This document shows positions 1 to 64,000 of a stretch of DNA of 64,000 bases, one piece after another (the first letter of the stretch is position 1; the number at the start of each line of letters is the position of its first letter). Source of the DNA: Candidatus Rokuibacteriota bacterium (lineage in GTDB: Bacteria; Methylomirabilota; Methylomirabilia; Rokubacteriales; CSP1-6); the NCBI GenBank assembly GCA_003221515.1, contig QHSI01000129.1, positions 6,646 through 70,645 on the forward strand. The letters are read 5' to 3'. The position numbers were made by a program, and so were the translations under genes. The notes beneath the pieces are model-generated. The model was not told the origin of the DNA, did not search any database, and worked only from the letters and a program-made list of their open reading frames with translations.

Positions 1-42
1 GGCGCACATGAGGAACAAAAGGAGTGCGAGGGAGCGGCGCAT
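1..42 (-). CDS. 5' end of a gene running off the left edge (signal-peptide-like N-terminus)
   Basis: ATG at 42 reads MRRSLALLLFLMCA, basic then hydrophobic; only 14 codons visible. Confidence 0.35.
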   Translation of the reverse strand, partial: MRRSLALLLFLMCA

Positions 43-239
43 GCGCGTCAATGGTATGGAGAGACCGAGGCAGAACCGGCGAAAATAACGACACGAGCGG
101 GAGGTCTACATCTGGGGGCGCGCCCCGCGCGCGACTACCAATGCGAGGGCGCGCCTCGGTCTGCCAGGTGCCTTGGGGCGCCGGTGCCGGAGGCGGCGGC
201 GGCCCCGCCGGGACCGCCGGGATCCAGACCCACACGTAT

Positions 240-866
240 CTACCGCCGGAGCAGGGGGCGCAAGTAGGGCCAGAGCCGGTCGGCGACCGTCTGATAGCCC
301 GCGGCGGTCGGATGGATGCCGTCGGCCTGGTTCAGGCGCTGATCGGCGGCCACGCCGTCGAGCAGGAACGGCATGAACGCCACCTGGGCGTGCCGGGCGA
401 CAGCCGGGAACACGTCCGCGAATTCGCGGGTGAACTCCACGCCGTAGTTCGGCGGCAGGCGCATGCCCGCCAGCAGAACGCGGGCGCCCGCGGCGCGCAG
501 CCGCGCGACGATCTCGTCGAGATTGGCGCGCATCGCCTGCGGGCTCTGACCGCGCAGACCGTCGTTGGCGCCAAGCGCCACGATGACGATCTCGGGCCCC
601 GCGCGCAGCACCCAGTCGACGCGCCGCCGGCCGCCGGCGGTCGTGTCGCCGCTCACCCCCGCGTTGACCACGCGATAGGCGTAGCCTTCGCGCGTGAGGC
701 GCGCCTGGAGACGCGCCGGATAGGTCTCGTCGGGGGCGACGCCGAGGCCGGCAGTGAGGCTGTCCCCGAGGGCGACGATGACCGCATCGGCGCGCGCGGG
801 CGCGGGCCACGCGACGAGCCACGCGACCAGCACGCCGAGCGAGACGCGCGCGACGAAGCCGCTCAC
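240..866 (-). CDS. tesA: Arylesterase / acyl-CoA thioesterase I (SGNH/GDSL hydrolase)
   Basis: Signal peptide, GDSLTAG, NAGVSGDTT, LGANDG, DGIHP; divergent from ybbA/ybbP-like genes as in E. coli. Confidence 0.9.
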   Translation of the reverse strand: MSGFVARVSLGVLVAWLVAWPAPARADAVIVALGDSLTAGLGVAPDETYPARLQARLTREGYAYRVVNAGVSGDTTAGGRRRVDWVLRAGPEIVIVALGANDGLRGQSPQAMRANLDEIVARLRAAGARVLLAGMRLPPNYGVEFTREFADVFPAVARHAQVAFMPFLLDGVAADQRLNQADGIHPTAAGYQTVADRLWPYLRPLLRR

Positions 867-880
867 TTCGCCAGTGTAGT

Positions 881-1561
881 ATGAGTTTCGTGATGATCCG
901 GATCCGCGACCTCGTGATGCGTCTGCCGAGCGGCGGCCGCTCGCTCACGATCCTGGACGGCATCACGCTCGACGTCAGCGCCGGCGAGGTGTGCGCGATC
1001 ACCGGCCCGTCGGGCAGCGGCAAGTCGACGCTGCTCGGGCTCATCGCGGGTCTCGATCGTCCGAGCGCGGGCTCGATCGCGGTCGCCGGCGTCGAGATCA
1101 CCGGCCTCGACGAGGACGCGCTGGCGAAGTTTCGCCGCGCGACGGTGGGCTACGTCTTCCAGTCCTATCACCTGATCCCGACGATGACCGCCGTGGAGAA
1201 CGCCGCCGTTCCGCTCGAGATCGCCGGTGAACCCGACGCGCTCGAACGGGCGCGCGCGCTGCTCGGCGACGTCGGGCTGGCCGACCGCGCCCACCACTAT
1301 CCGGTGCAGCTCTCGGGTGGTGAGCAGCAGCGCGTGGCGTTGGCCCGCGCCGTCGCGCTCGGTCCCGGGCTACTGCTGGCCGACGAGCCCACCGGCAACC
1401 TGGACTCGGCCACCGGCGCGCAGATCATCGAGCTGCTGTTGGCGCTCAATCGTCGCCACGGGTCCACGCTGGTGCTGGTGACCCACGACGAGGCGCTGGC
1501 CGGCCGCGCCGATCGCGTGGTGAAGCTGCACGACGGCCGCATCGCGAACGGCGCGGCGTGA
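881..1561 (+). CDS. ybbA: ABC transporter ATP-binding protein (YbbA/LolD-like)
   Basis: [34 protein letters not shown]. Confidence 0.85.
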   Translation: MSFVMIRIRDLVMRLPSGGRSLTILDGITLDVSAGEVCAITGPSGSGKSTLLGLIAGLDRPSAGSIAVAGVEITGLDEDALAKFRRATVGYVFQSYHLIPTMTAVENAAVPLEIAGEPDALERARALLGDVGLADRAHHYPVQLSGGEQQRVALARAVALGPGLLLADEPTGNLDSATGAQIIELLLALNRRHGSTLVLVTHDEALAGRADRVVKLHDGRIANGAA

Positions 1562-4104
1562 GCGTCGGGTTCCCCCTGCGCATGGCGTGGCGTGAGACGC
1601 GCGGCGCCTGGCGCCACTTCGTCGTGTTCCTCGGCTGCGTCGCGCTCGGCGTCGCCGCGCTGGTCTCGGTCGGCACGTTCGCCGCGAACCTCGACCGCAC
1701 GCTGGCGCGCGAGGCGCGGGCGCTCACCGGCGGCGACCTCGAGCTGCGCTCGACCTACCCCCTCGCGGCCGACGCGCTGGCGGCGCTCGAGCGGTTGCGG
1801 GGCGCGGGCGCCGTCACCACGACCGTCCGCGAGCTGGTCGGGATGGCGCGCGATCCCGTCCGCGGCGGCACGCTGCTGGTCGAGTTGAAGGCGGTCGAGC
1901 CGGCCTATCCACTCTACGGGCGGCTTCAGACAACGCCGGCCGTGCCGTTGGGGGGACTGCTCGCGGCGCGCGGCGGCGCCGACGGCGCCGTCGTCGAGTC
2001 CCAGCTGCTCGAGCGACTGGGTCTCGCGGTGGGCGACGCCTTCGTCGTGGGCAACGCGCGCTATACGGTCAGGGGCGTGCTGGTGCGAGAGCCCGACCGC
2101 TCGGTGGGGCTGGTGACGCTGGGGCCGCGGGTCCTCGTCGCCGACGAGTCCCTCGGGCGGACCGGCCTGCTGCAGGTCGGCAGCCGCGTCCGCACCCGCA
2201 CGCTCGTGCGCCTCGCCGCCGGCGCGCCGGTGCGTCCCGTCGTCGCCGAGCTCGCGCGCGCGGTCGGCGATCCCTCGGTGCGCATCGCCGCGTTCGACGA
2301 CACGCAGCCCGGGCTGCGTCGCTTCTTCTCCCAGCTCGCGACGTATCTGGGCCTGGTCGGGCTCGCGAGCCTGCTGGTGGGCGGCGTCGGCATCGCGTCG
2401 TCGGTGACGACGTTCCTGCGGCGCCAGCTCGCGACGATCGCGATCCTCAAGTGTCTGGGCGCCGGCTCGCGCGTGCTGCTCGCCGCCTATCTCGTCCAGA
2501 CGCAGGCGGTCGGCGCGCTCGGGAGCCTCGTCGGCGCGGGGCTCGGTGTCGCGATCCAGCCGGTGCTGGTGCGGGCCCTCGCGCCGTTCGCCCCGTTCCC
2601 GCTCGAGGCGCAGTGGGATCCGTGGACGATCGCGCGCGGACTCGCGCTCGGCGTGCTGACCGCATTGCTCTGCGCGCTCTGGCCGCTGCTCGCCGTGCGC
2701 AGCGTGCCGCCCTCGCTGATCCTCCGGCGCGATGTCGACGCCACCGCCTGGCGCGCACGCCGGCCGTGGGCGGCGGCGCTGCCGATCGCCGCCGGGCTGG
2801 CGGCGCTGGCCATCTGGCAAGCGGGCTCGTTCCGCCTGGGCGCGATCTTCGTCGGCGCCGCCGCGGTGGCGATCGGCGTCCTCTTCGGCCTGTCGCGGAT
2901 CCTGGTGGTGGCGACGCGACGACTGCCCCGCGTCCGCGGGCTGGCGTGGCGCCAGGGCCTGGCCGGCCTCGACCGGCCGGGCGGCCACACCGTGCGCGTC
3001 GTCGTCGCGCTCGGCATCGGCGCGATGCTGCTGGTGGCCATCGCGCTGCTCGAGGCGAACCTGGGCCGCCAGATCGCCTACGAGCAAAAGCGCGACGCGC
3101 CGGCGTTCTTCTTCATCGACGTGCAGCCCGATCAGCGGGACGGATTCAGCCGACTCGTGAGCGGCGCCGCCGGCGGGCAGCCGCCCGCCCTGATCCCCGT
3201 CGTCCGGGCGCGCCTCGCGGCGATCGACGGCGTACCGATCACGCGCGAGCTGATCGACCGACGGAAGCGCGAATCGCCGGACAAGATCTGGTTTCTCATC
3301 CGCGAGTACATGCTGACGTGGGCCGCCGCGCCGGCGGCGCCGAGCACGATCGTCCGCGGGCGCTGGTGGACGCCGGCCGAGGCGGCGGCACGGCCGCGCG
3401 TGTCCGTCGAGGACGAGGCCGCGAAGTTCTTCGGCGTCGACGTCGGCGGCACCCTCACCTTCGACATCCAGGGCGTGACCGTCCAGGCCGAGGTGATGAG
3501 CCTGCGGAAGGTGCAGTGGCAGAGCCTGGCCGCCAACTTCTTCATGATCCTCTCGCCGGGCGCGCTCGACGGCGCGCCGACCACCTACATCGGGACCGCC
3601 CGGGTGGACGCGGCGGCGGAGGCGGAGATGCAGAACCGGGTGGTCGGCGCGTTCCCGAACGTCACGGCGATCCCGGTGCGGGGCGTCCTCGAGCGAGTCG
3701 GCCGAGTCCTCGACCAGATCTCGTTCGCCGTGCGATTCATGGCGCTGTTCAGCATCGCCGCCGGGCTCGTGGTCATGACGGGCGCGCTCGCCGCCACGCG
3801 TTACCAGCGCCTGTACGAGTCGGTCATCTTCAGGACGCTCGGCGCCACGCGCTGGGCGATCGCGCGCGCGTTCGCCGTCGAGTACGCGTGCCTGGGCGCG
3901 GTGGCGGGCCTGGGCGGGACGCTGCTGGCCGCGGTCCTGGCCTGGATCGTCGTGCGCTTCGTGCTCGACGCGCCATGGGCGCTCGAGCCCGAGACCCTCC
4001 TGCTCGGCGTGATCCTGACGACCGGCGTCTCGCTGGCGGTGGGCCTGCTCGCAACGCTCCGCCTGCTCGGCCGGAAGCCGCTCGCGGTGCTCCGGCAGGA
4101 GTGA
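1558..4104 (+). CDS. ybbP: ABC transporter permease, FtsX/YbbP family
   Basis: 848 aa, two FtsX-like repeats, AWRETRGAWRHF start, FFFIDVQPDQ motif; GTGA overlap with the ATPase stop. Confidence 0.8.
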   Translation: MSVGFPLRMAWRETRGAWRHFVVFLGCVALGVAALVSVGTFAANLDRTLAREARALTGGDLELRSTYPLAADALAALERLRGAGAVTTTVRELVGMARDPVRGGTLLVELKAVEPAYPLYGRLQTTPAVPLGGLLAARGGADGAVVESQLLERLGLAVGDAFVVGNARYTVRGVLVREPDRSVGLVTLGPRVLVADESLGRTGLLQVGSRVRTRTLVRLAAGAPVRPVVAELARAVGDPSVRIAAFDDTQPGLRRFFSQLATYLGLVGLASLLVGGVGIASSVTTFLRRQLATIAILKCLGAGSRVLLAAYLVQTQAVGALGSLVGAGLGVAIQPVLVRALAPFAPFPLEAQWDPWTIARGLALGVLTALLCALWPLLAVRSVPPSLILRRDVDATAWRARRPWAAALPIAAGLAALAIWQAGSFRLGAIFVGAAAVAIGVLFGLSRILVVATRRLPRVRGLAWRQGLAGLDRPGGHTVRVVVALGIGAMLLVAIALLEANLGRQIAYEQKRDAPAFFFIDVQPDQRDGFSRLVSGAAGGQPPALIPVVRARLAAIDGVPITRELIDRRKRESPDKIWFLIREYMLTWAAAPAAPSTIVRGRWWTPAEAAARPRVSVEDEAAKFFGVDVGGTLTFDIQGVTVQAEVMSLRKVQWQSLAANFFMILSPGALDGAPTTYIGTARVDAAAEAEMQNRVVGAFPNVTAIPVRGVLERVGRVLDQISFAVRFMALFSIAAGLVVMTGALAATRYQRLYESVIFRTLGATRWAIARAFAVEYACLGAVAGLGGTLLAAVLAWIVVRFVLDAPWALEPETLLLGVILTTGVSLAVGLLATLRLLGRKPLAVLRQE

Positions 4105-4142
4105 GCGTCCCCGTGGTAGGCTCCTCCCCGATGGAGGTGGCG

Positions 4143-4517
4143 ATGTTCAAGCCGCTCGGTCTCGATCACGTCGTCCTTCGGGTACGCGACCAGGCGAAGT
4201 CCCGGCGCTTTTACGAAGAGGTGCTCGGCTGCACGCTGGCCAAGCTCAACGAGCGGATCTCGCTGATCCATCTGCGGTTCGGCGAGGCGCTGATCGACCT
4301 CTTGCCCGCCACCGAGGCCGCCGGACCGATCGCGCCCGATCACTTCTGCCTGTCGATCCAGTGTGACGATCTCAAGGCGGTCGCGGAGGATCTCCGCCGA
4401 AGGGCGGTGGTGCTCGAGGGCGATATCGTGCAGCGCTTCGGCGCCTTTGGCGACGGGCCGTCGCTCTACCTGCGCGATCCCGACGGCAACATGATCGAGC
4501 TCAAGCCGCGCCCCTGA
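4143..4517 (+). CDS. VOC/glyoxalase family protein
   Basis: GGAGG RBS then ATG 4143; LDHVVLRV, DHFCL, SLYLRDPDGNMIEL. Confidence 0.85.
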   Translation: MFKPLGLDHVVLRVRDQAKSRRFYEEVLGCTLAKLNERISLIHLRFGEALIDLLPATEAAGPIAPDHFCLSIQCDDLKAVAEDLRRRAVVLEGDIVQRFGAFGDGPSLYLRDPDGNMIELKPRP

Positions 4518-4541
4518 TCGGGCCGCCCTGGAGCGCCGCGC

Positions 4542-7500
4542 CTAGCGGTTCATGACCTCCGCCACCATTCGCGTCAGCGCGTCGGGCGTGAATGGCTTCG
4601 TGAGCAGCACGGTGCGCGGATCGAGCACGCCGTGGTGCACGATCGCGTCGCCCGTATAGCCCGACATGTACAGCACCTTCATCTCGGGCCGCGCCGGCGC
4701 CAGCCGATCGGCGAGGTCGCGCCCGCTCATCTCCGGCATGACGACGTCGGTCAACAGCAGGTGGATCGGCCCCGTGTGCCCGCGCGCGACCTCCAGCGCC
4801 TCGTTCGGGCCGCCGGCCGACAGGACCGAGTAGCCGGCGATCCCGAGGACCTCGGTGGCAAGCGAGCGGAGCTCGCCTTCGTCCTCGACGACGAGCACGG
4901 TACCGGAGGCGCGGACCGGCGGTACGGTCTCGACCGTGGCGCTCCTGTGGACGGGCGCCGAGACGCGCGAGAGATAGATGCTCACCGCGGTGCCGGCGCC
5001 CAGTGCGCTCTCGAGCCGCACGTACCCGTCGTGCTGCTTGACGATGCCGTAGACGGTCGCGAGCCCGAGCCCGGTGCCCTTGCCGACCCCTTTGGTCGTG
5101 AAGAACGGTTCGAAGACGTGGGCCTGGACCTCGGGGCTCATTCCGATCCCGGTGTCGCGCACGCGGAACATCGCGTGCGGTCCAAGGCTCGAGCCCGGAT
5201 GGGCGTCTACGAAGTCGGTGTCGAGCTCGACGTCGGCGGTCTCGATGCTCAGGCGCCCGCCCTGCGGCATCGCGTCGCGCGCGTTCACCGCCAGGTTCAG
5301 GATGATCTGCTCGATCTGCGCGGGGTCGGCCTTGACGCGGCCGAGCGTGGGGTCGAGCACCGTGATCAGCTCGATCGTCTCGCCGATCAGGGGCTTGAGC
5401 ATCTGGGCCATGTTCCCCACCACGTCGTTGAGATCGAGCACGCGCGGCTGGAGCATCTGCTTGCGGCTGAAGGCGAGCAGCTGCTGGGTGAGGGACGCCG
5501 CGCGGTCCGCCGTCTTCTTGACCAGCTCGATGTCGCGCCGCCGCGGGTCGTCGGCGGTGAGGCGGAGCAGGAGCAGCTCGGTCCGGCCGGTGATGACCGT
5601 GAGGAGGTTGTTGAAGTCGTGCGCGATCCCGCCGGCGAGCCGGCCGACCGCTTCCATCTTCTGGGCCTGACGCAGCTGCGCCTCGCTCTGGCGCAGCGCC
5701 TCTTCGGCGCGCTTGCGCTCGGTGATGTCCAGCACCGTCGACTGGATGGCGGGCTCGTTCTCCCAGAGGATTGCCGAGACCTGGATGTCGAACCAGACGA
5801 GCGAGCCGTCTTTCCTCACGGCCTGGGACTCGTACTGCGAAGGCACCGCCTCGCCCCGTAGCCGCGCCGCAAGGTAGCCCTCGAGCCGGGGCAGCTCGGC
5901 GGGCGCCATCCATCGGCGAGAGTCGATGCCGATGAGATCGCTCACGCTCTCGTAGCCCAGCATCCGCGCGAACGTCGAGTTGACGAAGAGCGTGACCCAG
6001 CTCCGGTGGATGTGGATGCCCTGGATGGAGCCTTCCACGAGCGTCCGGTACCGTCGCTCGCTCTCCCGCTCGCGCGCGAACAGCTGGGCGTTCCGGAGGG
6101 CGATGGCGGCCTCGTCGGCCAGGCGCGACAGGACGGCCTCGTCGTGATCGGTGAACGGTCGCGGCGAGCGGTTGGCGACATAGATGAGCCCGATCGCGCG
6201 ATCCGCGCTCTTGATCGGCACCGCCATGGCGGCGACGGTCTCGTTGGCACGGGCGCGGTCGAGATATGCCTTGTCGAAGGACGCGTCGTTCGGATAGTCA
6301 TCGGTCCGGCACGGCCGGCCGGTCAGGAGCGCGCGGCCGCCGAGACCCTTGCCCGGCTCGATGAGGTTGGGTCGCGCGGGCATGTCGCGCGCGCCGACGG
6401 CGTAACGCACGGTGACCGGCTCCTCGTCGTCCTCCCGGAACCCGATCAGCGCCAGGTCGCTGCGCGCGAGCTCCTTCGCCCCGTCGGTGATCCGCCGCAG
6501 CACCGCCTCGACGTCGAGGGAGACGGTGAGCGCACGGGAGACGTCGGCCAGGACCTCCGACTCCCGGCGGCGCCGCTCGCTGTCCTCGAACAGGCGCGCG
6601 TTCTCGAGCGCGAGCGCCGCCTGGGTGGCGAACGCCTGCAGGAGCTCGACCTGTCGCTGGGAGAACGGCCCGACGTCGTCCCGATACGTGACGAGCGCGC
6701 CGAGCACGCGATCACCGACGAGCAACGGCGTGGAGAGCACCGCCCGGTAGCCCTCGGCTTCGACCGCCGCGCGAGTCGTTGGTGCCAGGTCGAAGTCCGG
6801 ATCGTTGAGCAGATCCGCCGACCAGACGGGTCGTCGCTGGGCGATGGCGGCGGGCGTGGTGCCGTCGCGCGGGTGCCGGGGTCGCATGCCCGCGGGGAAT
6901 CCCCGGCTCATGCCGCGGCTGGCCTGGAACCCGAAGGGGCTCCCGGGCTCGCCGGCGTTCAGGAGCGCGACCGCCGAGCGCTGGGTCCCGAGCAGGGCGC
7001 AGGCGCGGTCCACGACGAACGAGAGGATCTCCTGGAGGTCGAGGGACGACGTGATCGCGCTGCCGAGCTCGGCGAGCGCCTCCGCCTCGTGGCGCCGCGC
7101 GGCGCTGTCGGTGAACAGGCGCGCGTTGCCGATCGCGACGGCGGCATGGTCGGCGAGGCCGAGCAAGATGTGCTCGTCGCGATCGGTGAGGATCCGGTCA
7201 TCCCGGTTCGACACCGCCAGGAATCCCTCGACCCCCTCCTCGATCTTGATCGGGACCGCCATGTACGCGCGCATGCCTTCCTCGCGCGCGATCGTCGCGA
7301 ACGTCGGGGAGATCCGGGGATCCTCGAGGTAGCGGTCCGTCCGGAACGGACGGCCGTTGACGAGGACGAGACCGGCGGCGCCCTGCCCCGGCGCGATGCG
7401 CATCGAGCGGTAGCCGTCGTACTCCGCGCCCGGCCAGTGGCGGAACTCGACGCTGTCGGTGCTCGGATCACGCAGCGCGACGAACGACATGTCGCTCTGG

Positions 7501-8219
7501 CACACCCCGCGGGCGCCCTCGGCGATTCGCTGCAGCACCGTCGACAGATCGAGCGACGTGTTGATGGTGCGTACCACCGCCGCCAGTAGCTCGGACTCGC
7601 GTCGGCGCCGCTCGGTCTCTTCGTAGAGCCGGGCGTTTACGATGGCGATGGCGGCCTGGTCCGCCAGGAGCCCGCAGAGATTCCGCTCCTCGGGCGTGAA
7701 GGCGCCGCGCTGGCCGAAGGCCACGATCAGCGCGCCGACCGCGCGCTCCTGATGCAGCAGCGGCTGTGCGATGCACGCGTGGAGGTCGGCTTCCCTCGCC
7801 AGCACCGGGTTGAGCCAGCGGGGATCCCGCTGCACGTCTTCGACGTACTCGGGCCGCCGCGACTGCAGGACGTCCGCGGACAGGCTGCCCTTGCGAGAGA
7901 CCGGCACGATCGTGGCAGGCGCCCGCGTCGCGAGCCTCGCGTCCGCCCAGTAGCTCCCGGCCTCCTTCAGCCGCTCGCCGCCGGCGTCGATCCAGACGTA
8001 CGCCATCTTCGCCTTGAGCAACGTCGAGGCCGCCTCGGCGATGCCGCGGAAGACGGCGTCGCTGTCGGTCGCCGACGTGATGAGGCGCGTCAGCTGGCTG
8101 AGCGTGGTGAGGCGTTCGGCGCGCTCCTCGGCCTGCTGGATCAGCCGGGTCCGCGGGCTCGGGGTCTTCGACGCCGTGCGCCGGCCCGGCCGCGGCCTGG
8201 ACTTACTCGGCTTGCTCAA
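4542..8219 (-). CDS. Hybrid sensor histidine kinase (4xGAF-PAS-HisKA-HATPase-REC)
   Basis: Four GAF repeats ending in NARL(Y/F), PAS (YESQAVRKDGS), GGIAHDFNNLL, EPFFTTKGVGKGTGLGL, C-terminal LLLTDVVMP receiver; TTG start uncertain. Confidence 0.9.
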   Translation of the reverse strand: MSKPSKSRPRPGRRTASKTPSPRTRLIQQAEERAERLTTLSQLTRLITSATDSDAVFRGIAEAASTLLKAKMAYVWIDAGGERLKEAGSYWADARLATRAPATIVPVSRKGSLSADVLQSRRPEYVEDVQRDPRWLNPVLAREADLHACIAQPLLHQERAVGALIVAFGQRGAFTPEERNLCGLLADQAAIAIVNARLYEETERRRRESELLAAVVRTINTSLDLSTVLQRIAEGARGVCQSDMSFVALRDPSTDSVEFRHWPGAEYDGYRSMRIAPGQGAAGLVLVNGRPFRTDRYLEDPRISPTFATIAREEGMRAYMAVPIKIEEGVEGFLAVSNRDDRILTDRDEHILLGLADHAAVAIGNARLFTDSAARRHEAEALAELGSAITSSLDLQEILSFVVDRACALLGTQRSAVALLNAGEPGSPFGFQASRGMSRGFPAGMRPRHPRDGTTPAAIAQRRPVWSADLLNDPDFDLAPTTRAAVEAEGYRAVLSTPLLVGDRVLGALVTYRDDVGPFSQRQVELLQAFATQAALALENARLFEDSERRRRESEVLADVSRALTVSLDVEAVLRRITDGAKELARSDLALIGFREDDEEPVTVRYAVGARDMPARPNLIEPGKGLGGRALLTGRPCRTDDYPNDASFDKAYLDRARANETVAAMAVPIKSADRAIGLIYVANRSPRPFTDHDEAVLSRLADEAAIALRNAQLFARERESERRYRTLVEGSIQGIHIHRSWVTLFVNSTFARMLGYESVSDLIGIDSRRWMAPAELPRLEGYLAARLRGEAVPSQYESQAVRKDGSLVWFDIQVSAILWENEPAIQSTVLDITERKRAEEALRQSEAQLRQAQKMEAVGRLAGGIAHDFNNLLTVITGRTELLLLRLTADDPRRRDIELVKKTADRAASLTQQLLAFSRKQMLQPRVLDLNDVVGNMAQMLKPLIGETIELITVLDPTLGRVKADPAQIEQIILNLAVNARDAMPQGGRLSIETADVELDTDFVDAHPGSSLGPHAMFRVRDTGIGMSPEVQAHVFEPFFTTKGVGKGTGLGLATVYGIVKQHDGYVRLESALGAGTAVSIYLSRVSAPVHRSATVETVPPVRASGTVLVVEDEGELRSLATEVLGIAGYSVLSAGGPNEALEVARGHTGPIHLLLTDVVMPEMSGRDLADRLAPARPEMKVLYMSGYTGDAIVHHGVLDPRTVLLTKPFTPDALTRMVAEVMNR

Positions 8220-9453
8220 TGTCGAAGCGCAAGCGGGCGTGGGCCTCGCGCAGCGCCCGCTCGACCGCGACGGGGGTGTCGGCGCGCGCGAAGATGAACC
8301 CGAGGTACTGCCAGCCCTCGGGGAGCGGCACCACCGTCTGGCCGGGATGCATCGTCACCGCGACTTCCTCGATCCCGTCGACCGCGGTGGCTTCGTCGCG
8401 CCCCGTCACCGCGCGCAACCGACCCGCGCGCGGAATCGGGATCATCATCACGCCGGCGGCTCGCTGCTCACGCTCGAGCGAGTCCAGCGGGCGGCCGAGG
8501 GCGTGGCAGAGGATCAGCTCCTCGAGGCTCACGCCGGTGCCGAAGCGTAGCGTCTGGGAGCAGAGGCCGCCGATCGAGCGCGCCGCGACCTCGAGGACCC
8601 ACGGGCCCTGCTCGTTGACGCGCAGCTCGGCGTGGACGGGTCCTTCGGTCAGTCCGAGCGCCGCGCACGCGTCGCGGCTCACCGCCGCGATGCGGGCCTG
8701 CGTGGCCCCAGGCAGCCGGGAGGGCGTGACGTAGATGGTCTCCTCGAAGAACGGCCCGTCGAGCGGATCCGGCTTGTCGAAGAGGGCCAGGACGTGGAGC
8801 GTGCCGCCGACCAGCAGCCCTTCGAGGGCGACCTCGCGTCCGGGCACGAACGCCTCGACGAGCAGGGTGCGCCGCGCTTTGTCGGGAAGCGAAGCCTCGA
8901 CCTCGGCCAGGATCGCCGCGATGCGCCCGAAGGCCGCGACGAATTCTCGCGCGTCGTTCGCGCGGATCACGCCGCGGCTCGCCGAGAGCATGCGCGGCTT
9001 GAGGACGCACGGGTACTCGACCTGCTGGGCGATGGCGCGTGGATCGTGGCTCAAGTCGACGAGGCGGAAACGAGGCACCGGAACGGACGCGTCGGCGAGG
9101 CATCGGCGCATCGCGTGCTTGTCGCGCGCGGTGGTGACGGCGGGCAGGGGATTCGTCTTGAGCCCGAGCCGCGCGCTGATGGCGGCGGCCACGACCGTGG
9201 TGAGATCGTCGACCGCGACGACGGCGTCGATCGGCCGGCGGCGCGCGAGCCGGGCGATCGCCTCCGCGCTGGCGGACGCATCGTTGAAGTCGAGCGTGAC
9301 GAGGTTGTCGGGCGCGTGCTCCTGCAGCGTGCTCGGCCGCTCCGAGGCGCACACGAGCTCGACGCCCATCCGGGTCGCGGCGGCGACGAACGCCTCGGTG
9401 CGATACGTCGTGGTGGGGAGCAGGAGCAGCAACCGGCTCGCCGAAGTCGGCAC
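8203..9453 (-). CDS. ATP-grasp domain ligase
   Basis: YPCVLKPRMLSASRGVIR, LLVEAFVPGREVALEG, GPVHAELR, VLEVAARSIGG. Confidence 0.85.
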   Translation of the reverse strand: MPTSASRLLLLLPTTTYRTEAFVAAATRMGVELVCASERPSTLQEHAPDNLVTLDFNDASASAEAIARLARRRPIDAVVAVDDLTTVVAAAISARLGLKTNPLPAVTTARDKHAMRRCLADASVPVPRFRLVDLSHDPRAIAQQVEYPCVLKPRMLSASRGVIRANDAREFVAAFGRIAAILAEVEASLPDKARRTLLVEAFVPGREVALEGLLVGGTLHVLALFDKPDPLDGPFFEETIYVTPSRLPGATQARIAAVSRDACAALGLTEGPVHAELRVNEQGPWVLEVAARSIGGLCSQTLRFGTGVSLEELILCHALGRPLDSLEREQRAAGVMMIPIPRAGRLRAVTGRDEATAVDGIEEVAVTMHPGQTVVPLPEGWQYLGFIFARADTPVAVERALREAHARLRFDIEQAE

Positions 9454-9488
9454 TGACGTCTCCTGCCTGCGCGCGGCGGCGCGGGGAG

Positions 9489-9770
9489 CTAGGCTTTGCC
9501 CGGCGTGTAGTACGGGTTGTTGCCCGCGGCGTGATCGGTCGTGTCGAGCACTTCCGTGACCTCGGGGAGCTCGTCCTTGATCAACCGCTCGATCCCCGAC
9601 TTCAACGTGACGTCCGCGGCGCCACAGCCCTGGCAGCCGCCGCCCATCTGGAGGTAGACACGATTGTCCTGCACGTCGATCAGCTCGACGAAGCCGCCGT
9701 GACCGGCAACCGCGGGATTGATCATCGTGTCGATCAGCTCTTGAACTTTCGTCTTGAGTTCAGCGCTCAT
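9489..9770 (-). CDS. NifU/NfuA-type Fe-S carrier
   Basis: INPAVAGHGG, GGGCQGCG (CxxC), TLKSGIE; GAGGTG RBS. Confidence 0.9.
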   Translation of the reverse strand: MSAELKTKVQELIDTMINPAVAGHGGFVELIDVQDNRVYLQMGGGCQGCGAADVTLKSGIERLIKDELPEVTEVLDTTDHAAGNNPYYTPGKA

Positions 9771-9780
9771 GCGGCACCTC

Positions 9781-11211
9781 TCAGATGGATACTGTACCCG
9801 AGATCCGGCTCAGGGCCAACTGGCCCTCGGTGGGCTCTGCTCAGCAGAACCAGGGCTCGGTGAGCCGTGGCGCCCGCTTCCGGCCCGCGGCTGGCGCTGG
9901 GAACGATTGGTGCTCGGCGCCCGCGGCCCGGCCGGCCAGCGCCCGCACGCGATCGAACGTGATGGCCGCGTCCTCTCGCTGGGCGGCCGCGGCGGCGACG
10001 GCGGCCGACACCCCCGCATGCAGCGCCTCCATGCCCGGGTCCGGATGCGTCCATCGGTAGTGGAACTGGTCCCTCACCAGCGGGCCCAGGTAGGGGCGCA
10101 GCGCCGGACCGTCGAGCAGGAGCGATCCGGGCGGGACCAGGAGGCGGATCGAGTACTGCACGGGATCGATGGCGTCGACGAGTTGGTGGGCCTCGACGAA
10201 GTCCAGCAGCTCCCGGTAGTCGTCCAGGGTCGTCCACGGCGTGAAGGGCACCCACGTCGGGCGCAGCGTGATGCCGGCCGAGCGCACGGCATCGAGCGCG
10301 GTCTCGATGTCGGCGCGGGTGTGGCCCTTGTCCAGATGCGCCAGGACGGTGTCGCTGAGCGACTCCGCGGCGGTGACGATGAACGCGCATCCCTGCCGCG
10401 CGAGCTCCGGCAACCGCTCTCGGTGGCGCAGCAGGTGCTCGACCTTCGCCGTGAAGTCGAACGTGAGCCCGGGGAACTCCGCGTGGACCGCCTGCGTGAC
10501 GGCCAGCGCGTGGCCCGGGCCGTTCAGGAAGTCGGGGTCGCCGAACGTGATGTGGGTTGCCCCCGCCGCCACCTGCTGCCGGACGTCGGCGAGCAGCACC
10601 TCGAGCGGCACGACGAAGAAGCGGCCGCCGTAGACGGGCGGGATCGGGCAATGACGGCAGAGATGCTTGCACCCGCGGCTCGCCTCGACGTGGCCCGCGA
10701 GCTCGAGGCCGCCGTCGCGCTCGAGCTGCGCGTATCTCTTCAAGATCGGAAGCTTCGCGCGGCTCGGCACCGGAAACGGCAGCTTCTCCAGCGTCGGCGC
10801 GACGGGGGCGTCGCGCGTCCGCCCGACCGCGCCGGCCTCCAGCCGCTGAACGAGGCGCACCAGGGCGGACTCGATCTCGCCGCTCATCACCGAGTCGCCG
10901 ACGCCGGACAGCAGATGGTCGGCGTTGAGCGTGGCGTAGAGCCCGTAGAAGGCGATGTAGCAGCCGGGGTTGATGGCCCGCACGCGCTCGGCGACGACGA
11001 CCCCGAGACGGAGCGCCGTGTGCATCGGCACCGAGATCGCCACGAGCTTCGCGCGCGCGACGCGCTCGGCGTCGAGCGGGTCGACCGACACGTCGACCAC
11101 CGCCGGCGAATAGCCGGCACGCTCGAGGAACGCGGCCGGCCAGGCGACCGTGAGGGGCTGGTGGCCGAGCTCGTAGCAGGCGACCAGGAGGATCGCGCCG
11201 GGCTCCTTCAC
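9781..11211 (-). CDS. CUAEP-tail radical SAM selenoprotein (ArsL-like, N-terminal B12-binding-like domain); UGA at 9843-9841 read as Sec, 476 aa
   Basis: CKHLCRHC (CxxxCxxC); the frame continues past TGA as WFC-U-AEPTEGQLALSRISGTVSI to TGA at 9783-9781, which abuts the RBS of the nfu gene. Confidence 0.85.
9800..9838 (-). promoter_or_regulatory. Candidate bacterial SECIS hairpin
   Basis: mRNA AGGGCC-AGUU-GGCCCU (9827-9812); loop begins 19 nt after UGA and has G at position 2; lower stem can extend through CCG/CGG and GAG/CUC. Confidence 0.65.
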
Positions 11212-11279
11212 GCCGCCAGTGTACCTCCGGGGGTGCTATCTTGTGGGCGCTGCTTTACCTCCAAGGAGGACTGATCCCG

Positions 11280-11489
11280 ATGAGCGTCAAGATCACGGCC
11301 CGCCCGAATGGTCCGCTCCTGGTCGAAGGCGAGTGCGAAGTCTACGATCCGACCGGCGCCCGCATCGACACGGCGGGCCAGCCCAGGATCGCGCTCTGCC
11401 GGTGCGGGGGTTCCTCGACGAAGCCCATGTGCGATGGGACGCACAACAAGATCGGCTTCCAGGCTTCCGAGGCAGCCAAGAAGAAGTAG
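11280..11489 (+). CDS. CDGSH iron-sulfur domain protein
   Basis: AAGGAGGA RBS; ALCRCGGSSTKPMCDGTH. Confidence 0.9.
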   Translation: MSVKITARPNGPLLVEGECEVYDPTGARIDTAGQPRIALCRCGGSSTKPMCDGTHNKIGFQASEAAKKK

Positions 11490-11491
11490 GC

Positions 11492-11788
11492 CTACGGCGC
11501 CGCCGGAGCGTCGGACTCGGGCTCGACGTCCGTCAGCAAGATCCAGTCGTCCGGCGGGTCTGGATCCGGGCGTACCCCGACCTGGGAGCTGACAGTCCGG
11601 CCTCGGCTCGGCGAGAACCACTCCCACACGCCTGCGGGCGCGCCCGTTTCCTGCGCCTCGCCGATCTCGGGTCCCGTCGCGCCGGATTCGGCGCGCTCGG
11701 TCTTCCGCTGCCGCTTCGCTTCCTGCTTCGCCTTCTGGATGTCGGCCCGGCGCCGTCGCTCGAAGCCGTAGTGACGCTGGGCGCTCAT
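11492..11788 (-). CDS. Small hypothetical protein
   Basis: 98 aa; charged N-terminal helix, WEWFSPSRG and PDDWILLTD segments; GC3-biased codons. Confidence 0.55.
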   Translation of the reverse strand: MSAQRHYGFERRRRADIQKAKQEAKRQRKTERAESGATGPEIGEAQETGAPAGVWEWFSPSRGRTVSSQVGVRPDPDPPDDWILLTDVEPESDAPAAP

Positions 11789-11865
11789 GAGCCGCTCTCG
11801 CGCGATGTCGTCGTCATAAGTTCGTCGGCACTCCCCTGTCCAGCTGACGTGCAGAAAGGGCTGAG

Positions 11866-12331
11866 CTAGCAGCGCAGCCGGCTGCTCCTCCAGTAACATC
11901 CGGGCCCGTAGAACGATCCGGGGTAGTACGGATAGTACCAGCGATTGTATCGCTCGTATTCGAGTGCCCGCCAGGCCTCGCTCGCTTCCTGCACCAGCTC
12001 GGCCTCGTCCTCCAGGCCGGCCGCCGCGAAAGCGCGCGTTTCCTCGGGGAGCGGTTTCGTGCGAATCAGCTTGAGGAGCCGCTGGGCCTGCGCGGCCAGC
12101 CGTCGCTCGGGCTGGAGGCCGGCGAAGGCGGTCAGGTGCTCTTCAGCTCGGTCCAGGTCGCCCTTTCTGAGGTGGCTGAGGCCCAGATAGAGCCTCGCCG
12201 TCGCCTCTCCGGGGGCGCGGGCCACGGCTCGCTCCAGGACCTCGATCGCCTCGTCCAACGCGCCGAGCTTGTAGCGCGCGATCCCCAGGCCACGTTGTCA
12301 CGCAACCGGCCAGCGCGAGCGTGACGAGCAT
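11866..12331 (-). pseudogene. TPR lipoprotein broken by an apparent out-of-frame internal deletion near 12295
   Basis: Lipobox MLVTLALAGC is in one frame; TPR helices RGLGIARYKLGALDEAIEVLERAV and ARLYLGLSHLRKGD are in another; Tyr/Pro/Gly-rich tail. Confidence 0.6.
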
Positions 12332-12527
12332 CCAGAGCGTGACGAGCACCCAGATCGTACAGAAAGGGCGTCCCACAGCGGCGACTCTAGACCCGGGCGC
12401 CAGGCGACGCCACTCCGAGGCCTCGATCGAGTGGACCGGGGCTTATCAGACCGGCCCGTCTCGCAGCGGCTAGAAAACGTCCGCCCAATAGCCGGAAGAC
12501 CCTGGCCCTGCGTACAAATAGTTACGT

Positions 12528-12540
12528 TATCAAATACTTA
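12528..12540. promoter_or_regulatory. IHF-binding site consensus
   Basis: TATCAAATACTTA exactly matches WATCAANNNNTTR; a near-copy GTACAAATAGTTA lies just upstream in an AT-rich patch. Confidence 0.55.
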
Positions 12541-12556
12541 GAGGCTACCCCGAGAT

Positions 12557-12572
12557 TGGTATCGGCTTCGCA
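12557..12572 (+). promoter_or_regulatory. Candidate sigma-54 (-24/-12) promoter
   Basis: TGGTATCGGCTTCGCA: GG-N10-GC spacing, TGGYAY at -24, GCA at -12; 30 nt upstream of ATG 12602. Confidence 0.5.
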
Positions 12573-12601
12573 GTACAGGGGGTCAGGAGGGCTTAAACGC
12601 C

Positions 12602-12790
12602 ATGATCAGCACGATGGTTCGTGCGCTCTCGAGAGTTCCGATCCCGCTGCGAAGCCTCGCCGTCTGCGTGGCCTGCGAGGAGTGCTTCGAGTTGGGCGAC
12701 CCGACCTGTCCCTCGTGTGGCAGCGACGAGTACGTTCCGCTCCTTCACCAGCTGGAGGGGCGCATCCTGAACATGACGAGCAACAACTAA
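12602..12790 (+). CDS. Small zinc-ribbon-like protein
   Basis: CVACEEC and CPSCG; GGAGG RBS; stop overlaps the next ATG (TAATG). Confidence 0.65.
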   Translation: MISTMVRALSRVPIPLRSLAVCVACEECFELGDPTCPSCGSDEYVPLLHQLEGRILNMTSNN

Positions 12791-13383
12791 TGCACGCGCG
12801 GTGCGGCCGAGCGCTCGTGATCGGGCTCGCCCTCGCCGTTCTGGCGGCGCCACGGGCCTGGGCCGGTGCGCCCGCCGACCAGCTGTCGGAGAGGGTGGAC
12901 CAGGTCCTCAAGGTTCTGGGCGATCAAGAACTCAAGGCCCCCGCGAAAGCGGCCGAGCGACGCGAGGCGCTTCGACGGCTCGCCTTCGAGGTCTTCGACT
13001 TCGAAGAGCTGGCGAAGCGATGCCTGGCCCGTCACTGGGAGGCTCGGACCCCCGCCGAGCGAAGCGAATCGGTTCAGCTACTGGCCGACCTGATCGAGCG
13101 CTCGTACGTGGGCCGGATGGACGCCTACAGTGGGGAGCGCGTCGTGTTCCTCGGCGACACGATCGACGGCGAGCTGGCCGTCGTGAGGACGCGGATCGTC
13201 ACGAAACAGTCCGCCGAACTTCCCGTCGACTACCGGATGCTCCGGCGCGGCGACCGCTGGCGCGTGTACGACGTCACCATCGAAGGCGTGAGCCTCGTCG
13301 CCAACTACCGGAGCCAGTTCGATCGAATCCTACAGCGCTCGTCCTTCCAGCAGCTGGTGAATCAGGTCAAAGAGAAGCGGTAG
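12790..13383 (+). CDS. mlaC: MlaC/Ttg2D phospholipid-binding ABC substrate-binding protein
   Basis: Signal peptide, VFDFEELAKRCL, LPVDYRM, WRVYDVTIEGVSLVANYRSQF. Confidence 0.85.
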   Translation: MHARCGRALVIGLALAVLAAPRAWAGAPADQLSERVDQVLKVLGDQELKAPAKAAERREALRRLAFEVFDFEELAKRCLARHWEARTPAERSESVQLLADLIERSYVGRMDAYSGERVVFLGDTIDGELAVVRTRIVTKQSAELPVDYRMLRRGDRWRVYDVTIEGVSLVANYRSQFDRILQRSSFQQLVNQVKEKR

Positions 13384-13426
13384 CTCGTCAGCGTCCCTGC
13401 CACTCGGGCCGATCTGGCGATCGCCC

Positions 13427-13609
13427 CTAGTCGCTGGCCAGCTTGCCGTTGACGCCCCAGTTGGTCCGCTCGACGTCCTGGAACACGATGTGGACCTGGT
13501 CCGCCGTGGTCTTCCCGATCTTCACCATGGCGTCGGTGATCGCCGCGGTGATCTCGCGCTTCTGCTGGTCGGTGCGTCCCGCGTACCACTGGATCGTGAT
13601 GTTCGGCAT
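13427..13609 (-). CDS. 4-oxalocrotonate tautomerase family protein
   Basis: 60 aa, Pro-1 (MPNITI), GRTDQQKR, VHIVFQDV, NWG. Confidence 0.9.
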   Translation of the reverse strand: MPNITIQWYAGRTDQQKREITAAITDAMVKIGKTTADQVHIVFQDVERTNWGVNGKLASD

Positions 13610-13784
13610 GGCGTGCCTCCTGTGACGTTGCGCCTCGGTTGGCGGGCCCCAGCCCGCGACAACTTGCGGCGCACACCGCGTTTCTGGTGGATCCGTTCGA
13701 CGCGCGGGACGCGCGTCGTGGCCCGGATTATGGCAGCGGGCGGCCCGCGGGGCAAGGCGGCCAGCCGCGTCAGCTGGCCGGCGG

Positions 13785-14477
13785 TCACCCCCGCCACGGG
13801 GGAAATTTGTGGAAGAAGACGCGCAGCATCCGCTCGTCGAACTCCTGGTCGAAGGTTGGCGTGGGCGGATAACGGTGATGGAGCGAATGCGCCTCGAGCA
13901 CGAGGAGGCCGGACGATCTGATCAGTCGCGCCAGCAGATCGAGGCCCGGCAGAACGTGGAGGAAGTCGGCCCAGACCGACGGCGGGTGCCCCGGGAACAT
14001 CTCGCTCAGCATCAGGTCGACCACGAGGAGCGAACTGGCGTCGCCAAGCGCGACGAGGTGGTCGAAGCCCCGCGCCAGCGCCCGCTGATCACGGGCGTGG
14101 TTGAGCACGGCCCCGACCGCGGTGACGATCGAGAACGGCCCGCGCGCGGCGACGGCGGCGACGTCGCCCGCGTCGAACAGGTCGGCGCGCAGCAGCCGCG
14201 TCTGGAGCTTCGGGTGTCGGCGAGCCGCCGTCTCGAGGAGCTTCTCCTCGACGTCGGTCATGAGGACGTCGTAGCCGCGCTCCAGCGCCACCGCCGCCAG
14301 GTCGCCCATGCCGCCGCCGACCTCGAGCCAACGCGCGCCGAGGTGGAGCTCGCGCCGGTACCGGGCGACCGACTCCCACAGGTCGAAGGACGCGGGCGTC
14401 AGGTGTGACGTGATCTCGTCGGCGGAGATTCCCAGGTAATAGTCCTGGATCTCGCGCCGGCGCCGGCTCTCCCGCAT
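13785..14477 (-). CDS. Class I SAM-dependent methyltransferase
   Basis: WLEVGGGMG motif I, TDVEEKLL, RADLFD. Confidence 0.7.
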   Translation of the reverse strand: MRESRRRREIQDYYLGISADEITSHLTPASFDLWESVARYRRELHLGARWLEVGGGMGDLAAVALERGYDVLMTDVEEKLLETAARRHPKLQTRLLRADLFDAGDVAAVAARGPFSIVTAVGAVLNHARDQRALARGFDHLVALGDASSLLVVDLMLSEMFPGHPPSVWADFLHVLPGLDLLARLIRSSGLLVLEAHSLHHRYPPTPTFDQEFDERMLRVFFHKFPPWRG

Positions 14478-14478
14478 G

Positions 14479-15612
14479 CTAGGCGATGCGATAGAGCCGC
14501 CGCGCGTTCTCCCAGAGCATCTTCCGCTGGATCGCAGGGTCGACGCCGCGGAACTGCTCCTCGATCGCCTTCTGCGAGAACGGCCACGTGCCGTCGCGGT
14601 GCGGATAGTCCGAGCCCCACATGACGTTGTCGGGCGCGATCTCGGCCATCGCCCGCACCCCGTGGAAGTCCTTCTGGAAGGTCGCGTACATCTGACGCTT
14701 GAAGTAGGCGCTCGGCGGGAGCTTGAGCCCGAGGTCGTCGGCGAGCCGCTCCTCGTAGGTGTCGTCGAGGCGCTCGAGCATGTACGGCAGCCAGCCGATG
14801 CCGCTCTCGCCGAGGACCAGCGTGAGCTTGGGGTGGCGCTCGCAGACGCCGGAGAGGATCACCGAGGCGCAGATCTCGTCCATCTGGAGCGGCGCGACGA
14901 CGGTCCACGCGCCGGAGGACGCGGCGTTCTGGATGCCCTCTACCGCGTAGCCCACCGTCGAGGCGCCGCCCTCGAAGACGTGGAACGAAACGACCAGGCC
15001 CGTCTCTTCGGCGGTGGACCACACCGGCTCCCACATCTCATGCCACACCGGCATCGCCGACCCCCAGGGAACGAAAACCGCGCCGCGCAGGCCGAGCTCC
15101 GCGCAGTGGCGCAGCTCGTCGGCGGCCGCCCGCGCGTGGTGGTTGGGCAAGCAGCCGAGGCCGAAGAAGCGGCCGGGCAGCGTTCCGTTGAAGTCGGCGA
15201 TGTAGTCGTTGTACGCGCGGTAGACCGCGGCCAGCGTCTCGTGATCGGCGATCCCGCTGTGCGTGAAGAGCCCACGCGAGATCCCGATGATCCCGTAGAT
15301 CACCTCGGCCTGGACGCCGTCGCGGTCTTGATCCTCGCGTCGCTCGACGGGATTGGACGGTCGGGTCTGCTTGCCCGAAGCGAAGCCGGCGTCGGCCAGG
15401 ATGCGGCCGCGCCGTCCGCCGGTCACGCCGGGACCGTAGAAGCCCCAGGGGCCGAGCACCGCGTCGCCGGAGACCCACATCTTGCGCCCCTCGCGCTCGA
15501 CGACGTGCGGCACGCGCTCGCGCCACGTCGACGCCATGCGCGAAGTGAAGGTGTCCGGCGGCAGGTAGATGAGATCCATGTGGCTGTCGGCCGACATCAC
15601 GTTGAGCGCCAT
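14479..15612 (-). CDS. Amidohydrolase family 2 protein
   Basis: SADSHMD, VVSFH, ESGIGWLPY, WGSDYPHRD; start MALNV at 15612. Confidence 0.85.
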   Translation of the reverse strand: MALNVMSADSHMDLIYLPPDTFTSRMASTWRERVPHVVEREGRKMWVSGDAVLGPWGFYGPGVTGGRRGRILADAGFASGKQTRPSNPVERREDQDRDGVQAEVIYGIIGISRGLFTHSGIADHETLAAVYRAYNDYIADFNGTLPGRFFGLGCLPNHHARAAADELRHCAELGLRGAVFVPWGSAMPVWHEMWEPVWSTAEETGLVVSFHVFEGGASTVGYAVEGIQNAASSGAWTVVAPLQMDEICASVILSGVCERHPKLTLVLGESGIGWLPYMLERLDDTYEERLADDLGLKLPPSAYFKRQMYATFQKDFHGVRAMAEIAPDNVMWGSDYPHRDGTWPFSQKAIEEQFRGVDPAIQRKMLWENARRLYRIA

Positions 15613-15768
15613 GACGGCTCCTTTGCGATCGCGAAGTTCCCGGAGTGAGGGCGAGCGTAGTCCGACTCCCGGACGAACGCAACATTCCGCAATGTGGCGC
15701 GCCGCGAGCCGGTCCGGCCCGTTTCGCACCTGGCCGGCGCGAACGGCCCCGGCGACGCGGCAGCGTCG

Positions 15769-16185
15769 ATGGTGAGCATCGCGGTCTGTCCGCTGGCGCC
15801 CTCGGTGAGCGCGCGGCAGGCGCGCGTCGGCGTCGTGACGAACGTCGAAGGCATGGCGCCGGTCGCGCGCGTCGCGCTCCCGCAACCGCAGCCGCTCCGG
15901 TTCAAGGACGACGTGTTCCTCAAGGATCGGATCACGAGCTCAGCATCGTCAATGGGTTTGATTGAGCACCCTCCAAAGGCTTGGGAGGTGGCACTTCGGT
16001 CGACACATCGCTCATTCATCAGCTCCGCCCCTGGCACGCTCAACGCCTGCGCGATGCGTTGGAGGATGGGCAGGACGCGCCACACTTTACTAGCCGCCGT
16101 CAGCCGCATGGGCACCTGGTGGAGGATGGCTGGCGGGAGCCTAGCCGAAGGCCACGATGCGCACCGGCGCCCCGGCCGGGACTGA
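15769..16185 (+). pseudogene. Possible truncated FecR-domain secreted protein remnant
   Basis: ARVGVVTNVEG...VALPQPQPLRFKDDVFLKDRIT recalls FecR-domain N-termini; coding-like codon bias is lost after about 15940. Confidence 0.35.
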
Positions 16186-16228
16186 ACCGGAGCGCGGGAT
16201 ACCTAGCTGGTGACGCGGCCTTCGCTTC

Positions 16229-16304
16229 CGGCTATGCTAATAGCCGTCCCTGAACCCCTGGCTTTGCGGTCAGCGAAAGCCTGAACAACACTGTCTTGTT
16301 TTTT
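16229..16304 (+). promoter_or_regulatory. Structured leader with terminator-like end upstream of the Clp-N/KOW gene
   Basis: Hairpins CGGCTAT-GCTA-ATAGCCG (16229-16246) and GGCTTT...AAAGCC (16260-16281), then AACAA/TTGTT with a T6 tract (16299-16304). Confidence 0.4.
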
Positions 16305-16325
16305 CCCCCTGCTCGGAGGTGCGAA

Positions 16326-16940
16326 ATGGTTGACCGGTTTGCCGAAGGAGCGCGACGGAGCATCGCTTCGGCAACGATCGAGGCGAGGCGGCACGGTGTT
16401 GTGCGGAGCGACCACTTGCTCTTTGTCGTGGTTCGTGACGGTGCAGGGTTTAGCGCTCGAATCTTGCGGCTCATGGGCGTCGATTTGGCGAGTTTGGCGA
16501 GCCAGATTCAGCAGGACTGGACTGCTTCACCGGATGTTGCTGTCGCGGGCGAGATGGCGTTTTCCCCGGATATGAAACAGGCTCTCGCTATGTCGCTAGA
16601 GGCCGCCACAGAATTGGGGCATAGGCACGTCAGAATCGAGCATCTTCTGCTCGGCATCGTGAAGACCGGAGAGTCGAGGGCCGCAGAACTTCTCCGGCAT
16701 TTCGGCGTCTCGGCTGATAGCCTTCGTGAGGCGATTACTGAACAGAGCGTGGGCGGGGCCAAACAGTTCCAGGGCGGAGATCGTGTCCGCATCCTCGAAG
16801 GACCATTCAAGAACTTTCCCGGCGTTGTGGAACAGTTCGTCGCCGAAGAGGGGCGAGTGCGCGTCGCCGTACCGGTCTTTGGACGTGTCACGCCGGTTGA
16901 CCTTCGCTGGTACGAAGTGGAGCATACCCAGGCGTCGTAG
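16326..16940 (+). CDS. Clp N-terminal (double Clp-repeat) domain fused to a NusG C-terminal KOW domain
   Basis: GGAGGT RBS; DRFAEGARRSI, SDHLLF, FSPDMKQAL, IEHLLLGI, then FQGGDRVRILEGPFKNFPGVVE...VFGRVTPVDL. Confidence 0.85.
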   Translation: MVDRFAEGARRSIASATIEARRHGVVRSDHLLFVVVRDGAGFSARILRLMGVDLASLASQIQQDWTASPDVAVAGEMAFSPDMKQALAMSLEAATELGHRHVRIEHLLLGIVKTGESRAAELLRHFGVSADSLREAITEQSVGGAKQFQGGDRVRILEGPFKNFPGVVEQFVAEEGRVRVAVPVFGRVTPVDLRWYEVEHTQAS

Positions 16941-17118
16941 AGCAGCATGGGGAACTGATTCATGCTGGTTCACGCCGGAGGGAAACGGCGGGCTCCAGGG
17001 GGAAGACGAACGCCCCGGCCAAGGCACCGGGGCGTCGGTGATCTCGCGCGAGAACGACGGGCTACGCGGCCAGGGCCAGCGTACCCTCGAAGTGCACCGT
17101 CAGGTCAGGGGTGGCAAC

Positions 17119-17147
17119 AGGGGCCTTTGTGGCCCTCCGAGGCTCCC
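17119..17147. repeat. GC-rich palindromic REP/terminator-like element
   Basis: GGGCC-TTTGT-GGCCC followed by TCCGAGGCTCCC, just past the stop of the 17155 gene. Confidence 0.35.
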
Positions 17148-17154
17148 ATCTACA

Positions 17155-17918
17155 TCAGCTTGCCCCGGGGTAGAACGCGTCGCGGCCGCGCTGATAGGTC
17201 CGCTGCTGCTGCGCCGGGTTGCGACTCACGAGCGGACGCATGAACATCGGGTGCGTCGCGCTGCGGACCTCGTGCTCGATGGTGAAGAGCACCTTCGAGG
17301 TCTCCGGATCGACGATGTCCTTGAAGCGGTACTGCACCGGGTTCGACTCCTCGCTGATGAGGCCGCGCTCCTTCAGCCACCGGTGCGGGCCCGAGAAGTT
17401 CGTCACGTAGATCGCGATGTGGTGACCGTCGTACGGCACCTCGGGCTCGGCGGTCTCACGGAAGATCAATTGCTGCTTGGCGCCGACCTGCACCTTGGAA
17501 TGCCGAGAGTCATGTCGCCGAACTCGGGACCGGGCGCGTGGAAGCGCATGCGGTTCCCCCAGGGACAGGTCACGCTGATGTACTTGTCCTCGGCGGCGCA
17601 CATGAACTTCGTGCCCGCGAGCTTCTCGCGGGCGGCCCCCAGTCGCATCTTCAGGCCTTCGATGTCCGGAATCACGAAGCCGACGACGCCGCGGAGCACT
17701 TCCGGCTTACCGGTCGGCATGTGGAACTGCTGCTGTCCCGCATTGATCCACATGTTCTCGGTGCCGGTCATGATGTACGGGTCGCGGGTGAGCCCGAGAG
17801 TCGTCACGTAGAAGTTGGTCGCGGTCGCCTGATCCGGGATCTTCACGTTGACGTGCTCGAGCAGGATGATGTTGCCGATGTCTTCTGCGGTCCGATCGAA
17901 CACCTTGTCCCCTGGCAT
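17155..17918 (-). pseudogene. VOC-like (two-domain glyoxalase-type) protein split by a frameshifting deletion near 17497
   Basis: N-half LLEHVNVKIPDQ...GDMTLGIP and C-half KVQVGAKQQLIF...YDGHHIAIY...FTIEHEVRS are in different frames; GGGAGG RBS before ATG 17918. Confidence 0.7.
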
Positions 17919-17995
17919 TATTGACCTCCCAATCTTGGCCCCCGTCACGGGATGCTCACGGCGTAGGATAAACCGAATTCGATCGGGAGGGCGAA

Positions 17996-18829
17996 ATGGA
18001 ATTCGGTCTGTTCACGGAGTTCCACAGTCCGCCGGGCGTGAGTGAGGCGGCGGCATTCGACGAGTCGCTGGCGCAGATGAAAGCGGCCGAGGATTTCGGA
18101 TTCGACGCGGTATGTTTGGCCGAAATCCACTTCCAAAAGGATCGATCGGTGCTGGCCGCGCCGTTGATCATCGCGTCCGCGCTGGCCGCCTGCACGCGAC
18201 GCGTCAAGATCGGGATCGCCGTCCAGGTTTTGCCGCTGAGCCACCCGTTGCGTCTGGCCGAAGACGTCGCCACCGTCGACCATATTTCCAAGGGACGACT
18301 GGAGTTCGGCGTCGGGCGCAGCGGGCTGCCCGGGCACTACCAGGGCGTGAACATTCCGTACAGCGAGAGCCGCGACCGCTTCCTCGAGACCCTCGACATA
18401 TTGCGTAAAGCGTGGACCCAGGAGCGCTTTTCACACCAGGGGAAGTATTTCCAGTTTCAGGACCTCTGCATCATGCCCAAGCCGTTTCAGAAGCCGCACC
18501 CGCCCATCCGCATCGCACAGAAGCGAGCACGATGGGCTTCTTCCGGTCGATCAGCTCGGCGCTCCGGAAATTCGACGGCGCGACCGCGCAGACCGCGGAA
18601 GCGCGCGCGGCGCGGGCCAATCGCCTCGCCGAAATCTCTTACGACGAGATCCTGAGCGAGTACGCCGTGTTCGGCACACCCGAAGCGGTGGTGGATCGGC
18701 TGCAGCAGCTGCGCGAGCAGATGGGGTTTCGACGCTCTCGACGTGGATGAACCCAGGCGGTCGAATCCCAAACGAGCGCGTCCTCAATCCATGCGCTTGT
18801 TCGCCGAGCGCGTAGCGCCGTTGTTGTAA
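17996..18829 (+). pseudogene. LLM-class flavin-dependent oxidoreductase with one internal deletion and two -1 frameshifts
   Basis: MEFGLF, AEIHF, LAEDVATVDHISKGRLEFGVGR, PKPFQKPHPPIRIA; remaining pieces in other frames to SMRLFAERVAPLL-TAA. Confidence 0.8.
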
Positions 18830-18830
18830 A

Positions 18831-18960
18831 GGGGGGCCCCGAAATGGCCCCCCATACCCCCCAACGCTCGGGCCGCCCCGGCGAAGCCGTGGCGCCCCTC
18901 GATTCTGCGTCGCGTGGCCGGGGCCCCGAAATGGCCCCGCCGTTGTGCCCTGGAGGTGCT
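18831..18960. repeat. REP/BIME-like doublet between convergent genes
   Basis: GGGCCCCGAAATGGCCCC occurs at 18834-18851 and 18921-18938; each copy is an imperfect palindrome. Confidence 0.6.
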
Positions 18961-18999
18961 GCTGGCACCTTCGGGCTCGCCTTCAGGATGTGGTGATCG

Positions 19000-19929
19000 C
19001 TAGTCCCAGAGCCGGGTCGAGAAGTAGCGCTCGCCCAGGTCGTTGAAGAGGGTCACGAAGCGGCCGCGTCCGAGGCGGCGGGCGACGCGCGCGACGCCTG
19101 CCATGTAGGCCCCGGAGGACTGACCCACGAAGAAGCCGGCCTGACCCAGCTGTACGCACATCGCGTACGCCTCGTCGACGGTCACCGGCACGCGCTCGTC
19201 GATCAAGTCCTGGTCCAAGATGGCCGGCACGATGTCCTCGGCACGGCCGAGCGGCTTGAGCCCCTCCACACCGGGGAACGCCTCGGGAATGACACAGATC
19301 ACCTTGATCGAAGGATCGTGCTCCTTGAGGCGGCGACCCAGGCCGGTCAGAGTGCCACCGGTCCCGACGCCGACGACGATATGGGTGAGCCGGCCATCCG
19401 TCTGCTGCAAGATCTCGGCGGCGGTCGTCTCGTAGTGCGCGCGCCAGTTGTCCGTGTTGCTGTACTGATCGCAGAAGAAGTAGCTTCCCGGCTCGGCCTC
19501 GAACCGGCGCCGAACTTCGCGCAGGGCCTCGTCGTAGCCCAGTAGCGCGTCCGTGAAGGTGAGCTTCGCCCCGTGCGCGAGCATACGCTTCTTGCGCTCG
19601 GCGCTCGCGTTGTCGGGGATCACGATCTCGACCGGCACGCCGATGATCCTGCCGATCATGGCGTACGCGATGCCGGCGTTGCCGGACGAGCTGTCCAGCA
19701 CGGCCTTGCCCGGCTTGAGCCGCCCGTCGTCCAGGGCACCCAGGAGCATGCGCAGCACGGGCCGGTCCTTGAGCGACCCCCCAGGATTCAGAGACTCCAT
19801 CTTCGCGAACACTTCCACGTCGGGCAGCTCGCCATGGAAGATCTCGACCGGGACCAGGGGAGTGTTCCCCACGGCTCGCAGGACGGGATGGCGCTCGACG
19901 AGCGCCTGGATATGGGGGGCCCAGGGCAT
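19000..19929 (-). CDS. cysM: PLP-dependent cysteine synthase (CysM/CysK family)
   Basis: VGNTPLV, KMESLNPGGSLKDR, SSSGNAGIA, GVGTGGT, FVGQSSG. Confidence 0.85.
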   Translation of the reverse strand: MPWAPHIQALVERHPVLRAVGNTPLVPVEIFHGELPDVEVFAKMESLNPGGSLKDRPVLRMLLGALDDGRLKPGKAVLDSSSGNAGIAYAMIGRIIGVPVEIVIPDNASAERKKRMLAHGAKLTFTDALLGYDEALREVRRRFEAEPGSYFFCDQYSNTDNWRAHYETTAAEILQQTDGRLTHIVVGVGTGGTLTGLGRRLKEHDPSIKVICVIPEAFPGVEGLKPLGRAEDIVPAILDQDLIDERVPVTVDEAYAMCVQLGQAGFFVGQSSGAYMAGVARVARRLGRGRFVTLFNDLGERYFSTRLWD

Positions 19930-20029
19930 GGCGGGTCTCTACCTCACGACCAAGACCGTATCATGGAGCGATCCTATCCTCACTCCCACGGGCTAGACTG
20001 GTGAAGGCGGGCGTTGGGTCCCGCCGACC

Positions 20030-21349
20030 ATGACCCGACTGCGACAGCGGTGGATCCAGCTCGCCCTGATCGGCGCCCCTGTCGTCCTGGCGCTCGCGAT
20101 CGGTGTCCTGATCTCCAACCGGTTCGCCGGGCCGCTACCTCCCCGGCGTCTCGTCATCTCGACCGGCCCCGTCGACGGCGCTTACTATCGGTACGCCCTC
20201 GAATACAGACGGGCGCTCGCCCAGCAGGGATTCAGGCTGGAGATTCGACCCGGTCCCGGCTCCATGGCGACACTGCAGAAGCTGATGGCCGGTGAGGTCG
20301 ACGTCGGATTCGTGCAGGGTGGCACGGTCCCGGAAGGCGTGACCGGCCTGACCGCCCTCGGCAGCCTGTTCTATGAGCCCCTCTGGATCTTTCACCGAAA
20401 GGGGCTCGGCGTGACGTCCCTGTCGGAGCTGCACGGCCGGCGCCTGGCGGTGGGCGAAGAGGGGAGCGGCACGCGGGCGCTCGTCCTTCGCCTGCTGACC
20501 GACAATGGTGTGACGGAGGACGGCACGTTCATCCTCCCGCTGGGGAACGTCGAAGCCGAGCACGCCTTGACGGGCGGACAGGTCGATGTCGCCTTCTTCG
20601 TGCTGGCGCCGCGCGCGGCGCTGGTCCAGCGGCTGCTCTCGAATCCACGGATCGAGCTGATGATGGAGCGTCGACTTCCCGCCTACGCCGGGCGCTACCA
20701 GTTCATGGAGTCGCTGCGCATCAGCGAGGGCGCGCTCGACATGGCGCGCAACATTCCCCGCGAGGATCGGACCGTCTTCGGCGTGACCGCGGCGCTCGTC
20801 GTGAGCGCCAGCATCCATCCGGACCTCGTCAGGCTCCTGCTCGACGCGGCCGACCGAGTGCATCGCAAGGGCGGTCTGCTCGAGCGCGCCGGCCAGTTCC
20901 CGTCGGAGGCGAACCTCGAGCTCCCGCTCAACGAGCAAGCTCGCCGCTACCTCCGCAACGGGCCCTCGTGGCTCGAGCGCACGTTCCCGTTCTGGCTCGC
21001 CGGACTGCTCGATCGCACGGTGCTGGTGATCCTGCCGGCGGTCACCCTGCTGTTTCCGCTCCTCGGCTGGCTACGGCCGACCGTGGAAAACATGTATCGA
21101 CGTCGCATCGCGCGCCGCTACGTCGTGCTGCGCGAGTCGGAAGAGCGCGGCGAGCCGCTCTCGGCCGAGGAGCTGAAGAGTGAGATCGATCGTCTGCGCG
21201 TGTTGCGGCGGCAGGTGATCGACGAGACCGAGGTCCCGCTGAAATACTCCGGGGAGATCTTCCACCTGACGATGCACATCGATCTGCTGCTGGAGCGATT
21301 CGAGCGCCGGCGGCGCGAGCTGCTCGAGTCGCCGGTCGGTCGGGCGTAG
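20030..21349 (+). CDS. TAXI family TRAP solute-binding protein with C-terminal TM/coiled-coil extension
   Basis: ISTGPVDGAYY, GFVQGG, LGSLFYEPLWIF, GEEGSGTR, YLRNGPSWL. Confidence 0.8.
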   Translation: MTRLRQRWIQLALIGAPVVLALAIGVLISNRFAGPLPPRRLVISTGPVDGAYYRYALEYRRALAQQGFRLEIRPGPGSMATLQKLMAGEVDVGFVQGGTVPEGVTGLTALGSLFYEPLWIFHRKGLGVTSLSELHGRRLAVGEEGSGTRALVLRLLTDNGVTEDGTFILPLGNVEAEHALTGGQVDVAFFVLAPRAALVQRLLSNPRIELMMERRLPAYAGRYQFMESLRISEGALDMARNIPREDRTVFGVTAALVVSASIHPDLVRLLLDAADRVHRKGGLLERAGQFPSEANLELPLNEQARRYLRNGPSWLERTFPFWLAGLLDRTVLVILPAVTLLFPLLGWLRPTVENMYRRRIARRYVVLRESEERGEPLSAEELKSEIDRLRVLRRQVIDETEVPLKYSGEIFHLTMHIDLLLERFERRRRELLESPVGRA

Positions 21350-21359
21350 GGCGGATCGC

Positions 21360-22427
21360 GTGCGGCAGCCGGACGGTGGCTTCTATCCGAGAGTGTTCGC
21401 GCTCGTCACCGCCGGCCTGCTCGGGGTGGCGCTCTCCTGGATGGTTCAGCCCTTCGTGGGCTCGATCCTCTGGGCGTTTCTCCTGGCCTTTCTGCTGTCG
21501 CCCGTCAACGAGGCGCTCGGCCGCGCGCTTCGGGGCCGTCGGGGGCTCGCCGCCCTCCTGATCACCCTCGCGAGCATCCTTTTGATCCTGCTGCCGGCGA
21601 CGCTGCTGGCGCTCGCCTTCGTCGGCCAGGCCACCGAGCTGGTCGGCCGCATCGAGGCGCTCGCCCAGCACCACCACATCACCAAGATGAGCGACGTCCT
21701 TCGGGTGCCGCTGCTGCAGGGGGCCATCGATCGCATGTTGGCCCACCTGCCGGTGAGCGCCGAGCAGATTCAGGGCTGGCTGGTGCAGGGCGGTCAGAAC
21801 GCGCTCAAGCTCGCGGTGGCCATGAGCGGCACGCTCGTCGTGGGCGCGCTCGGCGTCGTGGTCGGCTTCTTCCTCATGCTTTTCCTTCTCTTCTTCTTCC
21901 TGCGCGACGGCGGGGAGATGGTCCGGCGGGGCGTGCGCTTGATCCCGATGGACCCGGCGCGGAAGGCGGACCTGCTTGCCCATCTGTCCGCGGTGACGCG
22001 CGCGGTCGTCCTCGGCACGCTGCTGACCGCCGTGGCTCAGGGCACGCTCCTCGGGATCGGCTTCGCCATGGCCGGGTTGCCCTCGCCCGTGGTGTTCGGG
22101 GTGCTGAGCTCGATCGTGTCGCTGGTGCCGATGGTGGGCACCGCGCTCGTCTGGATCCCGGCCGTCGGCGTGCTCCTGATCCAGGAGCGGCTGTGGGCGT
22201 CGGGCTTCCTGCTCGTGTGGTCGCTGGCGCTGGTGGGCACGATCGACAATGTCCTGAAGCCCCTCGTCGTCTCGGGCCGGGCTCAGATCTCGACGCTGCC
22301 CGTCTTCCTCGGGCTCATGGGAGGCCTCTCCGCGTTCGGCGCGATCGGGATGGTGCTGGGTCCGGTCATCGTCGCGCTGATGATCGCGCTGCTCCAGTTC
22401 GCCGAAGAGTCGCGACCGACCGAGTAG
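21360..22427 (+). CDS. AI-2E family transporter
   Basis: Multi-TM; PMVGTALVWIPA, IDNVLKP, GGLSAFGAIGMVLGP. Confidence 0.85.
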   Translation: MRQPDGGFYPRVFALVTAGLLGVALSWMVQPFVGSILWAFLLAFLLSPVNEALGRALRGRRGLAALLITLASILLILLPATLLALAFVGQATELVGRIEALAQHHHITKMSDVLRVPLLQGAIDRMLAHLPVSAEQIQGWLVQGGQNALKLAVAMSGTLVVGALGVVVGFFLMLFLLFFFLRDGGEMVRRGVRLIPMDPARKADLLAHLSAVTRAVVLGTLLTAVAQGTLLGIGFAMAGLPSPVVFGVLSSIVSLVPMVGTALVWIPAVGVLLIQERLWASGFLLVWSLALVGTIDNVLKPLVVSGRAQISTLPVFLGLMGGLSAFGAIGMVLGPVIVALMIALLQFAEESRPTE

Positions 22428-23399
22428 CTAACGCTGAGGAGCTTCGGCGGTCGATCCTTCGGTCAGGACCAGCACCTCGACGCGTCGGTTCTGCTGACGG
22501 CCGACCGACGTATCGTTGTCGACGATCGGGAACCTCGCGCCGTAGCCCTTGGTGCGAATCCGCTGTGAGGTGATGCCCCTGGCCACCAGCAGATCCCGAA
22601 CGGCGTCCGCGCGCTGCTGCGACAGCTTGAGGTTGAACTCCTCGTTGCCGAGGCTGTCCGAGTGGCCCTCGATCAGCACGTTGCGCTTGGGATACGTCTT
22701 GAGGAATTCCGCCAGCTTGTCGATGCTTCGCTGCGCGCCCGGCCCCACGCTGGTCTTGCCGGCATCGAAGAGCACGTCGCCGATCGTGAGCACCAGGCCG
22801 CGGTCGGTCTGCTGCGCCCTGAGGCTCGCCAGCTCCTTCGCGAGCGCCGCTCCCTTGGCCTGCTCCGCCGCGCGGGCCTTCGCCTCGGCCTCTACGTCGC
22901 GGCGGCGGGCCTGCTCGGCCGCGCGGGCCTGCGCCTCGGCTTCGCGCACGCGCGCCTCGGCGGCGAGCCGGACCTGGTCGGACTCGAGGCCCCGCGCGTC
23001 GGTCCCGGCGCGGGCGGCCGTGAGCTCACGGTCGCGCTTCTTCAGCAGCATCTCGGCGGTCTCCTTGCCGAGCTGCTGCAGGGTCTGCTCCGTCTGGCCA
23101 GTGGCGCCCGTCACCGACGCGAGCTGGGCCTTTCGCTCTGCGACGTAGCCCAGGTGCTGCTGCTCGTCGAGGTCCTTCGCCTGCTCGGCGGCCCGCAGCG
23201 CCTTCTGCGCGTCCACCAGCCACAGCTGCGCGTACATCTGCACACTCGGATCGCGCTGTGCCTGCTGGAAGGCGGCCTGCGCCCGTGCCATTTGCTCCTT
23301 CACCGCCCGTTGCTGGTCCGAAGACGCGCAGCCGGCGGCGAGGGCCAGGGGAAGGACCGCCGCCACGAACCGATCGAGCGAAGGGGTACGCTGACTCAT
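22428..23399 (-). CDS. OmpA family lipoprotein with N-terminal DUF4398-like coiled coil
   Basis: LAAGC lipobox; TDRGLVLTIGDVLF, IEGHSD, LSQQRADAV, NRRVEV. Confidence 0.85.
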   Translation of the reverse strand: MSQRTPSLDRFVAAVLPLALAAGCASSDQQRAVKEQMARAQAAFQQAQRDPSVQMYAQLWLVDAQKALRAAEQAKDLDEQQHLGYVAERKAQLASVTGATGQTEQTLQQLGKETAEMLLKKRDRELTAARAGTDARGLESDQVRLAAEARVREAEAQARAAEQARRRDVEAEAKARAAEQAKGAALAKELASLRAQQTDRGLVLTIGDVLFDAGKTSVGPGAQRSIDKLAEFLKTYPKRNVLIEGHSDSLGNEEFNLKLSQQRADAVRDLLVARGITSQRIRTKGYGARFPIVDNDTSVGRQQNRRVEVLVLTEGSTAEAPQR

Positions 23400-23425
23400 T
23401 GTCGGACCTCCGCGAGCGAGCCGCC

Positions 23426-23809
23426 CTACGGGGTACGCTCGAGCTCCTGGCGCAGCGCCTCGAGGGATTGGTTCATCTCGCCGGCCATCGCGTTGACGCG
23501 CTGATTGGCGGCCCGCGCGCGCGCGTATTCCGCGTCGATCCCCGCCTGCTCGGCCGACCGGATCGCCCGCTCGTGCCTGCCCTTTTCCATCGCCGTCTGA
23601 GCGGCCATCAGCTTGTCTCGCGCGTTCTTGAACTCGACCGGCGCGCGGACCGCCGCGCCCGCCTGCTGGGCTTCGTCCACCGCTCGCTCGGCTTGCGCGA
23701 GCTTGGCGCTCACCAGGGGGTTGTGGCTGGAGCAGCCGACCGCCGACAACGCCACGATCACCGCCGACAACGCCCCGAGCACGGTCGCCACGATCCGCTT
23801 GAGGTGCAC
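23426..23809 (-). CDS. DUF4398-like lipoprotein
   Basis: GGAGG RBS and GTG; AVGC lipobox; APVEFKNARDKL...AEQAGIDAEYARA; directly upstream of the OmpA gene. Confidence 0.7.
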   Translation of the reverse strand: MHLKRIVATVLGALSAVIVALSAVGCSSHNPLVSAKLAQAERAVDEAQQAGAAVRAPVEFKNARDKLMAAQTAMEKGRHERAIRSAEQAGIDAEYARARAANQRVNAMAGEMNQSLEALRQELERTP

Positions 23810-24055
23810 GGCTGACCTCCTCGCGTCGCACGGCCGGCCGCCGCGACGAAGTGGCCGCCGTCGCGCGACGTCATCACGATCGTCACCGGGCCCGCGGCGC
23901 CGCCATCCGGTAAAACCCGCATCGCGTGCGCGGGCGCTGCCTCTGATGATAGCCACGCTCTTCTGGCGCTGCATCTGATCGCGGTCATCGCGGCGACGGG
24001 AGCTTCGCGCGCCGTCGCTGTGCGGTTCGGACGGACGGACGACGAGAGGATGCGA

Positions 24056-25309
24056 CTACGGCCGGGCGATCTCGTGCAGATACCACTCCGTGTAGCGGAT
24101 CACGTTGTACTCGCGCTTCGTGGAGTAGGGCCCGGGCGTGAACGCGGACGAGCTCACGCCGGCCTGGTTCTTCTCGCACAGGTTCCAGTCCTGGATGCTC
24201 GTGAGCTCCCAGAACGGCAGCAGCGCGTCGAGCGCGTAGTCCCTGCCCTCGACGGCGTCCTCGTGGACGAGCCACTGCACCTGTACCCGCGTCGTCTGCG
24301 GGCCCGCCGGCACCAGGCGCGTCGACACGGCGTGATCGCTGCTCGCGTGGTTCCAGAAGTTCGGCATCGTCCGCATGCGCAGCGTGCCGACGTCGCGCGT
24401 CGAGTAGCGTCCCATCAGGGGCGCGACCGGCCGGCCGTCCATCGACTCGGTGACCCAGCCCGGCACCAGCGGCGTGCGGTTGATCGACCACCAGCAATCT
24501 TGTGACGGGAAGCGCACCATGCCCGCCTCGCGGTAGTCGATCAGGAGGCCGTCGGCTTCGAGCCGCTCCGAGGTCGCGCGGGCCTGCGCCTCGATCTCGC
24601 GGCGGAGCGCCGGGTCGTCGATCGGCGCATTGTCGTAGTTGGCCTTGACGTACTGGGGATGATTCGCGTGGCAGTGCCAGCACTCCCGGTTGTTCTCCCA
24701 CACGAGCTTCCAGTTCGCGCGCACCTCGTAGTCGCGCACGGCCGCGACCTTCGCGCGCTCGAACCCCTGCGGCGCGAGCTGCGGGGCGAGGTCCTGTGCG
24801 GCCGGCTCGAACGGGACCGGATCGGCGGCGGCCAGGCACACGAAGACGAGCCCGCCGACCTCGCGGACGTGCGCGCGATGCAGGCCGTAGTCGCGCCGAT
24901 CGAGGTCGCCGTCTCGGTCCATCCCGCCGCAGGCCACCAGATCGCCGTTACGGGCGTACGACCACTGGTGATACGGGCAGACGATGCGAGCGGCGTGGCC
25001 GGACTCGGCCTGGCAGACCTTCATCCCGCGATGGCGGCAGGTGTTGTGGAGCGCGTGGATCTTCTCGTCGTCGCCACGGATGACGATGACCGAGTCGGTG
25101 TCCACGTCGAAGACGAAGTAGTCGCCCGGGCGCTTCACCTGACAGGCGTGGCCGGCGAAGAGCCAGCCGCGGCGCCAGATGCGCTCCAGGTCGAGCTGGT
25201 AGATTCCGGGATCGGTCTGGAACTCGCGCGGCAGCGCGTGGCCGGCCTCGTGCTCGGCGATCAGACGATCGAGCAGCGCCCGGGCTTCGGCGGTCGCCAT
25301 CGTCCGCAT
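24056..25309 (-). CDS. Rieske non-heme iron oxygenase alpha subunit (GbcA/betaine demethylase-like)
   Basis: CRHRG and CPYHQW Rieske motifs; NWKLVWENNRECWHCHANHP; QDWNLCEKNQ. Confidence 0.85.
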   Translation of the reverse strand: MRTMATAEARALLDRLIAEHEAGHALPREFQTDPGIYQLDLERIWRRGWLFAGHACQVKRPGDYFVFDVDTDSVIVIRGDDEKIHALHNTCRHRGMKVCQAESGHAARIVCPYHQWSYARNGDLVACGGMDRDGDLDRRDYGLHRAHVREVGGLVFVCLAAADPVPFEPAAQDLAPQLAPQGFERAKVAAVRDYEVRANWKLVWENNRECWHCHANHPQYVKANYDNAPIDDPALRREIEAQARATSERLEADGLLIDYREAGMVRFPSQDCWWSINRTPLVPGWVTESMDGRPVAPLMGRYSTRDVGTLRMRTMPNFWNHASSDHAVSTRLVPAGPQTTRVQVQWLVHEDAVEGRDYALDALLPFWELTSIQDWNLCEKNQAGVSSSAFTPGPYSTKREYNVIRYTEWYLHEIARP

Positions 25310-27756
25310 TATAGGCGGAGGCGGGCGCCGGCCGGATCGTACAGCACGTCCGGTGCGACCTCGGCGGCGTGGCGCGTGCCGAACGCTTCGATCTCGAGCG
25401 GCGTGCCGGTGCCGGCCAGCGCCGGCGGCAGATAGACGAAGCCGATGTGCTTACCGACCGTGTAGCCCCAGCCGGCGCTCCGCAGCCGGCCCATCACGCG
25501 ACCGTCCGCGTAGACCGCTTCGCCGCCGTAGAGATCGGAGTCGTGCGGGAGCGCAGGCGTCAGCGTGATCGTGCAGAGCTTCCGCTGGACGCCCGCGGCC
25601 TTGATCTGGAGCAGCGCGTCGCGTCCGATGAAGTCGCCCTTGTGCAGCCGCACGCAGAAGCCGAGTCCCGCTTCGTACGGGTTCTCGGCCGGCGTGAGGT
25701 CGCTGCTCCAATACCGATAGCCCTTCTCGAGCCTCAGCGAGTCGACGGCCTTGTAGCCGGCCGGCTCGACGCCGAGAGGGCGGCCGGCGGCCAGCAGCGC
25801 GTCCCACACGGCGACGGCGTGCTCGTTCGGAACGTAGAGCTCCCAGCCGAGCTCGCCCACGTACGTGACGCGCTGCGCCTGCACGCGAACGCCGGCCAGG
25901 TCGATCCAGCGCGCGGACATATAAGGGAGCGCCTCGTTGGACACGTCGCTCGTCGTGACCCTCGCCAGCACGCGGCGCGCCGCGGGTCCCCAGAGGCCGA
26001 TGCACGCGAGCTGGTCGGTGACGTCGCGCGCCTCCACGCCCCGGGACGGCATGTGCATCCGGATCCAGCCGAGGTCGCTCGCCAGGAAGTTGCTGCCCGT
26101 CGTCACCCGGAAGCGATCCTCGGCCCAGCGGGTGATGGTCAGATCGCTCTCGATCCCGCCGCGCGGGTTCAAGAACTGCGTGTAGACGACGCTGCCGGGC
26201 GGACGGTCGACGTCGTTGTCGGCGAGCCGCTGGAGCAGCGCCAGCGCCCCCGGCCCGGTCACGTCGAGCTTGCCGAACGAGGTGAAGTCGAAGAGCCCGG
26301 CGCGCTCGCGCACCGCGCGATGCTCGGCGCCCACGCGCTCGAAGAACCGCGGCCGCGCCCAGCCCCACGCGCGCTGATCCGTGCCGGCGCGCCGCCCGGC
26401 GGCGCCGGGCTCGAAGTAGTTCGCCCGCTCCCAGCCGTTCTTCTCGCCGAACACGGCGCCGGCGTCGGCGAGACGCGCGTCGAGCGGGCTCGGCCGGCGC
26501 CCGCGGGCCCACTCGTTCTCGTCGTGTGGGTACCGGAGCATGTAGTAGTACCTGTACGATTCGCGCGCCCGCTCGGCGGCGTAGGCGCGATCGGCGTAGA
26601 CGGAGCCGAAGCGCCGCACGTTCAGCTCCGTCACGTCGTAGGGCGGCTCGCCGTCGACGAGCCAATCGGCGAGGATCGCGCCGATCGCGCCGCCGGCGCC
26701 GAAGCCCGTGTGGGAGAGGCCGGCCGCCATCCAGAAGCCCGGCACGCCCGGCAGGGGGCCGAGCAGGGGACGGCTGTCCGGCGTGATGCCCTCGGGACCG
26801 TTCACCAGGTGCGCGAGCTCGGCCTTCGCGAGCACGGGCACGCGGCGGATGGCGCCCTCGAGGATCTCGTCGAACAGCTCCCAGTCGGACGGCAGGAGCG
26901 TTTGCGCGAAGTCCCACGGCACGCCGTCGATCGACCACGCGACGGGACTCCGCTCGAAGCCGCCGATCAGGAAACCGCCGACTTCCTCGCGCATGTAGAC
27001 GAGGTTCTCCGGATCGCGCAGGCACGGCGTCCGGCGGCCGAGCTCGTGCCCGGGCATCGGCTTCGTGGCCAGGTGCTGGTGGACCAGCGGCGTGATCGGC
27101 AGGCTGACGCCGACCATCGCGGCGATCTGAGCGGCCCACATGCCGCCCGCGTTGACGATGCACTCGGTCCTGATCGCGCCGCGGTGGGTCTCGACCGCCG
27201 TGACCTCGCCGCGCGCCCCGCGCGTGATGCCGGTGACCCGCACCCCCGTGAGGATCTCGACGCCCAGTCGGCGGGCCCGCGCGGCCAGCTCCATCGTGGC
27301 GCCGCTCGGATCGATCCAGCCATCGCCGGGCAGGTACATCGCGCCGTACAGATTGTCGCCGGACATGAGGGGAAAGATGCGCAGCGACTCGGCCGGCGAG
27401 ATCGTGTCCACGTCGAGGCCGATCGCCTTTGCCATGCCGACTTGCCGCTCGAGGAACCGGAGCTGATCGCGGCTCGACGCGACGCGAAGACTGCCGACCT
27501 CGTGCCAGTGCTCGACCGATCCCGGCTCTGCCTGCAAGCGTCGGTAGAGTGCGATCGAATACTGCCGCATGCGCATGAGCGTCGGCGACGTGTGGAAGTG
27601 CGTGACCATCCCCGCCGCATGCCAGGTCGTTCCGCTCGTCAGCTCACCCTTGTCCACGAGCACCACATCCGTCCACCCCTTCTCCGCCAGATGAAACGCA
27701 ACGCTACACCCCGCGATCCCCCCACCAATGATGACGACGCGTACCTGACTCTTCAT
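25309..27756 (-). CDS. GcvT-family FAD-dependent oxidoreductase (dimethylglycine/sarcosine dehydrogenase-like)
   Basis: IIGGGIAG, TSGTTWHAAG, NGPEGITPD, GEKNGWERANYF, DSLRLEKGY; TAATG coupling to the Rieske gene. Confidence 0.85.
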   Translation of the reverse strand: MKSQVRVVIIGGGIAGCSVAFHLAEKGWTDVVLVDKGELTSGTTWHAAGMVTHFHTSPTLMRMRQYSIALYRRLQAEPGSVEHWHEVGSLRVASSRDQLRFLERQVGMAKAIGLDVDTISPAESLRIFPLMSGDNLYGAMYLPGDGWIDPSGATMELAARARRLGVEILTGVRVTGITRGARGEVTAVETHRGAIRTECIVNAGGMWAAQIAAMVGVSLPITPLVHQHLATKPMPGHELGRRTPCLRDPENLVYMREEVGGFLIGGFERSPVAWSIDGVPWDFAQTLLPSDWELFDEILEGAIRRVPVLAKAELAHLVNGPEGITPDSRPLLGPLPGVPGFWMAAGLSHTGFGAGGAIGAILADWLVDGEPPYDVTELNVRRFGSVYADRAYAAERARESYRYYYMLRYPHDENEWARGRRPSPLDARLADAGAVFGEKNGWERANYFEPGAAGRRAGTDQRAWGWARPRFFERVGAEHRAVRERAGLFDFTSFGKLDVTGPGALALLQRLADNDVDRPPGSVVYTQFLNPRGGIESDLTITRWAEDRFRVTTGSNFLASDLGWIRMHMPSRGVEARDVTDQLACIGLWGPAARRVLARVTTSDVSNEALPYMSARWIDLAGVRVQAQRVTYVGELGWELYVPNEHAVAVWDALLAAGRPLGVEPAGYKAVDSLRLEKGYRYWSSDLTPAENPYEAGLGFCVRLHKGDFIGRDALLQIKAAGVQRKLCTITLTPALPHDSDLYGGEAVYADGRVMGRLRSAGWGYTVGKHIGFVYLPPALAGTGTPLEIEAFGTRHAAEVAPDVLYDPAGARLRL

Positions 27757-27862
27757 CTCACGCTCGCGCCTTGTCGGGCGACGCCGGACACGGCGGCGGG
27801 TGTGCCAGAGGCGACTCCGATGCTGGGCGCGCAGTACGACGTCGAGATTGCCGCAACGGGGA

Positions 27863-28022
27863 GGCGGCGGTGGCGACCGTGTGCGGGAGGGGTCGACGGG
27901 ACCCGTTCCCTAAGAGCGGCGGCGGACGACGCGCGCCCGGATGGAGCCCAGCCGCCGCGGGGCAGCGAACACGTGCCGCGTGGTAGCCGCGACCCCTCCC
28001 GCATACGGTCGCCACCGCCGCC
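27863..28022. repeat. Intergenic element bounded by 33-bp inverted repeats (MITE/REP-like)
   Basis: 27863-27895 and 27990-28022 are reverse complements with a single G/T mismatch; 94-nt spacer with internal palindromes. Confidence 0.75.
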
Positions 28023-28050
28023 GTCACGTCGCGCAAACGCAACCCGCGCT

Positions 28051-29685
28051 TCACCGACGACGCCACGCTTGCGTGCGGTGTTCCAACCACCGGGCAAGGA
28101 TCAGGTGGAGGCCGCGAGCCGCGACGTTGGTGTAGAAGATCATCATCGCCATCGCGGCCGCCGAGGCGATCTCGCCGGTGTCGTCCATGTTGAGCACGGA
28201 GATCGACGCCAGCTCGGTCGTGGGGCCGTAGATGAAGACGACGCCCGACACCGTCGTCATGGCGTTGACGAACATGTAGATCGCGATATCGAGCGTGGAC
28301 GGCAGACACACCGGCACCGTCACGCGCCAGAAGGTCCGGTAGAAGGGCTGCTTGAGCGACGCCGACACCGTCTCGAACTCCGGGTCCATCTGGCGGAGCG
28401 CGGTGAGCGCGGTCAGGTGGCCGACCGTGTAGAAATGGACGACGGTGTTGACGACCAGGATCGTCATCGTGCGGTAGAGCACGTTGAGCGGGTTCGCCGG
28501 CGCATTGAAGAAGAAAATGTAGGCGAGCCCGAGCACCAGCCCCGGCACCGCCATCGGCAGCATCGCCAGGAAGTGGAAGAGCGCGCGGCCCAGCGCGAAG
28601 CCGCGGGCCTTCTCGACCAGGTACGCCCCCGCGAACACGATGACGGTGCCGACCGCGCCGGTGAGCAGCGCCAGCCGGATCGAGTTGGAATAGGACGCCC
28701 AGCCGCCGCCGCCCTTCGTGTCGAAGTCGTAGTGCGCCCAGGTCAGCGTGAGGTTGTACGGGAAGAACTTCACCAGGGCGGCGAATTGCGAGACCGCGAC
28801 GATGCTGAGGATGGCCATGCCGATCACGGTGCAGTAGGCGAGCATCGCCAGATCGAGCCCGCGCGTCGGCGTGGGCTCGTAGGGGACCGCCCGCGCGGAG
28901 AGGAGCGCCACTTGCCGGCGCCGGACCGCACGGTCGACGACGAAGGCGAGGATCGCCGGGATCAGCAAGATCACGCTGACGACCGCGCCCATCTGGAAGT
29001 TCTGCTGGCCGATCACCTGCTTGTAGACGTCGGTGGCCAGCACGTTGTACTGGCCGCCGATCACCTTCGGCGCGCCGAAGTCGGTGATGACCGTCGTGAA
29101 CACGACGAAGGTGGCGCTGATCAGCCCGTAGCGCGCTCCCGGCAGCGTGACGGTCCAGAAGATGCGGGCCGGCGACGCGCGCAGCGCCACCGCCGCCTCG
29201 TAGAGCCGCGCGTCGGCCAGCGCCAGTGCGGCCAGGATGATCAGCAGGGCGTGCGGGAAGGTGGTGAAGGCCTCCGCCATCACGATGCCGATCGGTCCGT
29301 AGATGCCGTGCCCGAGCAGGAGCCCCTTGATCAGTCCCTGGTTGCCGAAGAGGTAGACGAGGGCGAGCCCGGGCAAGAGCGAGGGCACCAGGATCGGGAC
29401 CAGCGCGGTGGTCTTGAAGAGACCCCGGAGCGGCATGCGGGTGCGCGTGAGCGCGTAGGCGTAAGCGAATGCCGCCGGCACCGTGATCGCGGTGCTGAGG
29501 ATCGCGATCCAGAGACTGTTACCGATGGACTGGAACAGCGCCGGCGTCGAGAAGTACCGGATGTAGTTCGCGAGCCCGACGAACTCGTCCCGCGAGCCCT
29601 GCAGGCTCTTGCCGAGCATGAGCCCGAGCGGCAGTGCCAAGGCGACGACGAGGTAGAGCCCGATGACCCCGATGAAGGCACGCAT
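28051..29685 (-). CDS. ABC permease, putative 2-aminoethylphosphonate/Fe(III)-type (duplicated TM domain)
   Basis: Two EAA loops (RLYEAAVALRAS, EFETVSASLKQ); TDFGAPKVIGGQYNVLATDVYKQVIGQQNF; true start may lie upstream near 29763. Confidence 0.8.
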   Translation of the reverse strand: MRAFIGVIGLYLVVALALPLGLMLGKSLQGSRDEFVGLANYIRYFSTPALFQSIGNSLWIAILSTAITVPAAFAYAYALTRTRMPLRGLFKTTALVPILVPSLLPGLALVYLFGNQGLIKGLLLGHGIYGPIGIVMAEAFTTFPHALLIILAALALADARLYEAAVALRASPARIFWTVTLPGARYGLISATFVVFTTVITDFGAPKVIGGQYNVLATDVYKQVIGQQNFQMGAVVSVILLIPAILAFVVDRAVRRRQVALLSARAVPYEPTPTRGLDLAMLAYCTVIGMAILSIVAVSQFAALVKFFPYNLTLTWAHYDFDTKGGGGWASYSNSIRLALLTGAVGTVIVFAGAYLVEKARGFALGRALFHFLAMLPMAVPGLVLGLAYIFFFNAPANPLNVLYRTMTILVVNTVVHFYTVGHLTALTALRQMDPEFETVSASLKQPFYRTFWRVTVPVCLPSTLDIAIYMFVNAMTTVSGVVFIYGPTTELASISVLNMDDTGEIASAAAMAMMIFYTNVAARGLHLILARWLEHRTQAWRRR

Positions 29686-29755
29686 GAGCCGGTCGTCGCG
29701 GCTCGACTCGGGCCGGACGGCCGTGGCGACGTCTGCCCCGCGCGCGACGGCGGCG

Positions 29756-30883
<1,128 letters not shown>

Positions 30884-32029
30884 TCGGTCAGAATCTTGGC
30901 GCGGTTCACCGCCGCCCACTGGAAGTCGTTCTTGATCATGTGCTGCAGCATGTTGTCGGGGAGGAACTCGATGGGCTTGGACATCTTCGAGATCGCCACG
31001 ACCGCGTAACCCTCGTTGTAGAGCTTCATGGCCTTGTCGCTGACCGACCAGTCGAGCAGCGTCCTGGCGGATTCCAGGTTTTTGGTGCCCTTCACGATCG
31101 CCGTCGCTTCCATGTCCCAGCCCGAGCCCTCCGACGGGAACACGATGTCGATCGGCGCGCCCTGCCGCTTCTGCCGCGCCGCGCGGAACTCGAAGGACAC
31201 TCCGATCGGGTACTCGCCGGCGCCGGCCATCGTGCACGGCTTCGAGCCCGAGTGCGTGTAGACGCCGATGTTCTGGTGGAGCGCGTCCATGTACTTCCAG
31301 CCCTCGGCCTCGCCGAAGAGCTGGAGCCAGCTGGTGACGTCGAGGAAGCCGGTGCCGGACGACGCCGGGTTCGGCATCACGATCGTGCCCTTGTAGACCG
31401 GCTTGATCAGGTCCTTCCACGACGCGGGCTTCGGCAGGTTCTTCTTCTGCGCTTCCACCGTGTTGAAGCAGAGCGCCGCGACCCAGGCGTCCATGCCGAC
31501 CCACGCCGGCGGGTTGTCCTTGTCACGGAACTGGGTGTCGAGGCGCTCGAGCCCCTTCGGCGCGTACGGGACCAGCATGCCGTCGGGCTTCAGCACGAGG
31601 AGGCTCGTCGCGGCCAGGCCCCAGATCACGTCGGCCTGCGGGTTGGCTTTCTCGGCGAGGAGCTTGGCGGTGATGACGCCGGTCGAGTCACGGACCCACT
31701 TGATCTCGATGTCCGGATGGTCCTCGTTGAAGCGGGCCGCGTACTTCTTGAGATCGTCCGCCTCGACGGCCGTGTAGACGTTGAGCGTCGCCTTCGCCGC
31801 GCGGACGGTGGTGGAGGCGAAGCCGATCGCCGCCACGACGATCGCGACGCACACGAGAACGGCGCCGAGCCGGACGAGTGTCCCGTGAGCCATGAGGCCC
31901 TCCCTATCTACGCGCGCCTCGGTCGGCGGGACCCCAGCCCCGCGACGACCTGCGGCGCGCCCGACCATCGCGAGGTGGACGTGATTCTAGCCCAGACGCC
32001 CGCGCGTTGTCAGGGTCGCCGCCGAACCG

Positions 32030-32770
32030 TCACACCAGGCGATCCCGCAGCCGCGAGCTGGTCGCGTCGACGACCATCACCATCGCAACCGTGACCAGCA
32101 GCACCGTGGACGCCGCCGGATAGTCGATCAGCCGGAGATAGGTCTGCAGATAGAAGCCGATGCCGCCGGCGCCCACGAAGCCGAGCACGGTGGCGGCGCG
32201 GATGTTGGACTCGAGGCGATAGAGCACGTACGAGAGGAAGAGCGGCAGCACCTGCGGGATCACCGCGTACCTGAGTATTTGCAGACGCGTGGCGCCGGTG
32301 GCGGTGACGGCGTCGACGGGGCCGGGATCGATGCCTTCGACCGCCTCGGAGTAAAGCTTGGCGAGCGAGGTCGTCGTATACGCCACGACGGCGAGCACGC
32401 CGGGGAAGGGACCGAGGCCGACCGCCGCCACGAAGATCAGCGCGTAGACGAGCGTGTCCACGCTCCTCAGGAAATTGAGCACGGCGCGCGCGGGATAGAA
32501 GACGGCGCCGGGCGTCACGTTGCGCGCGGAGAGAAAGCCGAGCGGCAGCGCCAGGACCGCGGCCACCGCGGTGCCGAGCAGCGCGATCTCGACGGTCGTG
32601 AGCGCGCCGGCGAGCGCCGCCGGGAGCACGCGCAGGTCCGGCGGCATCATGCGCCGGATGAAGTCGAGGATCCACGGCACGCCGCGGGCCAGCCTCACCG
32701 GGTCGGCGCCGGTGTCCCAGACGAGCCACGCGAGAAGCACGAGGGCGGTGAAGATCGCCGCTCTGGTCAT
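32030..32770 (-). CDS. phnE: Phosphonate ABC permease
   Basis: AVGLGPFPGVLA, KLYSEAVE, YRLESNIRAATVLGFVGAGGIG. Confidence 0.9.
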   Translation of the reverse strand: MTRAAIFTALVLLAWLVWDTGADPVRLARGVPWILDFIRRMMPPDLRVLPAALAGALTTVEIALLGTAVAAVLALPLGFLSARNVTPGAVFYPARAVLNFLRSVDTLVYALIFVAAVGLGPFPGVLAVVAYTTTSLAKLYSEAVEGIDPGPVDAVTATGATRLQILRYAVIPQVLPLFLSYVLYRLESNIRAATVLGFVGAGGIGFYLQTYLRLIDYPAASTVLLVTVAMVMVVDATSSRLRDRLV

Positions 32771-32894
32771 TGGAGCGGAGCCCGTGAGGCCGCCTTGGTG
32801 CGAGGGTGGCCTGAGAGAGATGCGACCCGGCTCCGGTCGCCTGGTTTGGCCTCGGCGATTTGCGAGCCCGACGTGAGCCCAGTCGAGCTCGGCG

Positions 32895-33635
32895 TCACGG
32901 CCCGTCTCCGTAGATCATGCGCGCGACCGCTGGCGTGAGGGCTGACGGCGGGCCGTCGAAGGCCACGCGCCCCTGACGGAAGCCGACGATGCGCGTGGCG
33001 TAGGCCAGCGCGGTTTCCAGCTGGTGCTGGCTCACCACGAGCGTGAGGCCGTGCTCGACGTTGATCGCCTTGAGAATGTCCATGATGCTGCTGGTGAGCG
33101 AGGGATCCAGGCTCGCGGTGGGCTCGTCGGCCAGGACGACCGCGGGTCGCTGCGCGAGCGCGCGCGCGATCGCGACCCGCTGCTGCTCGCCGCCGGACAG
33201 CGTGTCGGCGCGGCGATCGGCGAAGTGCGCGAGCCCCACCTGAGCCAGGCACCCGAACGCCTGCTCGCGATCGGCGGCTGGAAAGCGGCCGAGCACGCTC
33301 GGCACCGCCGGCACGTAGCCGAGCCGTCCGGCCAGGACGTTCTCCAGCGCCGAGGCGCGGCGCACGAGGTTGAACTGCTGGAAGACCATGCCGATCTGCC
33401 GCCGGATCTCGCGCAGCTCCGCCGTCCCCGCGCCGGTGACGGCGCGGCCGGCGACGCGGATCGTGCCGGCGGTGGGCTCGACGAGACGGTTGAGCGAGCG
33501 GAGGAACGTGGTCTTGCCGGCGCCGCTGCGGCCGAGCACCGCGACGAATTCACCGCGGCCCACCACCAGGTCGACTCCATCGAGCGCCACGGTCGCCGGC
33601 GGCCGGACGACTCGCAGCCCCGCGACCTCGATCAT
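32895..33635 (-). CDS. phnC: Phosphonate ABC ATP-binding protein
   Basis: GRSGAGKTT, GMVFQQFNLV, NVLAGRLG, LSGGEQQRVAIARA, ADEPTASLDP. Confidence 0.9.
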   Translation of the reverse strand: MIEVAGLRVVRPPATVALDGVDLVVGRGEFVAVLGRSGAGKTTFLRSLNRLVEPTAGTIRVAGRAVTGAGTAELREIRRQIGMVFQQFNLVRRASALENVLAGRLGYVPAVPSVLGRFPAADREQAFGCLAQVGLAHFADRRADTLSGGEQQRVAIARALAQRPAVVLADEPTASLDPSLTSSIMDILKAINVEHGLTLVVSQHQLETALAYATRIVGFRQGRVAFDGPPSALTPAVARMIYGDGP

Positions 33636-33655
33636 CGCCCGCGGGTCGAGCGGAC

Positions 33656-34546
33656 TCAGCGCGGTCGGACGCCGAGCAGCTCGATCGCTGCGCGCACCGG
33701 ATCGTAGTCGCGGTCGTCGGCCGGCGCGAACCCGTCGATCTCGTAGAGGCGCTTGAGCAGCGCAGCGTAGGCGGGCGCGCGGATCTGCAGGAGAGCGGCC
33801 CGCACCTTCGCGAAGGTCGCCGCGTCGAGACCGTCGCGGGCGGCGATGCCGGCCTCGGGAATCTCCGGCGTCTCCGCGACGACAACGATGCGCTCGCGCT
33901 CGGCCGGATCGCTGAGATACTGCTCGCGCGCCATGTCGAACGAGGCCAGCGCGTCGACGTGGCTGTTGAGCAGCGCGCGCATGCCCGCGTCGTGCGCTCC
34001 GGCGAAGACCACCTCGCGGAAGAACGTCTTGGGGTCCCGGTTCTTCACGAGCCCGCGCTGGATCAGCAGCACCATCGGATAGATGTAACCCGACGAGCTC
34101 GCGGGATCGATGAACGCCATGGTCTTGCCGCGCAGCTCCTCCAGCGTTTTGAGCCCGGACTCGCGGCGCACGTAGATGCGCGAGGTGAAGGAGCTCTTGC
34201 CGTGCCAGAGGTTCCGCACCATGATCGTCGCCTTCGCCTCGCGACTCGCCAGCACGTAGCCGCCCGGATGGACGAACGCCAGATCGGCGGTGCGGTTGCG
34301 CAGCGCCTCGATCACCGCGGCGTAGTCCGACGCGACCGTCACCCGCACGGGAATGCCGGTGAGCGTGGTGATGACCTTGCCGAACTCGTCGCCGGTGGCC
34401 ATGAGGTCGGTGGGCTTCTGCGAGGGCGTGAGGACGAGGTGCAGCCCGTCGGCGCCGAAGGCCGGGCGCGCCGCTCCGAGCGACACGAGCGCGCACAGCG
34501 CGACGAGCCCGAGAATGCGTGGGATCACCGGCGGTGAGTGTACCAT
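33656..34546 (-). CDS. phnD: Phosphate/phosphite/phosphonate ABC substrate-binding protein
   Basis: ASDYAAVIEALR, FIDPASSSGYIYP, FAGAHDA, DRDYDPVR. Confidence 0.85.
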   Translation of the reverse strand: MVHSPPVIPRILGLVALCALVSLGAARPAFGADGLHLVLTPSQKPTDLMATGDEFGKVITTLTGIPVRVTVASDYAAVIEALRNRTADLAFVHPGGYVLASREAKATIMVRNLWHGKSSFTSRIYVRRESGLKTLEELRGKTMAFIDPASSSGYIYPMVLLIQRGLVKNRDPKTFFREVVFAGAHDAGMRALLNSHVDALASFDMAREQYLSDPAERERIVVVAETPEIPEAGIAARDGLDAATFAKVRAALLQIRAPAYAALLKRLYEIDGFAPADDRDYDPVRAAIELLGVRPR

Positions 34547-34619
34547 CGCCCGTAGTGTGCGCCGCAGGCCGTCGCGGGGCTGGGGCCCCGCCGGCGAGGC
34601 GCGGATACCAACGGAGGTC

Positions 34620-35327
34620 ATGAGCGTGCTCCGCCCCGGATTCATCTGGGCTCTGCTCCTCGTCGCCGCGGGCGCGGGCGGCGTCTATCTGGCGGACCGG
34701 CTCGTCCTGGCGCCGGGGCGCGAGCACCAGCGACAGATCGAGGAACGCGACGCGCAGATCCGCACCTTGACGGAGCGCAACCAGGCCCTCGAGGCGGCGG
34801 TGCGCCTGCTCCGGCACACCGAGCGGCGCGCGCGGCTCGTCGTGCTGGACCAGGCGCGCGGCCCCGACGGTCACGTGCGGACCCGCGTCCGGTTCACCGA
34901 GCTCGACTCCCAGGGCGACATCGTCGGCGAGCCGCGCGAGCTCACGCTCGAGGGCGACGAGGTGTACGTCGACGCGCTCGTGATCAAGTTCGAAGACAAC
35001 TTCGTGACCGCCGGCGACGCGCTCAAGGGCAAGGCGCTGCTCCTCTTCCGGCGAGTCTTCACCGATCGCCGCCGGCCCGCGGAAGGCGACGTGCTGGACC
35101 GGGAGGGGCAGATCCCGCAGAGCTACGCGGCCGAGCGGGCGCCAACCGCGTTCGAGCGCGAGCTCTGGGCGCGCTTCTGGGAGCTGGCCAACGATCCCGA
35201 CGAGGCTCGGCGGCGCGGCGTGCGGGCCCTGCACGGCGAGGCGGTCTCGACCCGGCTGCGCAAGGACCGTACCTACACGATCACGCTGCGCTCGACGGGC
35301 GAGCTGACGATCCTGCCGACTCAGTAA
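34620..35327 (+). CDS. Membrane-anchored hypothetical protein (TM, coiled coil, beta-rich domain)
   Basis: GGAGG RBS; EGDEVYVDALVIKF, LLFRRVF, WARFWELANDP; strong GC3 bias. Confidence 0.75.
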   Translation: MSVLRPGFIWALLLVAAGAGGVYLADRLVLAPGREHQRQIEERDAQIRTLTERNQALEAAVRLLRHTERRARLVVLDQARGPDGHVRTRVRFTELDSQGDIVGEPRELTLEGDEVYVDALVIKFEDNFVTAGDALKGKALLLFRRVFTDRRRPAEGDVLDREGQIPQSYAAERAPTAFERELWARFWELANDPDEARRRGVRALHGEAVSTRLRKDRTYTITLRSTGELTILPTQ

Positions 35328-35381
35328 CCCCCTTCCGGCCGCCTGGTCCTCCAGAATCCACCGCCGCTCTCTATAGGTATT

Positions 35382-35416
35382 TTCCGGATTTTCGAGATCG
35401 CCGACGTCGGGTAACG
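35382..35416 (+). promoter_or_regulatory. Repeated promoter-like motif, copy 1
   Basis: TTCCGGA-N20-GGGTAACG upstream of 35519. Confidence 0.55.
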
Positions 35417-35518
35417 TGGCGGTGGCCCAGGTGGGCCCGCTTCGGCGCAGAACGCGCCGGCATCGCCGCCCAGGCGTCGGTCGAGGGCGTAGCGACAACA
35501 ATTTCCGCGAGGGCCAGC

Positions 35519-35746
35519 GTGGCGCATTTCTATCTCATCGTGTCGCAGCAGGAGCCCAACCGGTATCCGTACTTCAAGCACGTGTACGCCAACGAGACCA
35601 TGGAAGTGATCCTCGACCGCCGCCTCGCGGAACGGCGCGAGAGGCAGGCGCGGCCCGCGAGCGAGCGGCGCCGCACGGACCGGCGCAGTCGGAACGTCTC
35701 GGACGCTCTCAAGCAGTACGGGTGGGTCCTCGCGCGGGGCAGGTGA
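35519..35746 (+). CDS. Small Arg-rich protein (EVILDRR...ERRRxDRR), paralog 1
   Basis: 75 aa; same motif and spacing as 36525..36815. Confidence 0.7.
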   Translation: MAHFYLIVSQQEPNRYPYFKHVYANETMEVILDRRLAERRERQARPASERRRTDRRSRNVSDALKQYGWVLARGR

Positions 35747-35804
35747 TCGGCTCCTCGTCGAGGCGGCTCGCCCCTATGGACCCTCAGTGATTCTCCATTT
35801 TCAA

Positions 35805-35839
35805 TTCCGGAAAACCGCGGATTGCCACACTGGGTTACG
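35805..35839 (+). promoter_or_regulatory. Repeated promoter-like motif, copy 2
   Basis: TTCCGGA-N20-GGGTTACG upstream of 35860. Confidence 0.55.
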
Positions 35840-35859
35840 GCCTGCTTTGCTGCGTCGCG

Positions 35860-36528
35860 ATGGCGGCCGTCGGTGGAGGTGTCGAAGGGCTCCGGGTTCT
35901 CGTCGTGGAGCCCAAGGACTTGCTCGCGGCCCGCCTGAAGGACCAGCTGGAGAGCCTGGGCCACCGAGTGCTGGCGCTGGCCAAGGATGGGCGGGAGGCG
36001 GTCGCGGCCGCCCACCGGTTGCGTCCGAACCTCATCCTGATGGAGACCGCGCTCGCCGGCATCGACGGCATCGACGCGGCGCGGGCGATCGTCAACGACG
36101 AGCCGGTTCCCATCATCCTCCTCATCGGTTATGCCGGCGCCGAGCTCGTCCGCCGGGCGAGGGAGGCGGGAGTCGTCGCGTACCTGACGTCCGTGGACCG
36201 GCGACGGCTCACCTCGACCATCGAAGTCGCGCTGGAGCGCTTCCGAGAGTACCAGCTGGTTCGGACGGAAGGGAGTGACCCGATCAAGGTGCTCGCGGCA
36301 CGAAGGGCCGTCGACCGTGCGACGATGGTGCTGACCACGCGGCTCCCTCTCTCCGAGGCCGAGGCCTTCCAGCACCTCCTCGACTGCAAGAAGAGCACGC
36401 GTCGAACCCTTCGCGAAACCGCATCGGCGGTCGTCGGGGCGGACTGGGTTCTCGGGCGGCCCGAGTTCGGCCCCGCCCTCCAGATGATTCTGTACACCAT
36501 TCGCCGGGGTCTGCGGCCCCCGCAATGA
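35860..36528 (+). CDS. REC-ANTAR (AmiR/NasT-like) regulator with degenerate receiver
   Basis: Receiver fold RVLVVEP...AKDGREAV...LILMET; ANTAR-like ARRAVDRATMVL...LSEAEAFQHL...LRETASAV. Confidence 0.75.
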   Translation: MAAVGGGVEGLRVLVVEPKDLLAARLKDQLESLGHRVLALAKDGREAVAAAHRLRPNLILMETALAGIDGIDAARAIVNDEPVPIILLIGYAGAELVRRAREAGVVAYLTSVDRRRLTSTIEVALERFREYQLVRTEGSDPIKVLAARRAVDRATMVLTTRLPLSEAEAFQHLLDCKKSTRRTLRETASAVVGADWVLGRPEFGPALQMILYTIRRGLRPPQ

Positions 36529-36815
36529 CGGAGTCGGCGCCGGGATTCCTCCTCCACGTCGTCCGAGTCGCCGATCGGCTGCACCACAATCCTGGCCGGA
36601 TGTTGCTCATCGTCCGCGGGCCGTACGCCCATCTCGAGGATCGATTGCGCCGACTGTTCGAAGGGCGTCAAGACGTCGTCGAGGTCATCCTCGATCGGCG
36701 CCGCGGTCAGCGACGTGCGCGCAGCCAGGCCGACCAGCCCGAGCGGCGGCGAGCCGACCGGCGCACGCCGAAGGAGGACATCCTGGAAATCGTCCTCGAA
36801 GGCAGCGGCGACTGA
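36525..36815 (+). CDS. Small Arg-rich protein (EVILDRR...ERRRxDRR), paralog 2
   Basis: ATGA overlap with the ANTAR gene; VEVILDRRRGQRR...ERRRADRR. Confidence 0.7.
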   Translation: MTESAPGFLLHVVRVADRLHHNPGRMLLIVRGPYAHLEDRLRRLFEGRQDVVEVILDRRRGQRRARSQADQPERRRADRRTPKEDILEIVLEGSGD

Positions 36816-36821
36816 TACCGA

Positions 36822-36854
36822 TTCCGGGAAACTCTGACGTGCTTGTACGGGATT
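36822..36854 (+). promoter_or_regulatory. Repeated promoter-like motif, copy 3 (EPS operon)
   Basis: TTCCGGG-N20-GGGATT, followed by the palindrome TCTCAATTGAGA (36856-36867). Confidence 0.5.
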
Positions 36855-36879
36855 GTCTCAATTGAGAGTCAGGTCGGCC

Positions 36880-36891
36880 CGCCGTAGCGTG
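36880..36891 (+). promoter_or_regulatory. ops/JUMPstart-like element
   Basis: CGCCGTAGCGTG is 10/12 identical to the E. coli ops GGCGGTAGCGTG and lies in the leader of a NusG-paralog-led polysaccharide operon. Confidence 0.4.
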
Positions 36892-37042
36892 TACGTATAG
36901 TCGCTCACGACGTAGCCGGGTTGTTCGCACACAGGAATAAATGAATAAATGAGCGATCGGTCTCGAGGGTGTGCTCGCCGATCGTGGAGCCTGGTTCAGC
37001 CCCGACGGGGCGGCAGAAACCAAAGGGGGCGAAGCCTATTCC

Positions 37043-37612
37043 ATGAACGCGTCGACAATCGAGTTGAACGCTTCCGCGGCGACGGTGACCGCGACCCTGG
37101 CGCTGTCGCCGACACCCGCGTGGCACGCCCTGTGGACGCGCAGCCATTGCGAGCAAATGGTCGTGGACCAGCTGGCGGCGAAGGGATTCGAGCTGTTTCT
37201 GCCGAGGGTCGGCCGTTGGGCACGGCACGGTGATGTCAGGCGCCGCATCGTGGTTCCGATGTTCCCGGGGTACGTCTTCCTGCACGGGAGGGTCGACAAG
37301 GTGGCGTATCTCGAAATCGTCAAGACGCGCGGGCTGGCGCAGATTCTCGGCGAGCGCTGGGACCGGCTGGCGACGATCGATGTCAGGGAGATTGAGGCGC
37401 TCCGGAGGATCGTCGCCGTCAAGGCGCCGGCCCTACCGTACGCCTACTTGCGGGCAGGCCAGCGCATCCGGATCACGCGGGGCCCGCTGGCCGAGCTCGA
37501 GGGCATTCTCGTCCGCGCCAAGGAGAATCGGGGTCTGCTAGTGGTGGCCGTCGAGCTCCTTCGGTGCGGTGTCGCAGTGCAAGTGGACTGCACGTCGGTG
37601 ACGCCTCTCTGA
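37043..37612 (+). CDS. NusG paralog / transcription antiterminator (UpxY/LoaP/RfaH-like)
   Basis: WHALWTRSHCE, FLP...VPMFPGYVF (NGN); GQRIRITRGPLAELEG (KOW); first gene of the EPS operon. Confidence 0.85.
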   Translation: MNASTIELNASAATVTATLALSPTPAWHALWTRSHCEQMVVDQLAAKGFELFLPRVGRWARHGDVRRRIVVPMFPGYVFLHGRVDKVAYLEIVKTRGLAQILGERWDRLATIDVREIEALRRIVAVKAPALPYAYLRAGQRIRITRGPLAELEGILVRAKENRGLLVVAVELLRCGVAVQVDCTSVTPL

Positions 37613-37614
37613 GC

Positions 37615-39156
37615 GTGTCCGTGGGAGAGCACCCTTCCTTGATATCCGCCACCGTGGCGGGGGTGTGGGGCCGGCGAAGGACGCTCGCGCTCGCCGTTTT
37701 CGCCACGGCTCTCGCCGGCACCCTGACTCTCGCGGCGGCGCTCCCCGGCGTCTACCGCGCCACGGCAACCGTGTTGGTGGAGCGCCAGGACATGCCGGGA
37801 GCGTTCGCGCGGGCCGCGATCACGGGAGACCTCGAAGCCCGGCTGCACCGGATCGGGCAGGAAATCCTGAGCCGGGCGCGACTCGCGATGCTCATGGACC
37901 ACTTCGATCTCTACCCCGAGCTGCGGTCAGCCGGCGCGCTCGAGGCGGCGGTCGACAGGATGCGGCGCGATATCCAGGTCGAGCTCAAGGGTGTCGTCGA
38001 GCCGGTGGCCGGGCGGGGGACGACGGTCGCTTTCACGGTGAGCTTCCGTGGCCGCGATCCGGAGGCGGTGGCGCGCGTCGCGAACGCCGTGACGTCCTTC
38101 TACGTCGAGGAGAACGTCAAGATCCGCGAACGGCAGGCCGCCGACGCCGCCAAGACCCTGAACGACCAGCTCGAGGAGGCGCAGCAGAAGCTGCGGGACC
38201 AGGAGCGCCGGATCAACGCGTTCAAGTGGCGTCACCTCGGCCAGCTCCCCGAGCAGGTGACGTCGAACCTGTCGACGCTCACGCAGCTGAACACCCAGCT
38301 CGGGATCAACAACAGCAGCCAGACCCGCGTCCTCGAACGGCGTGACGCCCTCTCCCGGCGACTCGACGGCGGGGGGACGTCCGCCGAGGCCAAGGGCGAG
38401 GAGGCGCCGGGTGCGCGTCTGGCCCGCCTGAAGCAGGATCTGATTCGAATGCGAAAGCTCTTTAGCGACAAATATCCGGACGTCGTCGCGCTGGAGGCGG
38501 AGATCGCGGCACTCGAGCTACCGGCGGCGGGCGCCGACGGCACGCCGCCCGAGCACACCATCGCCGGAATCAGGAAATCACTGACCGATCTGGACGCCGA
38601 GATGAGCGCGCTGAAGGACGAGGAAAAACGGCTGCGGCGCGACCTTGTCACGTATCAGCGTCGGATCGAAGCCGCGCCGGAGCGAGACCTGGAGCTGCAG
38701 GAGATGTCGCGTGACTACCGGACGACGCAGGAGCTCTACGACACCACGCTCAAGCGCGTTCAGGCGGAGAGCATGGAGCGCCGTCGGACCGGCGAGGAGT
38801 TCCGGATCCTGGATCCGGCGGTGACGCCCCGCCAGCCGGTGGCGCCGAACCGCCTCCGTATGGTCCTCGTCGGCCTGATGCTGGCGCTCGGGGGCGCCAC
38901 CGTCGCGGTGGTGCTGGCCGAGCACATCGACACGTCGTTCCACACGCTCGACGATTTGCGGGCGTTCACCAAGGTGCCCGTGCTGGCCAGCGTTCCGCGC
39001 ATCGTACGGGCGACCGACACGGCGAGGCAGGCGCGCCAGCGCTGGCTGGCGGCGGCCTTGATCACGCTCGGACTCGTGCTCATCGTCGTGGTGCTCCATC
39101 GGCTCGCCGCGGGGAACTACTTTCTGGTGGAGGCGCTCTTGCGAGGCGCGTCGTGA
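37615..39156 (+). CDS. Polysaccharide chain-length determinant (Wzc N-terminal/GumC-like)
   Basis: YRATATVLVE, ILSRARL, YSDKYPD-like FSDKYPDVVAL, coiled coils, FRILDPAVTP...PNR, two TMs; GTG start uncertain. Confidence 0.85.
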   Translation: MSVGEHPSLISATVAGVWGRRRTLALAVFATALAGTLTLAAALPGVYRATATVLVERQDMPGAFARAAITGDLEARLHRIGQEILSRARLAMLMDHFDLYPELRSAGALEAAVDRMRRDIQVELKGVVEPVAGRGTTVAFTVSFRGRDPEAVARVANAVTSFYVEENVKIRERQAADAAKTLNDQLEEAQQKLRDQERRINAFKWRHLGQLPEQVTSNLSTLTQLNTQLGINNSSQTRVLERRDALSRRLDGGGTSAEAKGEEAPGARLARLKQDLIRMRKLFSDKYPDVVALEAEIAALELPAAGADGTPPEHTIAGIRKSLTDLDAEMSALKDEEKRLRRDLVTYQRRIEAAPERDLELQEMSRDYRTTQELYDTTLKRVQAESMERRRTGEEFRILDPAVTPRQPVAPNRLRMVLVGLMLALGGATVAVVLAEHIDTSFHTLDDLRAFTKVPVLASVPRIVRATDTARQARQRWLAAALITLGLVLIVVVLHRLAAGNYFLVEALLRGAS

Positions 39157-39166
39157 GGCAGGACCA

Positions 39167-40066
39167 ATGTATCTGAGCTTCTACGGCCTCGCCGAGCGCC
39201 CGTTCAACACGACGCCGGACCCAAGGTTTCTGTATCTCACACGGGGACACCGGGAGGCGCTGGCGCAGCTCGTGTACAGCGTGCGTGAGAATCGCGGCTT
39301 CCTGGTGTTGACCGGCGAAGTCGGAACCGGCAAGACCACGCTGCTCCAGGCACTCCTCGAGCGGCTCGACGGCAAGACCGCCGCCGCGTACGTGTCCACT
39401 TCCACGCTCTCATTCCACGGCTTGCTCGAGTACACCCTGGAGGAGCTGGGCGTCCCGGCGCCGAAGGCGACACCGGCCCAGCGTCTCCTCGCCCTCCGGC
39501 GCGTCCTCATCGACCGTCGGCGCGCGGGCCAGGGCACCGTGCTGATCCTCGACGAGGCCCAGAACTTCGGGATGGCGACGCTCGAGCAGATCCGGCTGCT
39601 GTCGAACTTCGAGACGCGAACGGACAAGCTGCTCCAGATCCTGCTCGTGGGCCAGCCGGAGCTCAGGGCCAAGCTCGACCGTCGCGAGCTCAGGCAGCTT
39701 CGCCAGCGGGTGGAGCTGCAGTGCAATATCAACGCGTTGTCGTCCGAGGAGGTCAGTCACTACATCCAGACTCGCCTACGGGTCGCCGGCTCGCGCGACG
39801 GCGATCTGTTCAGCGATCAGGCCCGGGCCCAGATCGCCGCGTACTCTCGGGGAATCCCTCGACGTATCAATGTGCTCTGTGACCACTGTCTCGTCATCGG
39901 CCTGGCCGAACAGCGGCGGCGGATCGAGGTCGATATCGTCGCCGAGGCGATCGAGTCGGTCGACCCGGTCCGCCGCGGCCTGCCCCGGCTCACGAGGTCG
40001 GCGCGGCTCGACACCACGCATCTCCGGACGCTCGTGCGTCAGATGCGGGAGCTCGTCCTCCGATGA
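39167..40066 (+). CDS. ExeA-like AAA ATPase (PEP-CTERM/EPS-locus-associated type)
   Basis: FYGLAERPF...PDPRFLY, GEVGTGKTT, LILDEAQN, LLVGQPEL, GIPRRINVLCD. Confidence 0.85.
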   Translation: MYLSFYGLAERPFNTTPDPRFLYLTRGHREALAQLVYSVRENRGFLVLTGEVGTGKTTLLQALLERLDGKTAAAYVSTSTLSFHGLLEYTLEELGVPAPKATPAQRLLALRRVLIDRRRAGQGTVLILDEAQNFGMATLEQIRLLSNFETRTDKLLQILLVGQPELRAKLDRRELRQLRQRVELQCNINALSSEEVSHYIQTRLRVAGSRDGDLFSDQARAQIAAYSRGIPRRINVLCDHCLVIGLAEQRRRIEVDIVAEAIESVDPVRRGLPRLTRSARLDTTHLRTLVRQMRELVLR

Positions 40067-40929
40067 GCAAATTCTTCGAGGCTCTCCAGCGAGCCGAGCG
40101 GTCAGCGACTCCTTCCGTGCCGGCTCCAGCCTCCGCCGAGCCCCCGCCGATGATGGAGCCGCGCCTCCCGCCGCCAGCCTTGGCCCCTCGCCCCGCGGTA
40201 GCCGCGTCTCTGCGCTCTGCGAGCGTCGAGTTGCATCTCGTCAGCCTGCTCGAGCCCGCGTCGTTCGAAGCGGAAGAGTATCGCGTGCTCCGCCACGCCG
40301 TGGAGACGCTGCACAAGGACGCCCACCTCCAGATCGTGTCGGTCACGAGCCCGGGCATGGGCGACGGCAAAACCACGACCGCGATCAACCTCGCAGGGGC
40401 CCTCGCGCAGTCCACCGACGCGCGCGTCCTGCTGGTGGACATCGACCTTCGCCGGCCGGCGGTGGCGCGGCACCTCGGGCTCGCCCACTCCAAGCGCTGT
40501 CTACTGGACGCGCTCCTGGATCCGGGCGTCAAGCTTGAGGACACGGTGGAGCATATTGCGCGATTCAACCTCTCGGTGCTGCCGGCCGGCGGGCCCGAGG
40601 CCGTCCCGTACGAGATCCTGACGTCGCCCAGACTGGAGGAGTTGCTCAACGAAGCGCGGCGGCGTTACGACTTCGTCGTGCTCGACGCGCCGCCATTCGT
40701 CCCCGTCCCTGACTGCCGGCTGCTCACGAAGTGTGTCGACGGATTCGTGGTCGTGGTCGCGACACATCGGACTCCGCGCGGCATGCTGGCGGAGACGCTG
40801 AACCTCATCGATCCGGCGAAGTTGGCGGGCCTTGTGTTCAACGGCGACGTCGCCCCCCGCTCCAGCTATTACCGCGTAGCGGAGCCGACTCCTGTCGCTC
40901 GTTGGCGCCGTCCGTGGAGGAGCCCGTGA
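40063..40929 (+). CDS. CpsD/CapB family bacterial tyrosine kinase
   Basis: EAEEYRVLR, SPGMGDGKTT, LLVDIDLRRP, VVLDAPP, GLVFN, C-terminal YY. Confidence 0.85.
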   Translation: MSKFFEALQRAERSATPSVPAPASAEPPPMMEPRLPPPALAPRPAVAASLRSASVELHLVSLLEPASFEAEEYRVLRHAVETLHKDAHLQIVSVTSPGMGDGKTTTAINLAGALAQSTDARVLLVDIDLRRPAVARHLGLAHSKRCLLDALLDPGVKLEDTVEHIARFNLSVLPAGGPEAVPYEILTSPRLEELLNEARRRYDFVVLDAPPFVPVPDCRLLTKCVDGFVVVVATHRTPRGMLAETLNLIDPAKLAGLVFNGDVAPRSSYYRVAEPTPVARWRRPWRSP

Positions 40930-41003
40930 ACATCGTCGCGCTGGGCGGCGGCACCGGGCTGCCGGTCGTGCTCACCGGGTTGCGTCGCTACTCGCTCGGC
41001 TGA
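40926..41003 (+). pseudogene. N-terminal remnant of a YvcK/CofD-like (UDP-sugar-binding) gene
   Basis: GTGA overlap; MNIVALGGGTGLPVVLTGLRRYSLG-stop resembles the YvcK GGGTG N-terminus. Confidence 0.6.
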
Positions 41004-41012
41004 AGTTTACTC

Positions 41013-42146
41013 ATGGAGAGACTTGTCGTCATCGTCGGCTTCTTGATCGGGCTGCGCGCCACGTGGCGGGGCGGCGGACGCGGCGGTCCCGAGCGCGTGC
41101 TGCTCCTGGGGACCGGCTCGCTAGCGCGCGCGATCGTCAAGGAGATCGAGCGGCAGCCGGAGCCGCGGTGCACCGTCGCCGGCGTGGTCGGTGATGCGCC
41201 CCCCGCGCCTGGGTGGCTGTCGAACTGTCCGCATCTGGGAACGCTCGAGGACATCGGTCGCCTCATCGAGGAAACCCGTCCCGATCGCATCGTCGTGGCG
41301 CTCTCCGAGAGGCGGGGGCGCCTGCCGATTTGCCGCCTGCTCGAGTCAAGGGCACGCGGAATCGTGGTCGAGGACGGCGCCGATACCCTCGAGCGCCTGA
41401 CCGGGAAGCTCGCCCTCGAGACGGTCCCGCCGAGCAGCCTCATCTTCTCTCGCGAGTTCGCGAAGTCCCGCGGGCAGCTGGCCCTGGCGCGAGCGCTCAG
41501 CGTTTTAATGGCGGTGGTCGGACTGATCGTGCTGGCCCCCGTCTTCGGCCTCGTCGCGCTGCTCGTCAAGGTGGGCTCAGGGGGCCCGGTGTTCTTCGTT
41601 CAGGAGCGCGTGGGATGGTTGGGGCGGCCGTTTAAGCTGATCAAGTTCCGCACCATGGACCCGATCCAACGACCGAGCTCCGAGTGGGTGCGTGACAACA
41701 CCGATCGGATCACCCGGGTCGGCCGGTGGCTCCGGAGATGCCGGCTCGATGAGCTGCCCCAGCTCGTGAACGTCCTCCGAGGCGACATGAACCTCGTCGG
41801 CCCGCGACCGCATCCGGTGACGAACTTCCAGCTCCTGATGCTGACGGCACGAAACATGAGCGAACGATCCGGCGAAGCGATCCCGTACTACTCGTTGCGC
41901 TGCGCGATCCGGCCGGGCATCACCGGGTGGGCGCAGGTCCGCTACGGATACGCCAACTCGCTCGAGGAAGAGCTCGAGAAGATCGGGTACGACCTGTACT
42001 ACATCAAGCACATGTCGCTCTGGCTGGACCTTCGCGTCGTCTTCGAGACGGCCAGGACGATGTTCTCGGGCCGCGGCTCGAGCACGGCGGACGCGGCGAG
42101 CGCCCGTGAGGGTCGACTCGAAGAGCCCGCCGGGCGGGCGGCCTGA
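41013..42146 (+). CDS. Priming polyprenyl glycosylphosphotransferase (bacterial sugar transferase)
   Basis: FKLIKFRTM, RITRVGRWLR, LDELPQL, GDMNLVGPRP, RPGITGWAQV, DLYYIKHMSLWLD. Confidence 0.9.
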   Translation: MERLVVIVGFLIGLRATWRGGGRGGPERVLLLGTGSLARAIVKEIERQPEPRCTVAGVVGDAPPAPGWLSNCPHLGTLEDIGRLIEETRPDRIVVALSERRGRLPICRLLESRARGIVVEDGADTLERLTGKLALETVPPSSLIFSREFAKSRGQLALARALSVLMAVVGLIVLAPVFGLVALLVKVGSGGPVFFVQERVGWLGRPFKLIKFRTMDPIQRPSSEWVRDNTDRITRVGRWLRRCRLDELPQLVNVLRGDMNLVGPRPHPVTNFQLLMLTARNMSERSGEAIPYYSLRCAIRPGITGWAQVRYGYANSLEEELEKIGYDLYYIKHMSLWLDLRVVFETARTMFSGRGSSTADAASAREGRLEEPAGRAA

Positions 42147-42153
42147 CGGCAAC

Positions 42154-42477
42154 ATGATCGAGGCGACGCTGATCACCGCCATCCAGAGCCGGACCGCGCG
42201 GGTGGGCGTGATCGGCCAGGGCTACGTCGGTCTCCCGCTCGCGGCCGAGTTCGTTCGCGCGGGATTCTCCGTCACGGGCCTGGACACCGACCTTGAGGCG
42301 GCCGACGGCGTGCTGATCCTGACCGATCATCCCGTGGTCGACTACCGGCACGTCGTGGAAGGTGCCCGGCTGGTGGTGGACACGGGCAACGTGACCTGGG
42401 GCATGCGTGTCGGCGGGCCGGGTCGTCCGGCCGTAGATCGCGTCACTGTGGAGTTGCGGCGACGGGCCGCACACTGA
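42154..42477 (+). pseudogene. Nucleotide-sugar dehydrogenase (WecC/WbpA-like) with most of the gene deleted in frame
   Basis: N-terminal VGVIGQGYVGLPLA...VTGLDTD is joined directly to C-terminal ADGVLILTDH...VVDTGN; 107 aa versus about 430 aa typical. Confidence 0.75.
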
Positions 42478-42479
42478 TC

Positions 42480-43850
42480 ATGACATCGAGCTACCGACTC
42501 CATCGCGCTCACGACGAGACCTGGTGGCGTGCCACTCCCCCGGTCGACGTGCGGAATCTCTCCGACGTCACCGAGAGCGTGCCGCCTTCCAGAGACGGGA
42601 GCTCGATCCCGTTCTGGGCCCTCATGAGCTTCTCGTTCATCCTGCTGGTTGCGCCGCAGGAGCTGTTTCCATCGCTGGCGCCACTGCGCATCGCGCTGGT
42701 GGCGGCGTCGCTTGCCATCATCGTGTATCTGAGCGATCGGTTGGTCCGCCGGCAGCGGCTCACGCTCCTCACGCGCGAGATCGGGCTGACGGCCGCGCTC
42801 GCCGGGTGGGCGATCATGACAATCCCGCTGTCCGTCTGGCCCGGTGGCAGCGTCGCCTTCGTTCTCGGGTTCTACCTCAAGTCGCTGGCCGTCTTCTGGC
42901 TGCTCAGCAACGTGGTGGATACCTCGAAGCGGCTCTACCAGGTCTTCTGGGGGCTCTGCCTGATGGCCCTTCCCGTGGCCGGAACCGCGGTCGTGCACTT
43001 CCTCTCGGCGTCGTTCCTTCCGGGGCTCGCCGCCCAGTTCCCGAAGCGCATCGTCGGCTACGACGCCCCGCTCACGGGGAACCCCAACGACCTCGCCCTC
43101 ATGCTCAACATGCTCATCCCGCTAGGCGTCGCGCTCTTCCTGGGCGCACGACGCCTGGCGCTCCGGATCATGCTTCTCGCCGTGATCGCGCTCGACGTCC
43201 TTGCGGTGATCCTCACGTTCTCGCGCGGCGGGTTCCTGACCCTGGCGACGATCGGCGGGATCTATCTCTGGAAGCTCCGGAGGCGACCGGAGCGCGTGTG
43301 GGCGTGGACGGCGCTCGTTCTGGCGATCGCCTGCCTGCCCCTTCTGCCGTCCGGATACACCGACCGCCTCGCGACCATTACGAATCTCGACTCGGACGTC
43401 ACCCGCTCGGCGCGGCTCAGGTGGGACGACACCTTCACCGCGATCCGGTTCGTCGTCGCCAACCCGATCGTGGGCGGCGGCGTCGGAATGAACGCGCTGG
43501 CCCTCAACCACGAGCGGGGTTTCGGCTGGAGCGCGATCCACAACGTGTACCTCGAGTACGCCGTCGAGCTGGGTCTCCCGGGCTTCGTCCTCTTCGTTCT
43601 ACTGCTGGGCGCGTCCATCAAATCCGTGATGGAGGTGCACCGGGGTTCCGCCCGGGTCCCGGGTGCGCGCGACTTGTTCTTGCTCGCCGAAGGGATCCAG
43701 ATCAGCCTGGTGGCGTTCGCGGTGGCGGCGTTCTTCCACCCGGTGGCCTATCACCTCTACTTCTATTACTTCGCAGCGCTGGCGGTCGCCGTCCGAAGCG
43801 TGTGGGCGGACCACGAGCGCGCCGCGGTCTCCCGCGATCGACAAGGCTGA
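42480..43850 (+). CDS. O-antigen ligase/Wzy-like polymerase
   Basis: About 11 TMs; GNPNDLA, LTFSRGGFL, NPIVGGG, HNVYLEYAVELGLPG. Confidence 0.8.
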   Translation: MTSSYRLHRAHDETWWRATPPVDVRNLSDVTESVPPSRDGSSIPFWALMSFSFILLVAPQELFPSLAPLRIALVAASLAIIVYLSDRLVRRQRLTLLTREIGLTAALAGWAIMTIPLSVWPGGSVAFVLGFYLKSLAVFWLLSNVVDTSKRLYQVFWGLCLMALPVAGTAVVHFLSASFLPGLAAQFPKRIVGYDAPLTGNPNDLALMLNMLIPLGVALFLGARRLALRIMLLAVIALDVLAVILTFSRGGFLTLATIGGIYLWKLRRRPERVWAWTALVLAIACLPLLPSGYTDRLATITNLDSDVTRSARLRWDDTFTAIRFVVANPIVGGGVGMNALALNHERGFGWSAIHNVYLEYAVELGLPGFVLFVLLLGASIKSVMEVHRGSARVPGARDLFLLAEGIQISLVAFAVAAFFHPVAYHLYFYYFAALAVAVRSVWADHERAAVSRDRQG

Positions 43851-43860
43851 AGAGCGGACG

Positions 43861-44901
43861 ATGCAGAACCGCCCGAGCGCCTCGTCGATCGAAATCTTCT
43901 CCACGTGCCCGCCGTGGAGCGGAGGCGACGGGCGGACGTACCTCGACGCCGTCGTCGTCGCGGCCCACTGGAGCGAAGCGGCGGGCTGCCGGGGGATGCT
44001 GGTCTACGCCGACAACGCGCAGGTCGATCCGTGGCTCGTCACGCACACGATCGTCCAGCAGACGACGTCGCTGTCTCCGCTCGTGGCGGTCCAGCCGGTG
44101 TACATGCACCCCTATTCGGTCGCGAAGCTGGTCACCTCGATCGGACACCTCTACCGCCGGCGCCTGTACCTCAACATGGTGGCGGGCGGCTTCAAGAACG
44201 ACTTGACGGCCCTGCACGACACCGCACCCCACGACCGACGCTACGACCGGCTCGGCGAGTACACGACCATCGTTCAGCGGCTTCTCGGCAGCTCCGCGCC
44301 GGTGACCTACGCGGGCGAGTTCTACACGGTGACCCTCCTCAAGCTGACGCCGCCGCTGGACGGGAGCCTGTTCCCGGGCATCTTCGTGTCGGGCTCGTCC
44401 GAGGCGGGCCTGGTGACCGCGCGGGCGCTCGGCGCCACCGCAATCGAATACCCGAAGCCCGCCAGTGAGTACGCGGCCGCCGCGCCCGACGGGGTCACGA
44501 GTGCCGGGATCCGCGTGGGCGTCATCAGCCGCGAGCGCGACGACGAAGCCTGGGAGGTCGCCAACGCCCGCTTCCCCGAGGACCGGAGAGGGCAGCTCTC
44601 CCACCAGCTCGCGATGAAGGTGTCGGACTCGGTCTGGCACAAGCAGCTGTCGAAGCTGAGCGACCTCGGCGCGCGGAGCCCCTACTGGCTCGTCCCGTTT
44701 CAGAACTACAAGACCATGTGTCCCTATCTGGTCGGCAGTCACGATCGGGTCGGGGATGAGCTTGCCACGTATCTCGAGGTCGGCTACCGGACCTTCATTC
44801 TGGACGTGCCGGTCAGCCTCGAGGATCTCCAGCACACCATGCGCGCCTTTCGACGGGCGCTCGAGACAGCACGATGCCAGAGCTACTCCACGAGTGGGTG
44901 A
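43861..44901 (+). CDS. LLM-class flavin-dependent monooxygenase (SsuD-like)
   Basis: PLVAVQPVYMHP, RLYLNMVAGG, IFVSGSS, LVGSHDRV. Confidence 0.8.
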   Translation: MQNRPSASSIEIFSTCPPWSGGDGRTYLDAVVVAAHWSEAAGCRGMLVYADNAQVDPWLVTHTIVQQTTSLSPLVAVQPVYMHPYSVAKLVTSIGHLYRRRLYLNMVAGGFKNDLTALHDTAPHDRRYDRLGEYTTIVQRLLGSSAPVTYAGEFYTVTLLKLTPPLDGSLFPGIFVSGSSEAGLVTARALGATAIEYPKPASEYAAAAPDGVTSAGIRVGVISRERDDEAWEVANARFPEDRRGQLSHQLAMKVSDSVWHKQLSKLSDLGARSPYWLVPFQNYKTMCPYLVGSHDRVGDELATYLEVGYRTFILDVPVSLEDLQHTMRAFRRALETARCQSYSTSG

Positions 44902-46487
44902 GCCGTCAGGCGCGCCGGCGGCCTGATGCGGTCGCCGTTGTCGGCGAGCGCGAGACGCTCACCTATGCCCAGCTGGAATCTCTGTCCAACCGGCTCGCGC
45001 GGATACTGAAGCGGGGCGGCTGCCGGCGGGGCGAGCGCGTTGCGCTGCTCATGCCCAAGTCGCCGACGGCGATCGTCAGCCTGCTCGGAATCTACAAGGC
45101 CGACTGCGTCTACGTGCCGCTCGATCCGGCAAGTCCGCCGCGCCGCCTGGCGAAGATCCTCGAGGCATGTGACAGCGCCTGGCTCCTCGCGGGCGGGCCG
45201 GTCACGGATCTGCTCGCTGCGCTCGTCGACGACGACCGGTCGGTGGGTTCGATCGCGGTCGGATGGATGGACGCGAAGCCATTGCACGTGGGCCCCTTCG
45301 GCGGCGGTGGCTTCGGACTCGGCGATCTCCAGAGCTGCTCGGACGATCCGCTCGAGTACGAGAACACCCGTCACGATCCGGCGCACATCCTGTTCACCTC
45401 GGGCTCGACCGGGATTCCCAAGGGTGTCGTCATCACGCACGACAACGTGATCCATTTCGTCGGCTGGGCGACGACCTACTTCGGCATGGACTCGTCGGAG
45501 CGCGCGTCGGCGCACGCCCCGCTCAACTTCGACCTGTCGGTGTTCGACATCTTCGGCACCTTCGCCGTCGGCGGGCGGCTGCACCTGGTGCCGCCGGAGC
45601 TCAATCTCCTTCCCAATCAGCTGGCCGAGTTCGTCCGGCACGCGGAGCTGACGCAGTGGTTCTCGGTCCCGTCGGTGCTGAACTACCTGGCCAAGTTCGA
45701 CGTGGTGAGGCGCGGCGACTTTCCGACCCTGCGGCGCGTCCTCTGGTGCGGCGACGTCCTGCCCACGCCGTCGCTGATGTACTGGATGGAGCGGCTGCCC
45801 CACGTGCGCTTCACGAATCTCTACGGTCCGACCGAAGCGACCATCGCCAGTAGCTACTACACGGTTCCCGGATGCCCGCCCGATCCGCACGCGCCGATCC
45901 CGATCGGCGTCGCCTGCGACGGAGAGGAGCTCCTCGTTCTCGACGCGTCGATGGAGCCGGTCCTGCCCGGCGAGGCGGGGGAATTGTGGATCGGCGGCGT
46001 GGGGCTCAGCCCCGGCTACTGGCGCGATCCCGCCAGGACCGCGGAGGCGTTCCGGCCTCATCCGAGCCGTGCGAAGGCGCCCGGGCGGATCTACCGGACC
46101 GGCGATCTCGCCAGGGTCGGCGACGACGGGCTCGTGTACTTCCTCGGGCGCACGGACTCCCAAATCAAGAGCCGCGGCTATCGCATCGAGCTCGGCGAGA
46201 TCGAGGCGGCGCTCAACGCGCTCGCCGGGCTACAGGAGTGCGCAGTCGTCGCGATTCCCTCCGGAGGATTCGAGGGCACGACGATCTGTTGTGCCTACGT
46301 CCCCGCGCCCGGCGCGGCCCTCACGCCGGCAGCGCTCCGGCGCGAGCTGAGCAACGCGGTGCCGCCGTACATGCTGCCGGCCCGCTGGCGGGCGTTCGAT
46401 CGCTTTCCTCGGAACGCCAACGGCAAGACCGATCGGCGCCGTCTCAAGGAGGTCTTCGAGGCCAATGCAACTGAAGCCAATCGATAG
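44874..46487 (+). CDS. Stand-alone amino acid adenylation enzyme (DltA-like)
   Basis: LFTSGSTGIPKG, NFDLSVFD, VLWCGDVLP, NLYGPTE, YRTGD, QIKSRGYRIELGEIE, NGKTDR; no C or TE domain. Confidence 0.85.
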   Translation: MPELLHEWVSRQARRRPDAVAVVGERETLTYAQLESLSNRLARILKRGGCRRGERVALLMPKSPTAIVSLLGIYKADCVYVPLDPASPPRRLAKILEACDSAWLLAGGPVTDLLAALVDDDRSVGSIAVGWMDAKPLHVGPFGGGGFGLGDLQSCSDDPLEYENTRHDPAHILFTSGSTGIPKGVVITHDNVIHFVGWATTYFGMDSSERASAHAPLNFDLSVFDIFGTFAVGGRLHLVPPELNLLPNQLAEFVRHAELTQWFSVPSVLNYLAKFDVVRRGDFPTLRRVLWCGDVLPTPSLMYWMERLPHVRFTNLYGPTEATIASSYYTVPGCPPDPHAPIPIGVACDGEELLVLDASMEPVLPGEAGELWIGGVGLSPGYWRDPARTAEAFRPHPSRAKAPGRIYRTGDLARVGDDGLVYFLGRTDSQIKSRGYRIELGEIEAALNALAGLQECAVVAIPSGGFEGTTICCAYVPAPGAALTPAALRRELSNAVPPYMLPARWRAFDRFPRNANGKTDRRRLKEVFEANATEANR

Positions 46488-46977
46488 TCCTGAGCTCCTC
46501 CATGTGGTCGCCGGGTGGCTCGGCCAGAAAGAGAACTACCAGTGGCTGGACTTCGGCGACGGCAAGCAGATCGTCAGCCCGGAGTGGCTCAAGATCATGA
46601 CCCAGCGGGATACTTACTTCATCCGCGTGTGGACCTCCGACGAGGGCACGCCGATCGGGGTCGCGGGCCTCGACAGCGTGAATCGACTGTTCAAGACCGG
46701 GCGGTTCTGGTTCGTCGCCGGGGACAAGGCGTTCCGCGGACGTGGCTACTCCACCCGGGCGGCCGCCGGCGTGCTCACACTGGCCTTTCGCGATCTGGGC
46801 CTCCAGGCGGTGACGAGCTGGGCCGTCGACACCGATCCGCCCAATCCCTCGGTCGGCATCGCGATGCGCCTCAATTTCAGGATTATCGGCCGGCAACGCC
46901 GGTGTCACTACATCGATGGCCAAGCCTACGACCGCCTGTGGATGGATCTCCTCGCGTCCGAGCACAAGGAGCTCTGA
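46465..46977 (+). CDS. GNAT family N-acetyltransferase (RimJ/RimL-like)
   Basis: FRGRGY acetyl-CoA motif, NPSVGIAMRLNF, GRQRRCHYIDG. Confidence 0.8.
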   Translation: MQLKPIDSPELLHVVAGWLGQKENYQWLDFGDGKQIVSPEWLKIMTQRDTYFIRVWTSDEGTPIGVAGLDSVNRLFKTGRFWFVAGDKAFRGRGYSTRAAAGVLTLAFRDLGLQAVTSWAVDTDPPNPSVGIAMRLNFRIIGRQRRCHYIDGQAYDRLWMDLLASEHKEL

Positions 46978-46979
46978 GC

Positions 46980-47270
46980 ATGGACCGGGCCGCTGTCCAG
47001 CGACGAATCGCCGACTGGTTCCTGAGGAGCCTCAACGTCGAGATCCCGTCGCCCGAGACGGATCTGTTCGAGACCGGCGTGCTGAATTCCCTGGCCTTCG
47101 TGGAGCTGGTGCTCCACGTGGAGAAGGAATTCGGCGTCAAGATCACGCTGGAGCAGGTCGAGATCGATAGCTTCAGATCCGTCGAACGGATCGCCGCCTT
47201 TCTCCTCGACGACGGCGGCGCGACACCGCTCGCCGAGAGCGCCCCCACCGCGGTGGCTCGCGAGCCGTAA
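46980..47270 (+). CDS. Acyl/aminoacyl carrier protein 1
   Basis: DLFETGVLNSLAFVELV...EFGV; Ser retained but motif is NSL. Confidence 0.8.
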   Translation: MDRAAVQRRIADWFLRSLNVEIPSPETDLFETGVLNSLAFVELVLHVEKEFGVKITLEQVEIDSFRSVERIAAFLLDDGGATPLAESAPTAVAREP

Positions 47271-47350
47271 TACCGACGCCTCACCGCCGGCATTCGAGTT
47301 CACGCGGCGCCCGACGCCGCGCCTGGTGATGCCGGAAAGGAGCGGACGCC

Positions 47351-48379
47351 ATGAGCAACGTCATCGTGGGCATTGGGACGTATCTGCCCGAGCGCATCGT
47401 GACCAACGACGACCTCGAAGCGATGGAGCTGGACTACGACCGCGCGAAGACCGGCGTGAGCCTCGACGAGTGGGCGCGCGCCCGGCACGGCGCCATCTCA
47501 CGCCACTGGGCCCGCCCCGGTGAGTGCACCTCCGACATGGCGACGGTGGCGGCGCGTCGGGCACTCGATGACGCGGGGCTGGATCCTCGCGATGTCGACG
47601 TCATCGTGATGGCCACGATCACCAATGACTACCGGTTGCCGCAGGCCGCGATGCTGGTGCAGATGAGTCTCGGTTCGACGGCCAAGGTCATTCAGCTCGA
47701 CGCCGCCTGCTCCGGATTCGTGGACAGCCTGCTCGTCGCCTGCGGCCTGCTCGACGCGCACGGCTACGTGAACGCGCTGGTGGTCGGCGCGGATACGCTG
47801 ACGCGGCTGTGCGATCCGCGGAAGTTCATGCCGTTCAGCATCTTCGGGGACGGCGCCGGCGCCGTGGTGCTTCGCCGCCAGAAGGCCGACGACGGCCATG
47901 GCGTCCGGTCGTTCGTCACCGGCTCGGATGGGCACCTGGGCCACTACGTGAGGGTGCCGGGCGGCGCCGGCAAGATGCCGTTCTCTCAGGAGGTGCTCGA
48001 TTGCGGCCTCCACTACTGGCAGCTCATGTTCCACGAGATCCACGGCTGGGCGGTCGAGCGCGCCGCGTTCTGCGCGCGGGCGGCGGTCGAGCGCGCGGGC
48101 CTGACCCTCGACGACATTGCCTGGGTAGTTCCCCACCAGGCGTCGCTCAACATCCTCGAGAAGGTCGCCGAGCGTCTCGGACTCAGCATGGAAAAGTTCG
48201 TCGTCACGTACCCGCACACCGGCAACCTCTCCGCCGCGTCGATTCCGGTTGCGCTGGAGCAAGGAAAGTTCCGCGACGGGGACTGGCTCGTCATGCCCTC
48301 GGTCGGGGCGGGCATGGCCTGGGGCGCCGTGACCTACCAGTGGTACGACTACAAGAAAAGCGGGACGCCTCTGCTATGA
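47351..48379 (+). CDS. 3-oxoacyl-ACP synthase III (FabH-like)
   Basis: AACSGF (Cys), FGDGAGA, PHQAS (His), GNLSAAS (Asn). Confidence 0.9.
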   Translation: MSNVIVGIGTYLPERIVTNDDLEAMELDYDRAKTGVSLDEWARARHGAISRHWARPGECTSDMATVAARRALDDAGLDPRDVDVIVMATITNDYRLPQAAMLVQMSLGSTAKVIQLDAACSGFVDSLLVACGLLDAHGYVNALVVGADTLTRLCDPRKFMPFSIFGDGAGAVVLRRQKADDGHGVRSFVTGSDGHLGHYVRVPGGAGKMPFSQEVLDCGLHYWQLMFHEIHGWAVERAAFCARAAVERAGLTLDDIAWVVPHQASLNILEKVAERLGLSMEKFVVTYPHTGNLSAASIPVALEQGKFRDGDWLVMPSVGAGMAWGAVTYQWYDYKKSGTPLL

Positions 48380-49623
48380 CGCTTGGCGGGAGCCTCGACA
48401 TGACCGAGCGCGCGCCGGTTCGCCGATTTGGCGTCGTCGGGGCCGGAACCATCGGGTCCGGAGTCGTGCGGCTCCTCTCCGATCTGGGCGCCCAGGTCGT
48501 CGTTGTCGCGCCGCGCCCGGGCGGCGTCCAGCGCGCCGTCGACACGGTGCGCGGGAGTTACATGGTGGATGTCGAACGCGGGCGCCTCTGCGCGGCCGAC
48601 GCCTACGCCAGGCTGCGCAGCATCCGCTTCACGCCGAGCTACGCGGACCTCGACGGAGTGGAGTGCGTCATCGAGTCCGTCGCCGAAGACCTGAAAACCA
48701 AGCAGGATGTGCTGGCGGCCGTCGAGGCGGTCGTCGCTCCCGACTGCATCATCGGCAGCAATACCTCGTCCATCCCGATCGCGCGGGTCGCCGCGACTGC
48801 CGCGCGGCCCGACCGGGTCATCGGCACGCACTACTTCTGGCCCGCCCACCGGTATCGGCTCGTCGAGATCGCGACCGCGGCGGCGACGAGCGAGCGCACG
48901 CTGCGCTGGACGCTCGCGATGGCGTCCTGGCAGGGCAAGGTGCCACTGACCGTGCGTGACAGCCCCGGCTTCTTCACGACGAGGATCTTGCTGGTATACC
49001 TCAACGAGGCGATGGCCCTGGTGGAGGAGGGCGCCTCGATCGAGTCGGTCGACAGCGCGATGAAGGCCTTCGGCTGGGCCATGGGCCCGTTTCGGCTGAT
49101 GGACGCGGTGGGTGTCGAGATCCTCCGGGGCGTGCATGACGCGATCTCCGGACACCTCGGGGTGCGCGTCGCATCTGTGGAGCGCCTGCGGACCTTGCTG
49201 GAGGCGGGGTACCTCGGCCACGGGCGCAGCCGCCGGGCCGACGCGAAAGGGTTCTACGTCGATCCCGAGGGACGCGTGGTCGACACGCGTGTCTACCCCC
49301 TGCTCGGCCGGAGCGCGCGCGGGTTCCCCAGCTCCACGGACGTCTGCACCCGTCCGGTCTGGCAGATGGTCAACGAGATCGGCCACTGTCTCGCCGAGGG
49401 CGTCGTCGCCTCGACCGACGATGCCGATCTCGGCGCGGTCCTGGGTATCGGGTGGCCCCAGGCGCTCGGCGGGCCGCTGGAATACGCCCGCCGCGTCGGC
49501 ACGGACACGATCGTCGGGCAGCTGGCGACGTGGGCCCAGCGGCGCGGCCCTCGATTCGCGCCCAGTCGTTACTGGACCCCGCTGGCCTCGGTCAGCGCTG
49601 GTCAATCCGCGCATGTCGGGTAG
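48376..49623 (+). CDS. 3-hydroxyacyl-CoA dehydrogenase family protein
   Basis: VVGAGTIGSG, VIESVAEDL, SNTSS, GTHYF, DSPGF, GPFRLMD; ATGA overlap. Confidence 0.85.
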   Translation: MTLGGSLDMTERAPVRRFGVVGAGTIGSGVVRLLSDLGAQVVVVAPRPGGVQRAVDTVRGSYMVDVERGRLCAADAYARLRSIRFTPSYADLDGVECVIESVAEDLKTKQDVLAAVEAVVAPDCIIGSNTSSIPIARVAATAARPDRVIGTHYFWPAHRYRLVEIATAAATSERTLRWTLAMASWQGKVPLTVRDSPGFFTTRILLVYLNEAMALVEEGASIESVDSAMKAFGWAMGPFRLMDAVGVEILRGVHDAISGHLGVRVASVERLRTLLEAGYLGHGRSRRADAKGFYVDPEGRVVDTRVYPLLGRSARGFPSSTDVCTRPVWQMVNEIGHCLAEGVVASTDDADLGAVLGIGWPQALGGPLEYARRVGTDTIVGQLATWAQRRGPRFAPSRYWTPLASVSAGQSAHVG

Positions 49624-49636
49624 AGCCGGGGCGGCC

Positions 49637-50758
49637 ATGGGATTCGTGCGGCGGATTCTCCCGGAGGACGTTCTCCGGGTCGCCCAGCTGTACGCGAAGG
49701 TGTTCGGCCACCGGACGCGAGCCCTGGATGGCCTGCAGGCGGCGCTACACGAAGTGTTCTTCTGTCATCCCTGGCCCGACGACCGCCTCCCCTCGCTCGT
49801 CTACGAGGCGAGTGACGGGCGCATCCTCGGTTGCCTCGGCGTGGTCCCGCGTCCGATGTCGATGAATGGGCGCTCGATCGTGGCGGCGGTCAGCCACACG
49901 GTGATGGTCGATCCGGACGGCCGCGCCACGCTGGCCGGCGTTGAGCTGATCCGCGCGTTCCTGTCAGGATCGCAGGATCTGTCGATCTCGCAGTGCACGA
50001 CCGAGTCGCGCCGGATCTTCGAAGCGGTCGGCGGCACGACGTCGCTGCTGCATAGCATGGGCTGGACGCGGATCCTGCGACCGAGTCGCTACGTCCTGGG
50101 ATCGCTGCGAGGGCGCGGACTGGCCGGCGGAATCGCGGCCGCGCTCACGCCCGTCTGTCGCGCCGCCGACGCACTGGCCGGGCGGATCCGCCCTTTCCGG
50201 CGTTCGGCTACCGGCCTGTCCGCAGAGCCGCTCGAGCCGGAGACGCTCGGCACCTGCGTGTCCGAGCTCGCGCGCGACCGAGCGTTGCGCCCGATCTATG
50301 ACGCCGGGTCGCTGAAGTGGCTGCTGGATCTGCTGGGACGCCAGACCGGCGACGCCGCCTTGCGAGGGACGATCGTACGCGACGCGCGGGCCGAGATCGT
50401 CGGCGGCTATCTCTATTACCAGGGCGCGACGGGCGTCGGCGACGTCGTCCAGATCGTGGCCCATCCGAAGTCGATCGATGCGGTCCTCGACCATCTTTTC
50501 AGCGACGCCCATCGCCGCGGGCTCACGGCCGTCTCGGGGCTGCTGGATTCGCGACTGTTTCCGGCCCTGGGGGCCAAGCATTGTCTGTTCACCCGTGGGG
50601 ACGGCTCGTGGCTCATGGCTCACTCGAGGGACCCGGAGATCCTCCGCGCCATTCATCGCGGGGACGCGTTCCTGACGAGACTGGAAGCCGAATGCGGGTG
50701 GCGATCGTCGATGGTACGCGCCGTGTCACCTATGGCGATCTCCTCGAGCGATCCCTGA
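49637..50758 (+). CDS. GNAT-like/Fem-like acyltransferase paralog 1
   Basis: PW.DD.LPSLVYE, LGVVPRPM; clear paralog of 55018..56130; fold assignment inferred. Confidence 0.65.
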   Translation: MGFVRRILPEDVLRVAQLYAKVFGHRTRALDGLQAALHEVFFCHPWPDDRLPSLVYEASDGRILGCLGVVPRPMSMNGRSIVAAVSHTVMVDPDGRATLAGVELIRAFLSGSQDLSISQCTTESRRIFEAVGGTTSLLHSMGWTRILRPSRYVLGSLRGRGLAGGIAAALTPVCRAADALAGRIRPFRRSATGLSAEPLEPETLGTCVSELARDRALRPIYDAGSLKWLLDLLGRQTGDAALRGTIVRDARAEIVGGYLYYQGATGVGDVVQIVAHPKSIDAVLDHLFSDAHRRGLTAVSGLLDSRLFPALGAKHCLFTRGDGSWLMAHSRDPEILRAIHRGDAFLTRLEAECGWRSSMVRAVSPMAISSSDP

Positions 50759-52194
50759 GCCTGGCCGCCTCGTTCAAGGACGCGGGGCTCGCGCGGGGCG
50801 ACCGTGTCGGGATCTTCCTTCGCCGCTCCGTGGAGGCCGTGGTCGCTCTCTTCGCGACCCACTTCGCGGGGGGCGTGGCGGTGGTGATCAACGAGCAGCT
50901 TCGGGGCAGCCAGGCGCGATACATCATCGAGCACAGCCAAGCCGCGCTCCTCGCCACCGACAGCCGGCAGCTGCTCCACGCGGCCGAGCCGCTGGCCGAC
51001 GAATCGCGAATCGTGAACCTCGATCGGCTCAGCCCCACGACGCCGCTCGCCATGCCGGAGCGCGCCATCGGCGCCGACCTGGCGCTGATCATCTACACGT
51101 CCGGCTCGACGGGACTGCCGAAGGGCGTGATGCTGAGCCACAAGAATCTTCTCTCGGGCGCGCAGATCGTCGCGGACTATCTCGACGTCTCCGAGCGGGA
51201 CGTCATCGTGAGCCTGCTCCCGTTCAGCTTCGACTGCGGGCTCAATCAGCTCCTCACGGCGCTGCTGGCGGGCGGCACCCTGGTCGTTCAGCGCTCCATG
51301 TTTCCCGCGGACATCTGCCGGACGCTCCGGCGCGAGAACGTCACCGGGATGGCCGGGGTCCCGACCCTGTGGCTGCAGCTGGCGCAGCGACACTCGCCGT
51401 TCTTGAAGATGACGTTCCCGAGTCTCCGGTACGTCACCAACACCGGCGGGCGGTTGCCCGAGCCCATGGTCCGGCTGATCAGGACGTCGCACCCTCACGT
51501 GGCGGTCTATCTGATGTACGGCCTGACCGAGGCCTTCAGGTCGACCTACCTGCCGCCGGACGAGGTCGATCGCCGGCCCTCCTCGATCGGCAAGGCGATC
51601 CCTGATGTGGAGATCCTCGTGGTCAATGAGCGCGGGAGAGCGTGCCAGCCGGGTGAGGTCGGTGAGCTCGTGCATCGCGGCGCGAACGTCGCGATGGGCT
51701 ACTGGCGCGATCCCGAGGCCACCGCCGCGGTGTTCCGGCCTCATCCGTTCGAGCCGGCGCGCGCCGGGAGCCGCGAAGTCGTCGTCTACTCCGGGGACCT
51801 CGTCAGCACGGATGCCGAGGGCTACCTGTACTTCGTGGGACGACGGGACCAGCTCATCAAGTCGAGCGGCTTCCGGGTGAGCCCGGACGAGATCGAGACG
51901 ACGATCTTCTCCTCCGGGCTCGTCGCCCACGCCGGCGCGTTCGCCGTGCCGCACGACGAGGTCGACAGCGACATCGTGGTCGCGGTGGTCCCGCGGGATC
52001 CGGGCGATTTCCGGGAGGAAGGGCTGCGCGAGTTCTGCCGGCGCGCGATGCCCGGGTACATGCAGCCGCGCGTGATCTGGCGCGTGGACGAGCTGCCGCT
52101 CACGACGTCACAGAAGCCGGATCGTCCCGCGCTCCGGGCGGCGTATCTCGAAGGGCGGTCGTCTCCGGCCGTCGCGCGGAGCAGCGCATCGTGA
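50692..52194 (+). CDS. AMP-forming acyl-CoA/acyl-carrier ligase (exosortase-A-locus type)
   Basis: IIYTSGSTGLPKG, PFSFDCG, MYGLTEAFRS, SSIGKAIP, GDLV, KSSGFRVSP. Confidence 0.85.
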   Translation: MRVAIVDGTRRVTYGDLLERSLSLAASFKDAGLARGDRVGIFLRRSVEAVVALFATHFAGGVAVVINEQLRGSQARYIIEHSQAALLATDSRQLLHAAEPLADESRIVNLDRLSPTTPLAMPERAIGADLALIIYTSGSTGLPKGVMLSHKNLLSGAQIVADYLDVSERDVIVSLLPFSFDCGLNQLLTALLAGGTLVVQRSMFPADICRTLRRENVTGMAGVPTLWLQLAQRHSPFLKMTFPSLRYVTNTGGRLPEPMVRLIRTSHPHVAVYLMYGLTEAFRSTYLPPDEVDRRPSSIGKAIPDVEILVVNERGRACQPGEVGELVHRGANVAMGYWRDPEATAAVFRPHPFEPARAGSREVVVYSGDLVSTDAEGYLYFVGRRDQLIKSSGFRVSPDEIETTIFSSGLVAHAGAFAVPHDEVDSDIVVAVVPRDPGDFREEGLREFCRRAMPGYMQPRVIWRVDELPLTTSQKPDRPALRAAYLEGRSSPAVARSSAS

Positions 52195-53357
52195 AGAATT
52201 TCGACCATCTCCGGTCGCTGCTCGAGCCGCAGGAACGGCTCGAGCGGCTGATCGGCGTGACGATCCGGCGGTTCGGGCGCCATTGTATCGACCTCGCGTA
52301 CGCGAACGCCCACGAGGGGCCCGACGAGGAAGTCCTGCGCGCGCTGGAGCTCTCCGTCCGCGAGGATCGGGAGCTGTCGTTCCAGTACACGCCTTACGGC
52401 GGCCGAACGATCACGCGCCGTCTGATCGCCGCCGACCTCAACCGCGAGGACGGGCTGCCGTGGACGTACCGCGACGTCGTGATGACCCCCGGCGCGATGG
52501 CGGCGCTGAACATCGCGTTCCGGGCGCTTTTCGGCGCCGCCGACGAGGTGATCGTGCTGACGCCCTGCTGGCACGACTACCCCCTCTATCTCTCGAACCT
52601 GGGCGTTCCCATGTGCCCGGTGGCTCCGGCGCCGGACAAGCACATCGACCTGGCCGCCGTCGGCCGCGCCCTCGGCCCGCGAACCAGGGGAGTTCTCCTC
52701 AGCCAGCCGTGCTGTCCGACCGGCGTGCTGTACGGCGAGGACGAGATCGGCGACCTGGCGAAGCTCCTGCGAGAGGCGGAGGCTCGATTCGGGACCCGGA
52801 TCTATCTGATCAGCGACGAGGTCCACCGGCGGCTCGTCTGGAGCCGAGCGTCCTTCCACAGCCCGTTGCTCTCCTATCCGCGGAGCCTGAGCGTCTACTC
52901 CTTCGGCAAGGTTCTGGCGCTCCAGGGGCAACGCACGGGCTTCGTGGCGGTGTCTCCGCGGATGCCGGAGAACGACGAGGTCCGGCGGGCTCTCGAGCGC
53001 GGCGTGAGGCTGATGGGCTTTTGCGCGCCGACCGACCTGATGCAACGCGCGGTGTGCCGGCTCCTAGACTATCGGCCCCACCTGGACGCTCTGGCCCAGC
53101 AACAGGAGACGGTGAGAACCGCGCTGACCGGGTACGGCTACGAGGTCTGCAAGGCCGAGGCGACCTTCTTCGTCTACGCCCGGTCCCCGATTCCCGACGA
53201 CTTCAAGTTCGCCGAGCTGCTGGCCTCGCGCGGCGTGCTGGTCGTGCCGTCGACCTTGTTCCACGAGACCGGGTACTTTCGCATCTCCCTCACCGCGCGG
53301 CCGGCCTCGGTGGCCGAGGGACTGCCGGCGTTCGCGCGGGTGCTGGACGCGCTGTGA
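52191..53357 (+). CDS. PLP-dependent aminotransferase class I/II
   Basis: TPGAMAAL, PTGVLY, ISDEVH, YSFGK (PLP Lys), G.RTG. Confidence 0.85.
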   Translation: MKNFDHLRSLLEPQERLERLIGVTIRRFGRHCIDLAYANAHEGPDEEVLRALELSVREDRELSFQYTPYGGRTITRRLIAADLNREDGLPWTYRDVVMTPGAMAALNIAFRALFGAADEVIVLTPCWHDYPLYLSNLGVPMCPVAPAPDKHIDLAAVGRALGPRTRGVLLSQPCCPTGVLYGEDEIGDLAKLLREAEARFGTRIYLISDEVHRRLVWSRASFHSPLLSYPRSLSVYSFGKVLALQGQRTGFVAVSPRMPENDEVRRALERGVRLMGFCAPTDLMQRAVCRLLDYRPHLDALAQQQETVRTALTGYGYEVCKAEATFFVYARSPIPDDFKFAELLASRGVLVVPSTLFHETGYFRISLTARPASVAEGLPAFARVLDAL

Positions 53358-54712
53358 GCCAGCCCGAGATGGTCGAGTCCATGCTACGGATCCGGAATCT
53401 CTACTGGGCCGACGCGCGCTTCCAGCCGACGGTCCCGACGGAGGACACCGGTGGCCTCACCGCGATGCTCGCGACCCTGCGCGGGCAGTTCTCGCTGGCG
53501 CTTCCAGCGCCGCGGGACACGCTCATCCTCGTCCGCGACCCGCTGGGGGTCAACAAGCTCTTCTTCGCCATCGACGAGGCGGGAACCGTAATGGCGGCCA
53601 ACTATCTCGTCGACCTCGTGAGCCCCGGCGTTCCGTTCGAGACCGTCTACTCGGTGCCGGCCGGTCACTTCGTCGAGATCGATCCTCACGGGCGCACGCT
53701 GAGCCTCCGGCGATACTTCCACCCGGACGCGGCGGCGCGCCGGGAGGCGCCGGCACTGGACGCGGCGGCGCGCCGCATCCGCGAGCATCTCGAGCTGTGG
53801 TTCGCCAGGCTGGCTGCCGACCTCGGGCGCCGGAGGGTCTGCGTCTCCCTATCGGGTGGTCTCGACAGCAGCATGGTCGCGGCGCTCGCCACGAAGCACT
53901 TCTCCAGCGTGACGGCCTATACCTACGGCTACGCCGGATCCGACGCGCCGGAAAGCGAGGACGTGCGCTCCGCGCGCCGCGTCGCGGATTTCCTGGGCGT
54001 CTCGCTCCGTTTCGTGCCGGCGACGCCCGACGAGGTCCTCGGCGTCCTGGAGGACGCCCTGTGCTACGGCCAGGACTGGCGCGAGTTCAACGTCCACTGC
54101 GCCATCGTGAACGAGATCATCGCGCGCGCGATCGTGCGCGATGCGCCGCCGGCCGGCGGCGAGGAGCCTCCGCTCGTCCTCACCGGCGATCTCATGAACG
54201 AGCTCCTGGCCGACTACGCGCCCCTGTCCCACGCGGGCCGGGAGATCTACACGCTGCCGCGGGTCGGCCCCGAGCGCCTGCGCGCCGCCCTGGTGCAGGG
54301 GCTCGATGCGGGAGATCGAGAGGTGGGAGTCTTTGGCCACCACGGGATCGATGTCGTCCAGCCCTATGGCCTGGTGGTCGACCAGCTCTTGTCGTTGCCC
54401 GCCGCCTTCATCGGCGGCGAGGGCGCCAAGCAGCGTCTCGCCCGCGAGATCGCCGGCGAGCTCCTGCCGTCCTTTCTCTTCGCCCGGACCAAGGCGAGAG
54501 CGCAGATCGGCGACGCCACCGGACCCGGAGGAATCGTGTCGACGCTCCAGCGGGCCGGATGCGATGCGCGCTGGCTCCGTCGCGCCTTTAGCCGCCGGCT
54601 CGTGGTCGAGGACGAGCGGTCCCTCGATGGGTTCATCCGGCTGGGCCGCTACCGCTTTCTGAGGGAGTTCCAGCACGGAAGAAACAGGCGCCATGGTCCC
54701 GAAGCCGACTGA
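53354..54712 (+). CDS. Asparagine synthetase-like amide synthetase lacking the N-terminal Cys
   Basis: RDPLGVNKLF, SLSGGLDSS (PP loop), LTGDLMNELL; no MCGI start. Confidence 0.75.
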   Translation: MSQPEMVESMLRIRNLYWADARFQPTVPTEDTGGLTAMLATLRGQFSLALPAPRDTLILVRDPLGVNKLFFAIDEAGTVMAANYLVDLVSPGVPFETVYSVPAGHFVEIDPHGRTLSLRRYFHPDAAARREAPALDAAARRIREHLELWFARLAADLGRRRVCVSLSGGLDSSMVAALATKHFSSVTAYTYGYAGSDAPESEDVRSARRVADFLGVSLRFVPATPDEVLGVLEDALCYGQDWREFNVHCAIVNEIIARAIVRDAPPAGGEEPPLVLTGDLMNELLADYAPLSHAGREIYTLPRVGPERLRAALVQGLDAGDREVGVFGHHGIDVVQPYGLVVDQLLSLPAAFIGGEGAKQRLAREIAGELLPSFLFARTKARAQIGDATGPGGIVSTLQRAGCDARWLRRAFSRRLVVEDERSLDGFIRLGRYRFLREFQHGRNRRHGPEAD

Positions 54713-55016
54713 GATCGGCGAGGCCCTCGAACGTTTTCTTCGATCCGCATTCAGCATACGAGAAGGGGACAGCGGATTCGACTGGGACGCTCAACTCTAC
54801 GATTCGGGCTTCGTGGACTCGGCCGGCGTGGTCGAGCTCATCGATTTCCTCGAGTCCACGTTCGACGTGGGGCTGCAAGACGACGATGTGTTCAGCGACG
54901 AGTTCACGACCATCAACGGGATCAGCGCCATCGTGCACCAGCGCCTCGCCACCCGTGTTTCGCCCGACGAGGCCACCGGGACCGACGCGGCCCGGGTGGC
55001 TCCACCGGACCGATGA
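54693..55016 (+). CDS. Acyl carrier protein 2
   Basis: LYDSGFVDSAGVVELIDFLESTFDV. Confidence 0.85.
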   Translation: MVPKPTEIGEALERFLRSAFSIREGDSGFDWDAQLYDSGFVDSAGVVELIDFLESTFDVGLQDDDVFSDEFTTINGISAIVHQRLATRVSPDEATGTDAARVAPPDR

Positions 55017-55017
55017 C

Positions 55018-56130
55018 ATGAGCGGCGTCCGTCCGTTCGTCTACGAGACCGACCTGCGGCAGGTCGCGGACCTGCACCGGCTGGTGTTCGGGCGGGCGCA
55101 GCATCGCGCTCCCGGCCAGTTCGACCGGTACGTCGGCGACATATTCCTCGACAATCCCTGGCGCGACGACGAGCTGCCGTCGCTGGTATACGAGGACGAC
55201 GAAAAACGGATCATCGGCTTCCTCGGGGTGATGCCACGGCCGATGGTGATGAACGGGCTGCCGCTCCGGGTGGCAATCGCCTCCCAGTTCATGGTGCATC
55301 CGCACCGGCGCGGACGGGTGGGGCTCCAGCTCGCCAGGGCCTTCTTCTCAGGAGCGCAGGACCTGTCGCTCACCGAGGGCATGGGCCTCGTGCGAACGAT
55401 CTGGGAGGGGCTCGGCGGCACGACGCTACTACTCTACAGCATCCGCTGGACACGGCCCCTGCGTCCGGGCCGATTCGTGCCGTCCTTCCTGGCGCGGCAC
55501 GGCACCGCGTCGATCGTCGCGCGGGCCCTGACGCCGGTGTGTGTCGCGATCGACGGCCTCCTCGGGCAACTGCCGCAGTGGCCCTTCCGCCTCGCAGCGC
55601 CTCGGGCCGCGGGGGAAGAGCTGACCGAGAGCGCGTTTCTCGCGTGCCTCTCCGAGGTCTCGCGCGGCCGCTGGCTCGGTCCCCGATACGACGAGCGTTC
55701 GGCCCGGTGGCTCTTCGCGATCCTGGCCGACCGGAAGGATCGCGGGCGCCTCCGGAAGGCGCTCGTTCGCGGCGCGGCCGGCGAGGTCGCCGGCTACTAC
55801 CTCTACTACCTGAATCCCGCCGCGATCAGCGAGGTGGTGCAGGTCTTCGCCCGCGACGGCGCGATGCCCGATGTGCTCGACCATCTCTTTCATGATGCCT
55901 GGGCGCAGGGCTCCGTCGCCGTGTCCGGCCAGCTGGACCCGGCTTCTCTTCAAGCGTTCTGCCAGGCGCGCTGCCTGCTACACGGCAGCGGCGGCTCCTG
56001 GATCCTGGCGCACTCGAAGCGACCCGAGTGTCTCGAGTGCTTCGAGCGGGGGCATGCGCTGCTCACGAGATTGGAAGGAGAGTGGTGGGTCGGCGGCATC
56101 CATCCGTCGTCCGACCCCACCTGGAGGTGA
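55018..56130 (+). CDS. GNAT-like/Fem-like acyltransferase paralog 2
   Basis: NPWRDDELPSLVYE, LGVMPRPM, LTRLEGEWW; paralog of 49637..50758. Confidence 0.65.
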   Translation: MSGVRPFVYETDLRQVADLHRLVFGRAQHRAPGQFDRYVGDIFLDNPWRDDELPSLVYEDDEKRIIGFLGVMPRPMVMNGLPLRVAIASQFMVHPHRRGRVGLQLARAFFSGAQDLSLTEGMGLVRTIWEGLGGTTLLLYSIRWTRPLRPGRFVPSFLARHGTASIVARALTPVCVAIDGLLGQLPQWPFRLAAPRAAGEELTESAFLACLSEVSRGRWLGPRYDERSARWLFAILADRKDRGRLRKALVRGAAGEVAGYYLYYLNPAAISEVVQVFARDGAMPDVLDHLFHDAWAQGSVAVSGQLDPASLQAFCQARCLLHGSGGSWILAHSKRPECLECFERGHALLTRLEGEWWVGGIHPSSDPTWR

Positions 56131-56134
56131 CCCC

Positions 56135-57238
56135 ATGACGCCGCACCCTGCGGTTGCATTGCGCACACCGGATTCTCAATGGACGGACCCGCCCCGTCGA
56201 GCGCTCATCACGGGCGGAGCCGGATTCATCGGATCTCATCTCGCCGAGGCCCTCTTGGCGGCGGGCTATGAGGTCCTCGTCATCGACGATCTCTCCACCG
56301 GGTCGATCGAGAACATCGATCATCTGAAAGTCTACGGTGGGGGACCGTCCGACGACGGACGATTCCACTACGTCATCGATTCGATCATGAACGTCCCGAT
56401 CCTGGCCGAGCTGGTAGACCGGTGCGACGTCATCTTCCACCTGGCGGCCGCGGTGGGCGTGCGGCTGATCGTGGAAAGCCCCGTCCGGACCATCGGGACG
56501 AACATCAAGGGCACCGAGATCGTCCTGGAGATGGCCGATAAGAAAAAGAAGAAGGTCATCATCGCGTCGACGTCGGAGGTCTACGGAAAGTCGTCCCGGG
56601 TTCCGTTCCGGGAGGACGACGATCTCGTGCTGGGGCCGACGGTCAAGGGCCGGTGGTCCTACGCGTGCTCGAAGGCGGTCGATGAGTTCCTCGCGCTCGC
56701 GTACTGGAAGGAAAAGAAGCTCCCGGTGGTGATCGTGCGGCTGTTCAACACCGTCGGGCCGCGACAGACGGGCCGGTACGGGATGGTGCTCCCAACGTTC
56801 GTGAACCAGGCGTTGAGCGGCCGGCCGATCACGGTGTTCGGGGACGGACGGCAATCCCGGAGCTTCACCTACGTCGGCGACGTGGTCCGGGCGCTCGTGA
56901 AGCTGGCCGAGTGCGGCGACGCGGTCGGGGAAGTGTTCAACGTGGGAAACGGTGCGGAGATCGCCATCGAGGACCTGGCGCGGATGGTCAAGGCGAAGAC
57001 GGGGAGCCGCTCGGCCATCGTACGCATCCCGTACGAGAAGGCATACGAGGAAGGGTTCGAGGACATGCCTCGCCGCGTGCCCGACATCGCGAAGCTCAAG
57101 CGCTACATCGGGTACGAGCCCAGGGTCCAGCTGGAGGAGATGATCGAGAAGGTCGTCGAGCACTTCCGGACGGGCGGACGTCCGCTCCCGCCGGAGCGCC
57201 CGGTCTCAGCCACCGAGCCGGTGTCCCTGCATCGATGA
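56135..57238 (+). CDS. NAD-dependent nucleotide-sugar epimerase/dehydratase (extended SDR)
   Basis: TGGAGFIGSHL, FHLAAAVG, STSEVYG, YACSK, RLFNTVGPRQ. Confidence 0.9.
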   Translation: MTPHPAVALRTPDSQWTDPPRRALITGGAGFIGSHLAEALLAAGYEVLVIDDLSTGSIENIDHLKVYGGGPSDDGRFHYVIDSIMNVPILAELVDRCDVIFHLAAAVGVRLIVESPVRTIGTNIKGTEIVLEMADKKKKKVIIASTSEVYGKSSRVPFREDDDLVLGPTVKGRWSYACSKAVDEFLALAYWKEKKLPVVIVRLFNTVGPRQTGRYGMVLPTFVNQALSGRPITVFGDGRQSRSFTYVGDVVRALVKLAECGDAVGEVFNVGNGAEIAIEDLARMVKAKTGSRSAIVRIPYEKAYEEGFEDMPRRVPDIAKLKRYIGYEPRVQLEEMIEKVVEHFRTGGRPLPPERPVSATEPVSLHR

Positions 57239-58722
57239 AGGAGCGCATCGCCCGGTCGCTCTCTTGGCTCGTCTGGTCGCGCGGAGCGATCCAGCTGCTC
57301 TCGCTGCTCTCCACGCTGGTCGTCACGCGACTCCTGGCTCCGGAGGACTACGGGCTCATGGCCTTGGTGGGTGTCTGGACGTACGCGGTCGCGCTGATCG
57401 CGGAGATGGGCCTCGGCGTCGCGATCGTCCAGTTCCCGGAGCTGGAGGAGCGTGAGCTCAACACGTGCTTCTGGCTCATCGTGGGCACGTCGGCCGTCGG
57501 GTACCTCGCCCTGTACGCGTCAGCCCCGGCGATCGCGGCGTGGTTCGCCAGCCCGATGCTCTCGCGCGTGCTCCCCGTCGCCGGATTGAGCTTGCCGCTG
57601 CTCGCGCTGCGGACGGTTCCCGACGGCCTGCTCAGGAAGCGCCTGCAGCTCGACAGGGTCTCGCAGGTCGAGGGCGCCGCGATGCTGGTGACCATGCCGG
57701 TAGTGCTCGGCCTCGCGTGGTCCGGCGCCGGGGTCTGGGCGCTCGTGGCGGGAAGCCTGGTGATGCCGCTGGTCCACGACGTTGTCAGCTTCTGGCTCGT
57801 CCGCTGGTGTCCCGGTCTTCGAGTGGGGAGCCCGCGCCTGCGCGCGATCCTCCGCTACAGCCTCGCAACGTTCGGTGCGCGAGCGGGCTGGGCCGTGTAC
57901 CAGCAGGTCGACGCGGTCGTGCTGGGGAAAGTCTCCGGCCAGGTCGTTCTGGGCTTCTACGCGATGGCCAAGCAGCTAGCCAGCCTGCCGCTCGAGAAGA
58001 TCACCGTCGTGGCGAACCAGCTCGCCTTACCGATCATGGCCGAGTGCCAGGCGGACCGCGCGACGATGCGCGCGTCTTTTCTGCGCGGGCTCCGCCTGGT
58101 GGCGTCGTTGACCGTCCCGCTGGGTCTCGGCATCGCGCTGGTGGCCGACGACTTCGTGGCGGTGGCGCTCGGCGAGAAGTGGGGGGCGGTGGTGCCCGTG
58201 CTCCGCGCGCTGTGTGTGCTCGGGCTGATTCGCTCGGTCGACACCTTGCTGCCGCTGGTCTTGCTCGCGCGGTACCGCGCCGGCTCTCTGTTCCGGTGGA
58301 CGATGGCGTTGTTGCTCGTGATGCCCTTCGCGTTCTGGGCCGGCGCCGCCTGGCGGGGATCCCTGGGCGTGGCGCTCGCGTGGATCGTCGTCTATCCGCT
58401 CGTCATGGCCTGGATGGCCCGCGAAGCCCTCCAGGAGCTGGAGACGGGGTGGCGCACGCTGCTGGACCAGCTGCGCCCAATCCTGATCGCGAGCCTGATG
58501 ATGGCCGGGCTCGTGATGGTCGTCCGCTGGGCGCTGCCCGCATCCGACGTCGCCGAGCGACTCGTGAGGCTGGTTCTCGCCGCCGCCCTCGGCGTCACGG
58601 CCTACGCGGCGGCCATCTTCTGGCAGGGCGGCGCGCTGGTCGGCGAGATCGGCGAGGTCGCGGGGTGGCTCAAGCGTCCATTCATGTCTTCGCGCCGCGC
58701 GGGCGCGGGAGAACGCGCGTGA
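57235..58722 (+). CDS. wzx: Wzx flippase / polysaccharide biosynthesis export protein
   Basis: RLLAPEDYGL, multi-TM, GAGVWAL, LGFYAMA, LGEKW. Confidence 0.8.
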   Translation: MKERIARSLSWLVWSRGAIQLLSLLSTLVVTRLLAPEDYGLMALVGVWTYAVALIAEMGLGVAIVQFPELEERELNTCFWLIVGTSAVGYLALYASAPAIAAWFASPMLSRVLPVAGLSLPLLALRTVPDGLLRKRLQLDRVSQVEGAAMLVTMPVVLGLAWSGAGVWALVAGSLVMPLVHDVVSFWLVRWCPGLRVGSPRLRAILRYSLATFGARAGWAVYQQVDAVVLGKVSGQVVLGFYAMAKQLASLPLEKITVVANQLALPIMAECQADRATMRASFLRGLRLVASLTVPLGLGIALVADDFVAVALGEKWGAVVPVLRALCVLGLIRSVDTLLPLVLLARYRAGSLFRWTMALLLVMPFAFWAGAAWRGSLGVALAWIVVYPLVMAWMAREALQELETGWRTLLDQLRPILIASLMMAGLVMVVRWALPASDVAERLVRLVLAAALGVTAYAAAIFWQGGALVGEIGEVAGWLKRPFMSSRRAGAGERA

Positions 58723-58798
58723 AGGTGCGATGCGTCCTGGGTACGCGGGCGGTGAATCCGTGCGGCGACGGCCGAGTGTCCTGTGCGGACAATTCGAC

Positions 58799-60679
58799 AT
58801 GTGCGGCATCGCCGGCTCGCTGAGCCTCGACGGGCGCCCAGTCGCCCTGGACGAGGTGCGCGCAATGTGCGGGGTCATCTCCCATCGCGGCCCCGACGAC
58901 GACGGCTTTCATCTGGGTCCGGGGGTGGGCCTGGGGATGCGGCGCCTGCGGATCATCGACCTCGAGACCGGGCGCCAGCCCATCCGGAACGAGGACGGCA
59001 CGGTGTGGGTCGTCTTCAACGGCGAGATCTACAACTTCCGGGAGCTCCGCCGCGAGCTCGAGGCGCGTGGGCATGCCTTCTACACCGCGACGGACACGGA
59101 GACGATCGTCCACCTCTACGAGGAGGACCAGGCCGACTGCGTGAAGAAGCTGCGCGGCATGTTCGCCTTCGCCCTCTGGGATGCGCGCCGCCGGACGCTG
59201 CTGGTGGCTCGCGACCGGCTGGGCATCAAGCCGCTCTACTATGCCGAGGCCGGCGGCAAGCTCCTCTTCGCGTCGGAGCTGAAGGCGCTGCTGCAGTCGG
59301 TCGACGTCGAGGGCGACCTCAACTGGAGCGCGGTCAGCCGCCTCTTCACGTTCGGGTGCACGCCCGCGGCGGACAGCATCATCGACGGCGTCCGCAAGCT
59401 CGAGCCCGGGCACATTCTGCTCGCCTCGCCGGGCCGGGGCGTGCGCACCGAACGGTACTGGGATCCACGCTTCGAGCCCGAGTACGGACGGCCCGAGGCG
59501 TACTTCGTGGAGCGGCTCCGCGAGCTCATCGAGGAATCCGTCCGCCTGCACCTCGTGAGCGACGTGCCGCTGGGCGCGTTCCTGAGCGGCGGCATCGATT
59601 CGAGCTCGGTCGTGGCGACCATGGCGCGGCTGGACCCTGGCCCGGTGAAGACGTTTTCGATCGGCTTCGCGGAGCCGGACTACGACGAGGCGGGCCACGC
59701 GCGGCTCGTGGCCGAGCGGTTCGGGACCGAGCACCACGAGCTCTTGCTCGAGCCGGACGCCCTCGAGATCATCGATGACCTCGCCTGGTATCTGGACGAG
59801 CCGTTCGGCGACCCCTCGGCGATCCCGACCTACATGGTCTCGAAGCTGGCCTCCCGGCACGTCACCGTCGCGCTCTCGGGCGACGGCGGCGACGAGCTCT
59901 TCGCCGGGTACGACAAGTATCGCGTCGAGGCCCGGGAGCGCCGGTACCGGTTCCTGCCGGCGCCGGCGCGGCGACTGGCGGGGGCCATCGGCGAGGCGCT
60001 GCCCGACGGGGCGCGGGGCCGCAACTTCCTGCGCCACTTGGCGCTCGTCGGCCACGAGCGCTACCTGGACGCGTCGACGCTGTTCCGGCGGGACCAGAAG
60101 GAGCGCTTGTTCCGCGACGACGTGTTCGCGCTGCTCGCGCAGCACGATCCGTGGCGCGCGGAAGCCCAGCACCTGGCCGCGGCCAACGGACGGTGGCTCT
60201 CGGCGTTGCAGTACCTGGACCTCAAAAGCTACCTGCCGCTGGACATCCTCACCAAGGTCGACCGGATGAGCATGGCGCACTCGATCGAGGCTCGCGTGCC
60301 GTTGCTCGATCACAAGCTGGTCGAGTTCGCGGCGACGATCCCGCCGGAGCTCAACCTGCGCGGCGGCACGACGAAGTACGTGTTCAAGCAGGCCATGCGG
60401 GGGATCCTGCCGGACGCGATCATCGACCGGCCGAAGCACGGCTTCGCGGTGCCGCTCGGGCACTGGTTCCGGGGCCGGCTCGGGAGCTTCGTGCGCGAGC
60501 TGCTGCTCTCCGAGAGGAGCCGCCGGCGCGGAATCTTCAACGCGGCCTACATCGAGCGGCTGGTGCGGCGGCTCGAGCTGGGACGGGAGCTCGACTTCCA
60601 CGTCTGGACGCTGATTTCCTTCGAGCTCTGGTGCCGGACCTTTCTCGACGAGCGAGTCGGTGTTCGAGCTTCTTCCTGA
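58799..60679 (+). CDS. asnB: Asparagine synthase (glutamine-hydrolyzing), EPS-locus amidotransferase
   Basis: MCGIAG, HRGPDD, FNGEIYN, RDRLGIKPLYY, LSGGIDSS, SGDGGDE, KVDRMSMAHSIEARVP. Confidence 0.9.
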   Translation: MCGIAGSLSLDGRPVALDEVRAMCGVISHRGPDDDGFHLGPGVGLGMRRLRIIDLETGRQPIRNEDGTVWVVFNGEIYNFRELRRELEARGHAFYTATDTETIVHLYEEDQADCVKKLRGMFAFALWDARRRTLLVARDRLGIKPLYYAEAGGKLLFASELKALLQSVDVEGDLNWSAVSRLFTFGCTPAADSIIDGVRKLEPGHILLASPGRGVRTERYWDPRFEPEYGRPEAYFVERLRELIEESVRLHLVSDVPLGAFLSGGIDSSSVVATMARLDPGPVKTFSIGFAEPDYDEAGHARLVAERFGTEHHELLLEPDALEIIDDLAWYLDEPFGDPSAIPTYMVSKLASRHVTVALSGDGGDELFAGYDKYRVEARERRYRFLPAPARRLAGAIGEALPDGARGRNFLRHLALVGHERYLDASTLFRRDQKERLFRDDVFALLAQHDPWRAEAQHLAAANGRWLSALQYLDLKSYLPLDILTKVDRMSMAHSIEARVPLLDHKLVEFAATIPPELNLRGGTTKYVFKQAMRGILPDAIIDRPKHGFAVPLGHWFRGRLGSFVRELLLSERSRRRGIFNAAYIERLVRRLELGRELDFHVWTLISFELWCRTFLDERVGVRASS

Positions 60680-61841
60680 TCGGCCGACCGTGCGGGCCGA
60701 GCCGGCGGGCGCCGGCGCCGCGGAGACGGCGCGCGGACGCCTGCTGATCGTCAACGTGCGCGGGTTCAAGCGGGCGGACGCCCTGTACCGGGAGCTGCGG
60801 GCCCTCGGGTGGGATACGACGGTGGTCGACGTGGACGAGCCGGCCCTCTTGCGCTGGTACGCGCGCGCGCGCGCGTTTCGGCCGAGCCTGGCCCGCTGGC
60901 GGCAGCGGGTCGAGCGCGTCGCCGGCCGCCTCGCACGGACCGCGTTCGCCTTCAGGTACCGGAGCCGGCGCTACGGCCGCCTCATCGAGCAGTCCGGCGC
61001 GAAGTACGACCTCATCTTGCAGGGCGGCGGAATGTTCGCGCCGGCGTGGCCGCTCCCGACCACGCGCTACGCGATCTTCTGCGATTGCACGGTCAAGCTG
61101 GGGGAAGGGGAGATCCTGTCGGGGGTCGACTTCGCCTCCGCGGCCAGCGCCGCGAAGTGGTACGCGCTCGAGGCGAGCCTCTACCGGCACGCGGGCCGCG
61201 TGTTCTCGGCCAGCGAGTGGGTTCGGGACTCGCTGCTGCGCGACTACGGCGTGGAGCCCGGGCGCGCCGTCACCGTCGGCGAGGGCTCGAGCCTGCGCGC
61301 GCCGGACAGCGCGCTCACCCGACACGACAGCCGGACGATCCTGTACGTCGGATACGAGTTCCAGCGCAAAGGGGGCGAGGTGCTCCTGGCCGCCTTCGAG
61401 AAGGTCGCGGCGGAGATTCCTGACGCCGAGCTCGTGATCGCAGGCCCGCCGCGGGTCGCGCGCCCGCTGCCGCCGCGCGTCCGGCTCCTCGGCCGCCTGG
61501 AGCCGGCGGAGCTCTCGCGGCTCTACGCACGCGCGTCGCTGTTCGTGATGCCGTCGCTGTTCGAGCCCTTCGGCCAGGTCTTTCTCGAGGCCATGGAGCA
61601 CGCGCTCCCCTGCGTCGGGAGCGACCGCGGCGCGATCCCCGAGATCATTGTCGACGGCAGGACCGGGCTGATCGCGCCGGCCGGAGATCCCCGGGCGCTG
61701 GCCGAGCGAATCATCTATCTGCTCCACCGTCCCGACACGATGCGCCTCATGGGCGAGCGCGGCCGCGCGCGCGTGCGCGAGCGCTTCACGTGGCCGGCGG
61801 TGGCGCGCCGGATCGACGCCGGGCTGCTCGAGCTGCTCTAG
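60660..61841 (+). CDS. Glycosyltransferase family 4
   Basis: RKGGEVLL, MPSLFEPFG..FLEAM, G.IPEII. Confidence 0.85.
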   Translation: MFELLPDRPTVRAEPAGAGAAETARGRLLIVNVRGFKRADALYRELRALGWDTTVVDVDEPALLRWYARARAFRPSLARWRQRVERVAGRLARTAFAFRYRSRRYGRLIEQSGAKYDLILQGGGMFAPAWPLPTTRYAIFCDCTVKLGEGEILSGVDFASAASAAKWYALEASLYRHAGRVFSASEWVRDSLLRDYGVEPGRAVTVGEGSSLRAPDSALTRHDSRTILYVGYEFQRKGGEVLLAAFEKVAAEIPDAELVIAGPPRVARPLPPRVRLLGRLEPAELSRLYARASLFVMPSLFEPFGQVFLEAMEHALPCVGSDRGAIPEIIVDGRTGLIAPAGDPRALAERIIYLLHRPDTMRLMGERGRARVRERFTWPAVARRIDAGLLELL

Positions 61842-61863
61842 GTCGATCCCAGACTGGATATCC

Positions 61864-62904
61864 ATGTCAGCGTTCAAGCTCGCGGCGCTGCGGCTCGGCT
61901 TTCGGGTCGGGCTCTTTCGCCTGCTGCAGCACGCCGTTCGCCGGCGCCAGGCGGTGATCCTGGCGTTTCACCGGTTCTCGGGAAGCGGCGAGGGTCACCC
62001 GCAGGGAATGCCGATCCAAACGTTCGCCGAGGCGATGGAATACCTGACTCGACACTACCGTGTCGTCTCGCTGCGCACGATGACCGACGAGCTCGGCCGC
62101 GGGGTGGTGCGACCGTACACGGTCGCGGTGACGGTGGACGACGGCTACCGGGAAGTCTTCACGCTGGCGGCGCCCGTGCTCCAGCGCTACGGCGTCCCCG
62201 CGTCATTCTTCGTGATCGGTGACTTCGTCGAGGGCCGATTGTGGCCCTGGACCGACCGCTGGGCGTTCGTCTTCGAGCATGCGCCGCGGGCCCGAGTGGC
62301 CTTCAGACATCGCGGAGCGATCCACGTCCTCGAGATGCGAGAGGAGAAGAATCGATGTCACGCCGGGGAGCAGTGGCTCGACGCCGCCAAGCGGCTCGCG
62401 GTGGCCGAGCGTGACGAGCTCCTGGCCGCGATCGCCGAGGCCTTCGGAGTCGACATTCCCGTTATTCCACCCGGCGCGTACCGGCCCATGACCTGGGCCC
62501 AGCTGCGCGCGCTGGCCGCCGAGGGGTTCGACGTGGGCGCGCACACGCGCACCCACCCGATCCTCTCCCGGGTCGCTCCGGAGCGCCTCCGCGTCGAGAT
62601 CAACGGCTGCCGGGAGCAGATAGAGCGAGAGCTCGGGCTTCCCGTGCGCCACTTCGCGTATCCCAACGGTCGCCGCGAGGATTACACCGCGGAAACCGTG
62701 GCGGCCGTGGCCCGGGCCGGCTACGTCGCCGCCGTCACGACCGTCGCCGGCGGCAACATGCCGTCCACTCCGAGTCTCGAGCTTCGCCGGGTTGTCGCGC
62801 GCCCGGAGGACCTGGCGCGCTTCGCGGGGTCGGTGTCCGGATTCGACGAGATCAGGGCGCGCGTCAAGCGTCGCGCCCTGGCGCCGGCGGTGAGGGGCGG
62901 ATGA
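61864..62904 (+). CDS. Polysaccharide deacetylase (CE4/NodB-like)
   Basis: FHRF, VTVDDGY, GAHTRTHPIL, FAYPNG. Confidence 0.9.
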   Translation: MSAFKLAALRLGFRVGLFRLLQHAVRRRQAVILAFHRFSGSGEGHPQGMPIQTFAEAMEYLTRHYRVVSLRTMTDELGRGVVRPYTVAVTVDDGYREVFTLAAPVLQRYGVPASFFVIGDFVEGRLWPWTDRWAFVFEHAPRARVAFRHRGAIHVLEMREEKNRCHAGEQWLDAAKRLAVAERDELLAAIAEAFGVDIPVIPPGAYRPMTWAQLRALAAEGFDVGAHTRTHPILSRVAPERLRVEINGCREQIERELGLPVRHFAYPNGRREDYTAETVAAVARAGYVAAVTTVAGGNMPSTPSLELRRVVARPEDLARFAGSVSGFDEIRARVKRRALAPAVRGG

Positions 62905-63968
62905 CCCGTCCGCGAATCGCGCTGGTCGCATTCAGCCTGGACATCCTGGGCGGCCAGGGGGTGCAGGCCCGCGCGCTGGTCGCGGAGCTTCGGAGGGACG
63001 GCCACGAGGTCACCTTCATCCCGTTCAATCCGCCCGTTCCCCGGCTGCTTCGCTGGGCCCGGCGATACCGCTACGTCCGGACGCTCCTGAACCAGGCGCT
63101 CTATCTGCCGAGCCTTCGCCGTCTTCGCGACGCGGACGTCGTCCATGTGTTCTCGGCGTCCTACTGGTCCTTCGTGCTCGCCACGACGCCGGCGATCCTG
63201 GCGGCGCGGAGGCTCGGCAAGCGGATCGTGCTGCACTACCACAGCGGCGAGGCCGACGATCACCTGGCCCGGTGGGGATACTGGGTCCACCCGTGGCTGC
63301 GCCGGGTCGACGAGATCGTGGTGCCCTCCGACTATCTACGGCGCGTGTTCGCTGGTCACGGCTATCGCGTCCGCGTGATCCGGAACGTCGTCGACACCTC
63401 CTGCTTCCGCTATCGCGAGCGAGCGTCCCTGCGCGCGCGGCTTCTGTCCACCCGGAACCTCGAGCCGCACTATCGCGTGGACAACACGCTGGAGGCGTTC
63501 GCGCTCCTCCGGGGCCAGCACCCGGAGGCGACCTTGACGGTCGCCGGGTGTGGAAGCGAGGAGGGCCGACTGCGCCGGCTGGCCGAATCGCTCGGCGTGG
63601 GCGGGATCTGGTTCGCGGGACGCGTCGAGCCGGCGGCGATGGCCGACCTCCACGATCAGGCCGACGTCTTCGTGAACTCGTCGGTCGTGGACAACCAGCC
63701 GGTGTCGGTGCTGGAGGCGTTTGCCGCGGGGCTCCCCGTCGTGTCGACCGACACCGGCGATATCGCCGCGATGGTTCGCGACGGCGAGACCGGTCTCCTG
63801 GTTCCGCCGGGAGACCCGGTCGCGCTGACCAAGGCCGTGACCGGCCTTCTGGACGATCCCGACCGCGCCCGGCTCTTGGCCCGCCGCGCGAGGCGGGAGG
63901 TCGAGCAGTACACCTGGGTCGCCGTGCGCGAGGCGTGGGCGGCGGTCTACGCGGGCCGGCCGGCGTGA
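62901..63968 (+). CDS. Glycosyltransferase family 4
   Basis: GGQGVQA, STRNLE..Y, NSSVVDNQPVSVLEAFAAGLPVVST. Confidence 0.9.
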   Translation: MTRPRIALVAFSLDILGGQGVQARALVAELRRDGHEVTFIPFNPPVPRLLRWARRYRYVRTLLNQALYLPSLRRLRDADVVHVFSASYWSFVLATTPAILAARRLGKRIVLHYHSGEADDHLARWGYWVHPWLRRVDEIVVPSDYLRRVFAGHGYRVRVIRNVVDTSCFRYRERASLRARLLSTRNLEPHYRVDNTLEAFALLRGQHPEATLTVAGCGSEEGRLRRLAESLGVGGIWFAGRVEPAAMADLHDQADVFVNSSVVDNQPVSVLEAFAAGLPVVSTDTGDIAAMVRDGETGLLVPPGDPVALTKAVTGLLDDPDRARLLARRARREVEQYTWVAVREAWAAVYAGRPA

Positions 63969-64000
63969 TGCTGAACGCGCTGACGATCGACGTCGAAGAC
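63968..64000 (+). CDS. Partial: XrtA/PEP-CTERM-type polysaccharide deacetylase (DUF3473-associated)
   Basis: TGATG overlap; MLNALTIDVED is the characteristic N-terminus; runs off the window. Confidence 0.7.
   Translation, partial: MLNALTIDVED

Follow-up and report, generated by a model that had tools for sequence, protein, structure and literature searches.

The window, that is, the whole stretch of 64,000 nucleotides that was analysed, holds an operon on the minus strand, in which a radical SAM gene (11211..9781) is followed by an Nfu-domain gene (9770..9489) and an ATP-grasp gene (9453..8203). The operon possibly runs on into a gene for a GAF/PAS hybrid histidine kinase (4542..8219, minus strand; four GAF domains, PAS, HisKA, HATPase and receiver in Pfam), which may be its last gene since there is a 17-nt overlap between its start and the stop of the ligase gene; this kinase is found downstream of the ligase only in Rokubacteria. 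The radical SAM gene starts at a GTG (11211) and, after read-through of a UGA, reaches its true stop at 9783..9781. The nfu ATG (9770) lies 10 bases past this stop, and the spacer, GAGGTGCCGC, carries the ribosome-binding site GAGGTG, so that the remark of the initial annotation that the extended stop abuts this site proved literally true. The ATP-grasp gene starts at a GTG (9453), 35 nt past the end of nfu (9489), with AGGAGA upstream. On the plus strand, a divergent gene encodes a CDGSH [2Fe-2S] protein (zf-CDGSH, PF09360, 63.1 bits), with the C-x-C-x(8)-C-D-G-[ST]-H motif present as CRCGGSSTKPMCDGTH; the open reading frame spans 11241..11489, and its start is likely the ATG at 11280, since the orthologues are 68-69 aa long. 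All four genes, the three of the minus strand and the CDGSH gene, lie where they had initially been placed.

Gene callers end the radical SAM protein at an in-frame TGA (9843..9841), which leaves 456 aa, while read-through gives ...RLTEPWFC-U-AEPTEGQLALSRISGTVSI and a protein of 476 aa including Sec457. The resulting Cys456-Sec457 pair (TGC TGA; 9841..9846, minus strand) stands in the tail P-R-L-T-E-P-W-F-C-U-A-E-P-T, the window reading PWFC-U-AEPTEGQ. The motif C-U/C-A-E-P is common to 75 other genomes across phyla, in Sec and Cys forms alike, the codon at the Sec position being TGA in 60 of the 75 with a readable tail, and TGC or TGT in 15. Beginning 14 nt past the UGA, a SECIS hairpin (9812..9827, minus strand) is formed by the stem AGGGCC/GGCCCU and the loop AGUU. 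A hairpin of 5-7 bp with the loop AGUU(N), about 15 nt past the UGA, was present in 52/57 Sec genes, where stem positions 2-5 show compensatory changes, and was not found in the Cys-type orthologues. Moreover, the mean fold energy of the 48 nt from the codon on was -16.4 kcal/mol for Sec genes versus -10.6 for Cys genes (Mann-Whitney p = 2e-5). On these comparative grounds the TGA is to be read as a selenocysteine codon, not as a chance stop, because the tail is conserved, the hairpin covaries and lacks a counterpart in the Cys-type orthologues, and 15 genomes carry Cys at this very position. The earlier proposal of a CUAEP-tail selenoprotein is thereby borne out by tail motif, SECIS covariation and the contrast between Sec and Cys genes. 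No tRNA was found in the 64-kb window, nor any sel gene among the genes scanned there.

The protein matches the NCBIfam model NF040546, "CUAEP/CCAEP-tail radical SAM (seleno)protein", with 686.2 bits (curated cutoff 500) over residues 7-466 and model positions 1-467 of 468, and is a full-length member with the exact CUAEP motif. The family has been named yet is uncharacterised (Haft 2022 preprint); it is absent from the 2026 selenoproteome review, and a literature search for biochemical data on its members returned none. As a correction to the initial annotation, the radical SAM family already bore a name in NCBIfam. In Pfam, the protein consists of a Radical_SAM domain (PF04055) and a B12-binding-like N-domain, the latter barely above the threshold (PF02310, 32.3 bits, cutoff 32.1). 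The AlphaFold model is of too poor a quality to place the tail relative to the active site, and its structural neighbours, to be read with that quality in mind, include the B12 users OxsB and TokK, as well as AprD4. The CxxxCxxC motif (C181, C185, C188; 10648..10671, minus strand) supplies the ligands of the radical SAM [4Fe-4S] cluster. Among 45 diverse family members, no Cys is invariant other than these three residues and C456, and no set of auxiliary-cluster Cys is conserved. Homologues are numerous (>8000 hits in 526 clusters at E below 1e-30), and such a widespread and strongly conserved family looks more like core physiology than like a sporadic antibiotic cluster.

The nearest characterised relative is ArsL, which forms the C-As bond of the antibiotic arsinothricin and of which NF040546 is the sister family. 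The ArsL model NF040542 gives 312.7 bits with the window enzyme, the next NCBIfam model only 46 bits, whereas genuine ArsL representatives score 656 bits. Both proteins have a Rossmann-like N-domain with [FY]E.G.QP and a CxxxCxxC core, both carry vicinal chalcogen residues in their C-terminal tail, and they align collinearly at 34-38% identity. The N-terminal resemblance noticed at the outset is real, a common motif reading YELGHQP here and FEGGYQP in ArsL, and in the alignment Cys456-Sec457 falls on the vicinal CC of RCCLKC, the ArsL tail. Nevertheless, the window enzyme falls outside the ArsL family, because its score lies under the cutoff of 450 and it has two chalcogen ligands, not three: the tail W-F-C-U-A-E-P offers Cys and Sec, has Pro where ArsL has its third As-binding Cys, and is preceded by an additional linker of some 45 aa. 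The locus differs as well, the partners being Nfu or YggX and an amino-acid ligase. ArsL proper was rejected as the identity of the enzyme on its score, on the lack of an RCCLKC tail and on the lack of linkage to arsM or an ars operon; no ars genes occur in the window, and none is among the neighbours conserved across 80 genomes. The description "ArsL-like" is thus kept as a statement of nearest characterised, collinear relative, and dropped as a family placement.

The ATP-grasp gene product (416 aa) is of the L-amino-acid-ligase type as judged from its domains, ATP-grasp_4 (PF13535, 113.7 bits), LAL_C2 (PF18603, 74.2 bits) and ATPgrasp_N (PF18130, 37 bits), and ligation is its predicted activity. 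The nearest solved structure is 3vot (BL00235; E = 2.4e-37), and the model of BacD, from bacilysin biosynthesis, matches at E about 1e-16. Conservation of the radical SAM/ATP-grasp linkage across genomes had been set beforehand as a test, and such linkage was in fact found: the ligase adjoins the radical SAM gene in 31/80 genomes from six phyla, in several orientations, and is present in 18 of the 40 radical SAM loci that have 3 kb or more of sequence on each side. In the reverse direction, 12/27 ligase loci contain the radical SAM gene, so that the linkage amounts to only about 45% either way. Moreover, a natural ligase-radical SAM fusion (P0254) exists in a related CCAAP-tail subgroup which scores under the NF040546 cutoff. 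Ligase orthologues occur also with Nfu or YggX in loci that do not contain the radical SAM gene, and 8 of the 40 well-flanked radical SAM loci have none of the partner genes.

The Nfu-type Fe-S carrier (93 aa) has the NifU C-terminal domain (PF01106, 85.5 bits) with a CQGC motif. It had been named NfuA, a name that has to be withdrawn, since the protein is a single Nfu domain which reaches 94.4 bits against the NfuA model TIGR03341 (cutoff 269) and covers only its C-terminal part. The linkage itself is retained in other genomes, Nfu adjoining the radical SAM gene in 28/80 and YggX in 17/80, never both, which makes 45/80 together. The CDGSH gene adjoins the radical SAM gene only in Rokubacteria-type loci (6/80); it is a lineage-specific, non-core neighbour, and the earlier picture of two Fe-S carriers supplying clusters was for this reason overstated.

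In Actinobacteria (Streptosporangiaceae), a family member (621 bits on NF040546) is joined by fusion or overlap to a MerB-like organometal lyase domain which keeps the C-x-x-D and FCS motifs, an arrangement that hints at carbon-metal(loid) chemistry. Its neighbours include genes for a P450, an adenylation (AMP-binding) protein and a carrier protein (PP-binding), the latter two representing a second kind of amino-acid-activating partner. Among other neighbours, DUF169 is met in 15 loci and stands beside HgcA-like genes in Nitrospina.

The explanation tentatively preferred, to which we give somewhat less than an even chance, is an ArsL-type transfer of SAM's ACP (3-amino-3-carboxypropyl) moiety onto a heteroatom at the Cys-Sec tail, followed by extension of the resulting amino acid by the ligase. 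The [4Fe-4S] cluster would cleave the C-gamma-S bond of SAM in the fashion of ArsL; at the level of sequence, this ACP-type cleavage and the ordinary 5'-deoxyadenosyl type look alike. For ArsL, transfer of the ACP group to As(III) bound in the Cys tail has been described, as has an Fe-C(gamma) species which nucleophiles can attack (bioRxiv 10.1101/2024.02.01.577332; 10.64898/2026.04.29.721666). In the window enzyme, the mobile Cys-Sec pair at the C-terminus would present the heteroatom that accepts the group, either an ion (chalcogen, metal or metalloid) bound by the two ligands or else the selenolate. It speaks against this proposal that the gene has no link with ars, mer or selenium-metabolism genes, either in the window or across the 80 genomes. 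The product would be an unusual free alpha-amino acid, which the ligase would couple in an ATP-driven step to a second amino acid, presumably giving a dipeptide, while Nfu, or YggX in other phyla, would keep the oxygen-sensitive cluster loaded.

A rather unlikely alternative is that the tail is redox-active or nucleophilic, a Cys-Sec selenenylsulfide, like that of the GCUG tail in thioredoxin reductase, giving electrons or quenching a radical in an ordinary 5'-deoxyadenosyl reaction of core or stress physiology, with Nfu or YggX present on account of the oxygen lability of the cluster. In bacteria, the majority of Sec residues are redox-active (PMC9312934, PMC13188914), and the wide distribution and conservation of the family, its coupling either to Nfu, an Fe-S helper, or to YggX, which traffics Fe(2+), and the lineages in which the gene occurs with no ligase all suit this explanation. 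It leaves unexplained, however, the conserved ligase, the ligase fusion and the MerB fusion, and the homology to ArsL extends as far as the tail position.

That As(III) or methylarsenite is bound at the Cys-Sec tail, to be converted into an arsinothricin-like amino acid and built by the ligase into a Trojan-horse dipeptide, as the initial annotation had it, is improbable. ArsL is the closest characterised enzyme, its arsenic-binding vicinal CC matches the C-U pair, and organoarsenicals such as MAs(III) go well with sites of two ligands, of which the Cys pair of ArsI is an example; in addition, ligases of the window type dress toxic amino acids, BacD being the matching model. Against it stand the score under the ArsL cutoff and the Pro in place of the third Cys. 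Furthermore, no arsM, arsR, arsenic efflux gene or arsN was found in the window or nearby in the 80 genomes, the methyltransferase encoded at 13785..14477 is unlikely to be ArsM because its sequence contains no Cys, and arsenic operons would lead one to expect a much narrower distribution than the family has.

Mercury or another heavy metal, bound linearly as Hg(II) or a similar ion by the two-ligand Cys-Sec site, with a carbon-metal bond being formed or processed, has an equally small probability. CU motifs are otherwise known from HgcA, MerT and MerB-like proteins (Haft preprint), and both the Streptosporangiaceae fusion and the occurrence of DUF169 next to HgcA-like genes would fit. Yet the MerB link stays within one very small group of Actinobacteria, with 8 homologues among 5.8 billion proteins, and does not recur in 160 other loci; no merA, merR, merT or merP gene is linked, and an organomercurial amino acid has no known physiological role. 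Least probable of all is a modification of peptides or proteins in the style of RiPP maturation, in which the substrate of the ATP-grasp enzyme would be a peptide instead of free amino acids: many radical SAM and some ATP-grasp enzymes do mature peptides and a conserved 59-aa open reading frame exists in the actinobacterial cluster, but the ATP-grasp protein has LAL_C2 and is closest to free-amino-acid ligases, no conserved small open reading frame lies beside the gene in the 80 genomes, and NCBIfam and Pfam scans detected no SPASM or RiPP-recognition domain.

Several known systems resemble parts of the locus. If the chemistry of ArsL applies here, the reaction would also be akin to that of Dph2, in which reductive C-gamma-S cleavage of SAM yields an ACP radical or Fe-C intermediate; Dph2, however, differs in its fold and in having no CxxxCxxC motif, and its target is a histidine of a protein. 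With BL00235 and BacD the window ligase has the domain set ATP-grasp_4 and LAL_C2 in common, while belonging to a distinct and tightly conserved subfamily (47-62% identity across phyla). The pairing of a dedicated Nfu-type carrier with a radical SAM enzyme recalls NfuA with LipA or MiaB, where the cluster of the enzyme needs replacing, although here the carrier is an Nfu domain only and the radical SAM protein has no conserved auxiliary-cluster Cys. Finally, in the CC tail of MerA and the GCUG tail of thioredoxin reductase, a flexible C-terminal pair brings a metal ion or electrons to the active site; the host enzymes are unrelated and the likeness is an analogy only, in which a vicinal Cys-Cys or Cys-Sec pair at the C-terminus might serve the window enzyme in a similar manner.

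In the NCBIfam comparison, the radical SAM enzyme of the window was placed in NF040546, the CUAEP/CCAEP-tail radical SAM (seleno)protein family, with 686 bits (cutoff 500), while the model of the arsinothricin enzyme ArsL (NF040542) came second with 312.7 bits, under its cutoff of 450, and all remaining models gave 46 bits or less. Within this family, which has been named but carries no assigned function, the gene is unexceptional; no functional study of NF040546 was found in the literature, and the papers mentioning it call it uncharacterised. NF040546 has many members: at least 8000 matches came from the homologue search, 526 clusters at 50% identity had E < 1e-30, and relatives are encoded in at least 591 candidate stretches of species-level genomes.

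The gene runs on the minus strand from GTG 11211 to its true stop at 9783..9781, and is followed on the same strand by nfu, encoding a NifU C-terminal domain protein (ATG 9770 to 9489), and by the gene of an ATP-grasp enzyme of the L-amino-acid-ligase type (GTG 9453 to 8203). The three are tightly packed, with intergenic gaps of 10 nt and 35 nt and a ribosome-binding site in each, and a CDGSH gene (likely ATG 11280 to 11489) is divergent on the plus strand, so that the gene arrangement described in the initial annotation was borne out. The closest relatives of the window, whose G+C content is about 70%, belong to Candidatus Rokubacteria/Methylomirabilota; the homologue P0005 (GCA_003220435.1) shares 87% identity, with synteny over the entire neighbourhood. 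A hybrid histidine kinase of 1225 aa (four GAF, PAS, HisKA, HATPase and receiver domains; 8219..4542, minus strand) starts 17 nt inside the ATP-grasp gene, overlapping its stop, and comes after the ligase in all Rokubacteria-type loci; it may regulate the operon or be co-expressed with it. A scan of the window for promoters and terminators was uninformative. Beside the CDGSH gene, a 135-aa ORF without Pfam match (11492-11899, minus strand) is kept in the Rokubacteria loci L007-L012 with 63-82% identity.

Further from the operon, a methyltransferase gene (13785..14477) was considered as an ArsM and rejected, since the protein has zero Cys and the gene lies 2.3 kb off with unrelated genes between. 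The G+C content falls to 0.63 at 16001-18000 (about 0.70 elsewhere), a stretch with few high-GC3 ORFs and no Rfam match. At 24056-27756 (minus strand) the alpha subunit of a Rieske ring-hydroxylating oxygenase adjoins an 815-aa FAD oxidase fused to GCV_T (dimethylglycine/sarcosine-oxidase type), with ABC transporter genes at 28-33 kb and the gene of a phosphonate-type binding protein at 33656-34645 on the flanks. A long polysaccharide-biosynthesis cluster occupies a single strand (plus) at 37000-64000; it comprises NusG-like, GNVR chain-length, AAA and ParA-like ATPase, sugar transferase and Wzy-like ligase genes, as well as a luciferase-like monooxygenase, an AMP-binding enzyme, GNAT, KAS III, an aminotransferase, an epimerase/dehydratase, a flippase, an asparagine synthase and glycosyltransferases.

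The 456-aa ORF of the radical SAM enzyme stops at a TGA (9843..9841), read-through of which gives C-U-AEPTEGQLALSRISGTVSI. In 80 genomes retrieved with a family alignment, the codon at this position reads TGA in 60 cases and TGC or TGT in 15, and the surrounding peptide, P-[RH]-L-[TS]-E-x-W-[FY]-C-[U/C]-A-E-P-T-x-x-Q, is kept in both the Sec and the Cys forms; Sec usage amounts to some 80% of the NF040546 members sampled. Moreover, a hairpin of 5-7 bp with an AGUU(N) loop lies about 15 nt 3' of the UGA in 52 of 57 Sec genes, its stem positions 2-5 changing among C-G, U-A and G-C pairs, or from G-C to A-U and back. These figures come from a register-aware stem count, used because the loops vary between 4 and 5 nt and the ungapped RNAalifold consensus was therefore weak. 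The 48-nt segment starting at the codon had a mean folding energy of -16.4 kcal/mol in Sec genes as against -10.6 in Cys genes (p = 2e-5). The hairpin downstream of the UGA is a bacterial SECIS, and a reading of the UGA as a true stop was rejected on this element, on the Cys orthologues and on the conserved peptide beyond the codon. Rfam lacks a model matching this bacterial element, and its scan returned neither a SECIS nor another RNA family; by ARAGORN, the window has no tRNA, and hence no tRNA-Sec, and no sel gene was found among the window genes scanned. A 2026 review of prokaryotic selenoproteins (PMC13188914) names the radical SAM selenoproteins TIGR04167 and TrsS and omits NF040546.

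The partners of the enzyme were surveyed in the 80 genomes by clustering every ORF located up to 7 kb from the radical SAM gene, with Pfam annotation. An L-amino-acid ligase, 51-80% identical to that of the window, was found upstream, downstream or convergent in 31 of the 80 loci, which belong to Methylomirabilota/Rokubacteria, Nitrospirota, Planctomycetota, Acidobacteriota, Chloroflexota and one Deltaproteobacteria MAG. Nfu is a neighbour in 28 loci of several phyla, and the Fe(2+)-trafficking protein YggX (PF04362) lies immediately upstream in 17, of Chloroflexota and Myxococcota type; the two never occur together, and 45 of the 80 loci have one of them. Of the 40 loci flanked by 3 kb or more on each side, 18 have the ligase within 3 kb, 28 have Nfu, YggX or CDGSH as an Fe-handling gene within that distance, and 8 have none of these partners. 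In the reverse direction, the radical SAM gene stands beside 12 of the 27 metagenome ligase orthologues with adequate flanks. Other ligase orthologues (L099, L100, L107, L109, L131, L155, L164) adjoin YggX and an Fmt-like formyltransferase, or else Nfu, and their available flanks lack a CUAEP radical SAM gene; association with an Fe-handling gene is thus shared by the ligase and the radical SAM gene. Two neighbours were not retained as core components: CDGSH, rejected as it occurs in Rokubacteria only (6/80), and the Fmt-like formyltransferase (11/80, Chloroflexota only), which stays beside YggX in that phylum even without the radical SAM gene and whose linkage may be explained by shared ancestry. 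Across the 80 genomes, no ars, mer or selenium-metabolism family was recurrent near the radical SAM gene. DUF169 was present in 15/80 loci (Nitrospirota, Planctomycetota and Poribacteria); this Cys- and His-rich protein (PF02596) is a same-strand neighbour in L016, L018, L021, L024, L033, L035, L039, L050, L076, L083 and L084, and in Nitrospina, according to a preprint, DUF169 adjoins HgcA-like genes, MerR and a YHS protein.

Two fusions were also found. In the 850-aa protein P0254, a ligase of the window subfamily (36% identity over 393 aa) is joined to a CCAAP-tail radical SAM enzyme, which reaches 318 bits on NF040546, under the cutoff, and may represent a third subfamily, intermediate between NF040546 and ArsL. 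In a Streptosporangiaceae MAG, a 710-aa ORF (L168:6291-8423, plus strand) combines an NF040546 enzyme (620 bits, tail PWYCCAEPT) with a MerB-like organomercurial-lyase domain retaining the C-x-x-D and FCS motifs; on a related metagenome contig (L167:3838-5968, plus strand) the CCAEP-tail radical SAM and MerB-like genes overlap by 8 nt. The MerB-like protein is scarce, with 8 homologues, and such a gene is absent from the window, from the 80 loci taken from genomes and from the 80 metagenome loci centred on the ligase. The neighbours in this actinobacterial cluster are P450, PhyH, sulfotransferase, AMP-binding, PP-binding, asparagine-synthase and BpsA_C genes, a set which looks like a natural-product cluster. 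Between P450 and PhyH lies a conserved 59-aa ORF (MGHSDKPGDGCGGGRRxCGGNLLVDPAF...; L168:4124-4303 and L167:1668-1847, both plus strand) without Pfam match, a candidate for either a precursor peptide or a small protein that binds metal.

As regards ArsL, four true representatives (RCC[LI]KC ends) align collinearly with the window enzyme at 34-38% identity, share its N-terminal [FY]E.G.QP motif, and have a vicinal CC which falls on the C-U pair. However, the window enzyme has Pro at the position of the third arsenic-binding Cys of ArsL and about 45 additional residues ahead of the tail. Besides the CxxxCxxC ligands, C456 is the only invariant Cys among 45 diverse members. The PDB holds no ArsL structure; an AlphaFold model of the window enzyme from a shallow alignment (pLDDT 66.8; cluster loop and tail below 50) was uninformative on tail docking, and Foldseek with this poor model recovered only the general Rossmann-plus-radical-SAM architecture (OxsB, AprD4, MgmA, TokK). 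ArsL cuts SAM at the C-gamma-S bond and transfers the aminocarboxypropyl group to As(III) bound at its Cys tail, possibly via an Fe-C species attacked by a nucleophile (bioRxiv 10.1101/2024.02.01.577332, 10.64898/2026.04.29.721666). Since the homology extends to the tail, ArsL-type chemistry is the most economical model for the window enzyme. A tail with two ligands, one a selenolate, would suit a two-coordinate ion or an organo-metalloid, or Sec itself could be the nucleophile. The ArsL-like metalloid pathway proposed in the initial annotation is partly supported, the homology and the conserved ligase and Nfu partners being in its favour. The missing third Cys, the absence of ars genes and the very broad, well conserved distribution of the family argue against a specifically arsenical or antibiotic role.

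The product may be a free amino acid which is then put into a peptide bond, because two different amino-acid-activating partners occur with the family, namely the L-amino-acid ligase (once fused, to the CCAAP-tail enzyme) and, in Actinobacteria, an adenylation/carrier pair. The mutual exclusion of Nfu and YggX as neighbours points to a demanding or labile Fe-S cluster, and carbon-metal chemistry is loosely indicated by the circumstantial evidence of the MerB fusion, Haft's CU-motif remark and the DUF169/HgcA adjacency. As a tentative proposal, in which our confidence is low, NF040546 might be a widespread, mostly Sec-dependent class of non-canonical radical SAM enzymes that pass the SAM-derived aminocarboxypropyl group to an atom of the tail or held by it, with formation of a C-Se, C-S or C-metal(loid) bond, and a dedicated ligase would convert the product into a never-observed dipeptide metabolite in Rokubacteria, Nitrospirota, Planctomycetota, Acidobacteriota and Chloroflexota. 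The conserved partnership with the ligase and Fe-S helpers, as well as both fusions, appear to be undescribed.

The phyla concerned are abundant, uncultured inhabitants of soil and groundwater. The neighbourhood and fusion data name concrete partners for co-expression (ligase, Nfu or YggX, DUF169 and the MerB-like domain), and natural Cys-type orthologues, such as those of Nitrospira or Ktedonobacteria, spare selenoprotein expression. Identification of the product would extend non-canonical radical SAM chemistry and account for one of the few Cys-Sec motifs, and might bring to light a new amino-acid or dipeptide metabolite, or else a new arsenic, selenium or mercury transformation, in these phyla. 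To our knowledge, ArsL is so far the sole CxxxCxxC radical SAM enzyme known to combine 'wrong'-side SAM cleavage with the formation of a carbon-metalloid bond, and NF040546 is its sister family, far larger and mostly Sec-dependent.

Follow-up and report, generated by a model that had tools for sequence, protein, structure and literature searches.

An apparent stop codon in a CUAEP/CCAEP-tail radical SAM gene is almost certainly read as selenocysteine

We find that the apparent stop codon of a radical SAM gene in the window (the whole 64 kb stretch of DNA that was analysed) is almost certainly read as selenocysteine. With a probability that we put at roughly 0.92, the gene encodes a 476-residue CUAEP/CCAEP-tail radical SAM selenoprotein by SelB-type decoding at the UGA, and not the 456-residue product that is called. 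Three lines of evidence carry this reading: the alternation of TGA with cysteine codons at the same position in homologs, a conserved tail encoded beyond the UGA, and a hairpin that accompanies the UGA form only. The features concerned are collected in Table 1.

Table 1. Features of the radical SAM locus and its neighbours, in window coordinates.
Feature	Position	Strand	Basis
Radical SAM gene, main body as gene callers see it	9844..11211	minus	ORF list, Pfam, NCBIfam NF040546
In-frame UGA, almost certainly read as selenocysteine (residue 457)	9841..9843	minus	sequence; homologous codon TGA/TGC/TGT
Predicted read-through tail, 19 codons, AEPTEGQLALSRISGTVSI	9784..9840	minus	sequence, homologs, NF040546 profile
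Predicted true stop of the selenoprotein, TGA	9781..9783	minus	sequence; adjoins the GAGG RBS at 9780-9777
Putative SECIS hairpin, stem AGGGCC/GGCCCU, loop AGUU	9812..9827	minus	folding, conservation, covariation
Second hairpin GGUUCUGC-UGA-GCAGAGCC, 8-bp stem, UGA as 3-nt loop	9833..9851	minus	folding
NifU-like / NfuA C-terminal-domain gene, 93 aa	9489..9770	minus	Pfam PF01106 2.7e-24; NCBIfam NfuA C-terminal half
ATP-grasp enzyme, L-amino-acid-ligase type, 416 aa	8203..9453	minus	Pfam ATP-grasp_4, LAL_C2, ATPgrasp_N
CDGSH iron-sulfur domain gene, 69 aa	11280..11489	plus	Pfam PF09360 2.9e-17

As called, the open reading frame begins at a GTG (11211) and runs for 456 codons to ...R-L-T-E-P-W-F-C. 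Its product has an N-terminal B12-binding-like domain (Pfam PF02310) followed by a radical SAM core (Pfam PF04055), whose CxxxCxxC motif (C181-x3-C185-x2-C188) holds three cluster cysteines that are invariant in the alignment, and the coding signature of the gene body is strong (GC3 0.93). A preliminary description of this DNA had the frame continue beyond ...PWFC-TGA to a second TGA, exactly filling the gap to the next ribosome-binding site, and this arrangement is present in the sequence. The Cys-Sec motif would be encoded by TGC-TGA-GCA-GAG-CCC (9846-9832) and followed by the tail A-E-P-T-E-G-Q-L-A-L-S-R-I-S-G-T-V-S-I; the second TGA adjoins the GAGG directly, and the ATG of the NifU-like gene lies at 9770, such that the gap between the two genes is 70 nt without the extension and 10 nt with it. 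Alignment of homologs places the predicted vicinal pair Cys456-Sec457 within a conserved motif, P-R-L-T-E-x-W-F-C-U-A-E-P-T, that follows a variable linker. One detail of the preliminary description has to be corrected: the peptide it proposed for proteomics, AEPTEGQLALSR, is wrong because nothing cleaves before Ala, and the tryptic peptide would instead be LTEPWFCUAEPTEGQLALSR.

The named family to which the protein had been provisionally linked does exist and the gene belongs to it. Scanned with Sec written as Cys, the protein scores 686.2 bits (E 2.1e-206) against NCBIfam NF040546, 'CUAEP/CCAEP-tail radical SAM (seleno)protein', which has a curated cutoff of 500, and residues 7-466 align to profile positions 1-467 of 468, with the tail covered. 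Membership is also indicated by the B12-binding-like domain with its CxxxCxxC core and by the C-[U/C]-A-E-P tail. Compared with the family as a whole this is an ordinary member, with the same domain order, the same variable linker and the W-F-C-[U/C]-A-E-P tail, and no structural difference. The recoding event is thus already known as a feature of a catalogued family, which was described as an uncharacterised CU-motif selenoprotein family and given no assigned function (Haft, 2022). We found no selenium incorporation experiment for any NF040546 member in the searchable literature, and the family is absent from the main-text listing of a 2026 selenoproteome review. Its relatives are numerous: a genome scan confirmed at least 586 of 599 candidate stretches and a protein search returned at least 8000 candidates, with carriers spanning many soil, sediment and sponge-associated phyla. 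Among the matches listed, the nearest locus in a species-representative genome is 78% identical.

The codon in question was compared across 75 related GTDB loci from Methylomirabilota, Planctomycetota, Acidobacteriota, Chloroflexota, Poribacteria, Gemmatimonadota, Nitrospirota and others. Following W[F/Y]C it is TGA in 68 loci and TGC or TGT in the other 7, and [A/S]EP continues in frame in all 75, including every one of the 68 with TGA; the shortest extension is 10 aa and still spans the hairpin described below. The stretch AEPT..Q[L/F] is conserved in Sec and Cys forms alike, and the UGA of residue 457 aligns with an invariant Cys column across homologs. The same picture emerges from 150 representatives at 50% clustering, where 38 end in W[F/Y]C, 40 carry CCAEP and 4 have an ArsL-like RCC[L/I]KC terminus. 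Cysteine variants had been anticipated and are thus found both among the loci (7/75) and among the representatives (40/150), while homologs that stop at WFC with no conserved AEP extension beyond it, which would have counted against read-through, did not appear among the 68 TGA loci. The expectation that gene callers shorten the protein was also borne out, in that 119 of the best 120 database proteins listed end in WFC and the remaining one ends two residues earlier; even the entries that NCBI names after NF040546 stop short of the Sec tail. The gene and essentially every listed database copy are therefore stored 20 residues short and without selenocysteine, and such entries lose the residue most likely to do the chemistry.

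The SECIS-like hairpin that had been proposed 3' of the UGA is present as well. Its 6-bp stem begins 13 nt after the UGA and closes a 4-nt loop (9821-9818) that begins at 19 nt and has G as its second base. On its own the 16-nt hairpin has a folding energy of -10.8 kcal/mol (z -3.06), matched by 7 of 200 shuffled sequences, and the wider context of 47-81 nt does not stand out in a genome of 69% G+C (z -0.10 and -1.71); the signal from this single sequence is only moderate. We also applied a published consensus for bacterial SECIS elements, which allows a loop of 3-9 nt and an upper stem of 4-16 bp, a G among the first two loop bases with G or U after it, a distance of 16-37 nt from UGA to apical loop, and a minimum free energy of -7.5 kcal/mol or lower (PMC13188914). 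The window hairpin conforms to all four of these rules (loop and stem size, loop G, spacing and energy).

Comparison with related loci gives a much clearer result. Each of the 68 Sec sequences examined (the window and 67 loci) has a hairpin at this position, with a helix that closes a loop starting 19-20 nt after the UGA in every case; it occurs in none of the 7 Cys-form loci, a comparison set that represents about three lineages. Treated as isolated perfect helices, 49 of 69 Sec sequences (the window and 68 loci) pass all published rules, most of the others just missing the energy cutoff (-5.7 to -7.1 kcal/mol) and two being weaker. The 49 that pass comprise 32 distinct hairpin sequences, with stems of 5-8 bp, loops of 3-6 nt and a spacing of 19 or 20 nt. 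As a control, ordinary TGA stops in related loci pass the SECIS rules in 21 of 292 cases (7%), and at the same spacing in 3 of 292 (1%). In the loops of 64 aligned Sec sequences the A-G from the Gln codon CAG never varies; it is followed by U (G in a few) and then without exception by U. Stem pairs are changed on both sides at 6/8 and 5/8 positions in two alignments, as in one compensatory pair that occurs as CG (14), UA (10) and GC (9). The covariation score exceeds that of 500/500 shuffles in both alignments, under a shuffle model that leaves out phylogeny, and registers slid from the true one are 26-57% paired compared with 78-83% in the true register. The encoded residues shift together while the stem is kept (GQLA, DQFG, GQLD, GQFA, GQVD), and co-varying residues that preserve a stem argue for selection on the RNA. 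We regard this comparative evidence for the putative SECIS hairpin, drawn from aligned sequences, as decisive.

The resemblance to known bacterial SECIS elements (the E. coli fdhF type and the bSECISearch consensus) extends to the location of the stem-loop within the coding sequence just 3' of the UGA, and to the 4-nt apical loop with G then U at positions 2 and 3 on a 6-bp upper stem. The hairpin here differs in being a short perfect helix with no bulged U. RNAalifold found no conserved lower stem extending the element in 18 Rokubacteria-type sequences, only the 6-bp hairpin and the UGA-centred one. A scan of the whole window with Rfam at gathering thresholds gave no match, and no curated RNA family covers this putative SECIS.

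The UGA-centred hairpin has a stem built from the W-F-C and A-E-P codons and folds at -11.0 kcal/mol, with 1 of 200 shuffles equally good. The stem retains at least 8 bp in 60 of 68 Sec loci and 2 of 7 Cys loci, and the Ala codon immediately 3' of the UGA is of the GCR type in 60 of 63 Sec loci, compared with a GCR background of 52%. This second hairpin may have arisen as a by-product of conservation of the peptide motif.

In the mechanism that we propose, a ribosome arriving at the UGA would meet the hairpin 13 nt downstream inside the coding sequence, the AGUU apical loop would recruit SelB-GTP-Sec-tRNA(Sec), and after insertion of Sec translation would run for 19 more codons to the second TGA. 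We infer SelB dependence and actual selenium incorporation from established bacterial Sec decoding. A Pfam scan of 40 window ORFs found no selA, selB or selD, a result that for 64 kb bears little on the genome as a whole. There is no tRNA-Sec in the window by ARAGORN, which found no tRNA there at all, or by the Rfam scan, and none in 60 related loci by ARAGORN. The Methylomirabilota/Rokubacteria lineage is reported to be rich in selenoproteins, one Methylomirabilota MAG having 63 predicted (PMC13188914).

It could be argued that the UGA is a genuine stop, such that the enzyme ends at Cys456 and the conserved sequence 3' of it is an untranslated RNA element serving, for example, expression of the NifU-like gene. 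This would agree with where gene callers stop in the best 120 database entries listed, with the RNA-level selection on the hairpin, with the position of the region just upstream of the next gene's RBS and with the lack of Sec genes in the window. We nevertheless consider it extremely unlikely, because 7 loci and 40 cluster representatives have a Cys codon here and then the same AEPT..Q[L/F], and the frame stays open through [A/S]EP in 68/68 TGA loci with or without a NifU-like gene, which 41 of 76 loci lack nearby. Moreover, the curated NF040546 profile includes the tail, and the hairpin is missing exactly where the codon is Cys, which would be unexpected for a regulatory element related to NifU. 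The TGA might alternatively reflect faulty sequencing or assembly, or a nonsense mutation that arose recently in a decaying gene, and the window does hold at least two genes near 17.2-18.8 kb that look frameshifted. The same TGA, however, is found in 68 independent assemblies and in the nearest 120 listed proteins from separate samples, and this gene combines its strong coding signature with full-length profile coverage; by sequence comparison, then, an explanation of this kind is already refuted and has next to no probability.

Bacteria are known to decode UGA at a low level with near-cognate tRNAs. The codon might accordingly be read through without selenocysteine, by near-cognate tRNA-Cys or tRNA-Trp or by a lineage-wide reassignment of UGA, an idea with which the lack of Sec machinery in the window also fits. 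Many window genes, however, stop at a TGA beyond which the coding signature is lost and the extension looks non-coding; in this organism UGA is therefore a normal stop. The carriers of the tail, furthermore, come from at least eight phyla with the standard code. Read-through of this sort would leave a covarying hairpin at SECIS spacing, with its G-U apical loop, without a role, and the alternation is specifically with Cys, the usual counterpart of Sec. We judge it very unlikely, and selenocysteine insertion, as the preliminary description had suggested, is the reading that the TGA/Cys alternation, the conserved tail and the Sec-only, covarying hairpin support.

We also searched the window for further in-frame TGA codons flanked on either side by coding signal. 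Apart from the one discussed here, a single candidate had a Cys close by, at 17157 on the minus strand (...PGAS-TGA-CRWEP), and we dropped it, as its gene looks frameshifted and has no Pfam match.

The NifU-like gene lies directly downstream of the radical SAM gene in the same orientation, and 35 of 76 loci have a homolog of it close to the radical SAM gene, in most cases immediately downstream. Next comes the co-oriented ATP-grasp gene, whose product gives sub-threshold NCBIfam matches to the BacD and DdaF ligases, and 36/76 loci, from at least six phyla, have a homolog of it no more than 6 kb from the radical SAM gene. On the other side the CDGSH gene is divergent, with 68 nt between the two start codons, and the same arrangement recurs in 17 of 76 loci, which are without exception Rokubacteria/Methylomirabilota. 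Neither the Pfam scan of the window nor neighbour clustering across the 76 loci revealed arsenic genes (arsM, arsQ or an ars operon).

The closest characterised relative is ArsL of arsinothricin biosynthesis, which is 33-36% identical over the whole length. ArsL binds As(III) with its RCCLKC tail and transfers the 3-amino-3-carboxypropyl group of SAM to it. The two proteins have in common the CxxxCxxC motif and, close to the C-terminus, a vicinal pair that occupies the same columns of the alignment: C456 and U457 align with Cys columns that are invariant and shared with ArsL, and U457 corresponds to the second Cys of RCCLKC. In contrast to the R-C-C-[L/I]-K-C at the very end of ArsL, with its three As(III)-binding cysteines, the tail here reads WFC-U-AEP... 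and lacks a third Cys, and about 50 residues of linker are inserted before it. The partners also differ, being a NifU-like protein and an ATP-grasp enzyme with no arsM, arsQ or other arsenic context. We considered whether the gene is ArsL itself and rejected this, given a score of 312.7 bits against the ArsL model (NF040542, RCCLKC-tail; cutoff 450), the missing third Cys and the absence of arsenic context.

Since the Cys-Sec pair aligns with the As(III)-binding pair of ArsL, its most likely role at the radical SAM active site would be to hold a soft substrate atom or to serve as a redox pair, a functional reading taken from the alignment to ArsL only. A more specific proposal, which we think unlikely but worth setting out, is that CUAEP-tail enzymes are non-canonical ArsL-like radical SAM enzymes whose tail would hold a soft metalloid or chalcogen atom besides or other than arsenic; the 3-amino-3-carboxypropyl group of SAM would be transferred to that atom and the ATP-grasp ligase would couple the non-protein amino acid so formed to a second residue. 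Its bases are the tail alignment, the biochemistry of ArsL, the presence of the ligase in 36/76 loci and the weak similarity to BacD and DdaF. If true, this would be an unrecognised and very widespread route to an organo-element amino acid or dipeptide antimetabolite, spread over Rokubacteria, Acidobacteriota, Planctomycetota, Chloroflexota and others. The combination of a Cys-Sec pair aligned with ArsL, a covarying Sec-only SECIS and NifU-like and ligase partners yields a concrete hypothesis on function, and natural Cys-form homologs express in ordinary hosts, which makes that hypothesis testable.

Vicinal Cys-Sec pairs have precedents. The GCUG tail of animal thioredoxin reductase forms a Cys-Sec selenenylsulfide on a mobile C-terminal arm. 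The CU selenoproteins HgcA, SAO-locus proteins and MerT variants likewise carry the pair near the C-terminus; their folds and that of thioredoxin reductase are unrelated to the protein here, and CU motifs have been linked to heavy-metal and organometallic chemistry (Haft, 2022). Compared with thioredoxin reductase and the CU proteins, the pair here lies 19 residues from the end and in a radical SAM enzyme. The PDB copy that we searched by sequence and by fold holds no structure of ArsL or of a CUAEP-family protein. An AlphaFold model of a Cys-form homolog (P0124) is closest in fold to AprD4 (6fd2; TM 0.66, E 4e-18), which is also the best PDB sequence match (4.4e-07), and then to TsrM and OxsB. 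Identity to the B12-domain radical SAM enzymes AprD4, TsrM, OxsB and MgmA is 14-19%, and none of them has a Cys-Sec or Cys-Cys tail. In the same model residues 441-460, which include the invariant Cys449, are predicted with a pLDDT of 88-90 compared with 65-78 for the preceding linker, values that fit a docked C-terminal motif better than a free arm.

The radical SAM gene on the minus strand of the window is almost certainly decoded through an in-frame UGA as selenocysteine (Sec), as the preliminary description had proposed. The ORF ending in ...PWFC-TGA, the frame that stays open to a second TGA and the extension that fills the gap up to the next ribosome-binding site are all present as described (see table). 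When the protein with its tail, the UGA being written as Cys, was scanned against NCBIfam, it matched NF040546, 'CUAEP/CCAEP-tail radical SAM (seleno)protein', at 686.2 bits (equivalog, cutoff 500), and the named family that had been invoked therefore includes this gene. The curated model covers the read-through tail, since residues 7-466 align with profile positions 1-467 of 468. The second-best model is NF040542, for the arsinothricin biosynthesis enzyme ArsL (312.7 bits, below the cutoff of 450). The source organism belongs to Rokubacteria/Methylomirabilota, the label borne by the best database matches and genome loci. The window gene is a typical member of its family, which NCBI already curates as a selenoprotein family, so the recoding is not new. 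A preprint (Haft, 2022) counts NF040546 as one of few selenoprotein families that have a vicinal Cys-Sec (CU) motif, and describes its structure and function as 'not well known'. This was the sole relevant paper naming the family in our literature search, and neither NF040546 nor CCAEP occurs in the main text, with its selenoprotein family table, of a 2026 review of the prokaryotic selenoproteome (PMC13188914); the family is catalogued in NCBIfam, yet barely visible in the literature. Our analysis adds explicit covariation evidence for the family SECIS, the contrast between Sec forms with the hairpin and Cys forms without it, the alignment of the CU pair to the substrate-binding CC of ArsL, conserved ligase and Fe-S partner genes, and an unexplained second hairpin with the UGA in its loop.

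Features of the radical SAM locus and of other regions of the window
Feature	Position	Strand	Basis or remarks
Radical SAM ORF	GTG 11211; ORF-finder end ...R-L-T-E-P-W-F-C + TGA 9843-9841	minus	ORF list, sequence
Second hairpin, stem GGUUCUGC/GCAGAGCC, 8 bp, UGA as 3-nt loop	9833-9851	minus	-11.0 kcal/mol
Read-through tail, 19 sense codons AEPTEGQLALSRISGTVSI	9840-9784	minus	same frame as ORF
SECIS hairpin AGGGCC/AGUU/GGCCCU	9827-9812	minus	6-bp stem, 4-nt loop A-G-U-U, spacing 19 nt, -10.8 kcal/mol
Second in-frame TGA	9783-9781	minus	sequence
GAGG	9780-9777	minus	directly after second TGA
NifU-like gene, 93 aa	ATG 9770	minus	follows GAGG
Conserved partner genes	8203-9770 and 11280-11489		neighbour comparison, related genome loci L001-L080
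Hybrid sensor kinase, 1225 aa (four GAF, PAS, HisKA/HATPase, receiver)	4542-8219	minus	directly downstream of ATP-grasp gene, overlaps its end
Polysaccharide biosynthesis cluster	about 37400-63000	plus	unrelated to Sec finding

Gene callers do truncate the protein, as had been anticipated: 119 of the 120 closest proteins in a 5.8-billion-protein database (75-99% identity) stop exactly at ...WFC and the other stops two residues sooner. Among the truncated records are two related proteins that NCBI has named after the family (P0099 and P0105); a family name on a record is no guarantee that the record contains Sec and the tail. We compared the DNA of 80 related loci from species-representative genomes, 75 of which carry W-[F/Y]-C, one codon and then an in-frame [A/S]-E-P. 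In 68 loci, all of which run on into [A/S]EP rather than ending at WFC, this codon is TGA; in the other seven it is TGC or TGT. The best 150 cluster representatives at 50% identity likewise include the expected CCAEP-type Cys variants: 40 run on as W[F/Y]C-C-[A/S]-[E/D]-P..., 38 end in W[F/Y]C and four in an ArsL-like RCC[L/I]KC, and those left over are fragments or show variants such as CCAAP. The pattern is classic Sec/Cys alternation in one alignment column. Among the carriers are members of Methylomirabilota, Planctomycetota, Acidobacteriota, Chloroflexota, Poribacteria, Gemmatimonadota, Nitrospirota, Armatimonadota and Myxococcota, and their extensions, 10 to about 35 residues long, span the hairpin every time.

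The hairpin noted just 3′ of the UGA, with its stem 13 nt and its loop 19 nt away, was found as reported. It satisfies all four sets of published bacterial SECIS rules (PMC13188914): an apical loop of 3-9 nt on an upper stem of 4-16 bp, a G within the first two loop positions and then usually G or U, a UGA-to-loop distance of 16-37 nt, and a free energy of at most -7.5 kcal/mol. Taken as a single sequence it stands out only moderately: 7 of 200 shuffles of the hairpin fold equally well, the surrounding sequence is nothing special in a genome this rich in G+C (69% in the window), and among 292 ordinary TGA stops of these loci, 21 likewise satisfy the rules (3/292 at a spacing of 19-21 nt). It is cross-species comparison, not single-sequence statistics, that settles the SECIS question. 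A helix closing a loop that starts 19-20 nt after the UGA is found in all 68 Sec sequences analysed (the window and 67 loci), in contrast to none of the seven Cys-form loci, which come from about three lineages. Every rule is passed as an isolated perfect helix by 49 of 69 Sec sequences; most others form 5-6-bp helices of -5.7 to -7.1 kcal/mol, and the helices of two Poribacteria loci reach only -2.9 and -3.2. Stem sequences are diverse yet paired (GGGCC/GGCCC, GGACC/GGUCC, GGGUC/GACCC, GGGGC/GCCCC, CCGGCC/GGCCGG, CUGGUC/GACCAG). In two ungapped alignments, for the 4-nt-loop and the 3/5-nt-loop registers, 6/8 and 5/8 stem pairs are altered on both sides, and the share of paired cells is 83% and 78% in the true register versus 26-57% with the 3′ arm slid by 1-3 columns; none of 500 shuffles, which take no account of shared ancestry, reaches the observed covariation score. 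The encoded residues covary with the stem (G-Q-L-A, D-Q-F-G, G-Q-L-D, G-Q-F-A, G-Q-V-D). Gln and Leu/Phe/Val codons supply the loop bases, and in most Cys-form tails, too, Gln precedes Leu or Phe. The SECIS has thus been fitted around positions conserved in the protein, and selection acts on its RNA only in forms with UGA as the codon.

In the second hairpin the codons for W-F-C and A-E-P make up the stem, of which at least 8 bp are retained in 60 of 68 Sec-form and 2 of 7 Cys-form loci. In 60/63 Sec loci the UGA is followed by the Ala codon GCA or GCG, whose last base pairs with the U of UGC, against a background of 52% in the same genes and 2/7 Cys loci (Fisher p = 9e-5, uncorrected for phylogeny). 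This hairpin may affect decoding, or may be a by-product of the peptide motif.

Were the UGA a genuine stop and the downstream hairpin an untranslated regulatory element, this would not explain why the Cys-codon forms carry on with the same residues, nor why the frame is open in all 68 TGA loci although 41 of 76 loci have no nearby NifU-like gene. Near-cognate read-through or reassignment of UGA fares no better: it leaves a covarying hairpin with SECIS geometry unaccounted for, and other genes of the window stop normally at TGA. An assembly error is excluded by the recurrence of the TGA in 68 assemblies. Sec/Cys alternation and the covarying hairpin instead bear out the overall reading of a hidden Sec codon. 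The window contains no tRNA genes and no Rfam families at gathering score, and no tRNA-Sec was found in 60 related loci; SelA, SelB and SelD were not among the 40 window ORFs scanned. For 64 kb out of a multi-megabase genome, this does not show that the machinery is missing. The lineage does use Sec, since a Methylomirabilota MAG has 63 predicted selenoprotein genes (PMC13188914).

The protein combines an N-terminal B12-binding-like domain (PF02310) with a radical SAM core (PF04055) bearing the cluster motif C181-x3-C185-x2-C188. A variable linker rich in Ala/Pro/Arg precedes the strongly conserved tail motif P-R-L-T-E-x-W-F-C-U-A-E-P-T. In an AlphaFold model of P0124, a natural Cys-form homolog 54% identical to the window protein (mean pLDDT 94.8, pTM 0.93), the linker scores 65-78; residues 441-460, including the invariant motif Cys449, score 88-90, which suggests that the tail is docked and not disordered. 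The nearest solved folds are the B12-domain radical SAM enzymes AprD4 (TM 0.66), TsrM and OxsB, and the PDB copy searched held no ArsL or CUAEP-family structure. In a multiple alignment, C456 and U457 occupy two invariant Cys columns in common with the vicinal Cys-Cys of the ArsL RCC[L/I]KC. Reconstituted ArsL cleaves SAM at the C-gamma-S bond, with As(III) as the acceptor of the 3-amino-3-carboxypropyl group; the arsenic is bound by the C-terminal cysteines, whose loss or mutation abolishes product formation while SAM cleavage remains. CU motifs are concentrated among proteins involved in heavy-metal and organometallic chemistry (Haft, 2022). The simplest interpretation is that in the active site the Cys-Sec pair would hold a soft atom of the substrate; alternatively, it might act as a thioredoxin-reductase-like redox pair or a hydrogen-atom donor. 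The window protein is not ArsL itself: it lacks the third Cys, falls below the ArsL cutoff and has no arsenic genes nearby.

Neighbours were counted over 76 loci. In 35 of them a NifU-like gene is close by, usually immediately downstream, and in 36 an L-amino-acid-ligase-type ATP-grasp gene (Pfam ATP-grasp_4, LAL_C2 and ATPgrasp_N; weakly similar to BacD and DdaF) is no more than 6 kb away; these 36 represent at least six phyla, and one is a Cys-form locus. Upstream there is a divergent CDGSH iron-sulfur gene in 17 loci, Rokubacteria only, and a YggX-type Fe(2+)-trafficking gene in 14, mostly Chloroflexota; about a third of loci, such as those of Poribacteria, have none of the four. The window shows the full Rokubacteria arrangement of CDGSH and, divergently, radical SAM, NifU-like and ATP-grasp genes. 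A homolog of the hybrid sensor kinase lies downstream in 10 related loci.

Elsewhere, two window genes appear frameshifted (17155-17948, minus; 17996-18750, plus) and could be assembly errors or pseudogenes. A luciferase-like monooxygenase (17996-18655) covers only the first 171 of 314 profile positions and seemingly continues in another frame at 18412-18750, as a gene of unknown function (17948-17466, minus) seems to do at 17601-17155. The polysaccharide cluster is long and encodes, among other proteins, a GNVR chain-length determinant, AAA and ParA-like ATPases, a sugar transferase, a Wzy-like polymerase, two AMP-binding enzymes, a KAS III-like enzyme, a GNAT, an epimerase/dehydratase, a flippase, an asparagine synthase, a GT4 glycosyltransferase and a polysaccharide deacetylase.

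Follow-up and report, generated by a model that had tools for sequence, protein, structure and literature searches.

The open reading frame at positions 16326-16940 on the plus strand of the window (the whole 64,000-nucleotide stretch of DNA that was analysed) encodes a protein of 204 residues and is closed by a stop codon. The protein consists of a ClpC-type N-domain (Clp_N) and a NusG-type KOW domain, connected by a linker of roughly 8 residues. The ribosome-binding site GGAGGTG occupies positions 16315-16321, and the ATG of the fusion gene starts five bases after it. The gene stands alone: in all of the contexts compared, it has no operon partner, the upstream neighbour is oriented divergently and the downstream neighbour convergently. 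The features of the locus are:

16167-16195, no strand: upstream cassette hairpin GCGCCCCGG-N11-CCGGAGCGC, one arm of which is mutated in the window
16196-16325, plus strand: conserved 130-nt leader with a candidate weak promoter, the palindrome GGCTATGCTAATAGCC at 16230-16245 and the ribosome-binding site
16326-16760, plus strand: ClpC-type N-domain, residues 1 to about 145, two repeats and eight helices (Pfam, PDB, AlphaFold2/Foldseek)
16767-16925, plus strand: NusG-type KOW beta-barrel, residues 148-200, with the loop V184-F185-G186-R187 (NCBIfam, PDB, AlphaFold2, BFVD)
16941-16994, plus strand: segment of the 3' UTR with the local hairpin CAGCATG...CATGCTG
17010-17035, no strand: downstream cassette hairpin ACGCCCCGG-CCAAGGCA-CCGGGGCGT, with a folding z-score of -3.6

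The N-terminal part of the protein belongs to the Clp_N family. The Clp_N model (PF02861) matches it in two stretches, with E 4.5e-20 and 72 bits against the Pfam cut-off of 20.7, and the first 139 residues align over their full length with the N-domains of ClpC1 and ClpC among the PDB sequences (E about 7e-21). In the AlphaFold2 model, which was calculated from a 100-sequence alignment, both domains are predicted with confidence (pLDDT 89.4, pTM 0.76). Eight helices, at residues 7-22, 28-37, 42-49, 54-63, 81-96, 104-114, 118-125 and 130-145, are followed by a barrel of five beta-strands. Foldseek superimposes the helical part of the model onto structures of ClpC1 N-terminal domains (NTDs) with TM-scores of 0.86-0.91 (up to 0.91 when normalised to the target) and rmsd of 1.3-1.9 Å; for 7aa4_A, the values are 0.86 and 1.3 Å. 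The best structural matches are drug-bound ClpC1 NTDs.

The C-terminal part is a KOW domain of the NusG type. The general KOW model (PF00467) matches residues 151-178 with 22.4 bits, barely over the Pfam cut-off of 22.3. Residues 141-200 are matched by positions 112-171/172 of the NCBIfam nusG model TIGR00922 with E 1.6e-15, and the models of the specialised paralogs UpxY, LoaP and RfaH reach only E 0.006-0.017. When residues 141-204 are compared with all PDB sequences, the matches are C-terminal domains (CTDs) of NusG from Aquifex, E. coli, Thermus and others (E 3e-12 to 1e-8), including the Rho-bound CTD (6duq) and the S10-bound CTD (2kvq), with E about 1e-12. Spt5 KOW domains, with E-values close to noise, are all that comes below them, and ribosomal KOW proteins are absent from the matches. 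The initial annotation had asked whether the domain might cluster with ribosomal KOW proteins; in both NCBIfam and the PDB it groups with housekeeping NusG instead, and not with the specialised paralogs either. In a Foldseek comparison with BFVD, the barrel matches viral NusG and stand-alone KOW proteins.

NusG is a tether, the NGN domain of which holds RNA polymerase, while the KOW domain holds Rho or the ribosome. Pfam and NCBIfam detect neither an NGN domain (PF02357) nor an AAA+ domain in the fusion protein, the chain of which ends at residue 204. Judged by this domain content, the protein cannot ride RNA polymerase, because the NGN domain is missing, and it cannot unfold proteins or dock to ClpP, because the AAA+ module is missing. 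By family, it is neither a NusG protein nor a Clp ATPase. The initial annotation, which had been made from the sequence alone, had described a 204-residue fusion of Clp_N to the CTD of NusG without NGN and AAA+ domains. This layout is borne out by the Pfam, NCBIfam and PDB matches, and the motifs listed for it (SDHLLF, IEHLLLGI, GDRVRILEGPF and VFGRVTPVDL) are all found in the translation.

The surface by which the CTD of NusG contacts its partners is preserved. In the alignment to E. coli NusG, the residues F141, F144, G146, V148, V160, F165, G166, R167, T169 and P170 are identical, whereas I164 is replaced by V and N145 by P. Both conserved CTD loops of Rho-binding NusG, V184-F185-G186-R187 and F164/G166 in the numbering of the fusion protein, are present. 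The claim that the FGR motif, and with it the surface for Rho and S10, had been kept therefore stands, with VFGR intact at residues 184-187. In NusG, the loop I164-F165-G166 provides the key contacts to Rho; it is lost early in paralogs that specialise, and RfaH gains Rho binding when the loop is grafted onto it (PMC7593976). The window's own UpxY-like gene (36971-37612) has lost FGR and has LLRCG at the position of the loop. Two loci from other metagenomes, L008 and L011, were rejected as relatives of the fusion. They encode ordinary NGN+KOW paralogs of NusG with VLGR instead of FGR. The fusion protein keeps VFGR, in contrast to all three paralogs.

The same CTD face serves both Rho and S10 (PMC4496710), and F165 of NusG is essential also for the binding of S10 (PMC7390762). 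The fusion protein could therefore be a ribosome-directed factor, in which the KOW domain sits on S10 of the 30S subunit and places Clp_N on ribosomes with no direct action on Rho. Such a factor might, for example, block NusG-mediated coupling of transcription and translation, or mark or hold ribosomes under proteotoxic stress. The binding of S10 tolerates more sequence change than that of Rho, as RfaH shows (PMC7593976), and the hydrophobic groove of Clp_N takes unfolded polypeptides in ClpB and ClpC (PMC12583610). However, S10 is located on the head of the 30S subunit, far from the peptide exit tunnel, and a role with nascent chains is not obvious. Furthermore, the Rho-specific IFG loop, which S10-only binders have lost (PMC7593976), is kept in the fusion protein and points to Rho. 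A ribosome-directed function is thus unlikely.

The phospho-arginine (pArg) pockets of the Clp_N domain have diverged from those of ClpC. The two GTEH motifs of ClpC N-domains read RSDH and RIEH in the alignment. E32 and E106 are crucial determinants of pArg binding in ClpC (PMC12583610); E106 is kept as E105, and E32 is replaced by D29, although the homolog P0003 has glutamate. The threonines of the motifs are exchanged for S28 in the first repeat (T31 in ClpC) and for I104 in the second (T105). In addition, T81 corresponds to S80, and T7 corresponds to A6 in the window protein but to threonine in other variants. One conserved threonine of the pocket is needed in ClpC2 (PMC13345244). Since one glutamate is kept but the threonine partners are lost, the canonical pockets appear degenerate, and it is doubtful that the domain reads pArg in the canonical way.

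The state of the pockets bears on a possible role in proteolysis, which the initial annotation had suggested besides sequestration of Rho or S10, and in which the KOW domain would capture Rho or S10/NusE and Clp_N would hand them to ClpC-ClpP for degradation. The N-domain is nearest to the NTDs of ClpC and ClpC1. The pArg pockets of the NTDs touch the M-domains of ClpC at rest, and a free NTD could in principle dock there (PMC12583610). ClpA, ClpP and SspB are among the putative interactors of Rho identified by mass spectrometry (reviewed in PMC12360218). Nevertheless, delivery to Clp is weakened by the degeneration of the pocket residues (T105 to I, T31 to S, E32 to D, T7 to A), and no clp gene is linked to the fusion locus. 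Clp adaptors normally bind N-domains and do not carry one; this is the case for MecA, McsB and ClpS. Taken together, a function as a delivery adaptor is quite improbable.

It is also conceivable that Clp_N acts as a decoy of the ClpC N-domain, which soaks up pArg ligands or natural products that target the NTD, while the KOW domain only localises or oligomerises the protein. With compounds of the cyclomarin, rufomycin, ecumicin or lassomycin type as targets, the gene would be a mobile resistance-like cassette. ClpC2 is both a sponge and a sensor (PMC13345244 and PMC10030653). The best structural matches of the domain are the drug-bound ClpC1 NTDs mentioned above, the organism is from soil and the gene lies on a mobile cassette (see below). 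However, the ClpC1 positions to which the F2Y and F80Y mutant structures point are only partly kept (F2 is V2, F80 is F79), and selection constrains the KOW domain more strongly than the rest of the protein, which is unexpected for a mere tether. We consider both the sponge and its resistance-like variant very unlikely.

The initial annotation had named a junction unsupported by reads, as in a chimeric assembly, and a lack of full-length homologs as grounds for rejecting the fusion. The protein of the window recurs without any change on 18 contigs, which belong to assemblies in NCBI, ENA and JGI, and variants with 92-98% nucleotide identity occur on further contigs. The same junction of Clp_N and KOW is present in about 20 contigs that several studies assembled independently, and the fusion is not a chimera of the assembly. 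Full-length homologs are present down to 62% identity, in a second lineage of equal length and architecture (proteins P0003/P0309; loci L001, L074 and L075). At 90% identity, the window protein falls into a cluster of 50 sequences; one of them, NCBI PYN12233.1, is a "hypothetical protein" of a metagenome-assembled genome (MAG) of Rokubacteria. Between the window and L005 (dS 0.17, Nei-Gojobori), dN/dS is 0.13 overall and 0.06 in the KOW part; between the window and L001 (dS 1.15), the values are 0.24 and 0.18. The KOW part is the most constrained region, with dN/dS of 0.06-0.19. The low dN/dS in both comparisons indicates that both domains and the junction are maintained by purifying selection.

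These data also bear on whether the fusion is an assembly chimera, a pseudogene or a chance reading frame. The flanks are mosaic among contigs, the copy of the fusion gene in L006 is frameshifted and neighbouring genes in the window are decayed, as could be expected of an artefact. Against this stand the identical junction on the 18 contigs with the exact protein and in variants from other studies, the same architecture in the 62%-identical homolog at dS of about 1.15 and dN/dS of 0.24, the conserved ribosome-binding site, and the model that is confident for both domains (pLDDT 89). The artefactual explanation is effectively refuted.

The fusion family is very small. Billions of proteins contain just two clusters of it, the members of which all stem from soil metagenomes or from MAGs of Rokubacteria. 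In a word-indexed search of 5.8 billion proteins, only P0001, P0002 and P0003 span the whole query. Among the best 150 matches of an exhaustive profile search of 1.84 billion representatives, which are mostly tandem multi-Clp_N proteins and extend down to a score near 142 bits, only the cluster of P0003 spans positions 1-204. The high-coverage matches P0207, P0209 and P0212 were rejected, as they combine Clp_N with a helical or coiled-coil tail or are fragments of ClpC, and none has a KOW domain. L009 and L010 match the KOW region only (residues 142-198, 37% identity). Searches with peptide patterns of the family, which distant members could escape, found no relative in the GTDB species representatives or in IMG/VR, and tblastn against plasmids and phages matched only the N-termini of Clp ATPases and no fusion. 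The PDB contains no solved structure with the Clp_N-KOW architecture, and literature searches did not turn it up, so the impression that the architecture had not been described holds across the literature, PDB, plasmid, phage and protein searches. PADLOC gave no match, so the fusion protein is not a known defence component. Given this extreme rarity, the fusion does not represent a general strategy.

Clp_N occurs in other combinations as well. The profile search found it fused to UVR, ClpX zinc-finger, RidA, ArsR/GntR HTH, ACT and NTF2-like domains, among others. Since stand-alone Clp_N is joined to so many other small domains, it is evidently a portable module.

The fusion gene differs in composition from its surroundings. 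Its GC3 is 0.66, compared to 0.83-0.98 in five neighbouring intact or near-intact reading frames, and the regional GC content around the gene is 0.59-0.61, compared to 0.65-0.73 in the flanks. The codons are thus richer in AT, as noted before, with the fragments of a split luciferase-like gene (17996-18750; GC3 of 0.77 and 0.65) as exceptions among the neighbours. Another neighbouring gene encodes a DAO-GCV_T protein that is 81-86% identical to proteins from Candidatus Rokubacteria/Methylomirabilota MAGs, which assigns the window to this phylum.

The gene resides in a cassette of roughly 0.85-1.05 kb that has low GC3 and is bounded on each side by a copy of the same hairpin, which the window contains nowhere else. 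The upstream hairpin is intact in L002 (1792-1817) and L004 (889-911). The motif of the downstream hairpin has one exact match in the 64 kb window, where 0.09 are expected, and one other match in 52 unrelated loci, and a genome-wide REP element was therefore ruled out. The downstream hairpin may act as a terminator that lacks a U-tract; a scan revealed no consensus promoter or terminator. The candidate weak promoter in the leader, GTGACG-17 nt-TATGCT, was read by eye only. The leader of L001/L074 has a hairpin of other sequence at the equivalent position. Shuffled sequence folds just as well as the leaders (z about 0), and only a local hairpin is common to the two lineages. Within the 3' UTR, positions 16943-16994 are a 52-bp indel that is missing in L006 and L073. 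Scans of the window for Rfam families and tRNAs were negative.

The cassette is present at several loci in soil Rokubacteria populations. The flanks are of at least four kinds on the left side and of at least three on the right. L002 and L005 have a common left flank, encoding a zinc-ribbon protein and an SLT transglycosylase, which joins the cassette exactly at window position 16168, and two more left flanks are seen in L004 and L073. On the other side, to the right, L005 and L007 diverge at 16980, where a second copy of the left end of the cassette (hairpin and about 35 bp) is followed by an ABC substrate-binding gene, and L004 and L006 diverge at about 17147. The flanks are combined in a mosaic manner, as in L002, where the left flank is shared with L005 and the right flank with the window. 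This mosaicism reflects either real recombination or joins made by the assembler at a repeat, and could in part be due to chimeras of metagenome assembly. In the divergent lineage (L074), the genes next to the fusion differ (one is FabH-like, another encodes a response regulator), and the GCCCCGG hairpins are absent.

The low GC3 and the several loci of the cassette support its horizontal spread. The earlier suggestion of a recent acquisition, which had been drawn from codon composition, is supported by a hairpin-bounded cassette of low GC3 in several genomic contexts. In integron cassettes, the reading frame is directly followed by an attC site, which is 57 bp or longer and has R''/R' core sites (RYYYAAC...GTTRRRY), and the 5' UTR is very short. 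The hairpins described here measure about 26 bp, no core sites were found on reading and the leader is 130 nt long, and an integron gene cassette was therefore rejected. Elements of the IS200/IS605-type PATE or REP-like kind have palindromes near both ends and are moved by a Y1 (HUH) transposase in trans. The cassette has like hairpins at both ends, and these coincide with the breaks of synteny. A hairpin-recognising transposase that acts in trans is only a guess as to the vehicle.

We infer all the binding events of the following mechanism, as well as the effect on termination. The fusion protein may be a NusG CTD that acts in trans on a different handle and competes with polymerase-bound NusG for Rho, S10 or both. 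We assign a probability of about 40% to this reading. With the conserved surface of its F-G-R loop, the KOW domain would contact the usual partners of the NusG CTD, mainly the Rho hexamer and perhaps also S10/NusE. NusG stimulates Rho while it is tethered to RNA polymerase, and Rho and S10 use one face of the CTD, so that a free CTD should compete with NusG. Competition with NusG tethered to RNA polymerase would weaken the NusG-dependent arm of Rho termination, by which foreign DNA that is poorly translated is silenced. A competitor directed at Rho is preferred, since the Rho loop is retained, the KOW domain is strongly constrained and the cassette is mobile and foreign-looking. Spread on a hairpin-bounded cassette would fit a benefit from anti-silencing.

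A second binding site would be provided by Clp_N, for an unfolded or pArg-like peptide, an adaptor of ClpC or an M-domain. Through this site, the effect could become conditional, as it does through the Clp_N-like domain of the ClpC2 repressor, or the bound partner could be connected to the Clp system. In ClpC2, the Clp_N-like domain is a ligand sensor that controls a transcription effector (PMC13345244). By extension, the cassette might encode the first anti-Rho or anti-silencing factor of this type, a mobile mimic of the NusG CTD gated by a Clp_N sensor of proteotoxic-stress ligands; this extended version is rather unlikely, but if true, it would couple signals of protein quality control directly to Rho-dependent termination. 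The sign of the effect on termination is uncertain, because the isolated CTD of NusG can promote closure of the Rho ring in vitro. A free CTD might therefore activate Rho instead of inhibiting it.

The fusion swaps the polymerase handle of NusG for a Clp N-domain, while the face for Rho and S10 is intact and strongly selected. Provided that its KOW domain can still bind Rho or S10, the fusion protein would be a natural probe for the effects of a NusG tail that is free, or tethered in another way, on termination, xenogeneic silencing and the coupling of transcription to translation; it would also represent a new class of Rho modulator on mobile DNA. The family is too rare to be of wide general importance, but this does not lessen its value as a mechanistic lead.

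The fusion protein is a variation on two themes that are already known, the KOW domain of the NusG type and the fusion of a stand-alone Clp_N, as in ClpC2. It shares with housekeeping NusG the KOW domain in its C-terminal roughly 55 residues, which are 42% identical to the CTD of E. coli NusG and 53% identical to the metagenomic NusG P0245, and in which the partner-binding loops F141/F144/G146 and (I/V)FGR are kept. In contrast to NusG, it has Clp_N in place of the NGN domain and thus does not bind RNA polymerase, and the whole protein scores 57 bits against the TIGR00922 cut-off of 135.7. With the NTDs of ClpC and ClpC1 it shares the two-repeat fold of eight helices (about 32% identity, TM up to 0.91, rmsd 1.3-1.9 Å), whereas it lacks the AAA+ rings, the M-domain and the ClpP loop, and the Thr and Glu residues for pArg are partly replaced. 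Against the family models of the Clp/Hsp100 ATPases it scores 25-50 bits, compared to cut-offs of 885-1900.

The proposed outcome, dampened Rho termination, is the same as that of the Rho inhibitors Psu of phage P4 and Rof/YaeO, and the link to mobile DNA resembles that of Psu. However, there is no similarity in sequence or fold, and the proposed mimicry of the NusG CTD differs from a ring locked open. Stand-alone KOW proteins of phages (50-75 residues, BFVD) are likewise free KOW barrels without NGN on mobile elements, and match with TM-scores of 0.8-0.92, but they have no Clp_N and only 17-24% identity.

A further comparison is with ClpC2 of Actinomycetota, a stand-alone Clp_N-like domain with a DNA-binding domain that serves as a pArg- and antibiotic-responsive repressor and sponge (PMC13345244 and PMC10030653). 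It offers a conceptual model for reading the fusion protein as a sensor with an effector. Both proteins are non-proteolytic and join a domain of the Clp_N type to a transcription-related effector, and structures of the ClpC2 CTD match the model of the fusion protein with TM-scores of 0.75-0.77. In ClpC2, the DNA-binding domain comes first and is followed by the Clp_N-like domain, in which one pArg site is intact, whereas the fusion protein has the reverse order and a KOW effector in place of a DNA-binding domain. The fusion protein also lacks the threonine of the pArg site, occurs in another phylum and is encoded on a mobile cassette. It widens the picture set by ClpC2, in which Clp_N is a portable module for sensing or docking outside proteases, and the many fusions of Clp_N to other domains agree with this view.

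Downstream of the cassette, the hairpin-bounded segment that carries the fusion gene, two genes are interrupted in the window. A gene for a protein of 290–300 aa (17155–17948, minus strand) is broken into two overlapping open reading frames because 109 bp have been lost at the breakpoint 17496/17497. The missing stretch is present in eight of the other loci compared with the window (L003, L064–L068, L070, and L071), and the unbroken version of the gene is found in L003 (2115–3017). Further downstream, a luciferase-like monooxygenase (17996–18750, plus strand) is divided between two reading frames. The whole enzyme, 277 aa long, is encoded in L064, and only short called genes, with no Bac_luciferase match, occupy the corresponding position of L065–L067. 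The surroundings of the cassette look like a decaying, variable region.

Copies of the fusion gene at other loci differ in their flanks and in the gene itself. The 52 bp directly past the stop codon (window 16943–16994) are missing from L006 and L073; the L006 copy (145–755) is frameshifted near codon 98. Directly 3′ of the fusion gene, L005 (3105–3158) and L007 (337–390) contain an extra copy of the left end of the cassette, comprising the hairpin and about 35 bp, which is 83% identical to L002 1788–1844. This extra copy may represent either a solo end or what is left of a tandem cassette. The fusion gene of L002 is 99.7% identical to that of the window, and the gene of L005 differs at a dS of 0.16. 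The upstream 1.8 kb of L002, in contrast, is shared with L005. Such a pattern suggests either a mosaic produced by recombination or an assembly that is chimeric across the repeat.

The leader preceding the fusion gene of the window contains a short palindrome:

16230–16245, palindrome of the window-type leader, GGCTATGCTAATAGCC

At the same leader position, the lineage with 62% protein identity (L074, about 1940–1960) has a hairpin of another sequence, GACTCTGG...CCGGAGTC, and both elements are followed by GTCCC. The palindrome and hairpin may function as an operator or as an RNA hairpin. Folding of the entire leader is no stronger than that of shuffled sequence.

Elsewhere in the window, a large hybrid sensor kinase (4542–8219, minus strand) combines four GAF domains with PAS, HisKA/HATPase, and receiver domains; its neighbours are an ATP-grasp ligase gene and a gene of the B12-radical SAM type. 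A specialised NusG paralog of the UpxY/RfaH-like type (36971–37612, plus strand; NF033644, E 6e-24) is followed immediately by the gene for a polysaccharide chain-length determinant of the XrtA type (37564–39156). The KOW domain of this paralog lacks the FGR loop and reads LLRCG.

Both modules of the fusion protein occur in other contexts. Non-ATPase Clp_N proteins are numerous in metagenomes (P0036–P0184 and P0185–P0294 among the matches listed). Some of the listed chains match Clp_N repeatedly, with as many as 13 stretches in P0036 (1762 aa). Other Clp_N proteins are fused to UVR, ClpX zinc finger, RidA, ArsR/GntR HTH, ACT, or NTF2-like domains. Stand-alone KOW proteins of 50–75 aa are encoded by many phages, according to viral structure matches (BFVD), and Mycobacterium phage Phabba encodes a stand-alone KOW protein of this kind as well as an N-domain-bearing protein of the Clp family.
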